Notes under the pieces: model-generated | What the model saw: the letters and a program-made list of their open reading frames with translations, nothing else | Told to the model about the DNA's origin: nothing | Database searches by the model: none | Program-made: the position numbers and the translations under genes | Shown: piece by piece, positions 1 through 36,730 of the stretch | Layout of the letters: every line of letters starts with the position of its first letter | Numbering within the stretch: the stretch's first letter is position 1 | Assembly (NCBI GenBank): GCA_964522905.1 | Contig: CAZFXH010000340.1 | Coordinates: 1-36,730, forward strand | Direction: 5' to 3' | Source: an uncultured Anaerolineaceae bacterium | GTDB lineage: Bacteria; Chloroflexota; Limnocylindria; Limnocylindrales; CSP1-4 | Length of the DNA: 36,730 nucleotides

Positions 1-2
1 CA

Positions 3-563
3 TGGGGCGCCGAATTCAAGACGGCGGTCGCCGACGCAGCCCCGGAGACCATCCGCATGCGGTTCGACGTGCAACCCGAATCGACCGTCATCGCCGTCGG
101 CGATCCGGCACCGGCATCGGATACCCCGACACTCAGCGACGTGGATGGCGACATCGCGAGGATCTCGACCGACGACGAACCTTACGAGGCCTTCTACCAG
201 ACGTCGGTCGCCGAGGCGCTCGCCGCCAGGAAGCCGTTCGTCGTGGCCTTCGCGACGCCGAAGTTCTGCCAGACCCAGCAGTGCGGGCCGACGCTCGACC
301 GGGTCAAGCCGATCGCGGCGGCCCACCCGGGCGTGACGTTCATCAACGTCGAGCCGTACCAGCTCGAGGTCGTCGATGGCCAGCTCCAGCCGGTCTTGAC
401 GGGCGAGCCACCCCAGCTGACCCCGGCCACGTCGACCGACGAGTGGCGCCTGCTCAGCGAACCGTGGGTCTTCGTCGTCGACCGCGAGGGCATCGTGACC
501 GCGTCGTTCATGCTGATCTTCAGCGGAGCGGAGCTTGAAGCGGCCGTCGCCGCCGTCGAATAG
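3..563 (+). CDS. Thioredoxin-fold (TlpA/redoxin-like) protein, probably 5'-truncated by the window edge
   Basis: The reading frame is open from nt 3 (WGAEFKTAVADAAPETIRMRFDV...), so the listed ATG at 57 may be internal. The C-terminal half has a redoxin-like core (KPFVVAFATPKFCQTQQCGP ... PWVFVVDREGIV). Stop TAG at 561-563. Strong G/C third-position bias. Confidence 0.6.
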   Translation, partial: WGAEFKTAVADAAPETIRMRFDVQPESTVIAVGDPAPASDTPTLSDVDGDIARISTDDEPYEAFYQTSVAEALAARKPFVVAFATPKFCQTQQCGPTLDRVKPIAAAHPGVTFINVEPYQLEVVDGQLQPVLTGEPPQLTPATSTDEWRLLSEPWVFVVDREGIVTASFMLIFSGAELEAAVAAVE

Positions 564-566
564 CCG

Positions 567-932
567 TCAGCCGCCGGCGTCCTCGAGCCGTACGGCGAAG
601 CGCTCGTTGCCCTCCACCCGGTAGTACACGACCACGGGCTGCGCGGTCGCCTGGTGCTCCGCCAGGTGGCCGGGCGGGAAGTCCATCCCGTTCTCGAGCT
701 CGCCGAGACGGAATTCGAGCGTTTCGCCACCAGGTCGGCGCAGGGTGAAGCCGCTCACCGCGGCGAGGCCCGAGCTATCGACCGCCACGACCACCCCCTC
801 GACCCGGGTCGTGTCGGGCGGCCCGTCGGGATCGAGCAGCGACGTGTCACTCAGCAGCAGCGCCGCGCCTCCAGTGACCGCGATGACCACGACCAGCACG
901 ACCGCGAAGAGGTTCCGCGTCCGGCGATCCAC
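567..932 (-). CDS. Small membrane-anchored protein of unknown function
   Basis: 121-aa ORF with one N-terminal TM helix (LFAVVLVVVIAVTGGAALLL) followed by a soluble domain of ~85 aa. Genome-like G/C3 bias. It starts 6 nt after the pyrE stop on the same strand, making it the last gene of the pyrK-D-E unit. No family recognised. Confidence 0.65.
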   Translation of the reverse strand: MDRRTRNLFAVVLVVVIAVTGGAALLLSDTSLLDPDGPPDTTRVEGVVVAVDSSGLAAVSGFTLRRPGGETLEFRLGELENGMDFPPGHLAEHQATAQPVVVYYRVEGNERFAVRLEDAGG

Positions 933-938
933 GCCGGG

Positions 939-1631
939 TCAGGCGCCGGCCGTGGCCCCGGCACCGGTGCTGCCGGGAGCGTAGACGGGCTCCCCGGCGG
1001 CACAGCGGGGGCACGTGGCTTCGCCCGGTTCGTAGGTCGGCAGGTCGAGCTGCCACAGCGCGCGGAGCGGGTATGTCCGGCCCGTCGCCGGTGACGTCAG
1101 GGTGGCGCGTCCACCACTGCGATCCACGAGAACGGCGCACTCGACGATCTCGCCGCCCATCGCCTCCACGGCCGGGATCATGGCGAGCAGCGAGCCACCG
1201 GTCGTGAGGATGTCGTCCACCAGCAGCACCCGCTCGCCCGGGAGGATCACGAAGCCGCGCCGGAACTCGCGTCGGGTGCCGCCGTCCGCGGCGCGGACCT
1301 CCTCAGCGAAGATGCTGCGCAGTCCGAGCTGGCGCGCGGTCTCGAAGGCGAGGATCACGCCACCGGTCGTGGGGCCGGCCACGAGGTCAACGAGCGGACC
1401 CGGGGCATCGTCGGCGCCACGCATCCGCGCCGCCCAGAACGAGCACAGCTCGCTGGTGGCAGCAGGATCGGACAGGACCGCGAACTTCTCCACGTACGCG
1501 TCGGCATGACGGCCACTCTTGAGCTGGAAGTGCCCCTCGCGGAATGCGCCCGATGCCCGGAACAGTGCCTCGGTGCGGTGCGCGATGCCGGCGCGCGCGA
1601 CCATCTCGAGCGCGGGCTTGATCGTCGTCAT
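939..1631 (-). CDS. pyrE: Orotate phosphoribosyltransferase
   Basis: PRPP-binding loop VLLVDDILTTGGS. OPRTase-like N-terminus (FQLKSGRHADAYVEKF). Sits directly downstream of pyrD. C-terminal CPRC-containing tail. Confidence 0.9.
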   Translation of the reverse strand: MTTIKPALEMVARAGIAHRTEALFRASGAFREGHFQLKSGRHADAYVEKFAVLSDPAATSELCSFWAARMRGADDAPGPLVDLVAGPTTGGVILAFETARQLGLRSIFAEEVRAADGGTRREFRRGFVILPGERVLLVDDILTTGGSLLAMIPAVEAMGGEIVECAVLVDRSGGRATLTSPATGRTYPLRALWQLDLPTYEPGEATCPRCAAGEPVYAPGSTGAGATAGA

Positions 1632-1656
1632 GCGCCCAGTCTACGTGGCAGGCCGG

Positions 1657-2700
1657 CTATGGCCGGTATTCGACGCCCTTCGCCGACGGCGATCCGGCGC
1701 GGGCCGGGAGGGCCGTGCCGACGAGGTCGAGGTGCGTCGTCACGCCCACCCGGCGGCACTCGGCCGACAGCTCATCGACCAGGCGGACCGGCAACGCGGG
1801 ATCCGCGAAGATCGCGGTGCCGACCTGGACCGCGACAGCGCCGACGGCCAGGAAGTCGAGCACATCCGCGAGCTCGGTCACGCCGCCGATCGCGACGATG
1901 GGGATCTTCACCGCCTGGGCGGCCTCGTAGACGATGCGCAGGGCCACGGGCTTGACGGCCGGGCCGCTCAGGCCGCCGTAGATGTTACCGAGCAACGGGC
2001 GCGAGCGGCCCGGCGCGACGGCGATCCCGGACAGGGTGTTGATGGCGGTCAGAGCGTCGGCGCCGGCGTCGGCGATGGCCCGGGCGATGGGCCGGATATC
2101 GGCGACGTTCGGTGACAGCTTCACGAGCAGTGGCAGGTCGGTGGCGCGCCGGACCGCGGCCGTCACCTCGCCCGCGGCCCCGGCGTCGATCGCGAACTGG
2201 AGCCCGCGCTTGCCGACGTTCGGGCACGAGATGTTGAGCTCGATGCCGGCGATCCCGGGCACGCCCTCGAGCCGGCGGGTGACCTCGACGTAATCGCTGA
2301 CCGACTCGCCGGCCACGTTCACGATGACCGGAACCTTCCAGCCGGCCCACGTCCGGGCGTACTTCTCTATCACCGCGTCGACACCCGGGTTCTGCAGGCC
2401 GATCGAGTTGAGCATGCCGCCCGGCGTCTCCGTCACACGCGGTGTCGGGTTGCCGATGCGCGGCTTGAGCGTCGTGCCCTTGCAGCAGATGGCGCCCAGC
2501 CGGTCGACGTCGACGACGTCGCCGTACTCAACGCCGTAGCCGAAGGTCCCCGACGCCACGAGGATCGGGTTCGGCAGTACGAGTCCACGCCCGAGGTCGA
2601 CCGACAGGTCGATCTCGACGTCCCGGGGAGCGACGTCGTCACCCCCCGTCGGATTCGACGCGGCCGAGGCGGGCCGAGGCTCAGACTTCGGCGGCGACAT
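1657..2700 (-). CDS. pyrD: Dihydroorotate dehydrogenase, class 1B catalytic subunit
   Basis: Motifs NPILVASGTFGYG, CCKGTTLKPRIGNPTPR, GMLNSIGLQNPG, NISCPN, VKLSPN, TAINT, GGLSGPAVKP and AIGGV. The ORF runs to 2904, but that extension overlaps pyrK in another frame. The first ATG clear of pyrK is at 2700, with an alternative ATG at 2736. Confidence 0.9.
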   Translation of the reverse strand: MSPPKSEPRPASAASNPTGGDDVAPRDVEIDLSVDLGRGLVLPNPILVASGTFGYGVEYGDVVDVDRLGAICCKGTTLKPRIGNPTPRVTETPGGMLNSIGLQNPGVDAVIEKYARTWAGWKVPVIVNVAGESVSDYVEVTRRLEGVPGIAGIELNISCPNVGKRGLQFAIDAGAAGEVTAAVRRATDLPLLVKLSPNVADIRPIARAIADAGADALTAINTLSGIAVAPGRSRPLLGNIYGGLSGPAVKPVALRIVYEAAQAVKIPIVAIGGVTELADVLDFLAVGAVAVQVGTAIFADPALPVRLVDELSAECRRVGVTTHLDLVGTALPARAGSPSAKGVEYRP

Positions 2701-2795
2701 GACCGACCGGAAGGCCGGGCGCGTTCGCCGTGGCATCGGGGCCCGGCTGGCTCCCGCCGGGCGACCGGAGGACGTGATCACCCGCCGCTTGGCCT

Positions 2796-3665
2796 TCACG
2801 ACCAGGCGCCCTCCCAGATCAGCTCCTCGCTCGCGAACACCGGCCCCTCGCGGCAGACCCGCTGCGGCACCCCGGTCGTGCTCATCACGACGCAACCGAG
2901 GCACGCGCCCACCGCACAGCCCATGTTCTGTTCCATCGACACCTGGAGGAATGCCTTGCGTCGGGCCGCCGCGGAGCCGGATGGGTCACCGCGCCCTCCA
3001 CCACGCTTCCGCCCGAGGCTCGCGACACCGAGCCGGCCCCCGCGGCCTTCCGCCTGCCGCGCGAGGGCGGCCAGCATCCCGGAGGGACCGCAAGCGAACG
3101 CCTGGTCGGCCCACGACTCGTACTGCGCCACGAGATCCGTCACGTAGCCGTGGTGGCCGAGGGAGCCGTCATCGGTCGCCACGACGTACTCGATCTCATC
3201 GGGTAGGAGGCTGGAGGGATACACCTCGCGCGAGCTCGCCGCCCCGAACAGCAGGGTCACCTGGCGCCCGTCGCGGAGGGCCTCATCTGCGAGCATCCGG
3301 ACGCCGGCAATCCCGAGGCCACCCGCCACGAGCAGCAGGTGGCGGCTACGCGGATCTACCTCGAACGGGCGGCCGAGGGGACCGAGCAGTTCGATCTCGT
3401 CACCGGCGCGGAGTCTCGTGAACCACTCGGTTCCACGTCCGATGACACGGAAGTGGATCGTGATCATGCCGGTGGTGACGTCCGCGGTATTCACCGAGAA
3501 GGGGCGGCGCAGGACCATCCCGGAAAAGTCGCCGGTCCGGATGTGGACGAACTGGCCGGCGCGCGATCCGCTGGCGATCATCGGCGCGTGGTACGCCTGG
3601 AGCCATTGCCCGGGCAGGATCTCGCGGCTCTCCATGAGCTCTGCCGCGACGAGCCGCATCGTCAC
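2796..3665 (-). CDS. pyrK: Dihydroorotate dehydrogenase electron-transfer (FAD / 2Fe-2S) subunit
   Basis: Ferredoxin-reductase-like motifs RRPFSV, GPLGRPF and LLLVAGGLGIAG. C-terminal cluster motif MGCAVGACLGCVV...VC. Located directly upstream of pyrD. Its ATG overlaps the stop of the upstream acidic-protein gene (ATGA). Confidence 0.9.
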   Translation of the reverse strand: MTMRLVAAELMESREILPGQWLQAYHAPMIASGSRAGQFVHIRTGDFSGMVLRRPFSVNTADVTTGMITIHFRVIGRGTEWFTRLRAGDEIELLGPLGRPFEVDPRSRHLLLVAGGLGIAGVRMLADEALRDGRQVTLLFGAASSREVYPSSLLPDEIEYVVATDDGSLGHHGYVTDLVAQYESWADQAFACGPSGMLAALARQAEGRGGRLGVASLGRKRGGGRGDPSGSAAARRKAFLQVSMEQNMGCAVGACLGCVVMSTTGVPQRVCREGPVFASEELIWEGAWS

Positions 3666-4669
3666 GCGGTCGGGCGATCCTCCGACTCCTTCACGACGTC
3701 CTCGACGTCTTCCACATCCTCGACGTCCTCCACATCCTCCACATCCTCAACGTCCTCAACGTCGGCGGCGGCCTCCGCATCCGTGGCGGCGGCGACCGCT
3801 CCCTCCTCGCTCGCCTCGGCGATGTCGGCGGCCGCCCCGGGATATTCGGGGGCGACGGCGGGATATGCCTCGGCGAGCGCGTCGGCAAGATCGCCGAAGA
3901 CGTCGGTGGGGTCGTAGAACTCGACGAGCTGGTCCGGTCCGGACAGCGTGCGCCAGGTGCCATCGGCTTCTTCGGGTACGACCTCGGCCCGGAACTCGCC
4001 GGTCGCGGTGAGCGTGAGCCGCTCATCGTCGTCGTCGACGATGACAAGCTCGCCGAGCAGCCCCGACGCGCTCGCGGCCGCCACCTCGAAGTCGTCCAGC
4101 AAGCGCGACTCGCTGCGCTGGCTGCGCTCCTGGTATTCGAGCGCGAGGTCGTACAGGCGCCGCGCGGCCGCCTCGTCGTCCTCGAGCACCGGCGCGTCTC
4201 CCTGACCGGCGGCCCACGAGTCGGCGGCTGCCGCGTAGGGATCCTCACCGAGGGTGATCGATTCTTCCGGCGAGATCCCAGCGGACTCGAGCAGGTCCTC
4301 GGCGGCGGTCGGGGCTTCCGCGAAGCCTGCCGCCTCCTTGGCGGCGTCGGCGAAGGCGGCATAGATGTCCGCCGGGTTGTACAGCTCGACGAGCTCGGAT
4401 GCTGATTCGATGACCTCGGTCTCACTCACCCATTCGCCGCTGGTCTCGTCCTGGAATCGGCTGCGGCTGCGGAACGAGAGGTCGGGGGCGATCGAAAGGT
4501 AATCGGGCTCCTCGTCGATGAGCGTCAGGCCGCCGTACGCCGCGAGGCGCTCCTTGTGGCGGTCGAGGAAGCGCCGGAGCTGGTCGGTGCTCTGCACGAG
4601 GAAGTCGGAACGCTCCAGGGCGGCGTCCGCCGCGATCTCCCCGAGCAGGTCGTTGCGGCCCGTATCCAT
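3662..4669 (-). CDS. Highly acidic protein with two tandem ~75-aa modules and a C-terminal (DVE)7 repeat; function unknown
   Basis: The ORF spans 3662..4726. The ATG at 4669 is preceded by GGGAGG with 6-nt spacing, whereas the ATG at 4726 lacks an SD. The protein is very Asp/Glu-rich. It has an internal duplication: LTLIDEEPDYLSIAPDLSFRSR...GEWVSETEVIESASELVELYNPADIYAAFADAAKEA versus LVIVDDDDERLTLTATGEFRAE...GTWRTLSGPDQLVEFYDPTDVFGDLADALAEA. The stop overlaps the pyrK start. Confidence 0.75.
   Translation of the reverse strand: MDTGRNDLLGEIAADAALERSDFLVQSTDQLRRFLDRHKERLAAYGGLTLIDEEPDYLSIAPDLSFRSRSRFQDETSGEWVSETEVIESASELVELYNPADIYAAFADAAKEAAGFAEAPTAAEDLLESAGISPEESITLGEDPYAAAADSWAAGQGDAPVLEDDEAAARRLYDLALEYQERSQRSESRLLDDFEVAAASASGLLGELVIVDDDDERLTLTATGEFRAEVVPEEADGTWRTLSGPDQLVEFYDPTDVFGDLADALAEAYPAVAPEYPGAAADIAEASEEGAVAAATDAEAAADVEDVEDVEDVEDVEDVEDVEDVVKESEDRPTA
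3698..3763 (-). repeat. 9-nt (3-codon) tandem repeat encoding D(VED)x7 at the C-terminus of the acidic protein
   Basis: Read directly from the DNA. Codons on the coding strand are GAC GTT GAG / GAC GTT GAG / GAT GTG GAG / GAT GTG GAG / GAC GTC GAG / GAT GTG GAA / GAC GTC GAG. The repeat is perfect at peptide level but differs at synonymous sites. Confidence 0.85.
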
Positions 4670-4747
4670 GGGTTGCCTCCCGTTCGGTTCGTCGCCAGGT
4701 GGTCGTGCGTCGCGTCGGATGCTCATGTCTCGCTCATCTTCGTCGGG

Positions 4748-5116
4748 TCAGCGATGGTATTCGAGGTCGGGGCCCATCCGCTCGCGGAGGAACATCGAAT
4801 GATGCCGTTCGAAGATCCACTCGCCGGCGCGATGGCCGAGCGCGCGAGTGCCTTCGTCGTGTTCGAGCTTGTCGAGCGTGGCGTAGTCGGGTAGCTCGAG
4901 GAGGATGACGTTGTCGAAGTCCCAGCCGTGCGCGACGTTGTACCAGCCGATGAATCGGATCCCGAAGCGCTCCTCGTAGTCCTTCACGGTGCGCGGGAAG
5001 ATGGTCCTCATGAAGAACTTGAAGAAGGGATCGCGGCCGCGGCGAACGGAGAAGTAGGTCGCGAGCACGGGCACGGGCGCTGCGGTCCTCCTGGCTGAAG
5101 CTGGGGCAACCGCCAT
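4748..5116 (-). CDS. Small alpha+beta protein; the ABM/NIPSNAP/EthD-like dimeric-barrel assignment is a guess
   Basis: The ORF spans 4748..5158 (GTG at 5158, ATG at 5116). Genome-like codon bias. Sequence FFKFFMRTIFPRTVKDYEERFGIRFIGWYNVAHGWDFDNVILLELPDYATLDKLEHDE resembles beta-alpha-beta barrel stress and antibiotic-monooxygenase-like proteins. The family assignment is tentative. Confidence 0.6.
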   Translation of the reverse strand: MAVAPASARRTAAPVPVLATYFSVRRGRDPFFKFFMRTIFPRTVKDYEERFGIRFIGWYNVAHGWDFDNVILLELPDYATLDKLEHDEGTRALGHRAGEWIFERHHSMFLRERMGPDLEYHR

Positions 5117-5188
5117 TGTCGCACGGGGCTCGGGCCGGACGTTCCCTGGCGGCACCACGTGTCGAGGCGCGCCAAGGGGCAGCCGCGC

Positions 5189-5581
5189 TCAGGCCGGGTC
5201 GTTGCTTTCCTTGTCGGGCTCCGCGGCCGCGCCCTCGTCCTCCAGCTCCCCCACGGTCTTTGTGGCACTCCCCAACGGTCGCCGCCGGCCGCGACGGTCG
5301 GCCGCCACCAGCCGAAGCAGGAAGATGATCGTCTGGCCCGTGACGAGGAGCAGCAGGAGCACCGCGAACAGCAGCGCGCCGCTCACCGCATCGGGCCACC
5401 TCCAGACGACGGTGAGCGGGGTCAGGACCAGCAGGCTGACCAGCACGATCAGCTGGAACCGGAAACAGCCGAGCCCAGGGCCCCGCTCGGCGTCGAGCTC
5501 TTCGCCCTTGTACTTGACCGGGCCCGGCTGTCGCGGCGGCCGGTCCGGAGTCGGGTCGGCGGCGGGATCGTCGTCGGTCAC
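5189..5581 (-). CDS. Small two-TM membrane protein
   Basis: This is the C-terminal part of the 292-aa ORF 5189..6067; the part above 5637 overlaps the YbaK-like gene in another frame. A GTG at 5581 gives VTDDDPAADP.... Two hydrophobic helices (FQLIVLVSLLVLTPLTVVW and ALLFAVLLLLLVTGQTIIFLL) are followed by a charged tail. Confidence 0.5.
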   Translation of the reverse strand: MTDDDPAADPTPDRPPRQPGPVKYKGEELDAERGPGLGCFRFQLIVLVSLLVLTPLTVVWRWPDAVSGALLFAVLLLLLVTGQTIIFLLRLVAADRRGRRRPLGSATKTVGELEDEGAAAEPDKESNDPA

Positions 5582-5637
5582 GAGCCGGAACGATACGGGA
5601 GGCGGCCCGAACCCGCCGGGCGGGCGCGGGCGGAGTG

Positions 5638-6162
5638 CTACGCCGTCGCCGGCTCGGTCGCCAGGCCCTCGACGACCTCGACGCGCGGCAACGCCAACAG
5701 GATCGACGGCGATGCGATCACCTTCCAGGACCTCGAGCCCCCGCCGAGCACGATGCGGTCCCGCGCCATCACGCGAGCATCGACCCACACCGGCAGCTCG
5801 GGCGGCAGGCCGAAGACGGTCACTCCACCGATCTCCATGCCGGTGATCTCGCGCGTGGACTCCGATGGCGCGAAGGACGCCTTGCGCGTCCCCAGCCGGT
5901 CGCGCACGGTCCGATTCACGTCCAGCCGGTTCGGGGCGAGCACGACGCATGCGGCATAGCGCGGTGGATCGCTCTTGCCGATGACAAGGATCGTGTTCGC
6001 CGAGTCCTCCGGAGCGAACCCGTAGGCGGCGCAGAACGCCGTCGTATCGGCGAGCGCCGGATCGCACGCGAAGAGCTCGTACTCGATATGGAGCGGCTCG
6101 AGGGCGGCGAACAGCCGCTCACGCCCGGCTGGATCGTGCGAGGGGTCGTGATCGGACGTCAC
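5638..6162 (-). CDS. YbaK/EbsC-type aminoacyl-tRNA deacylase domain protein
   Basis: Shows YbaK/ProRS-associated-domain-like sequence (ILVIGKSDPPRYAACVVLAPNRLDVN..VRDRLGTRKASFA...TGMEIGGVTVFGLP...VWVDARV...IVLGGGSRSWKV). The ORF reaches 6213, and a GTG at 6162 is an alternative start. Confidence 0.75.
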   Translation of the reverse strand: MTSDHDPSHDPAGRERLFAALEPLHIEYELFACDPALADTTAFCAAYGFAPEDSANTILVIGKSDPPRYAACVVLAPNRLDVNRTVRDRLGTRKASFAPSESTREITGMEIGGVTVFGLPPELPVWVDARVMARDRIVLGGGSRSWKVIASPSILLALPRVEVVEGLATEPATA

Positions 6163-6221
6163 GGGCCGAAGAGTACGACGCGGGACCGTCGACCGACCGC
6201 GGGCCGCTACCATCGAGCGCG

Positions 6222-7841
6222 ATGCCCGACCGCTCCACGATCCAGCACCCGACCGCGCCGCCCGACATCGATGCCTACCTCGCGCGGTTCGACTGGCACC
6301 CCGAGCCCGAGCTCATCGGATACCGCGATGAGGGCGCCTCGAGGGCCGCGCTGACCGAGCTCGGCGAGCAGACCTGGGCGGCTGCGCTGGAGTTCCTGTA
6401 CGGCACCGCGATGGTCCGGGCCATGGGCGACCCCTCGCCGTATGACGCCGCGCGCCGGCGCTATTACGGCCCGGATGCGACCGGTCCCGGGGCGGCCCCT
6501 GCCGGCCCCAGTCCGGCGGCCGCCGTCCTCGCGGAATTCTCCGATCGGCTGGCAGGCAGCCTGATGAACGCCCAGCACCCGCGCCAGTTCGGCTACTTCA
6601 CGCCGCCGCCCCTGCCCATGTCGATCATGGGCGAGCTCCTGGCGCAGGTCGCCAACCAGGGCGTCGACGTGTGGCACGCCGGCCCGTTCGCGGCCTTCGT
6701 CGAGGAGGAGGTCGTGCGCTGGCTGTGCGATCTCGTCGGGTACGGCGAGGGCTCGTTCGGGCTGCTGACCAGCGGCGGCGTCATGGCCAATTTCATGGGC
6801 ATGACCCTGGCGCGCGACATGCATCTCGGGCGGATCAGGGGGCTGGATCGCCCGCCCCGTGGAGCGGCGCTGGAAGGTGCCCGGGTCTACACGAGCGACC
6901 AGACCCACTTCTCGATCGCGCGAGCGCTCGATGAGCTCGGGTTCCCGCCCGAGACCCTGGTCGTCCTGCCCGCCGACGACGACTTCCATCTGCGCGGGGC
7001 GTCGGTCGCGGCGGCGGCCCAGCGCGACCGAGCCGCCGGCCTGACGCCGTTCGCGATCGCGGCGGTCGCGGGCTCGACGAACACGGGCTCGGTCGACTCG
7101 ATCTGGGAGCTCGCGGACGTCGCCGCGGCCGAGGACATGTGGCTCCACGTGGACGCGGCCTACGGCGGGGGTGCCCGGCTCTCGGAGCGAGACCGGGACC
7201 GCGTGCCGGACCTCGAGCGCGCCGACTCGGTCACGGTCGACCCGCACAAGTGGTTCTTCCAGGCGTACGACATCGGCGGCCTGCTGGTCCGCGACGGCCG
7301 GGCGCTCGGGGCGGTCTTCGGCGGCCGGGCCCCCGAGTACTACCGCGGCGGGGAGGCACAGGAGACCGCGGGTGACGGCCACGACCACGACGACCAGCTC
7401 AACTTCTACAAGCTCAGCTTCGAAGGCACCCGCCGCTGGCGTGCGCTCAAGCTGTGGATGACGTGGAAGCACCTCGGCACGAGCGGCTTCGGTCGGCTGA
7501 TCGAGGCGAACGATGACCTCGCCGCCCACCTCGCCGCGCGCTGCGCCGAGGCCGATGATTTCGAGGCCCTGCCCGCCGTCCCGGAACTATCGGTCGTCTG
7601 CTTCCGCCACCGGCCACCCGGGCTCCAAGGCGCCGACCTCGATGCCCATCAGGACCGGCTGCAGGCGGCCCTCGAATCCTCAGGCGATGGCTGGCTGACG
7701 ACGACCCGCCTGCGCGGCTCGACCTGGCTGCGGGCGGGGATCGTCAACTACCTCGCGACCGAAGCGGATATCGACCACCTACTCGACACGCTTCGTCGGC
7801 TCGCCATGTCCGAGCCACGATCGGGAGCCGTCCCAGGCTAG
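6222..7841 (+). CDS. Pyridoxal-phosphate-dependent (group II) amino-acid decarboxylase
   Basis: Motifs LTSGGVMANFMGMTLARD, STNTGSVD, LHVDAAYGGG and the PLP-lysine motif SVTVDPHKWFFQ.YD. The 440-aa ORF on the opposite strand (6207..7529) is an antisense artefact. Confidence 0.9.
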   Translation: MPDRSTIQHPTAPPDIDAYLARFDWHPEPELIGYRDEGASRAALTELGEQTWAAALEFLYGTAMVRAMGDPSPYDAARRRYYGPDATGPGAAPAGPSPAAAVLAEFSDRLAGSLMNAQHPRQFGYFTPPPLPMSIMGELLAQVANQGVDVWHAGPFAAFVEEEVVRWLCDLVGYGEGSFGLLTSGGVMANFMGMTLARDMHLGRIRGLDRPPRGAALEGARVYTSDQTHFSIARALDELGFPPETLVVLPADDDFHLRGASVAAAAQRDRAAGLTPFAIAAVAGSTNTGSVDSIWELADVAAAEDMWLHVDAAYGGGARLSERDRDRVPDLERADSVTVDPHKWFFQAYDIGGLLVRDGRALGAVFGGRAPEYYRGGEAQETAGDGHDHDDQLNFYKLSFEGTRRWRALKLWMTWKHLGTSGFGRLIEANDDLAAHLAARCAEADDFEALPAVPELSVVCFRHRPPGLQGADLDAHQDRLQAALESSGDGWLTTTRLRGSTWLRAGIVNYLATEADIDHLLDTLRRLAMSEPRSGAVPG

Positions 7842-9157
7842 AGCCGCGGCCGCGATCGTGCCGCCAGGCGGTCCTGCAGCCGGAACCACTCCCCGGCGAA
7901 CGGCAGGAACCACGGCCGGCCTTCGTAGGGAGCCGGCACCAGGGGAAACTTGAGGCGTGTCAACGCCGGAGATTCCCCGCCGGCCAGCCACTGCCCGACC
8001 CGCGACCCGAGGTGGGTCATCAACGCCACGCCCGTGCCGCAGCAGCCCATCGCGTACGCAACACCGTCCCCGGTCCGCCCCACGTGCGGCATCCGGTCGA
8101 AGGTGAAGCCGACGTTCCCGCCCCAGGCGTACTCGATCCGGTAGTCGGCCAGCTGCGGGTGGACCTCCAGGAGCCCGCGATGGAGGATCCGCGCCGTCTT
8201 CTCGATCGAGGTCGGGAAAAATGACGCGCGCCCGCCGAAGACCATCCGGCGGTCGGCCGAGACGTGCCAGTAGTACAGGAAGTTCTTCGTGTCGAAGAAG
8301 GCGCGGCCCTTGGGCGAGAGCTCGTGTGCGAGATCGTCGGGCAGCACCTCAGACGCGATGATGAACGAGCCGATCGGGATGATGCGGCGGCGCAGCGACG
8401 GGACGACGCCGTCCGTGTAGCCGTTGGTGGCCACGAAGACGTCCCCTGCCAGGATCTCGCCGCGCGATGTCTCGACCAGGAAACGGCCGTCCGCCTGCCG
8501 CCGGATCGACCGCGCACGAACCCCTTCGTGCAGGTCCGCGCCCGCGCGCGCCGCAGCCGCTGCCAGCCCCGCGAAGTACCGGCCGGGGTGAAGCAGGCCG
8601 CTGCCCTCGACCGCCAGCGCCCCGTAGTAGGCATCGGTGCCGATCTCCTCGCGGATCCGCTCGCGAGGCACGACGGTGGAGCTCACCCCGACCGAGGCCA
8701 GGCTCGCCCTCGCGTGCTCGAGCTCGGGAACGTGCGAGGGCGCATACGCGAGCTCGAGGTGGCCGCCCTCCCGGAAGTCGCAATCGATCGCCTCCTCGGC
8801 GATGAGTCGCTTCACGAGGTCGTACGAGTCGAGCGTCTCGCGGTAGAGGGCCTTGCCGGTCTCGTCGCCGTAGCGCTGGATCAGCTGCCGGGCGCTCCAT
8901 TTGTAGCCGGCATGCACGATACCGCCGTTACGCGTCGACGCCCCCCAGCCCAGCGTGTGCGTCTCCAGGAGCGTCACCGCGATCCCACGCCGGGCCAGCT
9001 CCCGGGCGGCGTTGATCCCCGCGTACCCGCCACCGATCACGACGACGTCCGCCGAGTCCGGGAGGTCGCGGCCGGACCGATCCGGTAGCGGCGTCATCGA
9101 GGCCTGCCAGAACGGCCGGCGCTCGTAGTCGGCGTTCAGGGAGCCTGGTGAACCCAT
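7838..9157 (-). CDS. FAD-dependent oxidoreductase (DAO / amine-oxidase-like family)
   Basis: Rossmann dinucleotide motif VVVIGGGYAGINAARELARRGIAVTLLE. C-terminal ...GCCGTGV.... The ORF extends to 9253, and the ATG at 9157 (MGSPGSLNADYERRPFWQ) is the likely start. Its stop overlaps the stop of the convergent decarboxylase within the tetranucleotide CTAG. Confidence 0.85.
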   Translation of the reverse strand: MGSPGSLNADYERRPFWQASMTPLPDRSGRDLPDSADVVVIGGGYAGINAARELARRGIAVTLLETHTLGWGASTRNGGIVHAGYKWSARQLIQRYGDETGKALYRETLDSYDLVKRLIAEEAIDCDFREGGHLELAYAPSHVPELEHARASLASVGVSSTVVPRERIREEIGTDAYYGALAVEGSGLLHPGRYFAGLAAAAARAGADLHEGVRARSIRRQADGRFLVETSRGEILAGDVFVATNGYTDGVVPSLRRRIIPIGSFIIASEVLPDDLAHELSPKGRAFFDTKNFLYYWHVSADRRMVFGGRASFFPTSIEKTARILHRGLLEVHPQLADYRIEYAWGGNVGFTFDRMPHVGRTGDGVAYAMGCCGTGVALMTHLGSRVGQWLAGGESPALTRLKFPLVPAPYEGRPWFLPFAGEWFRLQDRLAARSRPRL

Positions 9158-9339
9158 GAGGTGGAGCGTACCGGAGCGCCGCCTCGCGCGCCCCATCCCA
9201 GTTCCCGCCAAGGTTCCCATCGGACTCTCGGGCGACCGAGCGACGAGCCCCATATCAAGCGTCGTCGGTTACGATCGCCAGGGAGTGCCGGCGGATCGGC
9301 GTCTCCTGCCAGGCCTACGGTCCATCGCTTGGGGGACGC

Positions 9340-10146
9340 GTGCGCACGATCGCGGTCATCAATCGCAAAGGAGGCAGTGGCAAGACGACGACGGCCGTCA
9401 ACACGGCCGCCGCGTTGGCCGGCTTCGGACGCTCGGTCCTTTTGATCGACGTCGATCCGCAGGGCAGCGCGTCGGACTGGCTCGACCGCGAGGGGTCCGA
9501 TCGGGGACTGCGCGAAGCGTTCACCGTGACGGGCGACCTCGCTCGGCTGGCCGTCCCTACCGACACGGCGAGGCTCCAGATCGTGCCCTCGACGCATTGG
9601 CTCGTCGTCGCCGAGAAGACGATGCTGGGCGATCTCAGCGTGGGCATCTCGCGGGCCCTCCAGCGGTTGCCACCTCGCTGGGATCTCGTCATCGTCGACT
9701 GTCCGCCCTCGCTGTCGTACCTTTCGATCGGGGTGCTGATGGGCGTCCGGGAGCTGATCATCCCGGTGGAAGCTCACTCGATGGCACTCAGCGGCGCTGT
9801 CGCCGTGATCGATGAGTTGCCGGCTGTGCGATCGTTGAATCCGAGCCTCGCAGAAATCTGCCTCCTGCCATGTCGCGTGACCCGGACACGCCACGCTCGG
9901 GCGGTCATCGAGTCCCTCGAGGCCGACTATCCGGCCGAGGTCTCGAACACCCGCATCCGCGAGAGCATCAAGCTCGCGGAGGCCGCCGAAGCGCGACAAC
10001 CCATCACGGCCTTCGCACCCGACGGTGTCGGCACCAGCGACTACCGGGGCTTCGCCCGGGAGCTGCTCCAGCGTGCTCCGCTCGCCGCCCCAGCCAAGGC
10101 GCCCTGGAGGCGGTCCCCAGTTTCGTTGCTGTCGAGAGATCGATGA
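9340..10146 (+). CDS. ParA/Soj/MinD-family P-loop ATPase (orphan ParA-like)
   Basis: Deviant Walker A INRKGGSGKTTTAVN. Also LLIDVDPQGSAS and Walker B-like DLVIVDCPPS. GTG start at 9340. Its stop overlaps the downstream ATG (ATGA at 10143-10146). Confidence 0.9.
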   Translation: MRTIAVINRKGGSGKTTTAVNTAAALAGFGRSVLLIDVDPQGSASDWLDREGSDRGLREAFTVTGDLARLAVPTDTARLQIVPSTHWLVVAEKTMLGDLSVGISRALQRLPPRWDLVIVDCPPSLSYLSIGVLMGVRELIIPVEAHSMALSGAVAVIDELPAVRSLNPSLAEICLLPCRVTRTRHARAVIESLEADYPAEVSNTRIRESIKLAEAAEARQPITAFAPDGVGTSDYRGFARELLQRAPLAAPAKAPWRRSPVSLLSRDR

Positions 10147-10856
10147 CCGAGCCTCGGCCTGAACCTGCCGCGACTGCAGCTGCTGTGGAGGCGCTGGTTC
10201 GATCGATCGAGGCCAAGGAGGCTCAGGACGCTCGCCCCGGCGCGGGCGTGGAGCCGACAGCGCGCCGAGCAGGCGATGCCGAGATGCCCGCCCCTGCCGT
10301 CGTCCTCGAACCGACGCCGCGGAAGCAGGATGAGCTGACCCGCTCCTCCGACCCACCGACCTCCAGAACTCGCCGGCCCGCGGCCACCGGCTGGGCATGG
10401 TCCTCCACCAGCCGCGGACCCCTCCCTGGTCTCGTCGATCGCCAACTGTGGGAGGCGCTCGTCGCCGAAGAGGCTGAGCGTCAACACCGGTACGGGCGAC
10501 CCACCGCCGTCGTCCTGGCCGAGCTGGACGGCCTCGATGCCCTGGTCGCGCGGATGGGCCCAGCGGCCATACACCGGCTGGTGCTTCCCTGCGTCGAGAT
10601 GCTCGCGTCGCTCACGCGCAGGTCCGACCGCATGACGCGGCTGACCAACTCGCGATTTGGCCTCCTCCTGCTCGAGACCGACGCTAGCGGGGCGGCCATG
10701 CTCGCTGCAAGGATCACAGTAGCCGCCGAGAAGCGGCTGTCCGGAAGTACGTGGCCGGTGCGGCTGATGGTCGGCTGGGCTGGTGCCTCGACCAGCGAGG
10801 ATCTCCGCCACGCGGTCCGCGCCGCCGACAGACACCTCCGCACGAGGCGCGACTGA
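10143..10856 (+). CDS. Protein with a disordered N-terminal ~100 aa and a degenerate (inactive) GGDEF-like domain
   Basis: The ATG at 10143 overlaps the ParA stop. The listed ORF start at 9870 lies inside parA in another frame. The C-terminal ~130 aa align to a diguanylate-cyclase fold: RYGRPTAVVLAELDGLDALVARMGPAAIHRLVLPCVEMLASLTRRSDRMTRLTNSRFGLLLLETD...VGWAG...ADRHL. TNSRF occupies the GG(D/E)EF position. RRSD sits exactly 5 residues upstream, at the RxxD I-site position. Confidence 0.7.
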   Translation: MTEPRPEPAATAAAVEALVRSIEAKEAQDARPGAGVEPTARRAGDAEMPAPAVVLEPTPRKQDELTRSSDPPTSRTRRPAATGWAWSSTSRGPLPGLVDRQLWEALVAEEAERQHRYGRPTAVVLAELDGLDALVARMGPAAIHRLVLPCVEMLASLTRRSDRMTRLTNSRFGLLLLETDASGAAMLAARITVAAEKRLSGSTWPVRLMVGWAGASTSEDLRHAVRAADRHLRTRRD

Positions 10857-10919
10857 ACGCACTGATCGAGCAGCGAGACGCGTCCAGGCCAGATTGCTGC
10901 CCGCCCGCGGAGCCTCCGA

Positions 10920-11147
10920 CTACGGTCGCGTGCTATTGGGGTCAGCGGAAGCCGGGAGGAACCAGTCAGGCTCCGGTGGGATGACCCGATCGGCCGTCTC
11001 GCCGTTGACGACCGCGAGATGCGTGAAGAACCGGGCGCGCCGATGCGAGACGATCCGCGCGTCCTGGCAGGGGCAGCCGTGCGCGAGGCAGCCCGACGGC
11101 CGTGAGGGACCTGCTCCTGACCTTTGCCTCGTATCGCTGACGTCCAT
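10920..11147 (-). CDS. Small (75 aa) Cys-containing hypothetical protein
   Basis: The ATG at 11147 is preceded by AGGAGA. G/C3 bias is genome-like from codon ~18 onward. Sequence ...GCLAHGCPCQDARIVSHRRARFFTHLAVVNGETADRVIPPEPDWF.... The upstream part of the listed 234-aa ORF overlaps the sigma-factor gene antisense and is discounted. Confidence 0.4.
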   Translation of the reverse strand: MDVSDTRQRSGAGPSRPSGCLAHGCPCQDARIVSHRRARFFTHLAVVNGETADRVIPPEPDWFLPASADPNSTRP

Positions 11148-11457
11148 GTCCTGTCTCCTGCGCCGAGTCTGGGCTCGACCCCGGATGCCCCGGATGAAAT
11201 GTGGTCCCCTCTGGATACGTTCGGTGACGCTGCGAGGACGCATTTCGTTGCATCCGCGAGCCAAGGTGTCGGCTGGCCGACGTCCAGCAAGCGGGCCGGG
11301 TTGGCGGGCAGACTGAACCTCGCGCTGTCCGCCGGCATCAAGTGGTCGAACGCGCGGTTCCTGGAGGCAGCCGATCCCACCCGCGACCGACCGGTCGCTC
11401 GTCGACCGGGCCCGCCACGGCGACCTCGACGCGTTCGAGGAGATCGTTCGCGCCCGA

Positions 11458-11925
11458 ATGGATGCCGTGTACCGCCTCTCATTCGCGATCCTCGCCGACG
11501 AGGCGGACGCCCGCGACGCCGCCCAGGACACCTTCGTGACCGCGTGGCGGCAGATCGGGAAGCTCCGCGACCCCGAGCGCTTCGACGCGTGGCTCCAGCG
11601 CGTGGCCGTCAATGCCGCCCGCATGACCCATCGGGCGCGCCGGCGCCGGGGCGTTCGCGAGATCGCGGCCAGCCGCGTCGGCGGTGCGGCCGACTTGCCC
11701 GCGACGGCGTCGCCCGTGGAAGCCGATGCTGGGACGCTTCAGACGGCGCTTGGCCGCCTGTCGATCGAGCAGCGATCCATCCTCGCGCTGCACCATCTCG
11801 AGGGCTATCCCGTGGCCGATCTCGCGGCGATCCTCGACGTCCCGATCGGGACCGTGAAGTCGCGTCTGCACACGGCCCGTCAGGCGCTCCAAGCGGCGAT
11901 CGATGCCGAAGGACGTGCCCGTTGA
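11458..11925 (+). CDS. ECF-type RNA polymerase sigma-70 factor; coordinates run from the first canonical start and the protein probably begins further upstream
   Basis: Region 2 DAAQDTFVTAWRQIGKLRDPERFDAWLQRVAVNAA. Region 4 LSIEQRSILALHHLEGYPVADLAAILDVPIGTVKSRLHTARQAL. The same frame upstream encodes the expected N-terminus (DRSLVDRARHGDLDAFEEIVRAR) but has no ATG/GTG/TTG back to the TGA at 11314. GGAGG-N6-ATC lies at 11363-11376. Confidence 0.85.
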   Translation: MDAVYRLSFAILADEADARDAAQDTFVTAWRQIGKLRDPERFDAWLQRVAVNAARMTHRARRRRGVREIAASRVGGAADLPATASPVEADAGTLQTALGRLSIEQRSILALHHLEGYPVADLAAILDVPIGTVKSRLHTARQALQAAIDAEGRAR

Positions 11926-13463
11926 GTCCTCTAGACGAGCCAGACCGCTGGGGAGACGACCGACTCGGGATGGCGTTCGCAGCGCTCGCGAATGCCCAGC
12001 CCGTGCCGACGGACATGACTCGCCGAGTCGTCGCCGGCATCAGGGCCGGCTCACATGGCCGGATGGCCGCGGGTTGGCATCGATTCGCCCCGGTCTTGAC
12101 CACCGCAACGATCGTGGGCGTGTTCGTGATCGGCCTCGCCATGCTGGGCCCGCTCCGAACCGGTCGCGGACTCCCGGAATCGACGGACGTACCACCTTCC
12201 GCCGGGCCAAGCACCGATCGAACGCCGATGTCGTCGGCGACGCTTCCGTCCAGCATCATGGGCATGCCGATCATCGGGGTAGGTGACGCGATCGCGGCCC
12301 GCGACAACGGCGTCAACGATCGGGAACTCGCCGTTCGCGGCTGGTTCTCCCCGATCGGTCCGATGCCCTGCCCGTACACGCCAGCGATGTCCCCGGTGCA
12401 GCCGGTGTGCCCGGATGCCTGGACCGTGCTCATGGAGGAGCCCCAGTCGCTGGTCACCGTCGTCCGGGACGGGTTCGAGGGCCGCGACCCGAGCGGCCCG
12501 TCGTTCCAGATCGACCTCGACGACCTCGATCGAACCTGGGCGCCAGATCTTCCGGCAGTCGGACCCGCCATGCCGATCGAACTCGTGGTCGTCGGCCACT
12601 TCGACGACCGACGGTCATTCGCCTGCCCAGGCGAGGTGGACCTTTGTCGCGATCGGTTCGTCGTCGATCGCGTCGCCTTTGCCGATGGTAGGCCGGTGCC
12701 GACGAGCGCGCTCGATCTTGTCGATGGCGGCGCTGTATCGACGGCGGCAGAGGTGGCGGCGACGGTCAGCGAAACCGTCCGAGGCGCAGAGTTCCTGTCG
12801 ATGGTTGCGGTCGATGGCGAGCTCGGGCTGCAACGGGTCGAGCCGTCGATCGGTGTGTTCGCTCGACTGCAGGGTCAGCGGGCGATATGGGTCGTCCGGC
12901 TCCTCGACCGCTGCGTCATCCGATGCACGGCCCGCGCGGGGGCTGGCGAGTTCGGCACGTACCTCCTGGTCGATGGCACCGATACGCTTTTCAAGATCGA
13001 CGCCGACAACGTGGCGACCCAGGTGGTCGGCACGCTCCCTGTCGCGTCGCCAGTTCCGTGGCCGCCCGACGGCGCGACGGTCATCGTCCTGCGGAGTCCG
13101 GTCGGAGAGGGCCGACCGCAGCCACGCGTCGCCGTCGTCGACCTGAGCGGCCGACTGACCTCCGCGCGCGAGGTTCGGGACTCGGATCCGCCGGTCACCA
13201 TCGTCGAGGAAGGTGATCGAGCCGGTTTCGCCCGTGATCGGGAAGGAGCCTACCGGTTGCGCTGGGCCGGCGGCATCTGCGACGGTGATCTGACGGTGAC
13301 GATCGCAGCCGATCTTCGCGGGATCGTCGTCGACGGCGGGCAACAGGTCGCCTGCGATGCCATGGGGATCGGCCGCGAGCTCGTGCTCAAGTTCTCCCAG
13401 CAGGTCGATCCAGCCGATGTCGACGTCATGTACACCGAGACCCGAGTCCCGGATCCCGACTGA
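11922..13463 (+). CDS. Membrane-anchored protein coupled to the ECF sigma (putative non-ZAS anti-sigma or sensor) with a large extracytoplasmic domain
   Basis: A TTG at 11922 overlaps the sigma stop (TTGA). An alternative ATG gives MAFAAL.... A short cytoplasmic segment is followed by one TM helix (VLTTATIVGVFVIGLAMLG) and then ~430 aa with paired cysteines (PCPYTPAMSPVQPVCPD and GHFDDRRSFACPGEVDLCRDRFVVDRV). The 5' 800 nt of the listed 779-aa ORF overlap other genes and are discounted. Confidence 0.7.
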   Translation: MSPLDEPDRWGDDRLGMAFAALANAQPVPTDMTRRVVAGIRAGSHGRMAAGWHRFAPVLTTATIVGVFVIGLAMLGPLRTGRGLPESTDVPPSAGPSTDRTPMSSATLPSSIMGMPIIGVGDAIAARDNGVNDRELAVRGWFSPIGPMPCPYTPAMSPVQPVCPDAWTVLMEEPQSLVTVVRDGFEGRDPSGPSFQIDLDDLDRTWAPDLPAVGPAMPIELVVVGHFDDRRSFACPGEVDLCRDRFVVDRVAFADGRPVPTSALDLVDGGAVSTAAEVAATVSETVRGAEFLSMVAVDGELGLQRVEPSIGVFARLQGQRAIWVVRLLDRCVIRCTARAGAGEFGTYLLVDGTDTLFKIDADNVATQVVGTLPVASPVPWPPDGATVIVLRSPVGEGRPQPRVAVVDLSGRLTSAREVRDSDPPVTIVEEGDRAGFARDREGAYRLRWAGGICDGDLTVTIAADLRGIVVDGGQQVACDAMGIGRELVLKFSQQVDPADVDVMYTETRVPDPD

Positions 13464-13466
13464 CGT

Positions 13467-14848
13467 TCAGTCTATCGGCGCCTCGTACGCGACCCGACCG
13501 TCGGCCATCGTCAGCAAGACCCGGCCCGGAAGGTCCATCCCGAGCAGCGGCGAATTCTTGCCGCGGGACGCGAGCGCCTCCGCCGAGACGGTCCAGCGCT
13601 CCGACCGATCGAACACGACGAGGTCCGCCGGCGCCCCTTCGACGAGGCCTACCGAGCCGTTGCGACGCGCCCGTGGGCCAAGCACCGCGGCCGGACCGAC
13701 GGTTAAGGCCGCGAGCGCCCGCGCCAGAGTCAGATGGCCCGAGTCGACCGCCTCGAGCACGAGCCCGAGCGCCGTCTCGATGCCGCTGATCCCGTTCGCG
13801 GCCATGCCGAACTCGACCGCCTTGTCGACCTCCGTGTGGGGTGCGTGGTCCGTCGCGATCGCGTCGGCCGTGCCGTCGGCAAGGGCGGCCAGGCAGGCCA
13901 TGACGTCGGCCGGTGTCCGGAGCGGCGGGTTCACGCGAAGCGATGACGCGTACGGCGCCGCCACCAATGCCCCGTCCCGCCACGGATCACCGTCCTCGCC
14001 GGCCTCCCACGCGAAACGGCGAGCGCCCGCGACCCACTCGTCGGTCAGTGCGAGGTGATGTGGCGTCACGTCGCAGGTGACGGGCAGGCCAGCCGCCTTG
14101 GCGCGGCGCACGAGCTCCAATGCCGCCGCCGTGGATACATGGGTCAGATGCAGTCGCGCTCCCGGGACGTCCCGCACGACGTCGGCGAGGATCGCCAGGT
14201 CCCGACCGACCGCCGCCTCCTCCGCTGCGACCGGCCACCCGCGCAGTCCCAGGACGGTCGCGACGAACCCGTCGTTCGCCTCGGCGCCGTCGGTGAGGGT
14301 CGCATCCTCGGGGTGGTCCACGATCGGCAGCCCGAGCGCGCCCGCGTAGGCGAGCGCGTTGCGCAGGATCGATGCGGAGCGGACCGGCGCACCGTCGTCG
14401 GAGAACCCCACGACGCCTGCGTCCGCGAGCTCGCCGAGTGCTGCGAGCGTCTCGCCGGCCCGTCCGGTCGACACCGCCCCGTAAGCCAGCAGCTCCACGG
14501 GCGAACCGGAGGCTGCAGCCGCCGCCCGGATCCCGGACAGCACGGCAGGTTCGTCGAGCGTCGGCGTCGTGTTCGGCATCGCGCAGACGGTCGTGAAGCC
14601 GCCGCGGGCGGCCGCCGCGAGTCCCGACGCCACGGTCTCGGCATCCTCGTTGCCGGGTTCGCGCAGGTGGATATGGAGATCGATGAACCCGGGCGCCACG
14701 ACGACACCACCAGCGTCGATGCCGTCGGCCTCCTCGCGTTCGAGCCATGTCACGGCCTCGAGGATCCCGTCCCGGACGACGATCTCACCGGGCCCTTCGC
14801 GCCCCGCGGCCGGATCCACCATCCAGGCGCGCCCGATGTCGAGGTCGG

Positions 14849-14852
<4 letters not shown>
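13467..14852 (-). CDS. pyrC: Dihydroorotase
   Basis: Metal-binding motif PGFIDLHIHLREPG. Also ...TCDVTPHHL... and ...IATDHAPH.... The ATG overlaps the pyrB stop (ATGA). Confidence 0.9.
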
Positions 14853-16615
<1,763 letters not shown>

Positions 16616-17173
16616 TCAGTAGACGTAGACCGTGACGTCCACCACCCCGCTCCACCACGGGCAGCCGCAGATGTCGAAGAAGTCCGGACGGTACAGGTCC
16701 ACGATCCGGGACGGCTTCTGCGGTCCGTAATCGTTCACCACGCGCTCGATGCAGCCGCCGCCACCGCAGATGATCACGATCGTGCCGCGGGGCAGGCGCA
16801 TCGCCGTGGTGCCGTTGTCGTAGAACGTGGCCTCGCCGCGGAGGGTGTATTTGGGTGGCTTGCGGCTCGAGCGCGAGTCGGGGGTGGGCTGCTGGACACG
16901 GGCCCGTGCCGAGGGCCCGGACTCGGGCGCTTCACCCGGCTCGATGAAGGGCGCTGCCTCGTGGACGAAGCCCGCCGACAGGAAGCCACCGTCGAGCCCC
17001 GCGATCGACAGGGCGGACGACGGATCAGACGCGGGGACCGGGAGCGACTGGAACGCGACGGCCGGTACGGGCTCCATGGCGTACGGGACGCGGGAGCCTG
17101 CGAGACCCGGCAGCGCGGCCAGGGCGAGGGCGGCAGTGAGCACCGACCCCACGACCAACCATCTGGGTCGCAC
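16616..17173 (-). CDS. RlpA-like double-psi beta-barrel (DPBB) secreted protein
   Basis: C-terminal DPBB-like core GEATFYDNGTTAMRLPRGTIVIICGGGGCIERVVNDYGPQKPSRIVDLYRPDFFDI. A GTG at 17173 gives a signal-peptide-like N-terminus (VRPRWLVVGSVLTAALALAALPGLAG). The ORF extension to 17293 overlaps the upstream gene. Confidence 0.75.
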   Translation of the reverse strand: MRPRWLVVGSVLTAALALAALPGLAGSRVPYAMEPVPAVAFQSLPVPASDPSSALSIAGLDGGFLSAGFVHEAAPFIEPGEAPESGPSARARVQQPTPDSRSSRKPPKYTLRGEATFYDNGTTAMRLPRGTIVIICGGGGCIERVVNDYGPQKPSRIVDLYRPDFFDICGCPWWSGVVDVTVYVY

Positions 17174-17237
17174 GATAGGCGGGGAACGATACGACGATAT
17201 GGGCCCGTTTGCACGCCCGCCGTGTCGGCGGGGGATC

Positions 17238-19058
17238 TCAGCGGATGACGACGAGATCCTGGCCCGGTGCGCTCTCCACGCTGCCCACGCCATCGCCGCT
17301 CCAGGCGACGATCTGGATCCGGCTCCCTTCGCCGTCCTGCCCGGGCGGGGTCGCCCATGCGAGCCGACCTTCGCCGATCGAGAAGCCGGGGAGTGCCGGG
17401 ACGCCGGTCGGGGCGTGATCGGGGCTCTCGAGCTCCCCGCGACCGGCGTTCACGCGGTACAGGCTGAGCCGCCCGACACTGGGATCGACTTCGTCGGCCA
17501 CCCAGACGGCGACCCACTCACCGCTGTCGTCCCAGCGGACATCGAATCCGCCCGTGGCCGAGTCGGCGATGACCAGGGCGTCGCGGGTCTGGCCCGCGCC
17601 CTGGGGCCGCGCGCCCTGGGCGGTCCAGGGGTGCAATTCCAGCTTGCCGCGGTCGGGCGTCCAGGTCGCTCCGTCCGCCGACTGCACGATGGAGCCCGTC
17701 CAGCCGATCGCCCGTTTGCGGGTCGGATCGACGACGGGCCGCCACACGTCACCGGCCGGCGACTCCGCGGCGCTCGCGGGATCGATCCTGACGGTGACCG
17801 GCGCGACCGCTCCCTCGGTCGACGTGGTCGCATCCGGGCGACTCGCGATGATCTGATCACCGTCCCACGACCCGAACACGGTCGACCCATCGGTCGTGAT
17901 CGCCCGAGCGGACAGGTCGCCGACGCGCCAGACGTAGATATCGGGGCCACGCGATCCATCGCTCGGCCGGGCGGTGAACGCGAACCACATGCCATCCGTT
18001 GAGAATGCCGCTGATTGGCCGACGAGCTCGATGTCGCTGGCGATGGCCAGGCTGGCCGCCGTCGAGGGCGCCGGCGAGAGGCTTGGCGACGGGAGGAGCG
18101 GCGTCGCGAATGGCTCGCCGCCGGCCGTGTCGCTCGCGGCGGGCTCGATGGGGGTCGCCGTCGGGGCCGCGGCCGACGCCGGCGGCGGGCTGGACGTGGC
18201 GGTCCTTTGGACGGACGCTGTTGCCACGGGCGCCCCGGACGGGGCCGTCGACATCGGCGGGGTGGGAACGGGCGTCTCGGAGATGGGCGCGGGGGTCGGG
18301 GTGGGCCCGGGCAGATCCACCAGCAGCAACTGGTCGCCCCCGGCTCCATCGTCGGCGATCAGCACGGCCTTGCCGTCATTGGGCGAGCCGATGATCGAGC
18401 GCGGTTCAGACTCGAAGGTCACACGCTGCTGGTGGGACCCCTCGAGCGCAGGGCAGTTCGACGTCCCTTCTGCGGGGCAGACCTCGTCCACGGATGCGTT
18501 GTTGTAGCCGAGAGCTCCGTCTGCTCCCTTGTCGACCCACGCGACCGGGCCCGCGCCGACGGCGAACGGTGTCGCCTGGGCACCCGCGGGGGCGCTGGCG
18601 ACACCGTTGGTGGTGGATCCCGGGAGGGTCTCCTCGGGCTGGGCCGACTGGGGCTGCATGAGGAAGTTCGGAGACAGCGCGCTGACGCCGATCACGACCG
18701 CGATCACGGCGAGGCCCGAGAGGGCACCGAGCGGGAGCCGGGATCCGCGCTGCGTGGCGCCGGCAGTGGCCGAATGCCCGCCACGCGACTCCTGCTCGAT
18801 CGCGGCCGCGGTTCGCGCCCACAGGTCGCGCGGCGGCTGCGGGGGCGCGTCGCGCAGGGCGCGCAGCGCGAGGCGGTCGGCCGCGAACTGCGCCGCGACA
18901 CTCGTACACGAGGGACAGTCCGCGAGGTGTTCCCCGAGCCAGGCCGTCTCATCGGCGCCGAGATCGCCCGCCATCCGCTCGGCGAGCCGCAGCCGCGCGC
19001 GCTCGTGCGGCGAACCCCAGTGATCGGGCCGACGCGCGACGCGCCCGAAACGCTTCAC
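17238..19058 (-). CDS. Zinc-binding (ZAS, HxxxCxxC) anti-sigma factor with a Pro/Ala/Thr-rich linker and a TolB/PD40-like beta-propeller ectodomain
   Basis: N-terminal HLADCPSC motif. One TM helix (LGALSGLAVIAVVIGVSAL). Low-complexity segment PGPTPTPAPISETPVPTPP...SSPPPASAAAPTATP. Repeated propeller-like strands (DGMWFAFTARPSDGSRGPDIYVWRV, DGSTVFGSWDG, SGEWVAVWVAD, GRLAWATPPG). Its start overlaps the sigma stop. Confidence 0.85.
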   Translation of the reverse strand: MKRFGRVARRPDHWGSPHERARLRLAERMAGDLGADETAWLGEHLADCPSCTSVAAQFAADRLALRALRDAPPQPPRDLWARTAAAIEQESRGGHSATAGATQRGSRLPLGALSGLAVIAVVIGVSALSPNFLMQPQSAQPEETLPGSTTNGVASAPAGAQATPFAVGAGPVAWVDKGADGALGYNNASVDEVCPAEGTSNCPALEGSHQQRVTFESEPRSIIGSPNDGKAVLIADDGAGGDQLLLVDLPGPTPTPAPISETPVPTPPMSTAPSGAPVATASVQRTATSSPPPASAAAPTATPIEPAASDTAGGEPFATPLLPSPSLSPAPSTAASLAIASDIELVGQSAAFSTDGMWFAFTARPSDGSRGPDIYVWRVGDLSARAITTDGSTVFGSWDGDQIIASRPDATTSTEGAVAPVTVRIDPASAAESPAGDVWRPVVDPTRKRAIGWTGSIVQSADGATWTPDRGKLELHPWTAQGARPQGAGQTRDALVIADSATGGFDVRWDDSGEWVAVWVADEVDPSVGRLSLYRVNAGRGELESPDHAPTGVPALPGFSIGEGRLAWATPPGQDGEGSRIQIVAWSGDGVGSVESAPGQDLVVIR

Positions 19059-19633
19059 CGGTCCACCCGGGCGGTCGAGCCGCGGTCCCGGTTCGCCTCG
19101 GCGGTGGCCTCGACCTCCCTCTCGGCGGCAAGGGCCTGGCGCAGGCTCTCGCGGGCCCGGGTCAGGAGCGCCCGGGCCGCCACATGGCTGACGCCGAGCG
19201 CCGCGGCGAGTTCGAGGCCGGTCAGGTCGTGCAGCTCGGCCAGGAGGAGCGCGGCACGCTGGCGCTCGGGGATGCGGGCGAGCGCGCGCTGCATATCGCC
19301 CGATAGGCGGGCTTCCATGACCAGGTGCTCTGCCGACGGCGCGGATCCCATCGATTCACCCGTCCAGGGGAGGAACCGGATGATCTTGCGGCGGCGGATC
19401 TCGTCGAGCGCGACCCGGTGTGCGATCTGGTACAGCCACGCCCGGGCGTTCTCCGGCTTCTCGAGGCTGGCGTAGTTCTTGTAGGCCTTGACGAACGCGT
19501 CCTGGGTCATGTCGGCGGCCACCTCCGGATCGCGCATCATCCGCATCAGGTAGGCATAGATCTCGCCGTGGTGCTTGGCGAACAGGGTCTCGACGAAGGC
19601 CCCCGCCTCGTCGCGATCCCAGGCGCCACTCAT
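19055..19633 (-). CDS. ECF-type RNA polymerase sigma-70 factor
   Basis: Region 2 DMTQDAFVKAYKNYASLEKPENARAWLYQIAHRVALDEIRRR. Region 4 IPERQRAALLLAELHDLTGLELAAALGVSHVAARALLTRARESL. The ATG at 19633 (MSGAWDRDE..) is the likely start. The ORF extension to 19846 is Arg/Pro-rich and unlikely to be coding. Confidence 0.85.
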   Translation of the reverse strand: MSGAWDRDEAGAFVETLFAKHHGEIYAYLMRMMRDPEVAADMTQDAFVKAYKNYASLEKPENARAWLYQIAHRVALDEIRRRKIIRFLPWTGESMGSAPSAEHLVMEARLSGDMQRALARIPERQRAALLLAELHDLTGLELAAALGVSHVAARALLTRARESLRQALAAEREVEATAEANRDRGSTARVDR

Positions 19634-19832
19634 CGGCCGGCCCCGGTAGGTGCGGGCGGCGATGGGGCGGCCGAGCGGATCGCGAAGTCGGGCTGGTTCG
19701 TCGAATACCACAGGGACTCCGTGCGGGCGAGGTCGGGGAACGCGGCCGACAGGGGGCGCACGCTCGATGGCCCAAAGACGAGGCGCCCACCCCCGATGTG
19801 ACGCCCGGTGGTGCGCTCGGGCACGGCGCGCA

Positions 19833-20837
19833 TCAACCCGATCCACCTCCCTCCGGACCGCTGCGGCCCAGCAATTCCTCCACCGCGTCCTCCGGCGAGA
19901 CGGGATTCACCGGCAACCCGGTTCCCAGCTCGAGGCCGGCGATCTCGCGCAGCCGTGGGTGGATCTCCCAATGCCAGTGGTATGTGCCGTCGACCTGTTC
20001 GCGTAGTGGCGCCGTGTGCAGCACGAGGTTGTACGGTGGCCCGTCGAGCGTGGTCGCCAGCCGTCCGAGCACGTGGCGCAACGCTTCGGCCGTCGCCCCG
20101 ATGTCGGCGGCCGTCGCCCGCCCGAAGTCCGCGTCGTGGCGGCGTGGCACGATCCAGATCTCAAACGAGGACCGGGACGCGTAGGGCGCGAACGCGACGC
20201 TGTCGTTGTCCTCCCACACGAGCCGGTCCGCTCGGCGCGACTCGTCGCGGACGAGGCGGCAGAACGGGCACTCCCCCTCGCGGATCACGAAGCGTGCTGC
20301 CCCACCCAGCTCCTCGGCGATGCGGTGCGGGATCTGCGGGAGGTCGTACAAGTCGAGGCACAAGTGGTTCGTCCGCGCGCCCGCCTGGGCGCCCCAGTTC
20401 TGGACGACCGTGAGGTACTCGGTCTGGCCGGTCGCCCGCGCTTCCGCGAGGGCGTCGCGAGCGCCCGTGACGAGGGCTTCGATCAGCTCCGTTCCCACGG
20501 CGTGGAGCGGTCGGTGCTCGCCGGGTGGCGCGATGACCGTCCGCCAGCTCCCCGTCGCGCGCGCCTGGGCGAGCGAGACCTGGGCAAGACCGTGGTCTCG
20601 ATCGAGCTCGCGCGCCTCGATGTCCGTCCCGATGACGTGGAAGGCGAAGTCCTTGAGCATCCGCGTTCGAACGCCCTCGCCGGCAGGGCTGGAGCAGTTC
20701 GCGCAACCGAACATCTTGTCATCGACGGGCTCCGCCGCTCGGGCGAAGCGATCGCGATGGAACGCGCGGTCCACGATCGTGGCGACCCACCAACCCGTGA
20801 TCGGATCCTTGCGCAGCTCGAACAGGCCGCTCGCCAC
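19833..20837 (-). CDS. GalT-family (HIT superfamily) nucleotidyltransferase / sugar-1-phosphate nucleotide phosphorylase-like protein
   Basis: Motifs ELRKDPITGWWV, CANC and ECPFCRL cysteine pairs, FAPYASRSSFEIWIVPRRH, and YHWHWEIHPRL. The GTG at 20837 lies 4 nt after the lipB stop. The listed ORF extension to 21206 overlaps lipB in another frame. Confidence 0.8.
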   Translation of the reverse strand: MASGLFELRKDPITGWWVATIVDRAFHRDRFARAAEPVDDKMFGCANCSSPAGEGVRTRMLKDFAFHVIGTDIEARELDRDHGLAQVSLAQARATGSWRTVIAPPGEHRPLHAVGTELIEALVTGARDALAEARATGQTEYLTVVQNWGAQAGARTNHLCLDLYDLPQIPHRIAEELGGAARFVIREGECPFCRLVRDESRRADRLVWEDNDSVAFAPYASRSSFEIWIVPRRHDADFGRATAADIGATAEALRHVLGRLATTLDGPPYNLVLHTAPLREQVDGTYHWHWEIHPRLREIAGLELGTGLPVNPVSPEDAVEELLGRSGPEGGGSG

Positions 20838-20841
20838 GCGT

Positions 20842-21588
20842 TCAGCCCGCCATCGCGAGTGGCGCGCCGATGGCCGACGCGAAGGCCCGGGCGAAGATCG
20901 GGGCGGCGCGCTCCACGGATGCGGTCGTCGGCCTTTCGGTCGGCTCGCCTCGCTCCTGCGCGATCGACGTTGACGTGACGCCGGGCATGCCGCAAGCGTC
21001 GATGAGCTCGAAATCGGCGAGGTCGACGGAGATGTTGAGCGCGATGCCGTGATAGCTGACCCCGCGCTCGATACGCAGGCCCAGGGCCCCGATCTTGCGC
21101 GGGGCGGGACCCTCCGGATCGCACCAGCACCCGGGATGGCCGTCACGCCGGCCCGCGACGACGCCGTGGGCCGCACAGGTCGCAACGAGGGCGGACTCGA
21201 GCGCACGCACGAGCGGGCGCACCAGCAACCCGCGCTCGTGCAGGCGGATGATCGGGTACGCCACGAGCTGACCAGGGCCGTGGTAGGTGACCTCGCCGCC
21301 GCGCTCCGTCCGCTCGACGGCGATGCCGCGAGCTGCGAGGTCCTCGTCGCTCGCGAGGATGTGGGCGGGATCCGACTGGCGACCGAGGGTCAGGACGGCC
21401 GGATGCTCCAGGAGCAGGAGTTGGTCCTCGATCGTCCCGGCGACCCGCTCGTCGACGAGCCGCTTCTGCAGGACGTGCGCGGCAGGGTAATCCAGTTGAC
21501 CGAGCCATCGGGCGTGCACCGGCGCCACCACGCCGGACGGCTCCCCGTCGGGCGCGTCCGACCGAGGATCGATCAGGGCGGCCTCCAC
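20842..21588 (-). CDS. lipB: Lipoyl(octanoyl) transferase
   Basis: Motifs RGGEVTYHGPGQLVAYPI, RKIGALGLRIERGVSYHGIALN and LIDACG. The ORF reaches a TTG at 21681, but those first ~30 codons use CTA/GTA/ATT/TAT codons atypical for this genome. A GTG at 21588 is therefore the more likely start. Confidence 0.85.
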   Translation of the reverse strand: MEAALIDPRSDAPDGEPSGVVAPVHARWLGQLDYPAAHVLQKRLVDERVAGTIEDQLLLLEHPAVLTLGRQSDPAHILASDEDLAARGIAVERTERGGEVTYHGPGQLVAYPIIRLHERGLLVRPLVRALESALVATCAAHGVVAGRRDGHPGCWCDPEGPAPRKIGALGLRIERGVSYHGIALNISVDLADFELIDACGMPGVTSTSIAQERGEPTERPTTASVERAAPIFARAFASAIGAPLAMAG

Positions 21589-21737
21589 CCCGGAACGATA
21601 GCAGGGGGTCACCAGAATCCCGTTCGAGTAGCCCGATAGTACTAGCGCCGACTGACCCACCGGCCGTAGGCACGAAGTCAACGGACGCGTTACATTTCAG
21701 CCGCATAGCAACTAGCTCTCAGGTAGGCACTCGACTG

Positions 21738-21953
21738 ATGAATCCGATCCGCATCCGACCGCGCTCGTCCATCGCCGATCCGGAGCTGGCTCGCGCGGCG
21801 GTTGTCGACCTTCCAGCCGTCCCGACCCGCCGGCGTCTCCACGCTCCACACGCGATCCTCGGCGTCGTGGCATCGTTCCGCCGCACGGGAGCGCCCGAGC
21901 CCGAGCGCGTGATCGTCCTGACGCTGAACCCGGTGGCCGTCCGCCAGCGCTGA
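21738..21953 (+). CDS. Possible small basic protein (71 aa), uncertain
   Basis: This is the only ORF in the 21.69-22.42 kb gap with genome-like G/C3 bias, about 5 of 6 codons by my hand count. It has an ATG start with only a weak purine-rich upstream element. A perfect 13-bp hairpin lies 40 nt downstream of its stop. No family recognised, and the antisense frame is almost as G/C3-rich. Confidence 0.3.
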   Translation: MNPIRIRPRSSIADPELARAAVVDLPAVPTRRRLHAPHAILGVVASFRRTGAPEPERVIVLTLNPVAVRQR

Positions 21954-21992
21954 ACCGCACGTCTCAGGGGCCACGCCCGGGGGGACGTGGTG

Positions 21993-22035
21993 AAGCCCCT
22001 CGCCGTCTGGTTTCGGTCCCCGCGGCGAGGGGCTT
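21993..22035 (+). terminator. Perfect 13-bp stem hairpin (possible U-tract-less terminator or structured RNA element)
   Basis: AAGCCCCTCGCCG (21993-22005) and CGGCGAGGGGCTT (22023-22035) are exact reverse complements separated by a 17-nt loop. There is no T-run on either side, so terminator function is an inference. Confidence 0.3.
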
Positions 22036-22420
22036 GCAATCCAGATGAGGACTGTCTTCCCGTTGGGGAAGGGCACTCGGTCGACCCACCTGATCTGCCT
22101 ACACACGATGCCGCGTTGACCCAGCGCAACGTGAGGATGAAATCACGCACTTGGACGAGGGTGATTTCACGCCTCCCACGACGCCCGGGTGCGCCAGACG
22201 ACCGCATCGGGAGGCCCCGAGGGTGCCGGAGGGGATGGCGTCCTCGGGGCCCAGACGAAACGGCCCGGCGGGGGCCGAGCCGTTCGTCGCGATCAAAGGC
22301 GAGGATCATTCCAGCCGGCCGAGACGGTCCCAGATTTCGCCACTGCCGAGAGGGGAGGAGGAGATCACATTCGCCTTCGCTCATCGTGAACGATAGGTTG
22401 GAACACACGCGGCAACTAGG

Positions 22421-25400
22421 ATGGAAACTCGCCCTGTTTCGCATGGCTCGGGAAACGTCCGAAATCCTCCGTTGCGAGCGACGGACCGCCTAGAATGCGG
22501 CATCGTGGGGACGCAGTCGGCCACCGAATCGCAGCTAGTCGTCATCGGTTCCTCGGCCGGTGGCATCGAGGCGCTGTCGAGCGTGGTCGGCCGTCTTCCC
22601 CCCGATTTCCCGGCACCGGTGGTCATCGCCCAGCACCTGGATCCCCGCCGCCCGAGTCACCTCGGCGAGATCCTGTCCCGGCACGCCACCCTGCCGATCA
22701 AGGTCGTCGAGGACCGCGCGTCGCTCGAGGGCGGGGTCATCTACGTCGTCCCGTCGAACCGCCTGGTCGAGATCGTCGGCGGCGAGCTGCGTCTTCGACC
22801 TGCCAAACGCGGCAGCGTTGCGCCGTCGGTGGATCTGCTCCTCGAGACGGCGGCCGCCGCGTTCGGATCCGGGCTCGTGGCGGTCATCCTCACGGGGTCC
22901 GGCAGTGACGGATCAGCCGGGGCGTGGCACGTCAAACAGGCTGGTGGCACTGTCGTCGTCGAAAATCCGGCCACGGCCCTCTTCCCGTCGATGCCCGGCT
23001 CGATCTCGCCATCACTCGTCGACGAAACGGCCGATCTCGAATCGATCGCAGACGTCGTCAGCGGGCTCCTCGCATCCGGCGGGGTGGCCCCGAAGGGACG
23101 CGAGGGCCGCGACCTCGCGGCCGTGCTCGACCGGATCCGGGAGCGGAGCGGCATCGATTTCAGTACGTACAAGACCGCCACGATCATCCGCCGGCTGCGC
23201 GGCCGGATGGTGGCGACCAGGCAGACGTCGCTCTCGGACTACGCCGAGTTGGTGGAGAACGACCGCGATGAATACACCAGGCTCGTCAGCAGCCTCTTGA
23301 TCAAGGTGACCGAGTTCTTCCGCGATCCGAAGGTGTTCCAGCACCTCCGCGAGGAGACGCTCCCAGCGCTCATCGAGGAGGCGTTGGCCGACGGCCGCCA
23401 GCTTCGGGTCTGGTCGGCCGGCTGCTCCACCGGGGAGGAGGCGTATTCCCTCGCGATCGTCCTGGCGGAGGCGCTGGGTCCCGAGCGGCTCGCCGTTGAC
23501 GTGCGTGTGTTCGCGACCGATCTCGACAGTGCCGCCATCGCGTTCGCCCGACGTGGCGTATATCCGGCGTCCGCGCTGCAGAAGGTGCCGCCGGATATCC
23601 GGGATCGCTATTGCGTGAGATCCGACGGCGGATACGAGGTCGCGAAATCGATCCGGTCCATGATGACCTTCGGCGAGCACGACCTCGGAGCGCGTGCGCC
23701 GTTCCCCCGTATCGACCTCATCCTGTGCCGGAACGTCCTCATCTACTTCACCGTGCCGATGCAGCGCGCGGCGCTCGAGACATTCGGGTTCTCGCTGCGC
23801 GACGGTGGCCGGCTCGTGTTGGGGCCCTCCGAGACCGTGGCCGCGATGCCGGGTCTGTTCGTCGAGGATCAGGCCCGGCTGCGGATCTACCGCCGCGCCC
23901 ACGGAAAGACGAAGTTGCCGCTCGCCCAGGTCAAACCGCCACGACCGCCGCGCGAGCGCGAGCCCCATCTCCACGCTGCGATCCGGTCAACCCGGCGGGA
24001 CGTCCAGGTCTCGGCCGACTCGACCGAAGCGGCCGAGAAGCTGCTGATCGATCTGGGCCTCGGTATCGTCGTCGTCGATAGCCGCTACTACATCGTCCGG
24101 ATCAACACGGCGGCTCGCCGCATGCTCGGGATCCACGGCCTGGCATTCGACCAGGATTTCGTCCACCTCGCCGAGTCCCTGCCATCGACCGCGATCCGGA
24201 CCGCGATCGATGCCGCCCTCCGCGGGAGGACCACGACGTCCGTGTTCGAAGTCGAAGCGACCGACGTATCCGCGAAGGGACCCCGATACATCGAGACGGT
24301 GGTCCGCCCGGACACCAAGGCCGGCACCGTCGACGGCGTGGTCATCGAGCTGACGGACGTCAGCCGAGCCGAGCAGGAGCGCCGTGCAGGCGTCCAGGCC
24401 GAGCGCCGGCTGGATCGCGCGACGCTCGTCAACCGGCGGTTGCAGCAGGCCAATGAAGAGCTGACAGCCCTGGTGGCGGAGCTTCGGAACAGCAACCAAT
24501 CCATGCTCCAGGCGAGCGAAGAGGCCCAGTCGGGGCGCGAAGAGGTCGAGACCCTCAACGAGGAATTCCAGGCGACGAACGAGGAGCTGGAAACGCTCAA
24601 CGAGGAGCTGACGGCGAGCGTCGAGGAATTGCGCATCGCCAATGAGGACCTCGGTGCGCGAACCGAGGAGCTCCGCCTGCAATCGGTCGCCCTCGAGGAG
24701 CAGAAGCAGCACCGGGAGGAGGAGCACAGCCGCCTCGAATCGGTCCTCGCGAGCCTGGGCGATGCCGTGGTGGCCGTGGATCATGCCGGCCGCACCGTCG
24801 CCACCAACCCGGCCTACGACAGGCTGTTTGGCGGACCCGAAGCCAAGATCCGGCCCGAGGATCTCGCCGGGCTTCCGTTGCCGAAGGCCGATTGGCCGCA
24901 GCAGCGCGCCGCCCGAGGCGAGCGGTTCCGGATGGAGTTCGCCCTGAGCGACCCCGACGGTTCGCGGCGCTGGTTCGAGGCGGTGACCGAACCGCTCACC
25001 AGCGAGGACCGGACGTGGGGCGGGGTCATCGCCATCCGGGACGTGTCCGAGCGCACGATGCGCCTGAGCCTGGAGCGGCTCATGGCGGCCGCCGGGCACG
25101 AGTTGAAAACGCCCACGGCCGCGCTCCACAACTACCTGCAGCTCGTGGACCGGAACCTTGCCGCCGGCGACGTCGACAAGGCCGCGACCTACGCGGCCCG
25201 GGCCCTCGCCCAGACGCGTCGAATGGGCACCCTCATCGAGCGCCTCCTCGACGTGAGCCGGATCCAGACCGGTCGGCTCGAGTTGCTCGTCGAGGTCGTC
25301 GATCTCGCGGCGGTCGTCCGATCGGCCGTGGAGGTCGCCCAGGTCCTGCCCAAGGCTCCACCGATCCGCGTGAAAGCCGGAGCCAAGCCTGTCTACGTTC

Positions 25401-25780
25401 GTGCGGACCCGGGCCGCCTCGAGCAGGTCTTCCTCAACCTGCTGGCGAACGCCATGGACCATGCGCCCGAGTCGGAGACGATCGAGGTCACGGTCAAGCA
25501 GTCGGATGCGCAAGCGGTGGTGGCCGTCCGCGATCACGGGCCGGGGATGTCGGGCGAGGAGATCCGCACGATGTTCGACGCCTACACGCGGCTGGGACAT
25601 CCGCATCGAGCGCCTGGTCTGGGTCTTGGCCTCTACGTCGCCCGCGAGATCGTGACGGCCCACCAGGGCGAGATCGAGGCCACGTCGCGGGTCGGCAAGG
25701 GTTTGGTCATGACCGTGCGGCTGCCGGTGGCGGCTCGCCCGAGTCCACGCAGCCGAGGTCGGCGGCCCAGCGTCGGCTGA
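22421..25780 (+). CDS. CheB methylesterase - CheR methyltransferase - PAS - coiled coil - PAS - HisKA/HATPase fusion sensor kinase (cytoplasmic)
   Basis: CheB-like: VVIGSSAGGIEAL, VVIAQHLDP, TGSGSDGSAG. CheR-like: GIDFSTYKTATIIRRLRGRM, RVWSAGCSTGEEAYSLAI, LILCRNVLIYF. Heptad-rich region: ETLNEEFQATNEELETLNEELTASVEELRIANEDL. H-box: AAAGHELKTPTAAL. N/G boxes: LLANAMDHAP, DHGPGM, GLGLGLYVAREIV. No TM segment. An alternative in-frame GTG start lies at 22505. Confidence 0.9.
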   Translation: METRPVSHGSGNVRNPPLRATDRLECGIVGTQSATESQLVVIGSSAGGIEALSSVVGRLPPDFPAPVVIAQHLDPRRPSHLGEILSRHATLPIKVVEDRASLEGGVIYVVPSNRLVEIVGGELRLRPAKRGSVAPSVDLLLETAAAAFGSGLVAVILTGSGSDGSAGAWHVKQAGGTVVVENPATALFPSMPGSISPSLVDETADLESIADVVSGLLASGGVAPKGREGRDLAAVLDRIRERSGIDFSTYKTATIIRRLRGRMVATRQTSLSDYAELVENDRDEYTRLVSSLLIKVTEFFRDPKVFQHLREETLPALIEEALADGRQLRVWSAGCSTGEEAYSLAIVLAEALGPERLAVDVRVFATDLDSAAIAFARRGVYPASALQKVPPDIRDRYCVRSDGGYEVAKSIRSMMTFGEHDLGARAPFPRIDLILCRNVLIYFTVPMQRAALETFGFSLRDGGRLVLGPSETVAAMPGLFVEDQARLRIYRRAHGKTKLPLAQVKPPRPPREREPHLHAAIRSTRRDVQVSADSTEAAEKLLIDLGLGIVVVDSRYYIVRINTAARRMLGIHGLAFDQDFVHLAESLPSTAIRTAIDAALRGRTTTSVFEVEATDVSAKGPRYIETVVRPDTKAGTVDGVVIELTDVSRAEQERRAGVQAERRLDRATLVNRRLQQANEELTALVAELRNSNQSMLQASEEAQSGREEVETLNEEFQATNEELETLNEELTASVEELRIANEDLGARTEELRLQSVALEEQKQHREEEHSRLESVLASLGDAVVAVDHAGRTVATNPAYDRLFGGPEAKIRPEDLAGLPLPKADWPQQRAARGERFRMEFALSDPDGSRRWFEAVTEPLTSEDRTWGGVIAIRDVSERTMRLSLERLMAAAGHELKTPTAALHNYLQLVDRNLAAGDVDKAATYAARALAQTRRMGTLIERLLDVSRIQTGRLELLVEVVDLAAVVRSAVEVAQVLPKAPPIRVKAGAKPVYVRADPGRLEQVFLNLLANAMDHAPESETIEVTVKQSDAQAVVAVRDHGPGMSGEEIRTMFDAYTRLGHPHRAPGLGLGLYVAREIVTAHQGEIEATSRVGKGLVMTVRLPVAARPSPRSRGRRPSVG

Positions 25781-25954
25781 ACGTGCGCCACCCCGGGGTC
25801 CGGGTCGTGGAACAGGTTCCTCGGGTCCATTCCGGGGCGCCGTGATCGTGGCGACGCCTTCGCGGTATCCTGCAAGCGAGCGCGCCAGTTCTGTCGACGG
25901 CGGGGGTGTCGATGACGAGGATCGACGAGTCGAGGGGTCCGTGGTGAGTCCGTT

Positions 25955-26584
25955 GTGGTTGACCGGGTGCCGGCCGTGATTCGCGTCGCGATCGTCGAGG
26001 ACCACCCCGCCATCGCCGACGGACTCGCCGCCCTGATCCAGGAATCGCCCGAGGTGACCGTCGTCGGCACGGCCCGCGATGTGCCGTCGGCGAGCACGCT
26101 CATCGAGCACGAGTCCCCGGACATCGTCCTGTGCGATATCCGCCTCGCGGAAGACGGCGACGGCTTCGAGCTGATCCGGAGGCACCGCCCCGGGCCCGCC
26201 TTCATCATCCTGAGCGCGTACTGGTACCCGAGTTATCACGTGCGGGCGGTAGAGCTGGGGGCGAAGGGGTATCTCTCGAAGATGGCCACGGTCGAGCAGA
26301 TCCTCGGCGCCGTGAAGGCCGTTGCGGCGGGCGGGACCGTCTTCCCGGCGGCCGCTCGACAGGCCGCCAGCGATGCGCTCCGGGTGCCGACCCCGCGAGA
26401 GCTCGAGATCATCGCGCTCGTTACCGAGGGGCTGTCGAACGCCGAGATCGCGGAGCGGCTGTCGTTGCGGGTCAAGACGGTCGAGAGCCAGTTGCGGCGC
26501 CTGTTTGACCGGTACGACGTTGCGAGCCGGACGGCGCTCGTGCGACTGGCAAGTCGGCAGGGCTGGAACGAGGAGGGCCGCTGA
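25955..26584 (+). CDS. NarL/LuxR-family response regulator (REC + HTH)
   Basis: REC: IRVAIVEDHP, phospho-acceptor context DIVLCDIRL, IILSAY, AKGYLSK. HTH: LTPRELEIIALVTEGLSNAEIAERLSLRVKTVESQLRRLFDRYDV. In-frame GTGs occur at 25955, 25967 and 25976; 25976 (VIRVAIVEDH) fits the family best. Confidence 0.9.
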   Translation: MVDRVPAVIRVAIVEDHPAIADGLAALIQESPEVTVVGTARDVPSASTLIEHESPDIVLCDIRLAEDGDGFELIRRHRPGPAFIILSAYWYPSYHVRAVELGAKGYLSKMATVEQILGAVKAVAAGGTVFPAAARQAASDALRVPTPRELEIIALVTEGLSNAEIAERLSLRVKTVESQLRRLFDRYDVASRTALVRLASRQGWNEEGR

Positions 26585-26600
26585 GGGCCTGTCGAGGGCC

Positions 26601-27881
26601 CTATGTGAGCCGGGTGCGCTGCGCCTCAGCTCTGAGCTGGTCGCGGAAGTCGGGGTGGGCGATCGAGATGAGTGCCTTGGCGCGCTCACGAGTGCTCATC
26701 CCGAACAGGTCGGCGACGCCCCACTCGGTGACCACCGTGCGGACGTGGGCGCGAGTCGTGACGACCCCGGCGCCCTCTTTCAGTGACGCGGTGATCCTCG
26801 ACATGGTGCCCCCAGCGCCGGTCGAGGGCATGGCGATGACCGCGCGTCCTTCCGCCGCAAGGCCGGCCCCACGCACGAAATCCATCTGCCCACCTACGCC
26901 GGAGTACAGCCGGTGGCCGATCGAGTCCGCGACGACCTGCCCGGTCAGGTCGACCTCGATCGCCGAGTTGATGGCGACCATCCGGTCGAACGAGCGGATC
27001 ACCTGGGTGTCGTTCGTGAAGTCGACCGGGCGCATCTCGACCATCGGGTTGTCGTGGATGAAGTCGTACAGCCGTTGGGAGCCCATGGCGAAGGCGGTCA
27101 CGATCTTGCCCCGGTTGCGCTCCTTGCGTGACCCGTTGACGACCCCGGCTTCGACGAGGTCGACCACGGAATCGGTAAACATCTCCGTATGGATCCCCAG
27201 ATCGCGCTTGTCGCGCAGGGCGAGCGCGGTTGCCGCCGGGATCACTCCGATGCCGAGTTGCAGCGTGGCACCATCGGGAACGAGGTCCGCGACGAACTCC
27301 CCGATCCTGCGCTCGACGTCGCCGATGGGACCGATCTCGTAGGCGTATGGGGGCACGTCGACTTCGACGGCCAGATCGATCTCGTTCACGTGGATGAAAC
27401 TATCGCCGAGGGTGCGTGGCATCGAGCGGTTGAACTGGACGATCACCGTCCTCGCGGATCGGATCGCAGCATGCATCGCCTCGACGCTGGTCCCGAGCGA
27501 ACAGAAGCCGTGGCGGTCCGGTGGCGTGGCATTCACGAACACCGCGTCGAGAGGCAAGACCCCCGATGTGAACAGCCTGGGAACGTCCGACAGGAAGACC
27601 GGGACATAGTCGGCGCGCCCCTCATTCACGGCGGCGCGAGCGTTCGGACCGATGAACAACGCTCGGTGACGGAAGTGCCTCGCCATCTCCGGCGCAAGGT
27701 GCGGTCCCGGGCCTTCGATGTGGAGATGGACCACCCCGACATCTTCGAGCTCGCTCGCTCGAGCGACAAGCGCGTCGAGCAGTACCGACGGGGCCGCCGC
27801 GGCGCAGTGGATGTAGACCTGTTCGAGTGAGCGGATCCCCGAAACGGCCTCGGCTGCAGTGACGATCTTCATGGCCACCAC
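26601..27881 (-). CDS. Acetyl-CoA hydrolase/transferase family protein (4-hydroxybutyrate / acetate CoA-transferase-like)
   Basis: Full-length similarity pattern of the family: IVTAAEAVSGI.., FIGPNARAAVNEGRADYVPVFLSDVP, GFCSLGTSVE, HTEMFTDSVVDLVEAGVVNG, INSAIEVDLTGQV.ADS.G....SGVGGQMDFVRGA. GTG at 27881, with the ATG at 27872 (MKIVTAAEA) probable. Confidence 0.88.
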   Translation of the reverse strand: MVAMKIVTAAEAVSGIRSLEQVYIHCAAAAPSVLLDALVARASELEDVGVVHLHIEGPGPHLAPEMARHFRHRALFIGPNARAAVNEGRADYVPVFLSDVPRLFTSGVLPLDAVFVNATPPDRHGFCSLGTSVEAMHAAIRSARTVIVQFNRSMPRTLGDSFIHVNEIDLAVEVDVPPYAYEIGPIGDVERRIGEFVADLVPDGATLQLGIGVIPAATALALRDKRDLGIHTEMFTDSVVDLVEAGVVNGSRKERNRGKIVTAFAMGSQRLYDFIHDNPMVEMRPVDFTNDTQVIRSFDRMVAINSAIEVDLTGQVVADSIGHRLYSGVGGQMDFVRGAGLAAEGRAVIAMPSTGAGGTMSRITASLKEGAGVVTTRAHVRTVVTEWGVADLFGMSTRERAKALISIAHPDFRDQLRAEAQRTRLT

Positions 27882-27902
27882 GGTAGCCGGAACCTTCGAG
27901 GT

Positions 27903-28211
27903 TTATTCGATGCCGAACTCGGCTGCGAGCTGTTCGTTGGCGAGCTGCTCGATGGTCGGGCGCGGGAGCGACTCCACGAGATCTTCGAGGTGGGCGATGA
28001 GCGTCTCGACCGCCGCCTGGGTTGCGCGCTCGACGGGCTCCTCGAGCATGCCGCCGGTCTCGGCACGACCGATACCCAGGTGGCGCGCCGGGTGGATGGC
28101 CGCAACCGCGACCTCGGTGAGCACCTTGGCGACCCGTCGATGGGTTTCATCATCGCGAACGCGGTCTCGAACCTTGCGTTCCAGGGTCGCACTGGGATCG
28201 GCGATCAACAT
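27903..28211 (-). CDS. Small (102 aa) predicted helical protein, unknown function
   Basis: The ATG at 28211 is preceded by GGAGGAAGGA. G/C3 bias is genome-like. It ends 21 nt before the CoA-transferase start, so the two are likely co-transcribed. The ORF extension to 28349 lacks an SD. Confidence 0.55.
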   Translation of the reverse strand: MLIADPSATLERKVRDRVRDDETHRRVAKVLTEVAVAAIHPARHLGIGRAETGGMLEEPVERATQAAVETLIAHLEDLVESLPRPTIEQLANEQLAAEFGIE

Positions 28212-28435
28212 CAGCGTTCCTTCCTCCCCGCTCCGTCGGTTACCGGGGGTAAGTTCGCCCGCGGCAGCCACATCCTCGAGCACAAGTGTCTTCTGGACGG
28301 CACGGGCGTGCGAAGGCCGAATGGCCCTGCTCACCCATCCATTGGTCACGAACCCCGACCGCGATCGGCCCGGACCGAGCTACCTCGTCTCACGCTCGTG
28401 GACAGTCGGGAACAAGGCCGCCGCCCATGCCGAAG

Positions 28436-28457
28436 CGCCGGGCTGGGGGGCCCGGCG
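28436..28457 (-). terminator. GC-rich hairpin downstream of the bitopic membrane-protein gene
   Basis: CGCCGGGC (28436-28443) and GCCCGGCG (28450-28457) are exact reverse complements with a 6-nt loop. The hairpin lies ~50 nt past the stop at 28506 on the minus strand. It is followed on that strand by CUUCGGCAU, so only a weak U content. Confidence 0.35.
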
Positions 28458-28505
28458 CATTCGGAGGTGTGGCTGGATCACCGGGTGGAACCCGGCTGAG
28501 TGGGG

Positions 28506-29198
28506 TTAGGAGGTGAGCGCCGCCGGCCGAAGGGCCGGAGCCTTGACACGCTCGGTCGCGGCTCGGGTCGCCCACACGAGGCCGAGCCCGGTGAGGAGGA
28601 GCGTGGCGCCGATGCCGGCCATGAAGGCGGCGATGCCCACGCCGACCTGGAGGGTCGAGGCGGTCACGGTGCCGACACCAAGCTCGCCGATGAGCGCGTG
28701 TGCCGTGCCGGACCAGATCTGCTCGCGGGCCGCACCCTCGATCGGGTCGGAGCGGTCGAAGCCGGTCCAGTATCGGCCGTCATTCTGGAACTCATAGGTG
28801 CCGGCGGTGACGACCGTGCCGTCCTCCATCGTGACGTCCTCGTCGAGGACGACCGTCGCGGACCCGTGCAGGGTGTGATAGCTGACCACAGCCATCTGGT
28901 ACATGTACTCGCTGGCGGTATTGACCAGCGGGTCGTTCGGGTCGAGTTCCGCCGCGTTGACCGCGTAGCCCCAGTCGTTGACCAGCAGCGACATGATCGC
29001 CTGAGCGCCCTCGACCTCACCACGGTCGACCAGCTGACCGGCTTCGTTGTAGCTGAGCTTGACGTTCTGCGCGGCGCTGAACGCCTGCAGCGACTTGGCT
29101 CCCTGGTCCGTCTTGTAATACGCGTACCCACCGCCCGCGATGAAAGCGAGTCCGAAGACCGCGAGCATGACCCCGATGACCTTCAACCGACCGTTCAT
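28506..29198 (-). CDS. Bitopic membrane protein (N- and C-terminal TM helices flanking a ~170-aa extracytoplasmic domain), unknown function
   Basis: The ATG is preceded by AGGAAGGA. TM1 is VIGVMLAVFGLAFIAGGGYAYY. The central domain is aromatic and acidic (DWGYAVNAAELDPNDP..YMYQMAVVSYHTLHG..YEFQNDGRYWTGFDRSDP). TM2 is VGVGIAAFMAGIGATLLLTGLGLVW. Confidence 0.75.
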   Translation of the reverse strand: MNGRLKVIGVMLAVFGLAFIAGGGYAYYKTDQGAKSLQAFSAAQNVKLSYNEAGQLVDRGEVEGAQAIMSLLVNDWGYAVNAAELDPNDPLVNTASEYMYQMAVVSYHTLHGSATVVLDEDVTMEDGTVVTAGTYEFQNDGRYWTGFDRSDPIEGAAREQIWSGTAHALIGELGVGTVTASTLQVGVGIAAFMAGIGATLLLTGLGLVWATRAATERVKAPALRPAALTS

Positions 29199-29591
29199 TG
29201 ATGTCTATCCTTCCTGACTTTCCCTTTGGTTGTGTGAAGGCAGCGTCGGGGACAGCCTCGGTCCGGCTCAGGGGCCATGCCGACCCATTTGACGGGCAAA
29301 TGGACTCCCGCCGGGGGCCGAATGGCCCCCCGCTCTGTCGGGGCCAGGAGGGAAGGCCGGGTCAGCGGCCTGGCAACGCGAGTGCGCGCAGGTGCAGAAG
29401 CCAAGCGACGACCAGGCGTGCGGTCACCACGCCCAGGCGAGTCACAGGATTGCCGCGAGTTCGCGACCTCGCCAGTGTGTGGACCGTCCTCAGGACGGGG
29501 GCCGCAACGGGGTGCCGAGGCTCGGTCGCCGCCGTTGCGGTCGCGTTGGGTCAGCCGGCCGGCACGCAGGGGCGTCCCGGCCGGTTGCCGG

Positions 29592-30350
29592 TCAGCTGCT
29601 GCTCGCCGCCTCCGGAGCACCAGTTCCGGGACGAACGCCGACGGTCCGCCGCCACGGCGTACCCAATCGAGGCAGCAGGTAGCGATCGAGCCCGTAATAG
29701 CCAGCCACCCGCCACGCCAGCATCAGGCCCACGGCGAGGATGAACATGATCGGGTTCGTCGACGCCGAGCCCGCCAACAGGAACGACATGTTCATCAAGG
29801 CCCCGAAGAAGGCCGCGACACCGGTGAGCGCGCCAAGGATCAAGCCGATCCCGACGGCAAGCTCGCCGAAGGTCACAAGCACCGCAAACCAACTCTCGTG
29901 GCCGCCGGCGAGGAGCGTGTTGATGAAGTCGCGGTACCACTCGTAGGTGATCGGCGGTCGACCCTGTTCCGGGATCGACGCAGCCCGCTCCCAGTACGAG
30001 CGCAGGGCAGCTCCGCCCTGCATCCACTCGGGGTCGGTGAACTTGTGCCATCCGGCCTCGAGCCATGAGAATCCGACGAACAGCCGGATCGGCAGCCAGA
30101 AGAGCCCCGCCCTGGTGTTGTTGAAGAGGAAGCGCACGAAACGAGGGCCCTCGACCTCGACCTCGGCGCTATCCGGGTCCTTTCGATCCTCGAAGAACGC
30201 GATCAGCAACACGAGGAAGACCACCCAGAAGGCGACAGTGACGATCTGTCGAACCGTTCCGTCGAGCACGAGCCAGGGGTTGACGAGCAGGAACAGCAGG
30301 ACGGCGGCGGCCACTCCCAATGGCGTCGCCAGGGCTCGAAGGGCTGACAT
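29592..30350 (-). CDS. DoxX/DoxD-like integral membrane protein
   Basis: Sequence LPIRLFVGFSWLEAGWHKF ... FGELAVGIGLILGALTGVAAFFGALMNMSFLLAGS..NPIMFILAVGLMLAW is typical of DoxX/DoxD-type 4-TM proteins. The ATG at 30350 is preceded by GGAGGA. The ORF extends to 30377. Confidence 0.7.
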   Translation of the reverse strand: MSALRALATPLGVAAAVLLFLLVNPWLVLDGTVRQIVTVAFWVVFLVLLIAFFEDRKDPDSAEVEVEGPRFVRFLFNNTRAGLFWLPIRLFVGFSWLEAGWHKFTDPEWMQGGAALRSYWERAASIPEQGRPPITYEWYRDFINTLLAGGHESWFAVLVTFGELAVGIGLILGALTGVAAFFGALMNMSFLLAGSASTNPIMFILAVGLMLAWRVAGYYGLDRYLLPRLGTPWRRTVGVRPGTGAPEAASSS

Positions 30351-30446
30351 CCCGATCCTCCATCTTCTGTGAGCCACTCGCCACGTCGGATCGGCGTGGA
30401 CTGCGGGCCCAGGCGATCATGCGCCGGAAGGCACGCGAGCAGGACG

Positions 30447-30481
30447 GGTCGATCGGCCCTGTGACGAGGGCCGGATCGACC
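30447..30481 (-). terminator. Strong 13-bp hairpin (one bulge) downstream of the PspC-domain operon
   Basis: GGTCGATCGGCCC (30447-30459) pairs with GGGCCGGATCGACC (30468-30481), with an 8-nt loop and a single bulged base. It lies ~130 nt past the PspC-gene stop on the minus strand. The only T-rich flank (ATTTCT) is on the plus strand, where no gene ends, so the orientation and function are uncertain. Confidence 0.35.
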
Positions 30482-30610
30482 ATTTCTGCGAGCCGCGTGT
30501 GAGCTATCGCATCCGACGAATGTCGACCGCGACTCGCAGCCTGCACCTCGACGGGGATGCCTGTCAATGGAGTTGCGGACGGCGTGCGATCTCCCCGATG
30601 GCCCCGCCGT

Positions 30611-31051
30611 TCAGCTTCGCGGCCGGACCGTCGCGACGACGATCACCGTACCCAGGGCGATCAGCGCCAAAGGCCAGACCTGATCCCAGTCGACGTGGAG
30701 CCACACGTTCGCGAAACCGGCGATCCCGATCAGGACGAGCAGCGCTCCGAGGACCATTGGCGCCTGACCTGAAGGGACCGCGGCGCGCTGGCCGGGTTCC
30801 GCTACGCCATCCCCTTCTGGCACCACGATCGCGGCCACGATGTAGACGAGCACCATCGGCACCACCCCGGTGAACAGTCCGATGATGAGAGTCGCCAGAC
30901 GGACCGCGGTCGGGTCGGAGCCGTAGTACTCGGCGATGCCGCCGCAGACGCCGGAAAGGACCCGGTTCGTCCGCGCGCGATGGAGTCGGCGCACCTGTGC
31001 CTTGGGCATTGCCTCCGTCAGTGTCGGAGGCGCGGTCGATTCGGCGGTCAT
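30611..31051 (-). CDS. PspC-domain membrane protein
   Basis: PspC signature RLHRARTNRVLSGVCGGIAEYYGSDPTAVRLATLIIGLFTG followed by further TM helices. The ATG overlaps the stop of the upstream membrane-protein gene. Confidence 0.85.
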   Translation of the reverse strand: MTAESTAPPTLTEAMPKAQVRRLHRARTNRVLSGVCGGIAEYYGSDPTAVRLATLIIGLFTGVVPMVLVYIVAAIVVPEGDGVAEPGQRAAVPSGQAPMVLGALLVLIGIAGFANVWLHVDWDQVWPLALIALGTVIVVATVRPRS

Positions 31052-31656
31052 CGGACGTCTCCTTGCGCGCTCGAATGGATCCGCGGGTCACCCGTTGGCG
31101 AGCCGCGGCTCAGCAAGCCGGCGACCAGGACCAACAGCCCGGCGCCGACGAACACGACCGGCCACCACGCTCCGAACTCGATCGGAGACCGCCCTGTGGC
31201 GAAGGTCGTCTCGAAGAACCAGTAGCCCGCGACGAAGATCGCCGCGGCGATCGCGATGAGTCGAGCTCCGCTGGCGAGCAGGTCACGCAGGCCGAAGATC
31301 AGCCCGTATACCACCATGCCGAGGCCCGCCGCGCCGGGTCCGACCAGAACCCAGGCGTAGGCCCAGCTCTCCCAGTGGCCGGTCGCCTGCTGGTAGCCCA
31401 GGACGATCCCCACCGTCGTCACGATGCTGCCGGCGATCGCAAGGCCCACACCGTCCGGCGGTGTCCGGACCAGGGACGCGATGAGCAAGGCGACGCCCGG
31501 GATGATCACGAAAAGCGGCCAACCGGCGTCGGCGATCTCCGCGAACGGATCGATCCGGAGCTCGCGCAACACGAACCAACCCACACCGACGAGGACAAGG
31601 ATGGTTCCAAGAACGGTGAGGCCACCCCACCGCTCGACAGAGTTTCTCGCCTGCAT
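31048..31656 (-). CDS. Polytopic membrane protein (about six TM helices), co-transcribed with the PspC-domain gene
   Basis: 202-aa ORF with hydrophobic helices throughout (LTVLGTILVLVGVGWFVL, WPLFVIIPGVALLIASLV, LAIAGSIVTTVGIVLGY, WVLVGPGAAGLGMVVYGLIFG, LIAIAAAIFVAGYWFF, WWPVVFVGAGLLVLVAGLL). It shares a 4-nt overlap with the downstream gene. Confidence 0.75.
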   Translation of the reverse strand: MQARNSVERWGGLTVLGTILVLVGVGWFVLRELRIDPFAEIADAGWPLFVIIPGVALLIASLVRTPPDGVGLAIAGSIVTTVGIVLGYQQATGHWESWAYAWVLVGPGAAGLGMVVYGLIFGLRDLLASGARLIAIAAAIFVAGYWFFETTFATGRSPIEFGAWWPVVFVGAGLLVLVAGLLSRGSPTGDPRIHSSAQGDVR

Positions 31657-31895
31657 GTCTACCTCCCACCGTGGGACGCGCGCTCACGCGTCGACCTCGG
31701 TTCTCAGCTGCGTCTTCGCCGCTTCGGCGTGTCCACATCGTCCACCGGCGCGACATCCGGGACGACGGCCGTCCGGCCCGAAGCGGCGGGCCATCGCTCC
31801 CGATTCTCGCTGTGAGCCCGGGGGCCGTCGGTCCCGATCCACTCACAGAGCGCCCCAAGGCGTTGACCGGCCGGACCGATCGCTGCGGAACTCGC

Positions 31896-33065
31896 CTATG
31901 CGCCGAGGAACCCGGCAGCCGCCTCGGCGATGACGACGTCCTCGCGGCTGTGGACCGCCAGGACCGCGGGCCCTGACCCACCGATCGCCAGGACGCCCTC
32001 TCCCGTGTCCGCATCGCTCGGCTGCGATACCCCAAGGAGGATCAGGCGTGCGCAGATCCTCGCCCGAACGGAGCCAGCGTGCTCCCCGATCCCTCCGGTG
32101 AAGACGATGGCGTCGACGGTCGGCAACGTGGTTGCTGCAGCCGCGATGCCGGCGGCCGCCCGGCGCACGTACAGGCGGATCGCCAGCGCGGCGCGCGCGT
32201 CACCCGCATGCTCGGACCTCGACAGCGCCCGGACGTCGTCAGTCCCACCGACCCCTTGCAGACCGGACTGGCGAGTCAATGCCTCCTCGATGGAGGCCAG
32301 GGACAGTCCGTCCCGCGCAAGCTGGAACACGATCCCGGGGTCGATCGACCCGGCTCGGGTGCCCATCATCAGGCCTTCGAGCGGGGTCAGACCCATGCTC
32401 GTGTCCACTGACCGGCCGCGATCCACAGCCGTCACCGAAGACCCGCCGCCGAGATGCGCCACGACGAGGCGCAGACTTCCCGGCTCCCGGCGGAGCAGCT
32501 CCCCCGCCCGTCGGACGGCCCAGCTGACTGACAGTCCGTGGAAACCGTAGCGGCGTATGCCGTGGTCCCGGACCCAGGCATCAGGGATCGGGTACCGGAC
32601 GGCATCCTCGGGAAGCGTGGCATGGAACGCCGTGTCGAATGCGGCAACGTGGGGCACATCCGGCAACGCCTCGAGCGCCGCGCGGATGGTAGTCACGGCG
32701 GCCAGGTTGTGGAGGGGAGCCAAGTCGGCCAGTCCCTCGATGGCCGCCAGGTTGTCGCGGGCGATCCGCGTCGGCTGGGTGAAGCGGTCCCCACCGTGGA
32801 CGACGCGATGTCCGACCGCGTCGACCCTCGCGCCGTCGGTCCTCACCGCACCGATGCGCCGCACTGACGCGACGATCGCCGCGGTGCGCTCCGCGGGCGT
32901 GGCGCCCGTCGTCCATTCGACCTCGTCGACCCCGACGGGCTCCAACGCCGGAAGGTCCAGCATGGCCGTCTTGAGCGTGGCTGACCCGGCGTTGAAGACG
33001 AGGATGCGTGCGCGGCGCTTGGGCGCCGTGCTTTCGGAGCCGGCGATCAGTGGGGCCACGTCCAA
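31896..33065 (-). CDS. ackA: Acetate kinase
   Basis: Motifs [76 protein letters not shown] and [11 protein letters not shown]. The TTG at 33065 (or GTG at 33059) overlaps the 3' end of the phosphoketolase gene. Confidence 0.9.
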
Positions 33066-35428
33066 TCGCGGATCTCTGGCGCATCCTCGCCATGCTGGTA
33101 GGCATACGCGCGAGCGCGGAGGCGCTCGTCGACGAGGTGCTGCCGGAGGGCCGCGGCGCGCGTCCCCAAGGTCGGAGCCCGGTCGATGACGTCCATCGCG
33201 AGATGGAAGCGGTCCAGATCGTTGCGCATGACCATGTCGAACGGGGTCGTGACGGTCCCTTCCTCCTTGTACCCGCGGACATGGATATTGCCGTGGTTGG
33301 TGCGTCGATAGGTCAACCGGTGGATGAGCCAGGGATAGCCGTGATAGGCGAAGAGGACCGGTTTGTCGGTCGTGAAGATCGCGTCGAACTCGCGGTGCGA
33401 CAACCCGTGCGGGTGCTCGTCCTCGTCCTGGAGCCGCATCAGGTCGACGACGTTGACGAACCGGATTCGCAGCTCCGGAACGTGTTCGCGGAGCAGCGCC
33501 ACCGCCGCCAGCGCCTCCAGCGTGGGCACATCCCCACAGCAGGCCACGACCACATCCGGATCGCCACCGTCGTTACTGGCCCAGTCCCAGATCCCGAGCC
33601 CGCGTGTGCAATGCAGGATCGCGTCGTCCATGGACAGGTACGTCAGGGCCGGCTGCTTGCCCGCGACGATGACGTTGACGTAGTCGGTGCTCCGCAGGCA
33701 ATGATCCGCGACGGACAGGAGCGTGTTGGTGTCGGGCGGCAGGTAGACCCGGATGACCTCCGCCTTCTTGTTCACGACGTGGTCGATGAAGCCCGGGTCC
33801 TGGTGGCTGAAGCCGTTGTGGTCCTGCCGCCAGACGTGGCTCGTGAGCAGGTAGTTCAGCGACGCGATGGGCCGCCGCCAACCGATCTCGCGCGTCATCT
33901 TGAGCCACTTGGCGTGCTGGTTGAACATCGAGTCGATGACGTGGATGAACGCCTCGTAACAGCTGAACAGGCCGTGGCGACCGGTCAGCAGGTAGCCCTC
34001 CAGCCAGCCTTGACAGAGGTGCTCTGACAAGACCTCCATGACCCGGCCATGGGGCGCCAGGTGGTCGTCACCCGAGCGCGTCTCGGCGATCCAGACCCGG
34101 TCGGTCGTCTCGAAGACCGCATCGAGCCGGTTGGAGCTCGTCTCATCGGGCCCGAACAGGCGGAATGTTCGGGGATTGGCTCGGATGATGTCACGGACGA
34201 ACTCGCCAAGGACCCTCGTGGCCTCGCTCGTCTTCGTGCCAGGGGCCGAGACCTCCACGGCATAGTCCCGGAAATCCGGCAGGGTCAGGTCCTTGCGCAA
34301 CAGGCCGCCGTTCGCATGCGGGTTGGCACTCATGCGGCGGTTCCCGCGCGGCGCGAGCGCCGCGAGTTCGGGCCGGAGCGCGCCCGTCTCGTCGAACAGT
34401 TCCTCGGGTCGGTACGAGCGAAGCCACGTCTCGAGGAGCGCGATGTGCTCGGGGTTCCCGCGGACGTCGGCGATCGGAACCTGGTGAGCCCGGAAGGTGC
34501 CCTCCGAGGGCAGGCCGTCGACGGTCTTCGGACCGGTCCAGCCCTTGGGCGTGCGGAGGACGATCATCGGCCAGCGCGGGCGCTCGGTGACGCCGTCGCG
34601 GGCCGCGGCCTTGATCCGGTCGATCTCATCGAGGACCGTGTCCATCGTCGCCGCAAGGCGCTCGTGGACCGCCATCGGGTCGTCGCCGGCGACGATATGC
34701 GGTGTATAGCCGTAGCCTTCGAAGAGGTCGATGAGCTCTGATTCCGGGATGCGCGCGAGGATGGTCGGACTGGCGATCTTGTAGCCATTGAGCGCCAGGA
34801 TCGGAACCACCGTGCCGTCGACCGCGGGGTTGACGAACTTGTTCGAGTGCCAGCTGGCGGCCAGGGGTCCGGTTTCCGCCTCGCCGTCGCCGACGACCGC
34901 GAAGACGACCAGATCCGGGTTATCGAATGCCGCGCCGAAGGCGTGAACGAGCGCGTAGCCGAGCTCGCCGCCCTCGTGGATCGAGCCTGGCGTTTCTGGG
35001 GTCACGTGGCTGCCGATGCCACCGGGAAAGGAGAACCGGCGGAAGAGCCGACGCAGACCCTCCTCGTCCGGCGTCAGCTCCGGGTCGACCTCTGCGGCCG
35101 TCCCCTCGAGGTAGGCGTTGGCGACCGCCGCGGGACCGCCATGACCTGGTCCGGCGATCCAGATCGCATCGAGGTCTCGTTGGCGGATCACCCGATTCGC
35201 ATGCGCGTAGATCAGGTTCAGGCCAGGAGTCGTGCCCCAGTGCCCGAGCAGCCGCGGCTTGACGTGCTCAGGCCGCAGCGGCTCACGGAGCAACGGGTTG
35301 GCGAGCAGGTAGATCTGGCCGACGGACAGGTAGTTGGCCGTCCGCCAGTAGGCATCGATCCGTTGCAGCTCGTCGGCCCCGAGCCGGGGGGATGGGTCGA
35401 TCGCTTCGAGCCGGCGTTCGGTCACCAT
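33047..35428 (-). CDS. xfp: Xylulose-5-phosphate / fructose-6-phosphate phosphoketolase
   Basis: 793 aa. Motifs [61 protein letters not shown] and a [10 protein letters not shown]-type segment. Full-length family architecture. Confidence 0.95.
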
Positions 35429-35478
35429 GGCAACCTCGTTGTCGCGTTCGGGTCTTGGCCCAGCCTACTCGTGGATCG

Positions 35479-35928
35479 TCAGGCCGGCACGACCACCACG
35501 GGACAGTTCGCCTCGCCGGCGACATGAGAGGACACGCTCCCCAGGAGCAACCGCCCTAGGTCCGTGCGCCTACGCGACCCGAGCACGACCACGTCGGCCC
35601 GCTCCGACCAGGTGGCATCGAGGATCGCCGCAGCCGGATCGCCGTACCAGATGACCGATGTCGCGGTGACCCCTCTGACGGCGGCGCGAGCGACGATCTC
35701 ACGGGCGGCGCGGTCGCGCCGCTGCCGCTGGCTGTCACGGGGATCGTGCCGCAATCGTGGCAGATCACGGGGCGGAACGACGCTCAGGATCAACAGGACG
35801 GCCCCCTGATCGGCGGCCAGGTCGATCGCCTCGTCCGCGGCGCGGACCGACGATGCCCCAAGGTCCAGCGCCAACAGCACGTGACGGACCGGCCGACCGA
35901 ACGGGGAAGGGATCTGAAAGGTGTCCAT
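35479..35928 (-). CDS. Universal stress protein (UspA family)
   Basis: Sequence VRHVLLALDLGASSVRAADEAIDLAADQGAVLLILSVV ... ADVVVLGSRRRTDLGRLLLGSVSSHVAGEANCPVVVV. ATG at 35928, with the ORF extending to 35961. It ends 50 nt before the phosphoketolase start. Confidence 0.85.
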   Translation of the reverse strand: MDTFQIPSPFGRPVRHVLLALDLGASSVRAADEAIDLAADQGAVLLILSVVPPRDLPRLRHDPRDSQRQRRDRAAREIVARAAVRGVTATSVIWYGDPAAAILDATWSERADVVVLGSRRRTDLGRLLLGSVSSHVAGEANCPVVVVPA

Positions 35929-36032
35929 GCCGGCATGGTCGTCCGCGATCGTTCGTCGCACACCGGCCGCCCGGCCTGTCCTGGGAGGCCGTCCGGCCCG
36001 TGCCGCATGGGCCTGATGCTACGCTCGGTTCG

Positions 36033-36730
36033 ATGAGCGATCTACGGACGAGCGACGTCGACGCCGTGCAGGAGGCCACGAACCTCTTCGGTGCGGTCGA
36101 CGCCGCGACGCGAGCCGTGGCGAGTGTCCTGTCCGTCGACGAGGTGCTCCAGGTCATCGTCGACCAGGTGCGGCCGCTGGTCGGCGCGCAATACGCTGCG
36201 CTCGGTATCGTGGACGGCCGCGGCGTCATCGAGCGGTTCATCACGAGCGGCCTGTCCGATGAGGTTCGGGCCAGGATCGGCCCACCGCCTCGCGGTCACG
36301 GGATCCTCGGGCTGATCATCCGGGAGAACGGGGCATTCCGGATCCCGGACATCACCAATGATCCGAGGCGCTACGGCTTCCCGCCGCACCACCCGGAGAT
36401 GACGAGCTTCCTCGGCGTGCCCGTGAGCGTGAAGGGCCGCTCGGTGGGCAATCTCTATCTGACGAACAAGCAGGACGCCGCGGAGTTCACGGCGAACGAC
36501 CAGGAACTCGTCGAGACGTTCGCCCGCCATGCGGCGATCGCGATCGAGAATGCCCGGCTGTACGAGCAGGTCCATCGCCTGGCCATCGTCGATGAGCGTG
36601 AGCGCATCGGCCAGGACCTCCATGACGGGATCATCCAGAGCATCTATGCCGTGGGACTGTCGCTGGAGGACGTGCCCGAACTCATTGCCGAGGATCCCGA
36701 CGAGGTCGTGCAGCGCGTCGAGCGCGCCAT
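36033..36730 (+). CDS. GAF-domain sensor histidine kinase (HisKA_3 type), 3'-truncated by the window edge
   Basis: This gene is not in the supplied ORF track because it has no stop inside the window. I translated it by hand from the ATG at 36033: MSDLRTSDVDAVQEATNLFGAV...VLSVDEVLQVIVDQVRPLVGAQYAALGIVDGRGVIERFITSG...GHGILGLIIRENGAFRIPDITNDPRRYGFPPHHPEMTSFLGVPVSVKGRSVGNLYLTNK...FARHAAIAIENARLYEQV...DERERIGQDLHDGIIQSIYAVGLSLE. This reads as a GAF domain followed by an H-box of the NarL-partner (HisKA_3) type. The listed antisense ORF 36042..36623 is an artefact. Confidence 0.85.
   Translation, partial: MSDLRTSDVDAVQEATNLFGAVDAATRAVASVLSVDEVLQVIVDQVRPLVGAQYAALGIVDGRGVIERFITSGLSDEVRARIGPPPRGHGILGLIIRENGAFRIPDITNDPRRYGFPPHHPEMTSFLGVPVSVKGRSVGNLYLTNKQDAAEFTANDQELVETFARHAAIAIENARLYEQVHRLAIVDERERIGQDLHDGIIQSIYAVGLSLEDVPELIAEDPDEVVQRVERA

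Follow-up and report, generated by a model that had tools for sequence, protein, structure and literature searches.

De novo pyrimidine synthesis is among the best-mapped pathways in bacteria, and one would therefore not expect its operon to contain conserved genes of unknown function. Limnocylindria abound in soils and fresh water and are, by the account of PMC13212565, uncultivated. In the window analysed here, meaning the whole 36,730-nt stretch of Limnocylindria DNA presented above, a gene for a highly acidic protein lies directly ahead of pyrK, which raises the question of what such a protein does among pyrimidine genes. The gene proved to be one of three conserved genes of an unfamiliar kind that have remained beside pyr genes while the operon was rearranged several times. 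Should this trio act on the pathway, it would point to a so far unrecognised level at which nucleotide synthesis is organised or controlled; if it does not, it would offer a clean case of long-term operon hitch-hiking.

The acidic gene and its two modules

The open reading frame is intact on the minus strand at 3662-4726 and would encode 354 aa if counted from its first ATG. Of the roughly 335-354 aa proposed in the first-pass annotation, the intact frame stands and the start shifts: the second ATG, at 4669, is most likely the start codon, giving 335 aa, as judged from a GGGAGG sequence 6 nt upstream and from the aligned homologues, all of which start MDTGRNDL, matching this ATG. The N-terminal extension coded by 4670-4726 was carried by no homologue in the alignment. 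High-GC genomes yield many long spurious ORFs, and several overlap this locus, as might be expected if the frame were open by chance in GC-rich DNA and not a gene. The probability of that explanation is negligible, and the conservation and selection data already refute it. The codon-position GC pattern (GC3 = 0.85) is similar to that of the neighbouring genes, the whole-gene dN/dS of 0.23 reflects strong purifying selection, the fold prediction is confident, and conserved homologues number in the thousands (>3900 clusters, every one named hypothetical). The gene is carried by 39 of 41 relatives and by all 15 high-quality genomes. We conclude that the frame is a true gene and a strongly conserved one.

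Asp and Glu make up 26% of the residues in the product, which has a computed pI of ~4 and a net charge of -67, in keeping with the Asp/Glu richness remarked on earlier; among the 1583 ORFs in the assembly that are likely coding and reach 150 aa, it has the most negative charge per residue. The protein is cytoplasmic and shows no sign of enzymatic function. It contains no Cys and one His, and columns conserved across the family are mainly hydrophobic or helix-capping residues, on which account we read it as non-enzymatic.

The first-pass annotation described an internal duplication, and a match between the N-terminal and C-terminal halves bears this out (BLASTP E=3e-8, 31% identity over 87 aa). 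The repeat unit, given there as ~75 aa, had to be enlarged to ~110 aa and includes a helix of ~35 residues ahead of the strands; in the complete unit this long helix is followed by four strands and then by two further helices. It can be aligned across proteins with one, two or three modules, and this variation in copy number among homologues, together with the significant self-similarity, identifies a tandem repeat. Module 1 (AF2 pLDDT 78-88, dN/dS 0.12) aligns with module 2 and with single-module orthologues, and module 2 (pLDDT 78-92, dN/dS 0.15) is the type repeated in stand-alone paralogues. Between them, the linker (block pLDDT 45-65, dN/dS 0.22) retains a conserved DPYAAAADSW patch. The modules are thus under purifying selection, whereas disorder marks the linker and the tail, which mostly score below pLDDT 50. 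The AF2 model as a whole has a pTM of 0.36 and gives no confident prediction of how the modules pack against each other.

The C-terminal tail evolves under a dN/dS of 0.66 and is confined to a single family, the window's own, where it is variable and polyacidic and ends in a conserved AE[GD]RPTA peptide. Its length in relatives ranges from 10 to 73 aa, with a D/E content of 39%. The (DVE)7 tract noticed earlier spans residues 303-323 (nt 3701-3763), is coded by four different 9-nt codon sets and occurs as (DVE)n in just 8 of 106 close homologues. RPTA forms the C-terminal end in 93 of the 106, and its codons vary synonymously; judging from this alignment, the RPTA tip is a feature kept at the protein level.

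Searches with profile HMMs at curated thresholds (Pfam-A, NCBIfam, PADLOC and PHROGs) returned no family, whether the query was the full protein, a single module, an orthologue or a paralogue, and a sequence-profile search of PDB chains gave 0 matches at E<=10. A structural match required either a PDB profile match or, with Foldseek, E<0.001 together with TM>0.5. By this standard the whole two-module model had nothing significant in the PDB (best E=0.5) or in BFVD (best E=2e-3, TM 0.14-0.19). The earlier remark that the protein resembles no recognisable pyrimidine enzyme is upheld by these family, profile and structure searches. The module is previously undescribed, new as a protein family and as a fold.

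Table 1. Coordinates of the pyr genes, the trio and the parts of the acidic protein within the window.
Feature	Position	Strand	Basis and remarks
pyrE, orotate phosphoribosyltransferase	939..1631	-	TIGR01367, 155 bits, above cut-off
pyrD, class 1B catalytic subunit	1657..2904	-	maximal ORF; NF005574, 378 bits, above cut-off
pyrK, DHODH B electron-transfer subunit	2796..3659	-	Pfam and NCBIfam
acidic two-module protein gene	3662..4669	-	335 aa; TGA stop at 3662-3664; ORF, Shine-Dalgarno and homologue N-termini
conserved terminal peptide SEDRPTA	3665-3685	-	homologue alignment
disordered acidic C-terminal tail (aa 276-335)	3665..3844	-	AF2 pLDDT <50 for residues 276-332
module 2 (aa 165-275)	3845..4177	-	AF2 model: helix 165-205, four strands 208-243, helices 245-251 and 254-268
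acidic linker (aa 116-164)	4178..4324	-	AF2 mostly low-confidence, two short predicted helices
module 1 (aa 1-115)	4325..4669	-	AF2 model: helix 3-37, helix 39-45, four strands 48-87, helices 90-96 and 99-113
leader, first in-frame ATG (4726) to likely start	4670..4726	-	sequence; GGGAGG Shine-Dalgarno at 4676-4681
108-aa protein, trio gene 2	4748..5074	-	predicted ferredoxin-like dimeric alpha+beta-barrel fold
small two-TM membrane protein, trio gene 1	5189..5581	-	tblastn synteny and alignment; start codon inferred

The trio and its place among the pyr genes

The acidic module protein is the last gene of a trio that is specific to Limnocylindria and begins with a two-TM protein and a 108-aa NIPSNAP/ABM-like protein. 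In the alignment, the two-TM protein carries a conserved GPGLGCF motif, plus FLLRLVAADRRGRR after TM2. The 108-aa protein is 81-82% identical between families, compared with ~36% for PyrK of the same families. Its AF2 model has the topology b-a-a-b-b-a-a-b at moderate confidence (pLDDT 74) and found 51 PDB matches at E<=0.001 with Foldseek, led by NIPSNAP, ABM and EthD proteins (5ixu, 5k9f, 1vqy and 2ftr, E 9e-6 to 3e-4, TM 0.61-0.65). The model thus belongs with the dimeric alpha+beta barrels by fold and not by sequence family: no Pfam match was found by sequence to the NIPSNAP, ABM or GYD models, and the GYD model picks another gene in this genome and not the 108-aa gene, even at E<=10.

As first proposed, the acidic gene groups with pyrK-pyrD-pyrE, all four being tightly packed on the same strand; the true start of pyrD probably lies further downstream than that of its maximal ORF. 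The ATGA overlap with pyrK that had been described is not there. The junction reads ...GCG TGA CG ATG, so the conserved pyrK start is an ATG 2 nt past the stop codon of the acidic gene, and this spacing is kept in relatives. A GTGA overlap is possible in the window and is not conserved among them. A scan of 800-6400 for promoters and terminators returned no sites, in a GC-rich genome where such a scan says little, and Rfam found no PyrR element within 1-18000, neither beside the trio nor upstream of pyrR itself. From gene order and spacing, the products of pyrK-pyrD-pyrE, at least, are probably made along with the module protein in this window.

In the window's own family, the module gene is followed by pyrK in 78 of 78 species loci having the downstream flank; ~8 kb is inserted between pyrC and the trio, and some genomes keep the unsplit operon. 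A streamlined sister family, f2, has the order pyrR-(pyrB-pyrC)-TM-108aa-module-pyrK-pyrD-pyrE, from which one genome has lost pyrB-pyrC. In a family of another order, f4, the layout is pyrR-pyrB-pyrC-TM-108aa-module-pyrE; here pyrK-pyrD are gone from the operon, and an acidic two-module orthologue stands directly before pyrE. The f4 genomes contain no PyrK orthologue and encode a class-2 quinone DHODH elsewhere (NF003652, 339 bits, above cut-off). Families f3 and f5 have no trio and show the order pyrC-carA-PhzF-carB-pyrK-pyrD, so that the trio in three families sits at the carA-carB position of the pyr operon of a fourth, trio-less one. The overlaps and 2-nt spacers around the trio are conserved. 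The fixed site upstream of pyrK that had been claimed therefore holds within two families, the window's and f2, but not across the class, and the idea that the protein is tied to the flavoprotein subunit in particular did not survive the f4 genomes: across the class, the module protein is independent of PyrK. Its homologues are nevertheless consistently linked to pyr genes, and, as read from gene order, the trio has kept its place in the pyr operon while this was later rearranged several times. With pyrR upstream in two families, the trio is probably made together with the de novo enzymes there, and probably stands under pyrR-linked control with them.

The range of the module protein is this one class, and its acidity, tail and module number differ between families. 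Orthologues of the window's family and of f4 are acidic, with charges of -35 to -67. The f2 orthologue has one module and is basic (pI ~10.9) in three of the four read, the fourth being mildly acidic (pI 4.9). Stand-alone paralogues with two or three modules occur in unrelated contexts outside pyr loci, and the module is therefore not specific to pyrimidine metabolism; their contigs were placed by the neighbouring housekeeping genes, which show 70-86% identity to this genome.

A stand-in for a missing pathway enzyme was also considered for the trio and rejected. OMP decarboxylase (pyrF) is present in 195 of 201 genomes of the class, carB is located elsewhere in trio-bearing genomes, and pyrD was found in all genomes tested. 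With no pyrimidine enzyme missing, no pathway gap calls for the trio.

Readings of the acidic protein and the trio

We tentatively favour, at somewhat less than an even chance, the reading of the acidic protein as a non-enzymatic adaptor co-expressed with the pyrimidine enzymes, for which we infer the partners and the role of the tail. Its modules would be units that dimerise or bind other proteins: a single-module orthologue might pair with itself in a homodimer, and in the two-module form the copies, with a flexible acidic linker between them, would make up an internal pseudo-dimer. For the tail, the role of a tethered docking peptide is proposed by analogy with SSB-type tails. As adaptor or scaffold, the protein could link the trio partners, the pyrimidine enzymes, or both, and the trio would have taken over the place of carA-carB in the operon. 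An electrostatic contact with the Arg/Gly-rich PyrK insert may have been added in the window's family through the tail and the close coupling of the gene to pyrK. Weighing against the adaptor are the range of a single class, the complete pathway, the paralogues in unrelated contexts, the differences in acidity, tail and module number between families, the missing co-variation of insert and tail charge, and the low confidence of the predicted packing between modules. An extension of the adaptor reading to the whole trio, as a membrane-anchored complex and new component of pyrimidine synthesis, seems unlikely; such a complex could be a membrane scaffold for enzymes, or a small-molecule-sensing regulator or cofactor-independent enzyme step borne by the barrel, with the acidic protein recruiting enzymes to it.

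A sizeable minority chance belongs to the trio being an operon hitch-hiker, with a function unrelated to pyrimidines, for example in the envelope, in stress or in general protein handling. A single insertion, at the site vacated by carA-carB, would have brought the trio into the operon, and inertia would have kept it there because breaking a tightly packed operon is costly. The distribution in one clade of one class fits a single origin, no pathway step is missing, paralogues exist outside pyr loci, and no PyrR RNA element was detected beside the trio, though none was detected ahead of pyrR either. The trio-bearing families descend from one ancestor, so conserved synteny could also be inheritance and not selection. 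However, the linkage has outlived at least four independent rearrangements with the trio always beside a pyr gene (the loss of pyrK-pyrD in f4, that of pyrB-pyrC in one f2 genome, the ~8 kb insertion in the window's family and the relocation of carAB), and the conserved overlaps and 2-nt spacers likewise speak against inertia.

A further reading would have the protein serve the class-1B DHODH (PyrK/PyrD) as a dedicated accessory subunit or as a chaperone for its assembly, held at a fixed ratio to PyrK by translational coupling. Such coupling is suggested by the 2-nt gap between stop and ATG, with the nearest Shine-Dalgarno sequence ~17 nt away, and the adjacency to pyrK in all 78 loci of the window's family, and also in f2, agrees with it. 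PyrK moreover carries a conserved basic segment ahead of its 2Fe-2S motif, opposite in charge to the tail; in the window's family this Arg/Gly-rich insert has a constant 53 aa and a net charge of +8 to +11, and it is absent in f3. The charges of insert and tail showed no co-variation within the window's family (Spearman 0.21, p=0.11), no signal being seen because the insert is invariant. As a general function, however, a PyrK-specific partner is contradicted and was rejected because f4 holds the acidic two-module orthologue with no PyrK and a class-2 quinone DHODH; in addition, f3 has PyrK-PyrD without the protein, the f2 orthologues are basic in three of four, and with no Cys and a single His there is nothing to handle an Fe-S cluster or flavin. 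The subunit reading is thus distinctly unlikely. Very unlikely is that charge and not fold is what matters, the protein acting, for example, by mimicking nucleic acid or serving as an anti-restriction-like decoy, by buffering Ca/Mg/Fe or by solubilising as an entropic bristle. The extreme net charge, the disordered D/E-rich linker and tail and the shared acidity of the window's family and f4 are what such a polyanion would show, but the basic f2 orthologues are not, and selection acts on the structured modules, the tail evolving close to neutrally. There is also no PADLOC or PHROG match, no Foldseek match to Ocr/ArdA-type mimics in the PDB or BFVD, and the context is a housekeeping operon and not a mobile element. 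Ideas of nucleic-acid mimicry or a metal-binding tail, raised at first from the charge, are weakened by the basic f2 orthologues and the rarity of (DVE)n.

Comparison with known systems

Several known systems resemble parts of this locus. Ocr and ArdA DNA mimics share the very high negative charge density of the acidic protein, but sequence and structure do not match, the operon is a housekeeping one and the sister-family orthologue is basic. A charge pattern conserved in orthologues in combination with a mobile or phage context, which would mark such a mimic, was not found; the context is a pyr operon in all lineages. The C-terminal tail of bacterial SSB is comparable to the variable-length, disordered, D/E-rich tail with its short conserved terminal peptide, and the acidic protein does have a disordered acidic tail whose terminal peptide appears selected at the protein level. 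It differs from SSB in having no OB fold and no sequence similarity, and Foldseek matches to SSB have E ~1. The likeness to the NIPSNAP, ABM and EthD dimeric alpha+beta barrels belongs to the predicted fold of the neighbouring 108-aa protein and not to the acidic protein.

At the level of the operon, class 1B DHODH loci of the Lactococcus/Bacillus type are alike in that the acidic gene lies tightly upstream of pyrK-pyrD in the window and in two families, and unlike in that the module protein persists in genomes without PyrK. The class 1B enzyme forms a PyrD2-PyrK2 heterotetramer and is not known to contain a third subunit. Actinobacterial Rv1382, which we take to be a small membrane protein, likewise has no known function and follows pyrC in a pyrimidine operon headed by pyrR, the likeness being one of operon position. 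The M. tuberculosis pyr operon, Rv1379-Rv1385, places Rv1382 between pyrC and carA (PMC2724278). Limnocylindria, by comparison, have three such genes, which replace carA-carB in the operon instead of preceding them.

An acidic two-module protein encoded ahead of pyrK

The open reading frame upstream of pyrK contains a second in-frame ATG at 4669. GGGAGG precedes this codon with a 6-nt spacer, and all full-length homologues begin with the MDTGRNDL that it would encode, so the product, here called the module protein, is most likely 335 residues long. GC content at codon positions 1, 2 and 3 was 0.77, 0.45 and 0.85, similar to pyrK, pyrD and pyrE. The strong acidity described in the first-pass annotation was borne out by composition (Glu 13.6%, Asp 12.4%, Ala 16.9%, no Cys and one His) and by a calculated pI of ~4 and net charge of -67; none of the 1583 likely coding ORFs of 150 aa or more in the 2.49-Mb assembly has a more negative charge density. 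The (DVE)7 tract was likewise found, at residues 303-323; its coding stretch (nt 3701-3763) uses four different 9-nt codon sets. The annotation had also proposed an ATGA overlap with the pyrK start; the tight spacing held, but the junction reads TGAcgATG, that is, stop, CG, pyrK ATG. Relatives have lost the GTG that overlaps the stop in the window but keep the ATG 2 nt further on.

Internal duplication was recovered by BLASTP of the N-terminal against the C-terminal half (E=3e-8, 31% identity over 87 aa). The ~75-aa repeat first described proved too short, as the units in an AlphaFold2 model built from an alignment of 23 homologues span residues 3-113 and 165-268 (block-mean pLDDT 78-92). Each is predicted to open with a ~35-residue helix and a short one, followed by four strands forming a meander and then by two more helices. 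The linker (~116-164) is mostly low-confidence, the tail (276-332) has pLDDT below 50, and pTM is 0.36, so module-to-module placement is not predicted. Pairwise dN/dS among five orthologues was lowest in the modules (0.12 in module 1, 0.15 in module 2), reached 0.22 in the linker and was highest in the tail (0.66). Hydrophobic or helix-capping residues make up most conserved columns (e.g., the E-x-Y-[DN]-P-x-D turn), and no Cys, His, Ser or Lys is conserved across the family alignment, which argues against catalysis.

In line with the first reading, which recognised no pyrimidine enzyme in it, no known family accounts for the module protein. Pfam, NCBIfam, PADLOC and PHROGs gave no match to the whole or to single modules, the family profile matched no PDB sequence at E<=10, and Foldseek reached only E=0.5 against PDB and E=2e-3 with TM <0.2 against BFVD. 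The gene is genuine and unusual, and its family and fold have no detectable relatives. A word-indexed search returned at least 3929 clusters at E<=1e-3, every one named hypothetical and, where a taxon was named, assigned to Chloroflexota or Candidatus Limnocylindrales. When 1.84 billion representatives were searched exhaustively, the yield at 50% identity was only 348 clusters, including many fragments or frameshift chimeras. The chimeric database entries (among them P0131, P0137, P0158, P0163, P0189 and P0214) contain Arg/Pro-rich stretches of out-of-frame translation, some fused into pyrK; they probably result from assembly errors in GC-rich metagenomes, and they inflate the family's apparent diversity.

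A gene trio at pyrimidine loci

Within the phylum, the module and a 108-aa protein are confined to three families of one class. A phylogenomic study distinguishes four main families within this class: P2-11E, QHBO01 and CSP1-4, with genomes of 2.4-3.2 Mb, and Limnocylindraceae, with genomes of ~1.3 Mb (PMC13212565). Though narrow in its range, the module gene is conserved and linked to the operon within an abundant class of uncultured bacteria. It is always the third gene of a trio, which begins in all three families with a gene for a two-transmembrane (2-TM) protein that matched no known family. Between the window's own family (f1) and a streamlined sister family (f2, genomes of 1.0-1.4 Mb), identity is only ~36% for PyrK but 81-82% for the 108-aa protein, many of whose polar residues are invariant (H81, E85, H92, R97, E98, R99, D103). 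Its AlphaFold2 model (pLDDT 74) has a b-a-a-b-b-a-a-b ferredoxin-like fold, for which the best Foldseek matches were the NIPSNAP, ABM, EthD, LsrG and OAC dimeric alpha+beta barrels (E=9e-6, TM ~0.65), although no Pfam sequence model, GYD included, detects it. Cofactor-free enzymes often use this fold, and the trio may have its functional core in the 108-aa protein.

Features and gene orders of the trio, its neighbours and its relatives (positions without a locus are in the window)
Feature	Position or gene order	Strand	Description
2-TM protein, ~130 aa, trio gene 1	5189-5581	minus	conserved GPGLGCF before TM1; FLLRLVAADRRGRR after TM2
108-aa protein, trio gene 2	4748-5074	minus	
Module protein ORF, maximal	ATG 4726 to TGA 3662-3664	minus	354 aa from first ATG
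pyrK	downstream of module protein gene	minus	DHODB Fe-S domain and FNR-like domains
PyrK insert	2952-3110 (PyrK residues ~185-240)	minus	Arg/Gly-rich, just before 2Fe-2S cysteines
pyrD, class 1B	downstream of module protein gene	minus	NF005574, 378 bits
pyrE	downstream of module protein gene	minus	TIGR01367
YbaK/aminoacyl-tRNA-editing-domain gene	5638-6213	minus	
Stand-alone paralogues	L032:8001-9050, L033:8001-8993, L031:3712-4941, L030:1055-2389		2-3 tandem modules
PhzF-like isomerase gene	L027:15714-16556	minus	trio-less pyr operon
Class-2 DHODH gene, G125	L120:1818-2873		
f2 pyrK	L013:6376-7218, L014:6379-7230		
f1 layout, 80 species loci	module then pyrK		78/78 with downstream flank
f2 layout	pyrR-pyrB-pyrC-TM-108aa-module-pyrK-pyrD-pyrE		one genome without pyrB-pyrC there
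f4 layout	pyrR-pyrB-pyrC-TM-108aa-module-pyrE		
f3/f5 layout, trio-less	pyrC-carA-PhzF-like-carB-pyrK-pyrD		

Comparison of these layouts shows that the trio sits at the carA-carB site of the canonical order. The fixed position ahead of pyrK initially reported holds for f1 and f2 but not for f4, a trio-bearing family of another order, where the module gene precedes pyrE. Neighbouring genes of the f2 operon either overlap or are spaced 1-7 nt. A few f1 loci retain an unsplit pyrR-B-C-trio-K-D-E order; ybaK lies upstream in most, and in the window pyrR-pyrB-pyrC are found at ~13.5-16.5 kb, ~8 kb from the trio. The YbaK-domain gene, directly upstream of the trio in at least 51 of 80 f1 loci, marks the edge of the ~8-kb block splitting the pyr operon. 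A PhzF-like isomerase gene lies between carA and carB in the trio-less operon.

Two modules, joined by an acidic linker and followed by an acidic tail of 10-73 aa (D/E ~39%), make up the f1 orthologues. RPTA forms the C-terminal end in 93 of 106 homologues, and only 8 carry the DVE repeat. Codons of the terminal AE[GD]RPTA differ synonymously (CGC/CGT/CGA, GCG/GCT), which indicates that it is kept at the protein level and not as a ribosome-binding signal for pyrK. Orthologues from f4 (~275 aa, net charge -35 to -44) have two modules and, without a long tail, end in a conserved ...RYPAVDFSAVY[DE]. Those of f2, 152-179 aa long, contain one module, and their N-terminus is rich in Lys/Arg; pI was ~10.9 in three of the four read and 4.9 in the fourth. 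What is conserved across families is thus the module, to which individual lineages have added extreme acidity and the tail.

Stand-alone proteins (P0132, P0135, P0156 and P0186) carry two or three module-2-type repeats outside pyr loci, behind a basic, disordered N-terminus with a PNTLRDQAxPNV motif. Their genes adjoin MFS transporters (two cases), SnoaL-like genes and other unrelated genes, and such contexts rule out a module specific to pyrimidine loci. Housekeeping genes on the long contigs L032 and L033, which derive from close relatives, are 62-86% identical to the window's genome, so at least those two module proteins are paralogues within its lineage; the window's own assembly contains none.

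Candidate functions and the tie to PyrK

Two roles were set aside. The trio does not substitute for a missing pathway enzyme, as each of pyrF, carB and pyrD occurs elsewhere. The nucleic-acid mimicry first suggested by the charge, or a defence function, found no support in Foldseek, PADLOC or PHROGs, and the mostly basic f2 orthologues speak against it.

The reading with most support, to which we give somewhat less than an even chance, is that the module protein is an adaptor linked to pyrimidine synthesis. It would act as a non-enzymatic adaptor or scaffold made of a new putative protein-binding module, co-expressed with the pyrimidine enzymes within a Limnocylindria-specific trio. What most favours a functional tie is persistence: relocation of carAB, disappearance of pyrK-pyrD from the f4 operon, that of pyrB-pyrC in one f2 genome and the ~8-kb insertion in f1 were four separate events, and through all of them the trio stayed beside a pyr gene. 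The strongest arguments against it are the trio's single origin, the absence of a pathway gap and the module paralogues outside pyr loci. All three would fit pure operon hitch-hiking, an explanation against which this persistence speaks and which we rate somewhat less probable than the adaptor.

A partnership with PyrK is ruled out as a general function, since f4 retains the acidic two-module protein beside pyrE and the seven f4 genomes searched lack a PyrK orthologue, with only FNR-like matches (30-36% identity) far from pyrD. A PyrK-directed role limited to f1 is improbable. There, PyrK carries a conserved 53-aa insert between ACGP and MEQNMGC, exceeding its counterpart in the trio-less f3 by ~19 residues, with a net charge of +8 to +11 and invariant length (61 species). 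Insert and acidic tail occur together in f1, both are absent from f3, and f2 lacks the tail but has an insert that is shorter and less basic; such family-level co-occurrence amounts to one evolutionary event. Within f1, however, insert and tail charge did not co-vary (rho 0.21, p=0.11), and electrostatic pairing of the two is a lead only. Polyanion ideas, or something unconsidered, jointly take the remaining probability.

G125, the one f4 genome typed, has a quinone-dependent class-2 dihydroorotate dehydrogenase (DHODH; NF003652, 339 bits, cut-off 267), whereas f1, f2 and f3 have class 1B, so the enzyme type has switched within one bacterial class. The class-2 gene lies away from the pyr operon. 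In f2 PyrK, the flavin and NAD motifs are degenerate (RRPFS to RRVAPV; LLLVAGGxGIAP to LLIVTDVEGFPW) and the 2Fe-2S cysteines are kept; judging from these motifs, the protein may have lost conventional FAD or NAD binding.

Follow-up and report, generated by a model that had tools for sequence, protein, structure and literature searches.

The stretch of DNA analysed here, a 36,730-nucleotide contig from an uncultured member of the Chloroflexota (the window), carries two overlapping genes on its + strand, where all features described below are located. The first gene, parA (9340-10146), begins with GTG and encodes a Soj-type ParA ATPase of 268 amino acids. The second (10143-10856) begins with ATG and encodes a partner protein of 237 amino acids, which consists of a helix, a disordered linker and an inactive, or dead, GGDEF domain. 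As had been originally predicted, the parA stop and the partner start share the sequence ATGA (10143..10146), a four-nucleotide overlap indicative of translational coupling. The same overlap is present in the related loci L041, L042, and L044, while L045-L047 and L050 have a gap of four nucleotides at this position. Both ORFs are under purifying selection, and the partner ORF has a GC3 of 0.79 versus a GC2 of 0.60 and homologs at 81-26% identity.

A Shine-Dalgarno-like sequence, GGGGGA (9331..9336), is read three nucleotides 5' of the parA GTG and is kept in orthologs as GGGG(G/A). Farther upstream, an alignment reveals a conserved block, GTCGGTTACGATCG (9264..9277), that includes the -10-like sequence TACGAT (9270-9275). 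Among nine aligned orthologous upstream regions, GGTACGATCG is the sole strongly conserved stretch. The block is the probable promoter of the two-gene operon; scans with generic models of sigma-70 promoters and of terminators gave no candidates. Searches for c-di-GMP riboswitches and other RNA elements near the pair found tRNAs only. A hidden third gene was considered and rejected, since the small ORFs 5' of parA in L025, L046, and L047 are mutually unrelated and lack Pfam matches, and no conserved small upstream ORF was found. Scans of the 36.7-kb window for a canonical parS (with up to three mismatches), a ParB box or repeat arrays were also negative, in agreement with the original prediction that neither ParB nor a parS array adjoins the pair. 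We rejected a canonical ParA-ParB-parS system at this locus, because the downstream gene encodes a GGDEF fold and there is no HTH, CTPase box or parS.

The product of parA matches the Pfam families AAA_31 (E=3.3e-33) and CbiA (E=1.4e-17), consistent with its earlier assignment to the ParA/MinD-type ATPases. The Walker A motif KGGSGKTT (residues 10-17, K10-T17; nucleotides 9367-9390) and the Walker B motif VDCPP (residues 119-123) can be read directly from the sequence. Residues K10, G11, G12, K15, T16, T17, D37, D39, and D120 are invariant across 64 orthologs, and the features of the deviant Walker A class of ParA and Soj (the signature Lys and the Asp residues of Walker A' and Walker B) are all present. 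Judged by these conserved motifs, the ATPase encoded by the first gene is enzymatically intact and of the Soj type. The top sequence match in the PDB is Soj from T. thermophilus (1wcv; E=1.5e-31, full length), and identity to Soj-like proteins is 31-37%, compared with 16-18% to BcsQ. An AF2 model of ParA (mean pLDDT 87.8) has a Soj-like fold, with Foldseek TM scores of 0.89-0.92 to T. thermophilus Soj and ParA 8ray, and of 0.75 to BcsQ. R182 lies opposite the Arg of 'DGRT' in T. thermophilus Soj and is kept in at least 90% of orthologs. We take this residue to be equivalent to R189 of B. subtilis Soj, which is presumably required for non-specific DNA binding.

Several more specific assignments of the ATPase were examined and rejected. 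ParA scores 28.8 bits against TIGR01968, below the cut-off of 212.9, and is therefore not a MinD equivalog. It also falls short of the NCBIfam ParA_partition model (NF041546; 105.2 bits, curated cut-off 180) and of the BcsQ equivalog model (TIGR03371; 47.2 bits, cut-off 157.85), with a partial match of 26.7 bits to PF06564. A tyrosine autokinase of the kind found in polysaccharide clusters was discarded because the tail, LQRAPLAAPAKAPWRRSPVSLLSRDR, has no Tyr and the score against TIGR01007 is 38 bits, with a cut-off of 108. Assignment of the pair to an anti-phage defence system was similarly dismissed, as PADLOC gives P-loop-level matches for ParA (E~1e-4) and none for the partner.

The partner was originally described as having a low-complexity N-terminus of about 100 residues rich in Pro, Ala, Arg and Thr. 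This composition holds (in residues 1-93, Ala accounts for 19%, Pro for 14%, Arg for 12%, and Thr for 10%); however, the region is not uniform. Residues 12-29 (AAAVEALVRSIEAKEAQD; 10176..10229) form a conserved amphipathic helix in the AF2 model, with pLDDT of 81-87. Its conserved motif is A-V/I-E-A-L/F, and the best preserved columns among 79 family members are A12 (57/79), E16 (57/79), A17 (61/79), and L18 (62/79). The helix is followed by a disordered linker rich in Arg, Pro, Ala and Thr (residues 31-91; 10233..10415), which has pLDDT below 50 over residues 31-85 and 87-91, is composed of 15% each of R, P, and A and 11% T, and differs in both length and sequence between orthologs. The remainder of the protein (residues 94-237; 10422..10853) is a full but inactive GGDEF fold modelled with pLDDT above 90. 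In profile searches, residues 94-234 match Pfam GGDEF (PF00990) with 36.1 bits (gathering cut-off 23.8; E=7.2e-9), which supports the domain call made previously from the letters of the sequence. Foldseek gives TM scores of 0.74-0.78 to the GGDEF domains of DosC, 3ign and T. maritima, and PleD (2wb4) is also matched. In a Pfam search of the partner at E<=1, GGDEF was the only family found, and the partner therefore has no GIL domain; it has no GAF domain either.

The residue register of the dead GGDEF domain was obtained from a gap-free phmmer alignment of the partner to PDB 3ign, a GGDEF domain crystallised with c-di-GMP. In this alignment TNSRF (residues 168-172; 10644..10658) takes the place of the GG(D/E)EF signature and corresponds to GGEEF of 3ign, and ELDGLDALVA corresponds to FDIDHFKPVND. 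Across the 79 family members, the position of G368 is Gly in 14/79 and that of G369 in 8/79, the position of E370 is never Glu (0/79), and the position of E371 is Arg in 70/79. The metal-binding Asp and the guanine-binding Asn and Asp are also replaced in the partner (D327 by E127, N335 by V135, and D344 by H144), which does not carry the residues of an active cyclase. Based on this register, which bears out the loss of activity anticipated in the original prediction, the cyclase site of the partner is destroyed and c-di-GMP synthesis would be impossible.

By comparison, the allosteric I-site is preserved. RRSD (R159-D162; 10617..10628) is an RxxD motif aligned to RQSD of c-di-GMP-bound 3ign, and therefore stands exactly five residues N-terminal of the signature, as had been proposed. 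R159 and D162 are invariant (79/79) and are two of just six invariant columns in a family whose members are down to 26% identical. The PleD residue numbers that underlie our correspondence between the partner and PleD are in part ones that we assume. At the I-site, partner numbering equals PleD numbering minus 200, a correspondence of our own derived from published residue roles (PMC7288161) and the 3ign alignment. R113 (10479..10481), which is Arg in 78/79 members, is equivalent to PleD R313, an I-site Arg that is given in trans by an adjacent GGDEF domain (PMC7288161). R190 (10710..10712), Arg in 78/79 members and in 41/43 locus-encoded relatives, is equivalent to the third I-site residue, PleD R390 or PelD R402 (PMC7288161, PMC7112168). 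In PelD, both the RxxD pair and this third Arg are experimentally needed for c-di-GMP binding (PMC7112168). The catalytic positions of the 79 members vary freely or are lost, and mean column identity is 21%. From this pattern of conservation, the four-residue I-site (R113, R159, D162, and R190) is judged complete and under selection, and the partner is most likely a c-di-GMP receptor. The receptor function suggested originally is strengthened by R113 and R190, which are retained while catalytic positions drift.

All 18 loci examined (the window, L001-L005, L025, L031, and L041-L050) carry both genes intact and together represent at least nine unrelated flanking contexts; the two genes are always separated by a small gap or overlap by four nucleotides. 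The conservation across related genomes that was expected from the original prediction is therefore borne out. These loci include seven encoding ParA homologs (53-68% identity) that were picked solely for their long contigs; the next gene is a dead-GGDEF gene in 7/7, although in L049 it had been missed by the gene caller. Genes for a toxin and its antitoxin, for a sigma factor with its anti-sigma factor, and for thymidine kinase have been inserted 3' of the pair, but no insertion separates its two genes. Where sources of the relatives are named, all are Candidatus Limnocylindria (Chloroflexota). In the window and nine syntenic relatives, the pair lies between a FAD oxidoreductase gene and pyrC, and the flanking genes are mostly housekeeping genes and uninformative. 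No cellulose (bcs) genes are found in the window. Because the pair recurs in every relative examined and the partner keeps a whole c-di-GMP site, the ParA/dead-GGDEF pair is probably an undescribed link of c-di-GMP signalling to a ParA-type ATPase.

The partners encoded by diverged relatives are usually anchored by a transmembrane helix at the N-terminus. The soluble partner of the window is therefore probably a derived form that has lost its anchor, and the usual presence of the helix points to a membrane-linked role for these proteins rather than to one as free cargo. In a neighbour-joining tree, ParA-coupled partners cluster together, separate from stand-alone paralogs, and the soluble form is the sister group of the membrane-anchored one. 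The helix at residues 12-29 is not restricted to coupled partners, as its motif recurs in stand-alone paralogs whose genes lack a ParA neighbour, and in fusions to cyclases. A comparison of the coupled group with the stand-alone paralogs reveals no dead-GGDEF column that is kept in the former and diverges in the latter. As the helix and all conserved surface residues of the dead GGDEF domain are thus common to ParA-less paralogs, no ParA-specific interface can be identified, and the suggestion that the N-terminal tail contacts ParA gains no specific support. These fusions, P0248 and P0264, join an intact membrane cyclase (RYGGDEF) to the unit of helix plus dead GGDEF domain, and in L050 an intact GAF-GGEEF cyclase is encoded 3.5 kb from the pair. 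To judge from these fusions and the L050 cyclase, the partner group is embedded in c-di-GMP signalling. A search for natural (Rosetta stone) fusions of ParA to GGDEF gave none: P0028 proved to be a chimeric gene call with a frameshift, and P0374, P0250, and P0266 are long proteins with membrane or linker extensions.

The pair shares features with several known systems. As in Soj/ParA-ParB (Spo0J), the ATPase has a Soj-type deviant Walker A motif and the coupled partner gene lies directly 3', the usual parA-parB order. The short conserved N-terminal helix of the partner, followed by a disordered region, is a layout that we take to resemble the ParA-stimulating N-terminal peptides of ParB, McdB, and ParP. 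However, unlike ParB and the McdB, ParP and MinE adaptors, the partner has the fold of a second-messenger receptor without an HTH, CTPase box, or parS, and its helix is not limited to ParA-coupled members. FleN (FlhG) and FleQ of Pseudomonas also form a complex between a MinD/ParA-type ATPase and a c-di-GMP-binding partner, and there too the second messenger acts on a pair of ATPase and partner (PDB 8pb9, 8p53, 7ejw; PMC3424551). In contrast to the present pair, FleQ is a transcription factor of the AAA+ enhancer-binding class, with its c-di-GMP site in the AAA+ domain and no GGDEF fold, and FleN is MinD/FlhG-like (TM ~0.75) rather than Soj-like. PelD of P. aeruginosa and B. cereus and PopA of Caulobacter are inactive GGDEF receptors that use RxxD and a third Arg, and PelD is membrane-anchored like the diverged relatives of the partner (PMC7112168). 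However, PelD has four transmembrane helices and a GAF domain and is encoded in pel operons, PopA contains a pair of receiver domains, and neither is paired with a ParA-type ATPase, whereas the partner described here is minimal (helix, linker, and dead GGDEF domain).

The closest parallel is with cellulose secretion in E. coli, where BcsE uses the I-site of its dead GGDEF domain to bind c-di-GMP and, through this domain, directly contacts BcsQ, a MinD/ParA-type ATPase (PMC7439463). Both cases combine a ParA/MinD-type (SIMIBI) ATPase with a dead-GGDEF RxxD protein, which binds c-di-GMP in the case of BcsE and would most likely do so here, and the BcsQ-BcsE complex is membrane-associated (PMC7439463; PDB 6ybb). 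The dead GGDEF domain of BcsE lacks the P-loop and helix alpha-1 and stands behind REC-like and N-terminal domains, whereas the partner has a full GGDEF fold (TM ~0.75 to active cyclases) after a helix and disordered linker. In addition, the ATPase described here is Soj-like, there are no bcs genes, BcsR, or BcsF nearby, and the overlapping parA and partner genes contrast with bcsQ and bcsE, which are in separate operons. BcsQ-BcsE is the one related case, of different architecture and specific to cellulose secretion, and represents a partial precedent that was not considered in the original prediction, where no described ParA-cargo system built on a degenerate GGDEF protein was named (PMC7439463). 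Full-text literature searches returned no report of an obligate operon of a Soj-type ParA and an I-site-only GGDEF receptor.

We consider it somewhat probable that this is a two-gene coupled operon of Limnocylindria whose products, a Soj-type ParA and a dead-GGDEF partner acting as c-di-GMP receptor, work together. We infer that the partner binds c-di-GMP, that it physically contacts ParA, and that the pair has a cellular output. In the mechanism that we propose, intercalated c-di-GMP dimers would bind R159, D162, and R190 in the dead GGDEF domain of one partner molecule together with R113 from that of a second, thereby cross-linking the two molecules in the way that c-di-GMP links GGDEF domains of PleD. 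The partner, now with two-fold symmetry, could then engage the ATP-bound ParA dimer, and either the partner would alter the ATPase cycle of ParA or ParA would recruit or organise the partner. By either route, the level of the second messenger might be converted to a change in ParA state or location. A more far-reaching and tentative version, possible but doubtful at present, is that the dead-GGDEF receptor is the cognate partner of the Soj-type ParA in the place of ParB, McdB or MinE, with c-di-GMP-induced dimerisation gating the ATPase cycle and patterning on the nucleoid or membrane. If true, ParA partners would gain a new class and c-di-GMP a new output route, in an uncultured class of Chloroflexota.

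Other explanations give these two genes different roles. In L048 the pair is on the same strand within an exopolysaccharide cluster that includes two genes each for beta-helix/NosD proteins and GT4 glycosyltransferases, together with genes for a polysaccharide deacetylase, an SDR epimerase and a Bac_transf priming transferase. The pair might accordingly be a module for exopolysaccharide assembly or regulation like BcsQ-BcsE or PelD, in which the ATPase is an assembly factor, the membrane dead-GGDEF protein is the c-di-GMP sensor, and there is no nucleoid positioning. The membrane anchors of most diverged partners, the weak matches of ParA to BcsQ and polysaccharide tyrosine-autokinase models, and the fact that PelD and BcsE are dead-GGDEF I-site receptors of polysaccharide machines, BcsE binding a MinD/ParA-type ATPase, would all fit. 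However, such a cluster is seen in just one of at least nine contexts (the window type is FAD oxidoreductase/pyrC), the ATPase is Soj-like (TM 0.9, 31-37% identity) and not BcsQ-like (TM 0.75, 16-18%; TIGR03371 47 versus 158), neither a GAF nor a GIL domain is present in the partner, and the tail of ParA lacks a tyrosine cluster. We therefore regard this role as unlikely. We view as quite unlikely that ParA is a chromosome-segregation or division-site ATPase (Soj-, MipZ- or PldP-like) whose ParB or other primary partner is encoded elsewhere, with the dead GGDEF protein as a c-di-GMP-dependent modulator. Its nearest neighbours in sequence and structure are chromosomal Soj/ParA proteins, R182 occupies the position of the Soj DNA-binding Arg (presumably B. 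subtilis R189) in at least 90% of orthologs, and ftsZ lies two genes 3' of the pair in L046. Nevertheless, proximity to ftsZ is confined to that one context, the window contains neither ParB nor parS, and the neighbourhood is not of the origin type, as pyrimidine-biosynthesis and other metabolic genes flank the pair; moreover, a housekeeping Soj has neither this family's C-terminal tail nor an obligate dead-GGDEF neighbour.

The ligand may also be questioned. The dead GGDEF protein could have lost nucleotide binding altogether and serve ParA as a partner or adaptor, keeping its Arg and RxxD residues for structure or protein contact, or it could bind another ligand such as (p)ppGpp. A 2025 PDB entry, 9g85, contains PleD with both c-di-GMP and ppGpp, so that other guanine-nucleotide ligands are conceivable. 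We nonetheless give these options little credence in view of the conservation of four dispersed site residues at 78-79/79 against a mean column identity of 21%, the requirement for the RxxD and third Arg triad for c-di-GMP binding in PelD (PMC7112168), and the fusion of group members to active cyclases. Finally, fortuitous adjacency or a gene-calling artefact, with genes that do not work together, is extremely improbable, being contradicted by the 18/18 loci in at least nine contexts, the overlap or small gap, and the purifying selection acting on both ORFs.

ParA/MinD ATPases organise chromosomes, plasmids, carboxysomes, chemoreceptor arrays, flagella, and division sites, and the partner protein defines the system. 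Among the second messengers of bacteria, c-di-GMP is the main one that governs lifestyle. Limnocylindria are abundant, uncultured inhabitants of soil and freshwater. If the Soj-type ParA and its dead-GGDEF partner work together as proposed, they would form a compact two-protein system for second-messenger gating of a ParA-type ATPase. The ParA repertoire would gain a class of partner, and the pair would open a first functional approach to the c-di-GMP signalling of Limnocylindria.

ParA also carries a C-terminal extension past the Soj core (residues 245-268; 10072..10143) with a family-specific basic/aromatic motif, which reads APWRRSPVSLLSR in the window. Residues 252-268 are predicted by AF2 to be disordered, and the hydrophobic moment of the tail, calculated as a test for a MinD-like helix, is not above that of shuffled tails (1732/2000 shuffles for the window and 458/2000 for one relative). 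After this non-significant result, a MinD-like membrane-targeting helix is retained as a weak possibility. Among 119 orthologs, the tail motif falls into the classes SWW(R/K)SP, SRWRRLFTR, RRWFGRWR, and GWLRQLVSR.

The gene pair consists of parA, encoding a Soj-type ATPase of 268 aa (forward strand, 9340-10146; GTG start with GGGGGA just before it), and a partner gene encoding a dead GGDEF protein of 237 aa (forward strand, 10143-10856), whose ATG start lies within an ATGA that also contains the TGA stop of parA. The G+C content of the window is approximately 70%. A conserved upstream block, GGTACGATCG, with a -10-like TACGAT, is located at 9264-9277, roughly 65-75 nucleotides 5' relative to the parA start. 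This block is the sole well-conserved part of the upstream region and is found at the same position in the related loci L001, L002, L003, L005, L041, L044, and L043. A different block, GCACCGGAC...GGTGTA(G/C)CCTGCG, is common to L025, L031, and L046, which carry pairs of a membrane-anchored type.

The two genes are obligately linked and translationally coupled. When a single genome was scanned for each GTDB species, 40 loci were found to encode relatives of the partner, and a ParA ortholog is immediately upstream in 7 of these. Contig look-ups revealed the same arrangement for three further diverged partners (41-46% identity). Starting from the ParA side, the next gene encodes a dead GGDEF protein for all 7 of 7 homologs (53-68% identity), which were selected solely for sitting on long contigs. 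The dead-GGDEF gene of L049 was missed by the gene caller and was recovered by tblastn and translation. Overall, the pair is present in 18 of 18 loci, in keeping with the original prediction, which required synteny in relatives. The junction is a 4-nucleotide overlap or a small gap, and insertions (a toxin-antitoxin pair, an ECF sigma/anti-sigma pair, a thymidine kinase gene) occur after the pair and never within it.

Ten loci share the neighbourhood seen in the window, with a gene for an FAD-dependent oxidoreductase on one side and pyrC-pyrB-pyrR on the other, and the remaining eight pair loci represent eight different neighbourhoods. Among the syntenic loci, identity is 87-98% for the flanking genes, 77-82% for ParA, and 53-71% for the partner. 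All named source organisms are Candidatus Limnocylindria or Limnocylindrales, or unclassified Chloroflexota. An exhaustive profile search returned approximately 290 representatives of the dead-GGDEF group (50%-identity clusters) at E<=1e-30, and 26,434 generic GGDEF proteins at E<=1e-10. Transfer RNA genes adjoin the pair in three non-syntenic contexts (L045, 4780-4853; L025, 6483-6555; L031, 6970-7042), an adjacency that may be relevant to the relocation of the pair from one genome to another. One database protein, P0028 (360 aa), was considered as a true ParA-GGDEF fusion and rejected; it comprises the C-terminal part of ParA, an out-of-frame linker, and the dead GGDEF domain, and looks like a frameshifted metagenome gene call.

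ParA matches Pfam AAA_31 (E=3.3e-33) as well as CbiA, and carries active-looking ATPase motifs, including the deviant Walker A KGGSGKTT at residues 10-17. Residues K10, G11, G12, K15, T16, T17, D37, D39, and D120 are invariant across orthologs, and the protein is therefore under selection as an ATPase. Among solved structures, T. thermophilus Soj (1wcv) is closest in sequence, matching over its full length with E=1.5e-31. The AlphaFold2 model, for which 64 orthologs were used (mean pLDDT 87.8), superimposes on Soj/ParA structures with TM scores of 0.89-0.92 at 31-37% identity; McdA, MinD, FlhG/FleN, and BcsQ are clearly more distant (TM 0.74-0.83, 16-22% identity). None of the curated equivalog cut-offs for ParA_partition, MinD, BcsQ, or tyrosine autokinases is reached. 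R182, which at least 90% of orthologs keep, aligns with the arginine of Soj 'DGRT', the counterpart of B. subtilis Soj R189, which is required for non-specific DNA binding. Past the Soj core, some 25 disordered residues (245-268, window 10072-10143) carry a family-specific basic/aromatic motif, also seen in orthologs P0091-P0210. The motif is SWW(R/K)SP in the window's subgroup, and SRWRRLFTR, RRWFGRWR or GWLRQLVSR in other subgroups. In a test for a MinD-like amphipathic membrane helix, the hydrophobic moment of this tail was not significant, being no higher than in shuffled controls.

The partner scores 36.1 bits against Pfam GGDEF (gathering score 23.8) over residues 94-234. Its GGDEF fold is complete, since Foldseek returns active cyclase domains, including those of DosC, 3ign, T. 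maritima, PleD, and WspR, with target TM scores of 0.74-0.78. In an AlphaFold2 model made with 79 relatives, this fold spans residues 95-237 (pLDDT >90). The 93 residues N-terminal to the domain had been described as low-complexity. This description holds for residues 31-91, a disordered linker (<50) rich in Arg, Pro, Ala, and Thr, but not for residues 12-29, which form a conserved helix (81-87).

The cyclase site of the partner is dead. A gap-free alignment with PDB 3ign, the structure of a GGDEF domain in the presence of c-di-GMP, places RRSD on RQSD, TNSRF on GGEEF, and ELDGLDALVA on FDIDHFKPVND. Together with the Pfam match, it bears out every sequence statement of the original prediction, including the spacing of five residues between RxxD and the signature. 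Our own correspondence, in which the partner number equals the PleD number minus 200, was derived from this alignment and from PleD residue numbers that come in part from PMC7288161. The PleD GGEEF at 368-372 becomes TNSRF at 168-172, and three active-site residues are lost, with E127 in place of the metal-binding D327, V135 in place of the guanine-binding N335, and H144 in place of D344. Among the 79 group members, none has Glu at the E370 position, and 70 have Arg at the E371 position.

The inhibitory site (I-site), in contrast to the active site, is kept. A review citing the PleD structures (PMC7288161) assigns this site to R359, D362, and R390, together with R313 of a neighbouring domain. 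The equivalents R159 and D162 are present in 79 of 79 group members, and R190 and R113 in 78 of 79. Only six columns of the alignment are invariant (mean column identity 21%), R159 and D162 being two of them, and the I-site is under strong selection. In PelD, RxxD and a third arginine were found experimentally to be needed for c-di-GMP binding (PMC7112168). A dead active site with a kept I-site fits a domain retained as a c-di-GMP receptor, and, because the trans-acting arginine (R113) is retained, suggests that two copies of the partner can be linked through the ligand.

Most diverged members are tethered to the membrane. The partners in L025, L031, L045-L047, L049, and L050 begin with a transmembrane helix and an Arg cluster; the helix motif AAAIEAFV and a linker then lead to the dead GGDEF domain, which from this order would be cytoplasmic and membrane-tethered. 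The transmembrane helix is absent from the soluble partners of the window's subgroup and L048. All ParA-coupled partners cluster together in a neighbour-joining tree, in which the soluble forms are sister to the membrane-anchored ones. A separate, larger group comprises stand-alone membrane-anchored paralogs (L006-L037 and L040, each near position 6000), with no ParA within 6 kb. These paralogs occupy a conserved chromosomal spot, with genes for a xanthine-dehydrogenase-like subunit and an amidohydrolase alongside on the opposite strand. One MAG has both kinds: its L004 copy is soluble and coupled to ParA, and its L026 copy is membrane-anchored and stands alone. The I-site and the helix motif are the same in the stand-alone paralogs, and we found no dead-GGDEF columns that are conserved only in the coupled group. 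In two members of the family, P0248 (697 aa) and P0264 (660 aa), a multi-pass membrane domain is joined to an intact RYGGDEF cyclase with its own RxxD, a helix motif ESLLxG, and a dead GGDEF domain. In L050, the contig that carries the pair also encodes, 3.5 kb upstream of it, an intact GAF-GGEEF diguanylate cyclase (1-1530; RYGGEEF, I-site RGDD). Given these fusions and this cyclase, the lineage makes c-di-GMP, and the helix-plus-dead-GGDEF unit is tied to that pathway.

The best-supported reading of these sequence features is that the partner is a c-di-GMP receptor working with the ParA ATPase. Dimers of c-di-GMP would join one dead GGDEF domain to another, in the manner of PleD product inhibition. 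The partner, then dimeric, would engage the ParA dimer in its ATP-bound state and either change the ATPase cycle of ParA or be organised by ParA. The original proposal that the N-terminal tail stimulates ParA is not supported: the sole conserved element of the tail also occurs in paralogs and fusions without ParA. In BcsE, a dead GGDEF domain can itself form an ATPase-binding surface (PMC7439463). Both the conservation of the gene pair and the I-site evidence are solid. As one alternative, the partner may bind no nucleotide.

The pair may instead have a role like that of BcsQ and BcsE in polysaccharide machinery. BcsQ-BcsE is the nearest known system in its working, in that a ParA/MinD-type ATPase binds a dead GGDEF I-site receptor. 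In addition, the pair in L048 (1-10816) is inside a same-strand exopolysaccharide-type cluster loosely reminiscent of Pel-type loci in gene content (two beta-helix/NosD proteins, two GT4 transferases, a polysaccharide deacetylase (Polysacc_deac_1), an SDR epimerase, and a Bac_transf priming enzyme). However, the pair is outside the BcsQ and BcsE families because it falls short of the curated BcsQ score and lacks both a GIL domain and a bcs context, and the dead GGDEF domains of BcsE and PelD are truncated (PMC7439463), whereas that of the partner is complete. Alternatively, c-di-GMP may modulate a segregation or division ATPase through the partner. The order of parA followed by a partner gene is shared with partition systems, and in one context, L046 (8741-10135), ftsZ is the second gene downstream of the pair, the first being that of a TPR/HTH protein. 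However, no ParB, parS, repeat array, or conserved small upstream gene was found near the pair. The L048 cluster and the L046 ftsZ fix no function, because each clue occurs once. Read as a c-di-GMP receptor, the partner would belong functionally with PelD- and PopA-type I-site receptors, although its architecture is different and minimal. In full-text literature searches, ParA and MinD appeared together with degenerate GGDEF domains in the BcsE paper only, and nothing was found linking orphan ParA with GGDEF, or Limnocylindria with c-di-GMP. The host is uncultured, and there is a partial precedent. The partner would thus represent a new class among the partners of Soj-type ParA, and the pair a setting in which I-site receptors are new.

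The neighbours of the pair in the window are housekeeping genes, among them those for a PLP-dependent decarboxylase, ECF sigma factors, phosphoketolase, and acetate kinase. Pyrimidine biosynthesis genes are split to both sides of the locus, with phosphoribosyltransferase and dihydroorotate dehydrogenase at 939-2904, and dihydroorotase, aspartate carbamoyltransferase, and a PyrR-like gene at 13467-16524. No convincing gene was found in the approximately 600 nucleotides between the partner stop and the sigma gene (10857-11457), a spacer that is missing in relatives such as L041; a possible 75-aa ORF on the reverse strand (10920-11147) has no Pfam match. The ECF sigma factor gene (11458-11925) is followed by an ORF of about 510 aa that matches nothing in Pfam and putatively encodes an anti-sigma factor (together 11458-13463). 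This insertion is variable, being present downstream of the pair in the window, L002, L043, and L044, and absent from L001, L003-L005, and L041. Further downstream, an 1119-aa fusion of CheB methylesterase, CheR methyltransferase, PAS, HisKA, and HATPase domains (22421-25780) precedes a gene for a LuxR-type response regulator (25955-26584).
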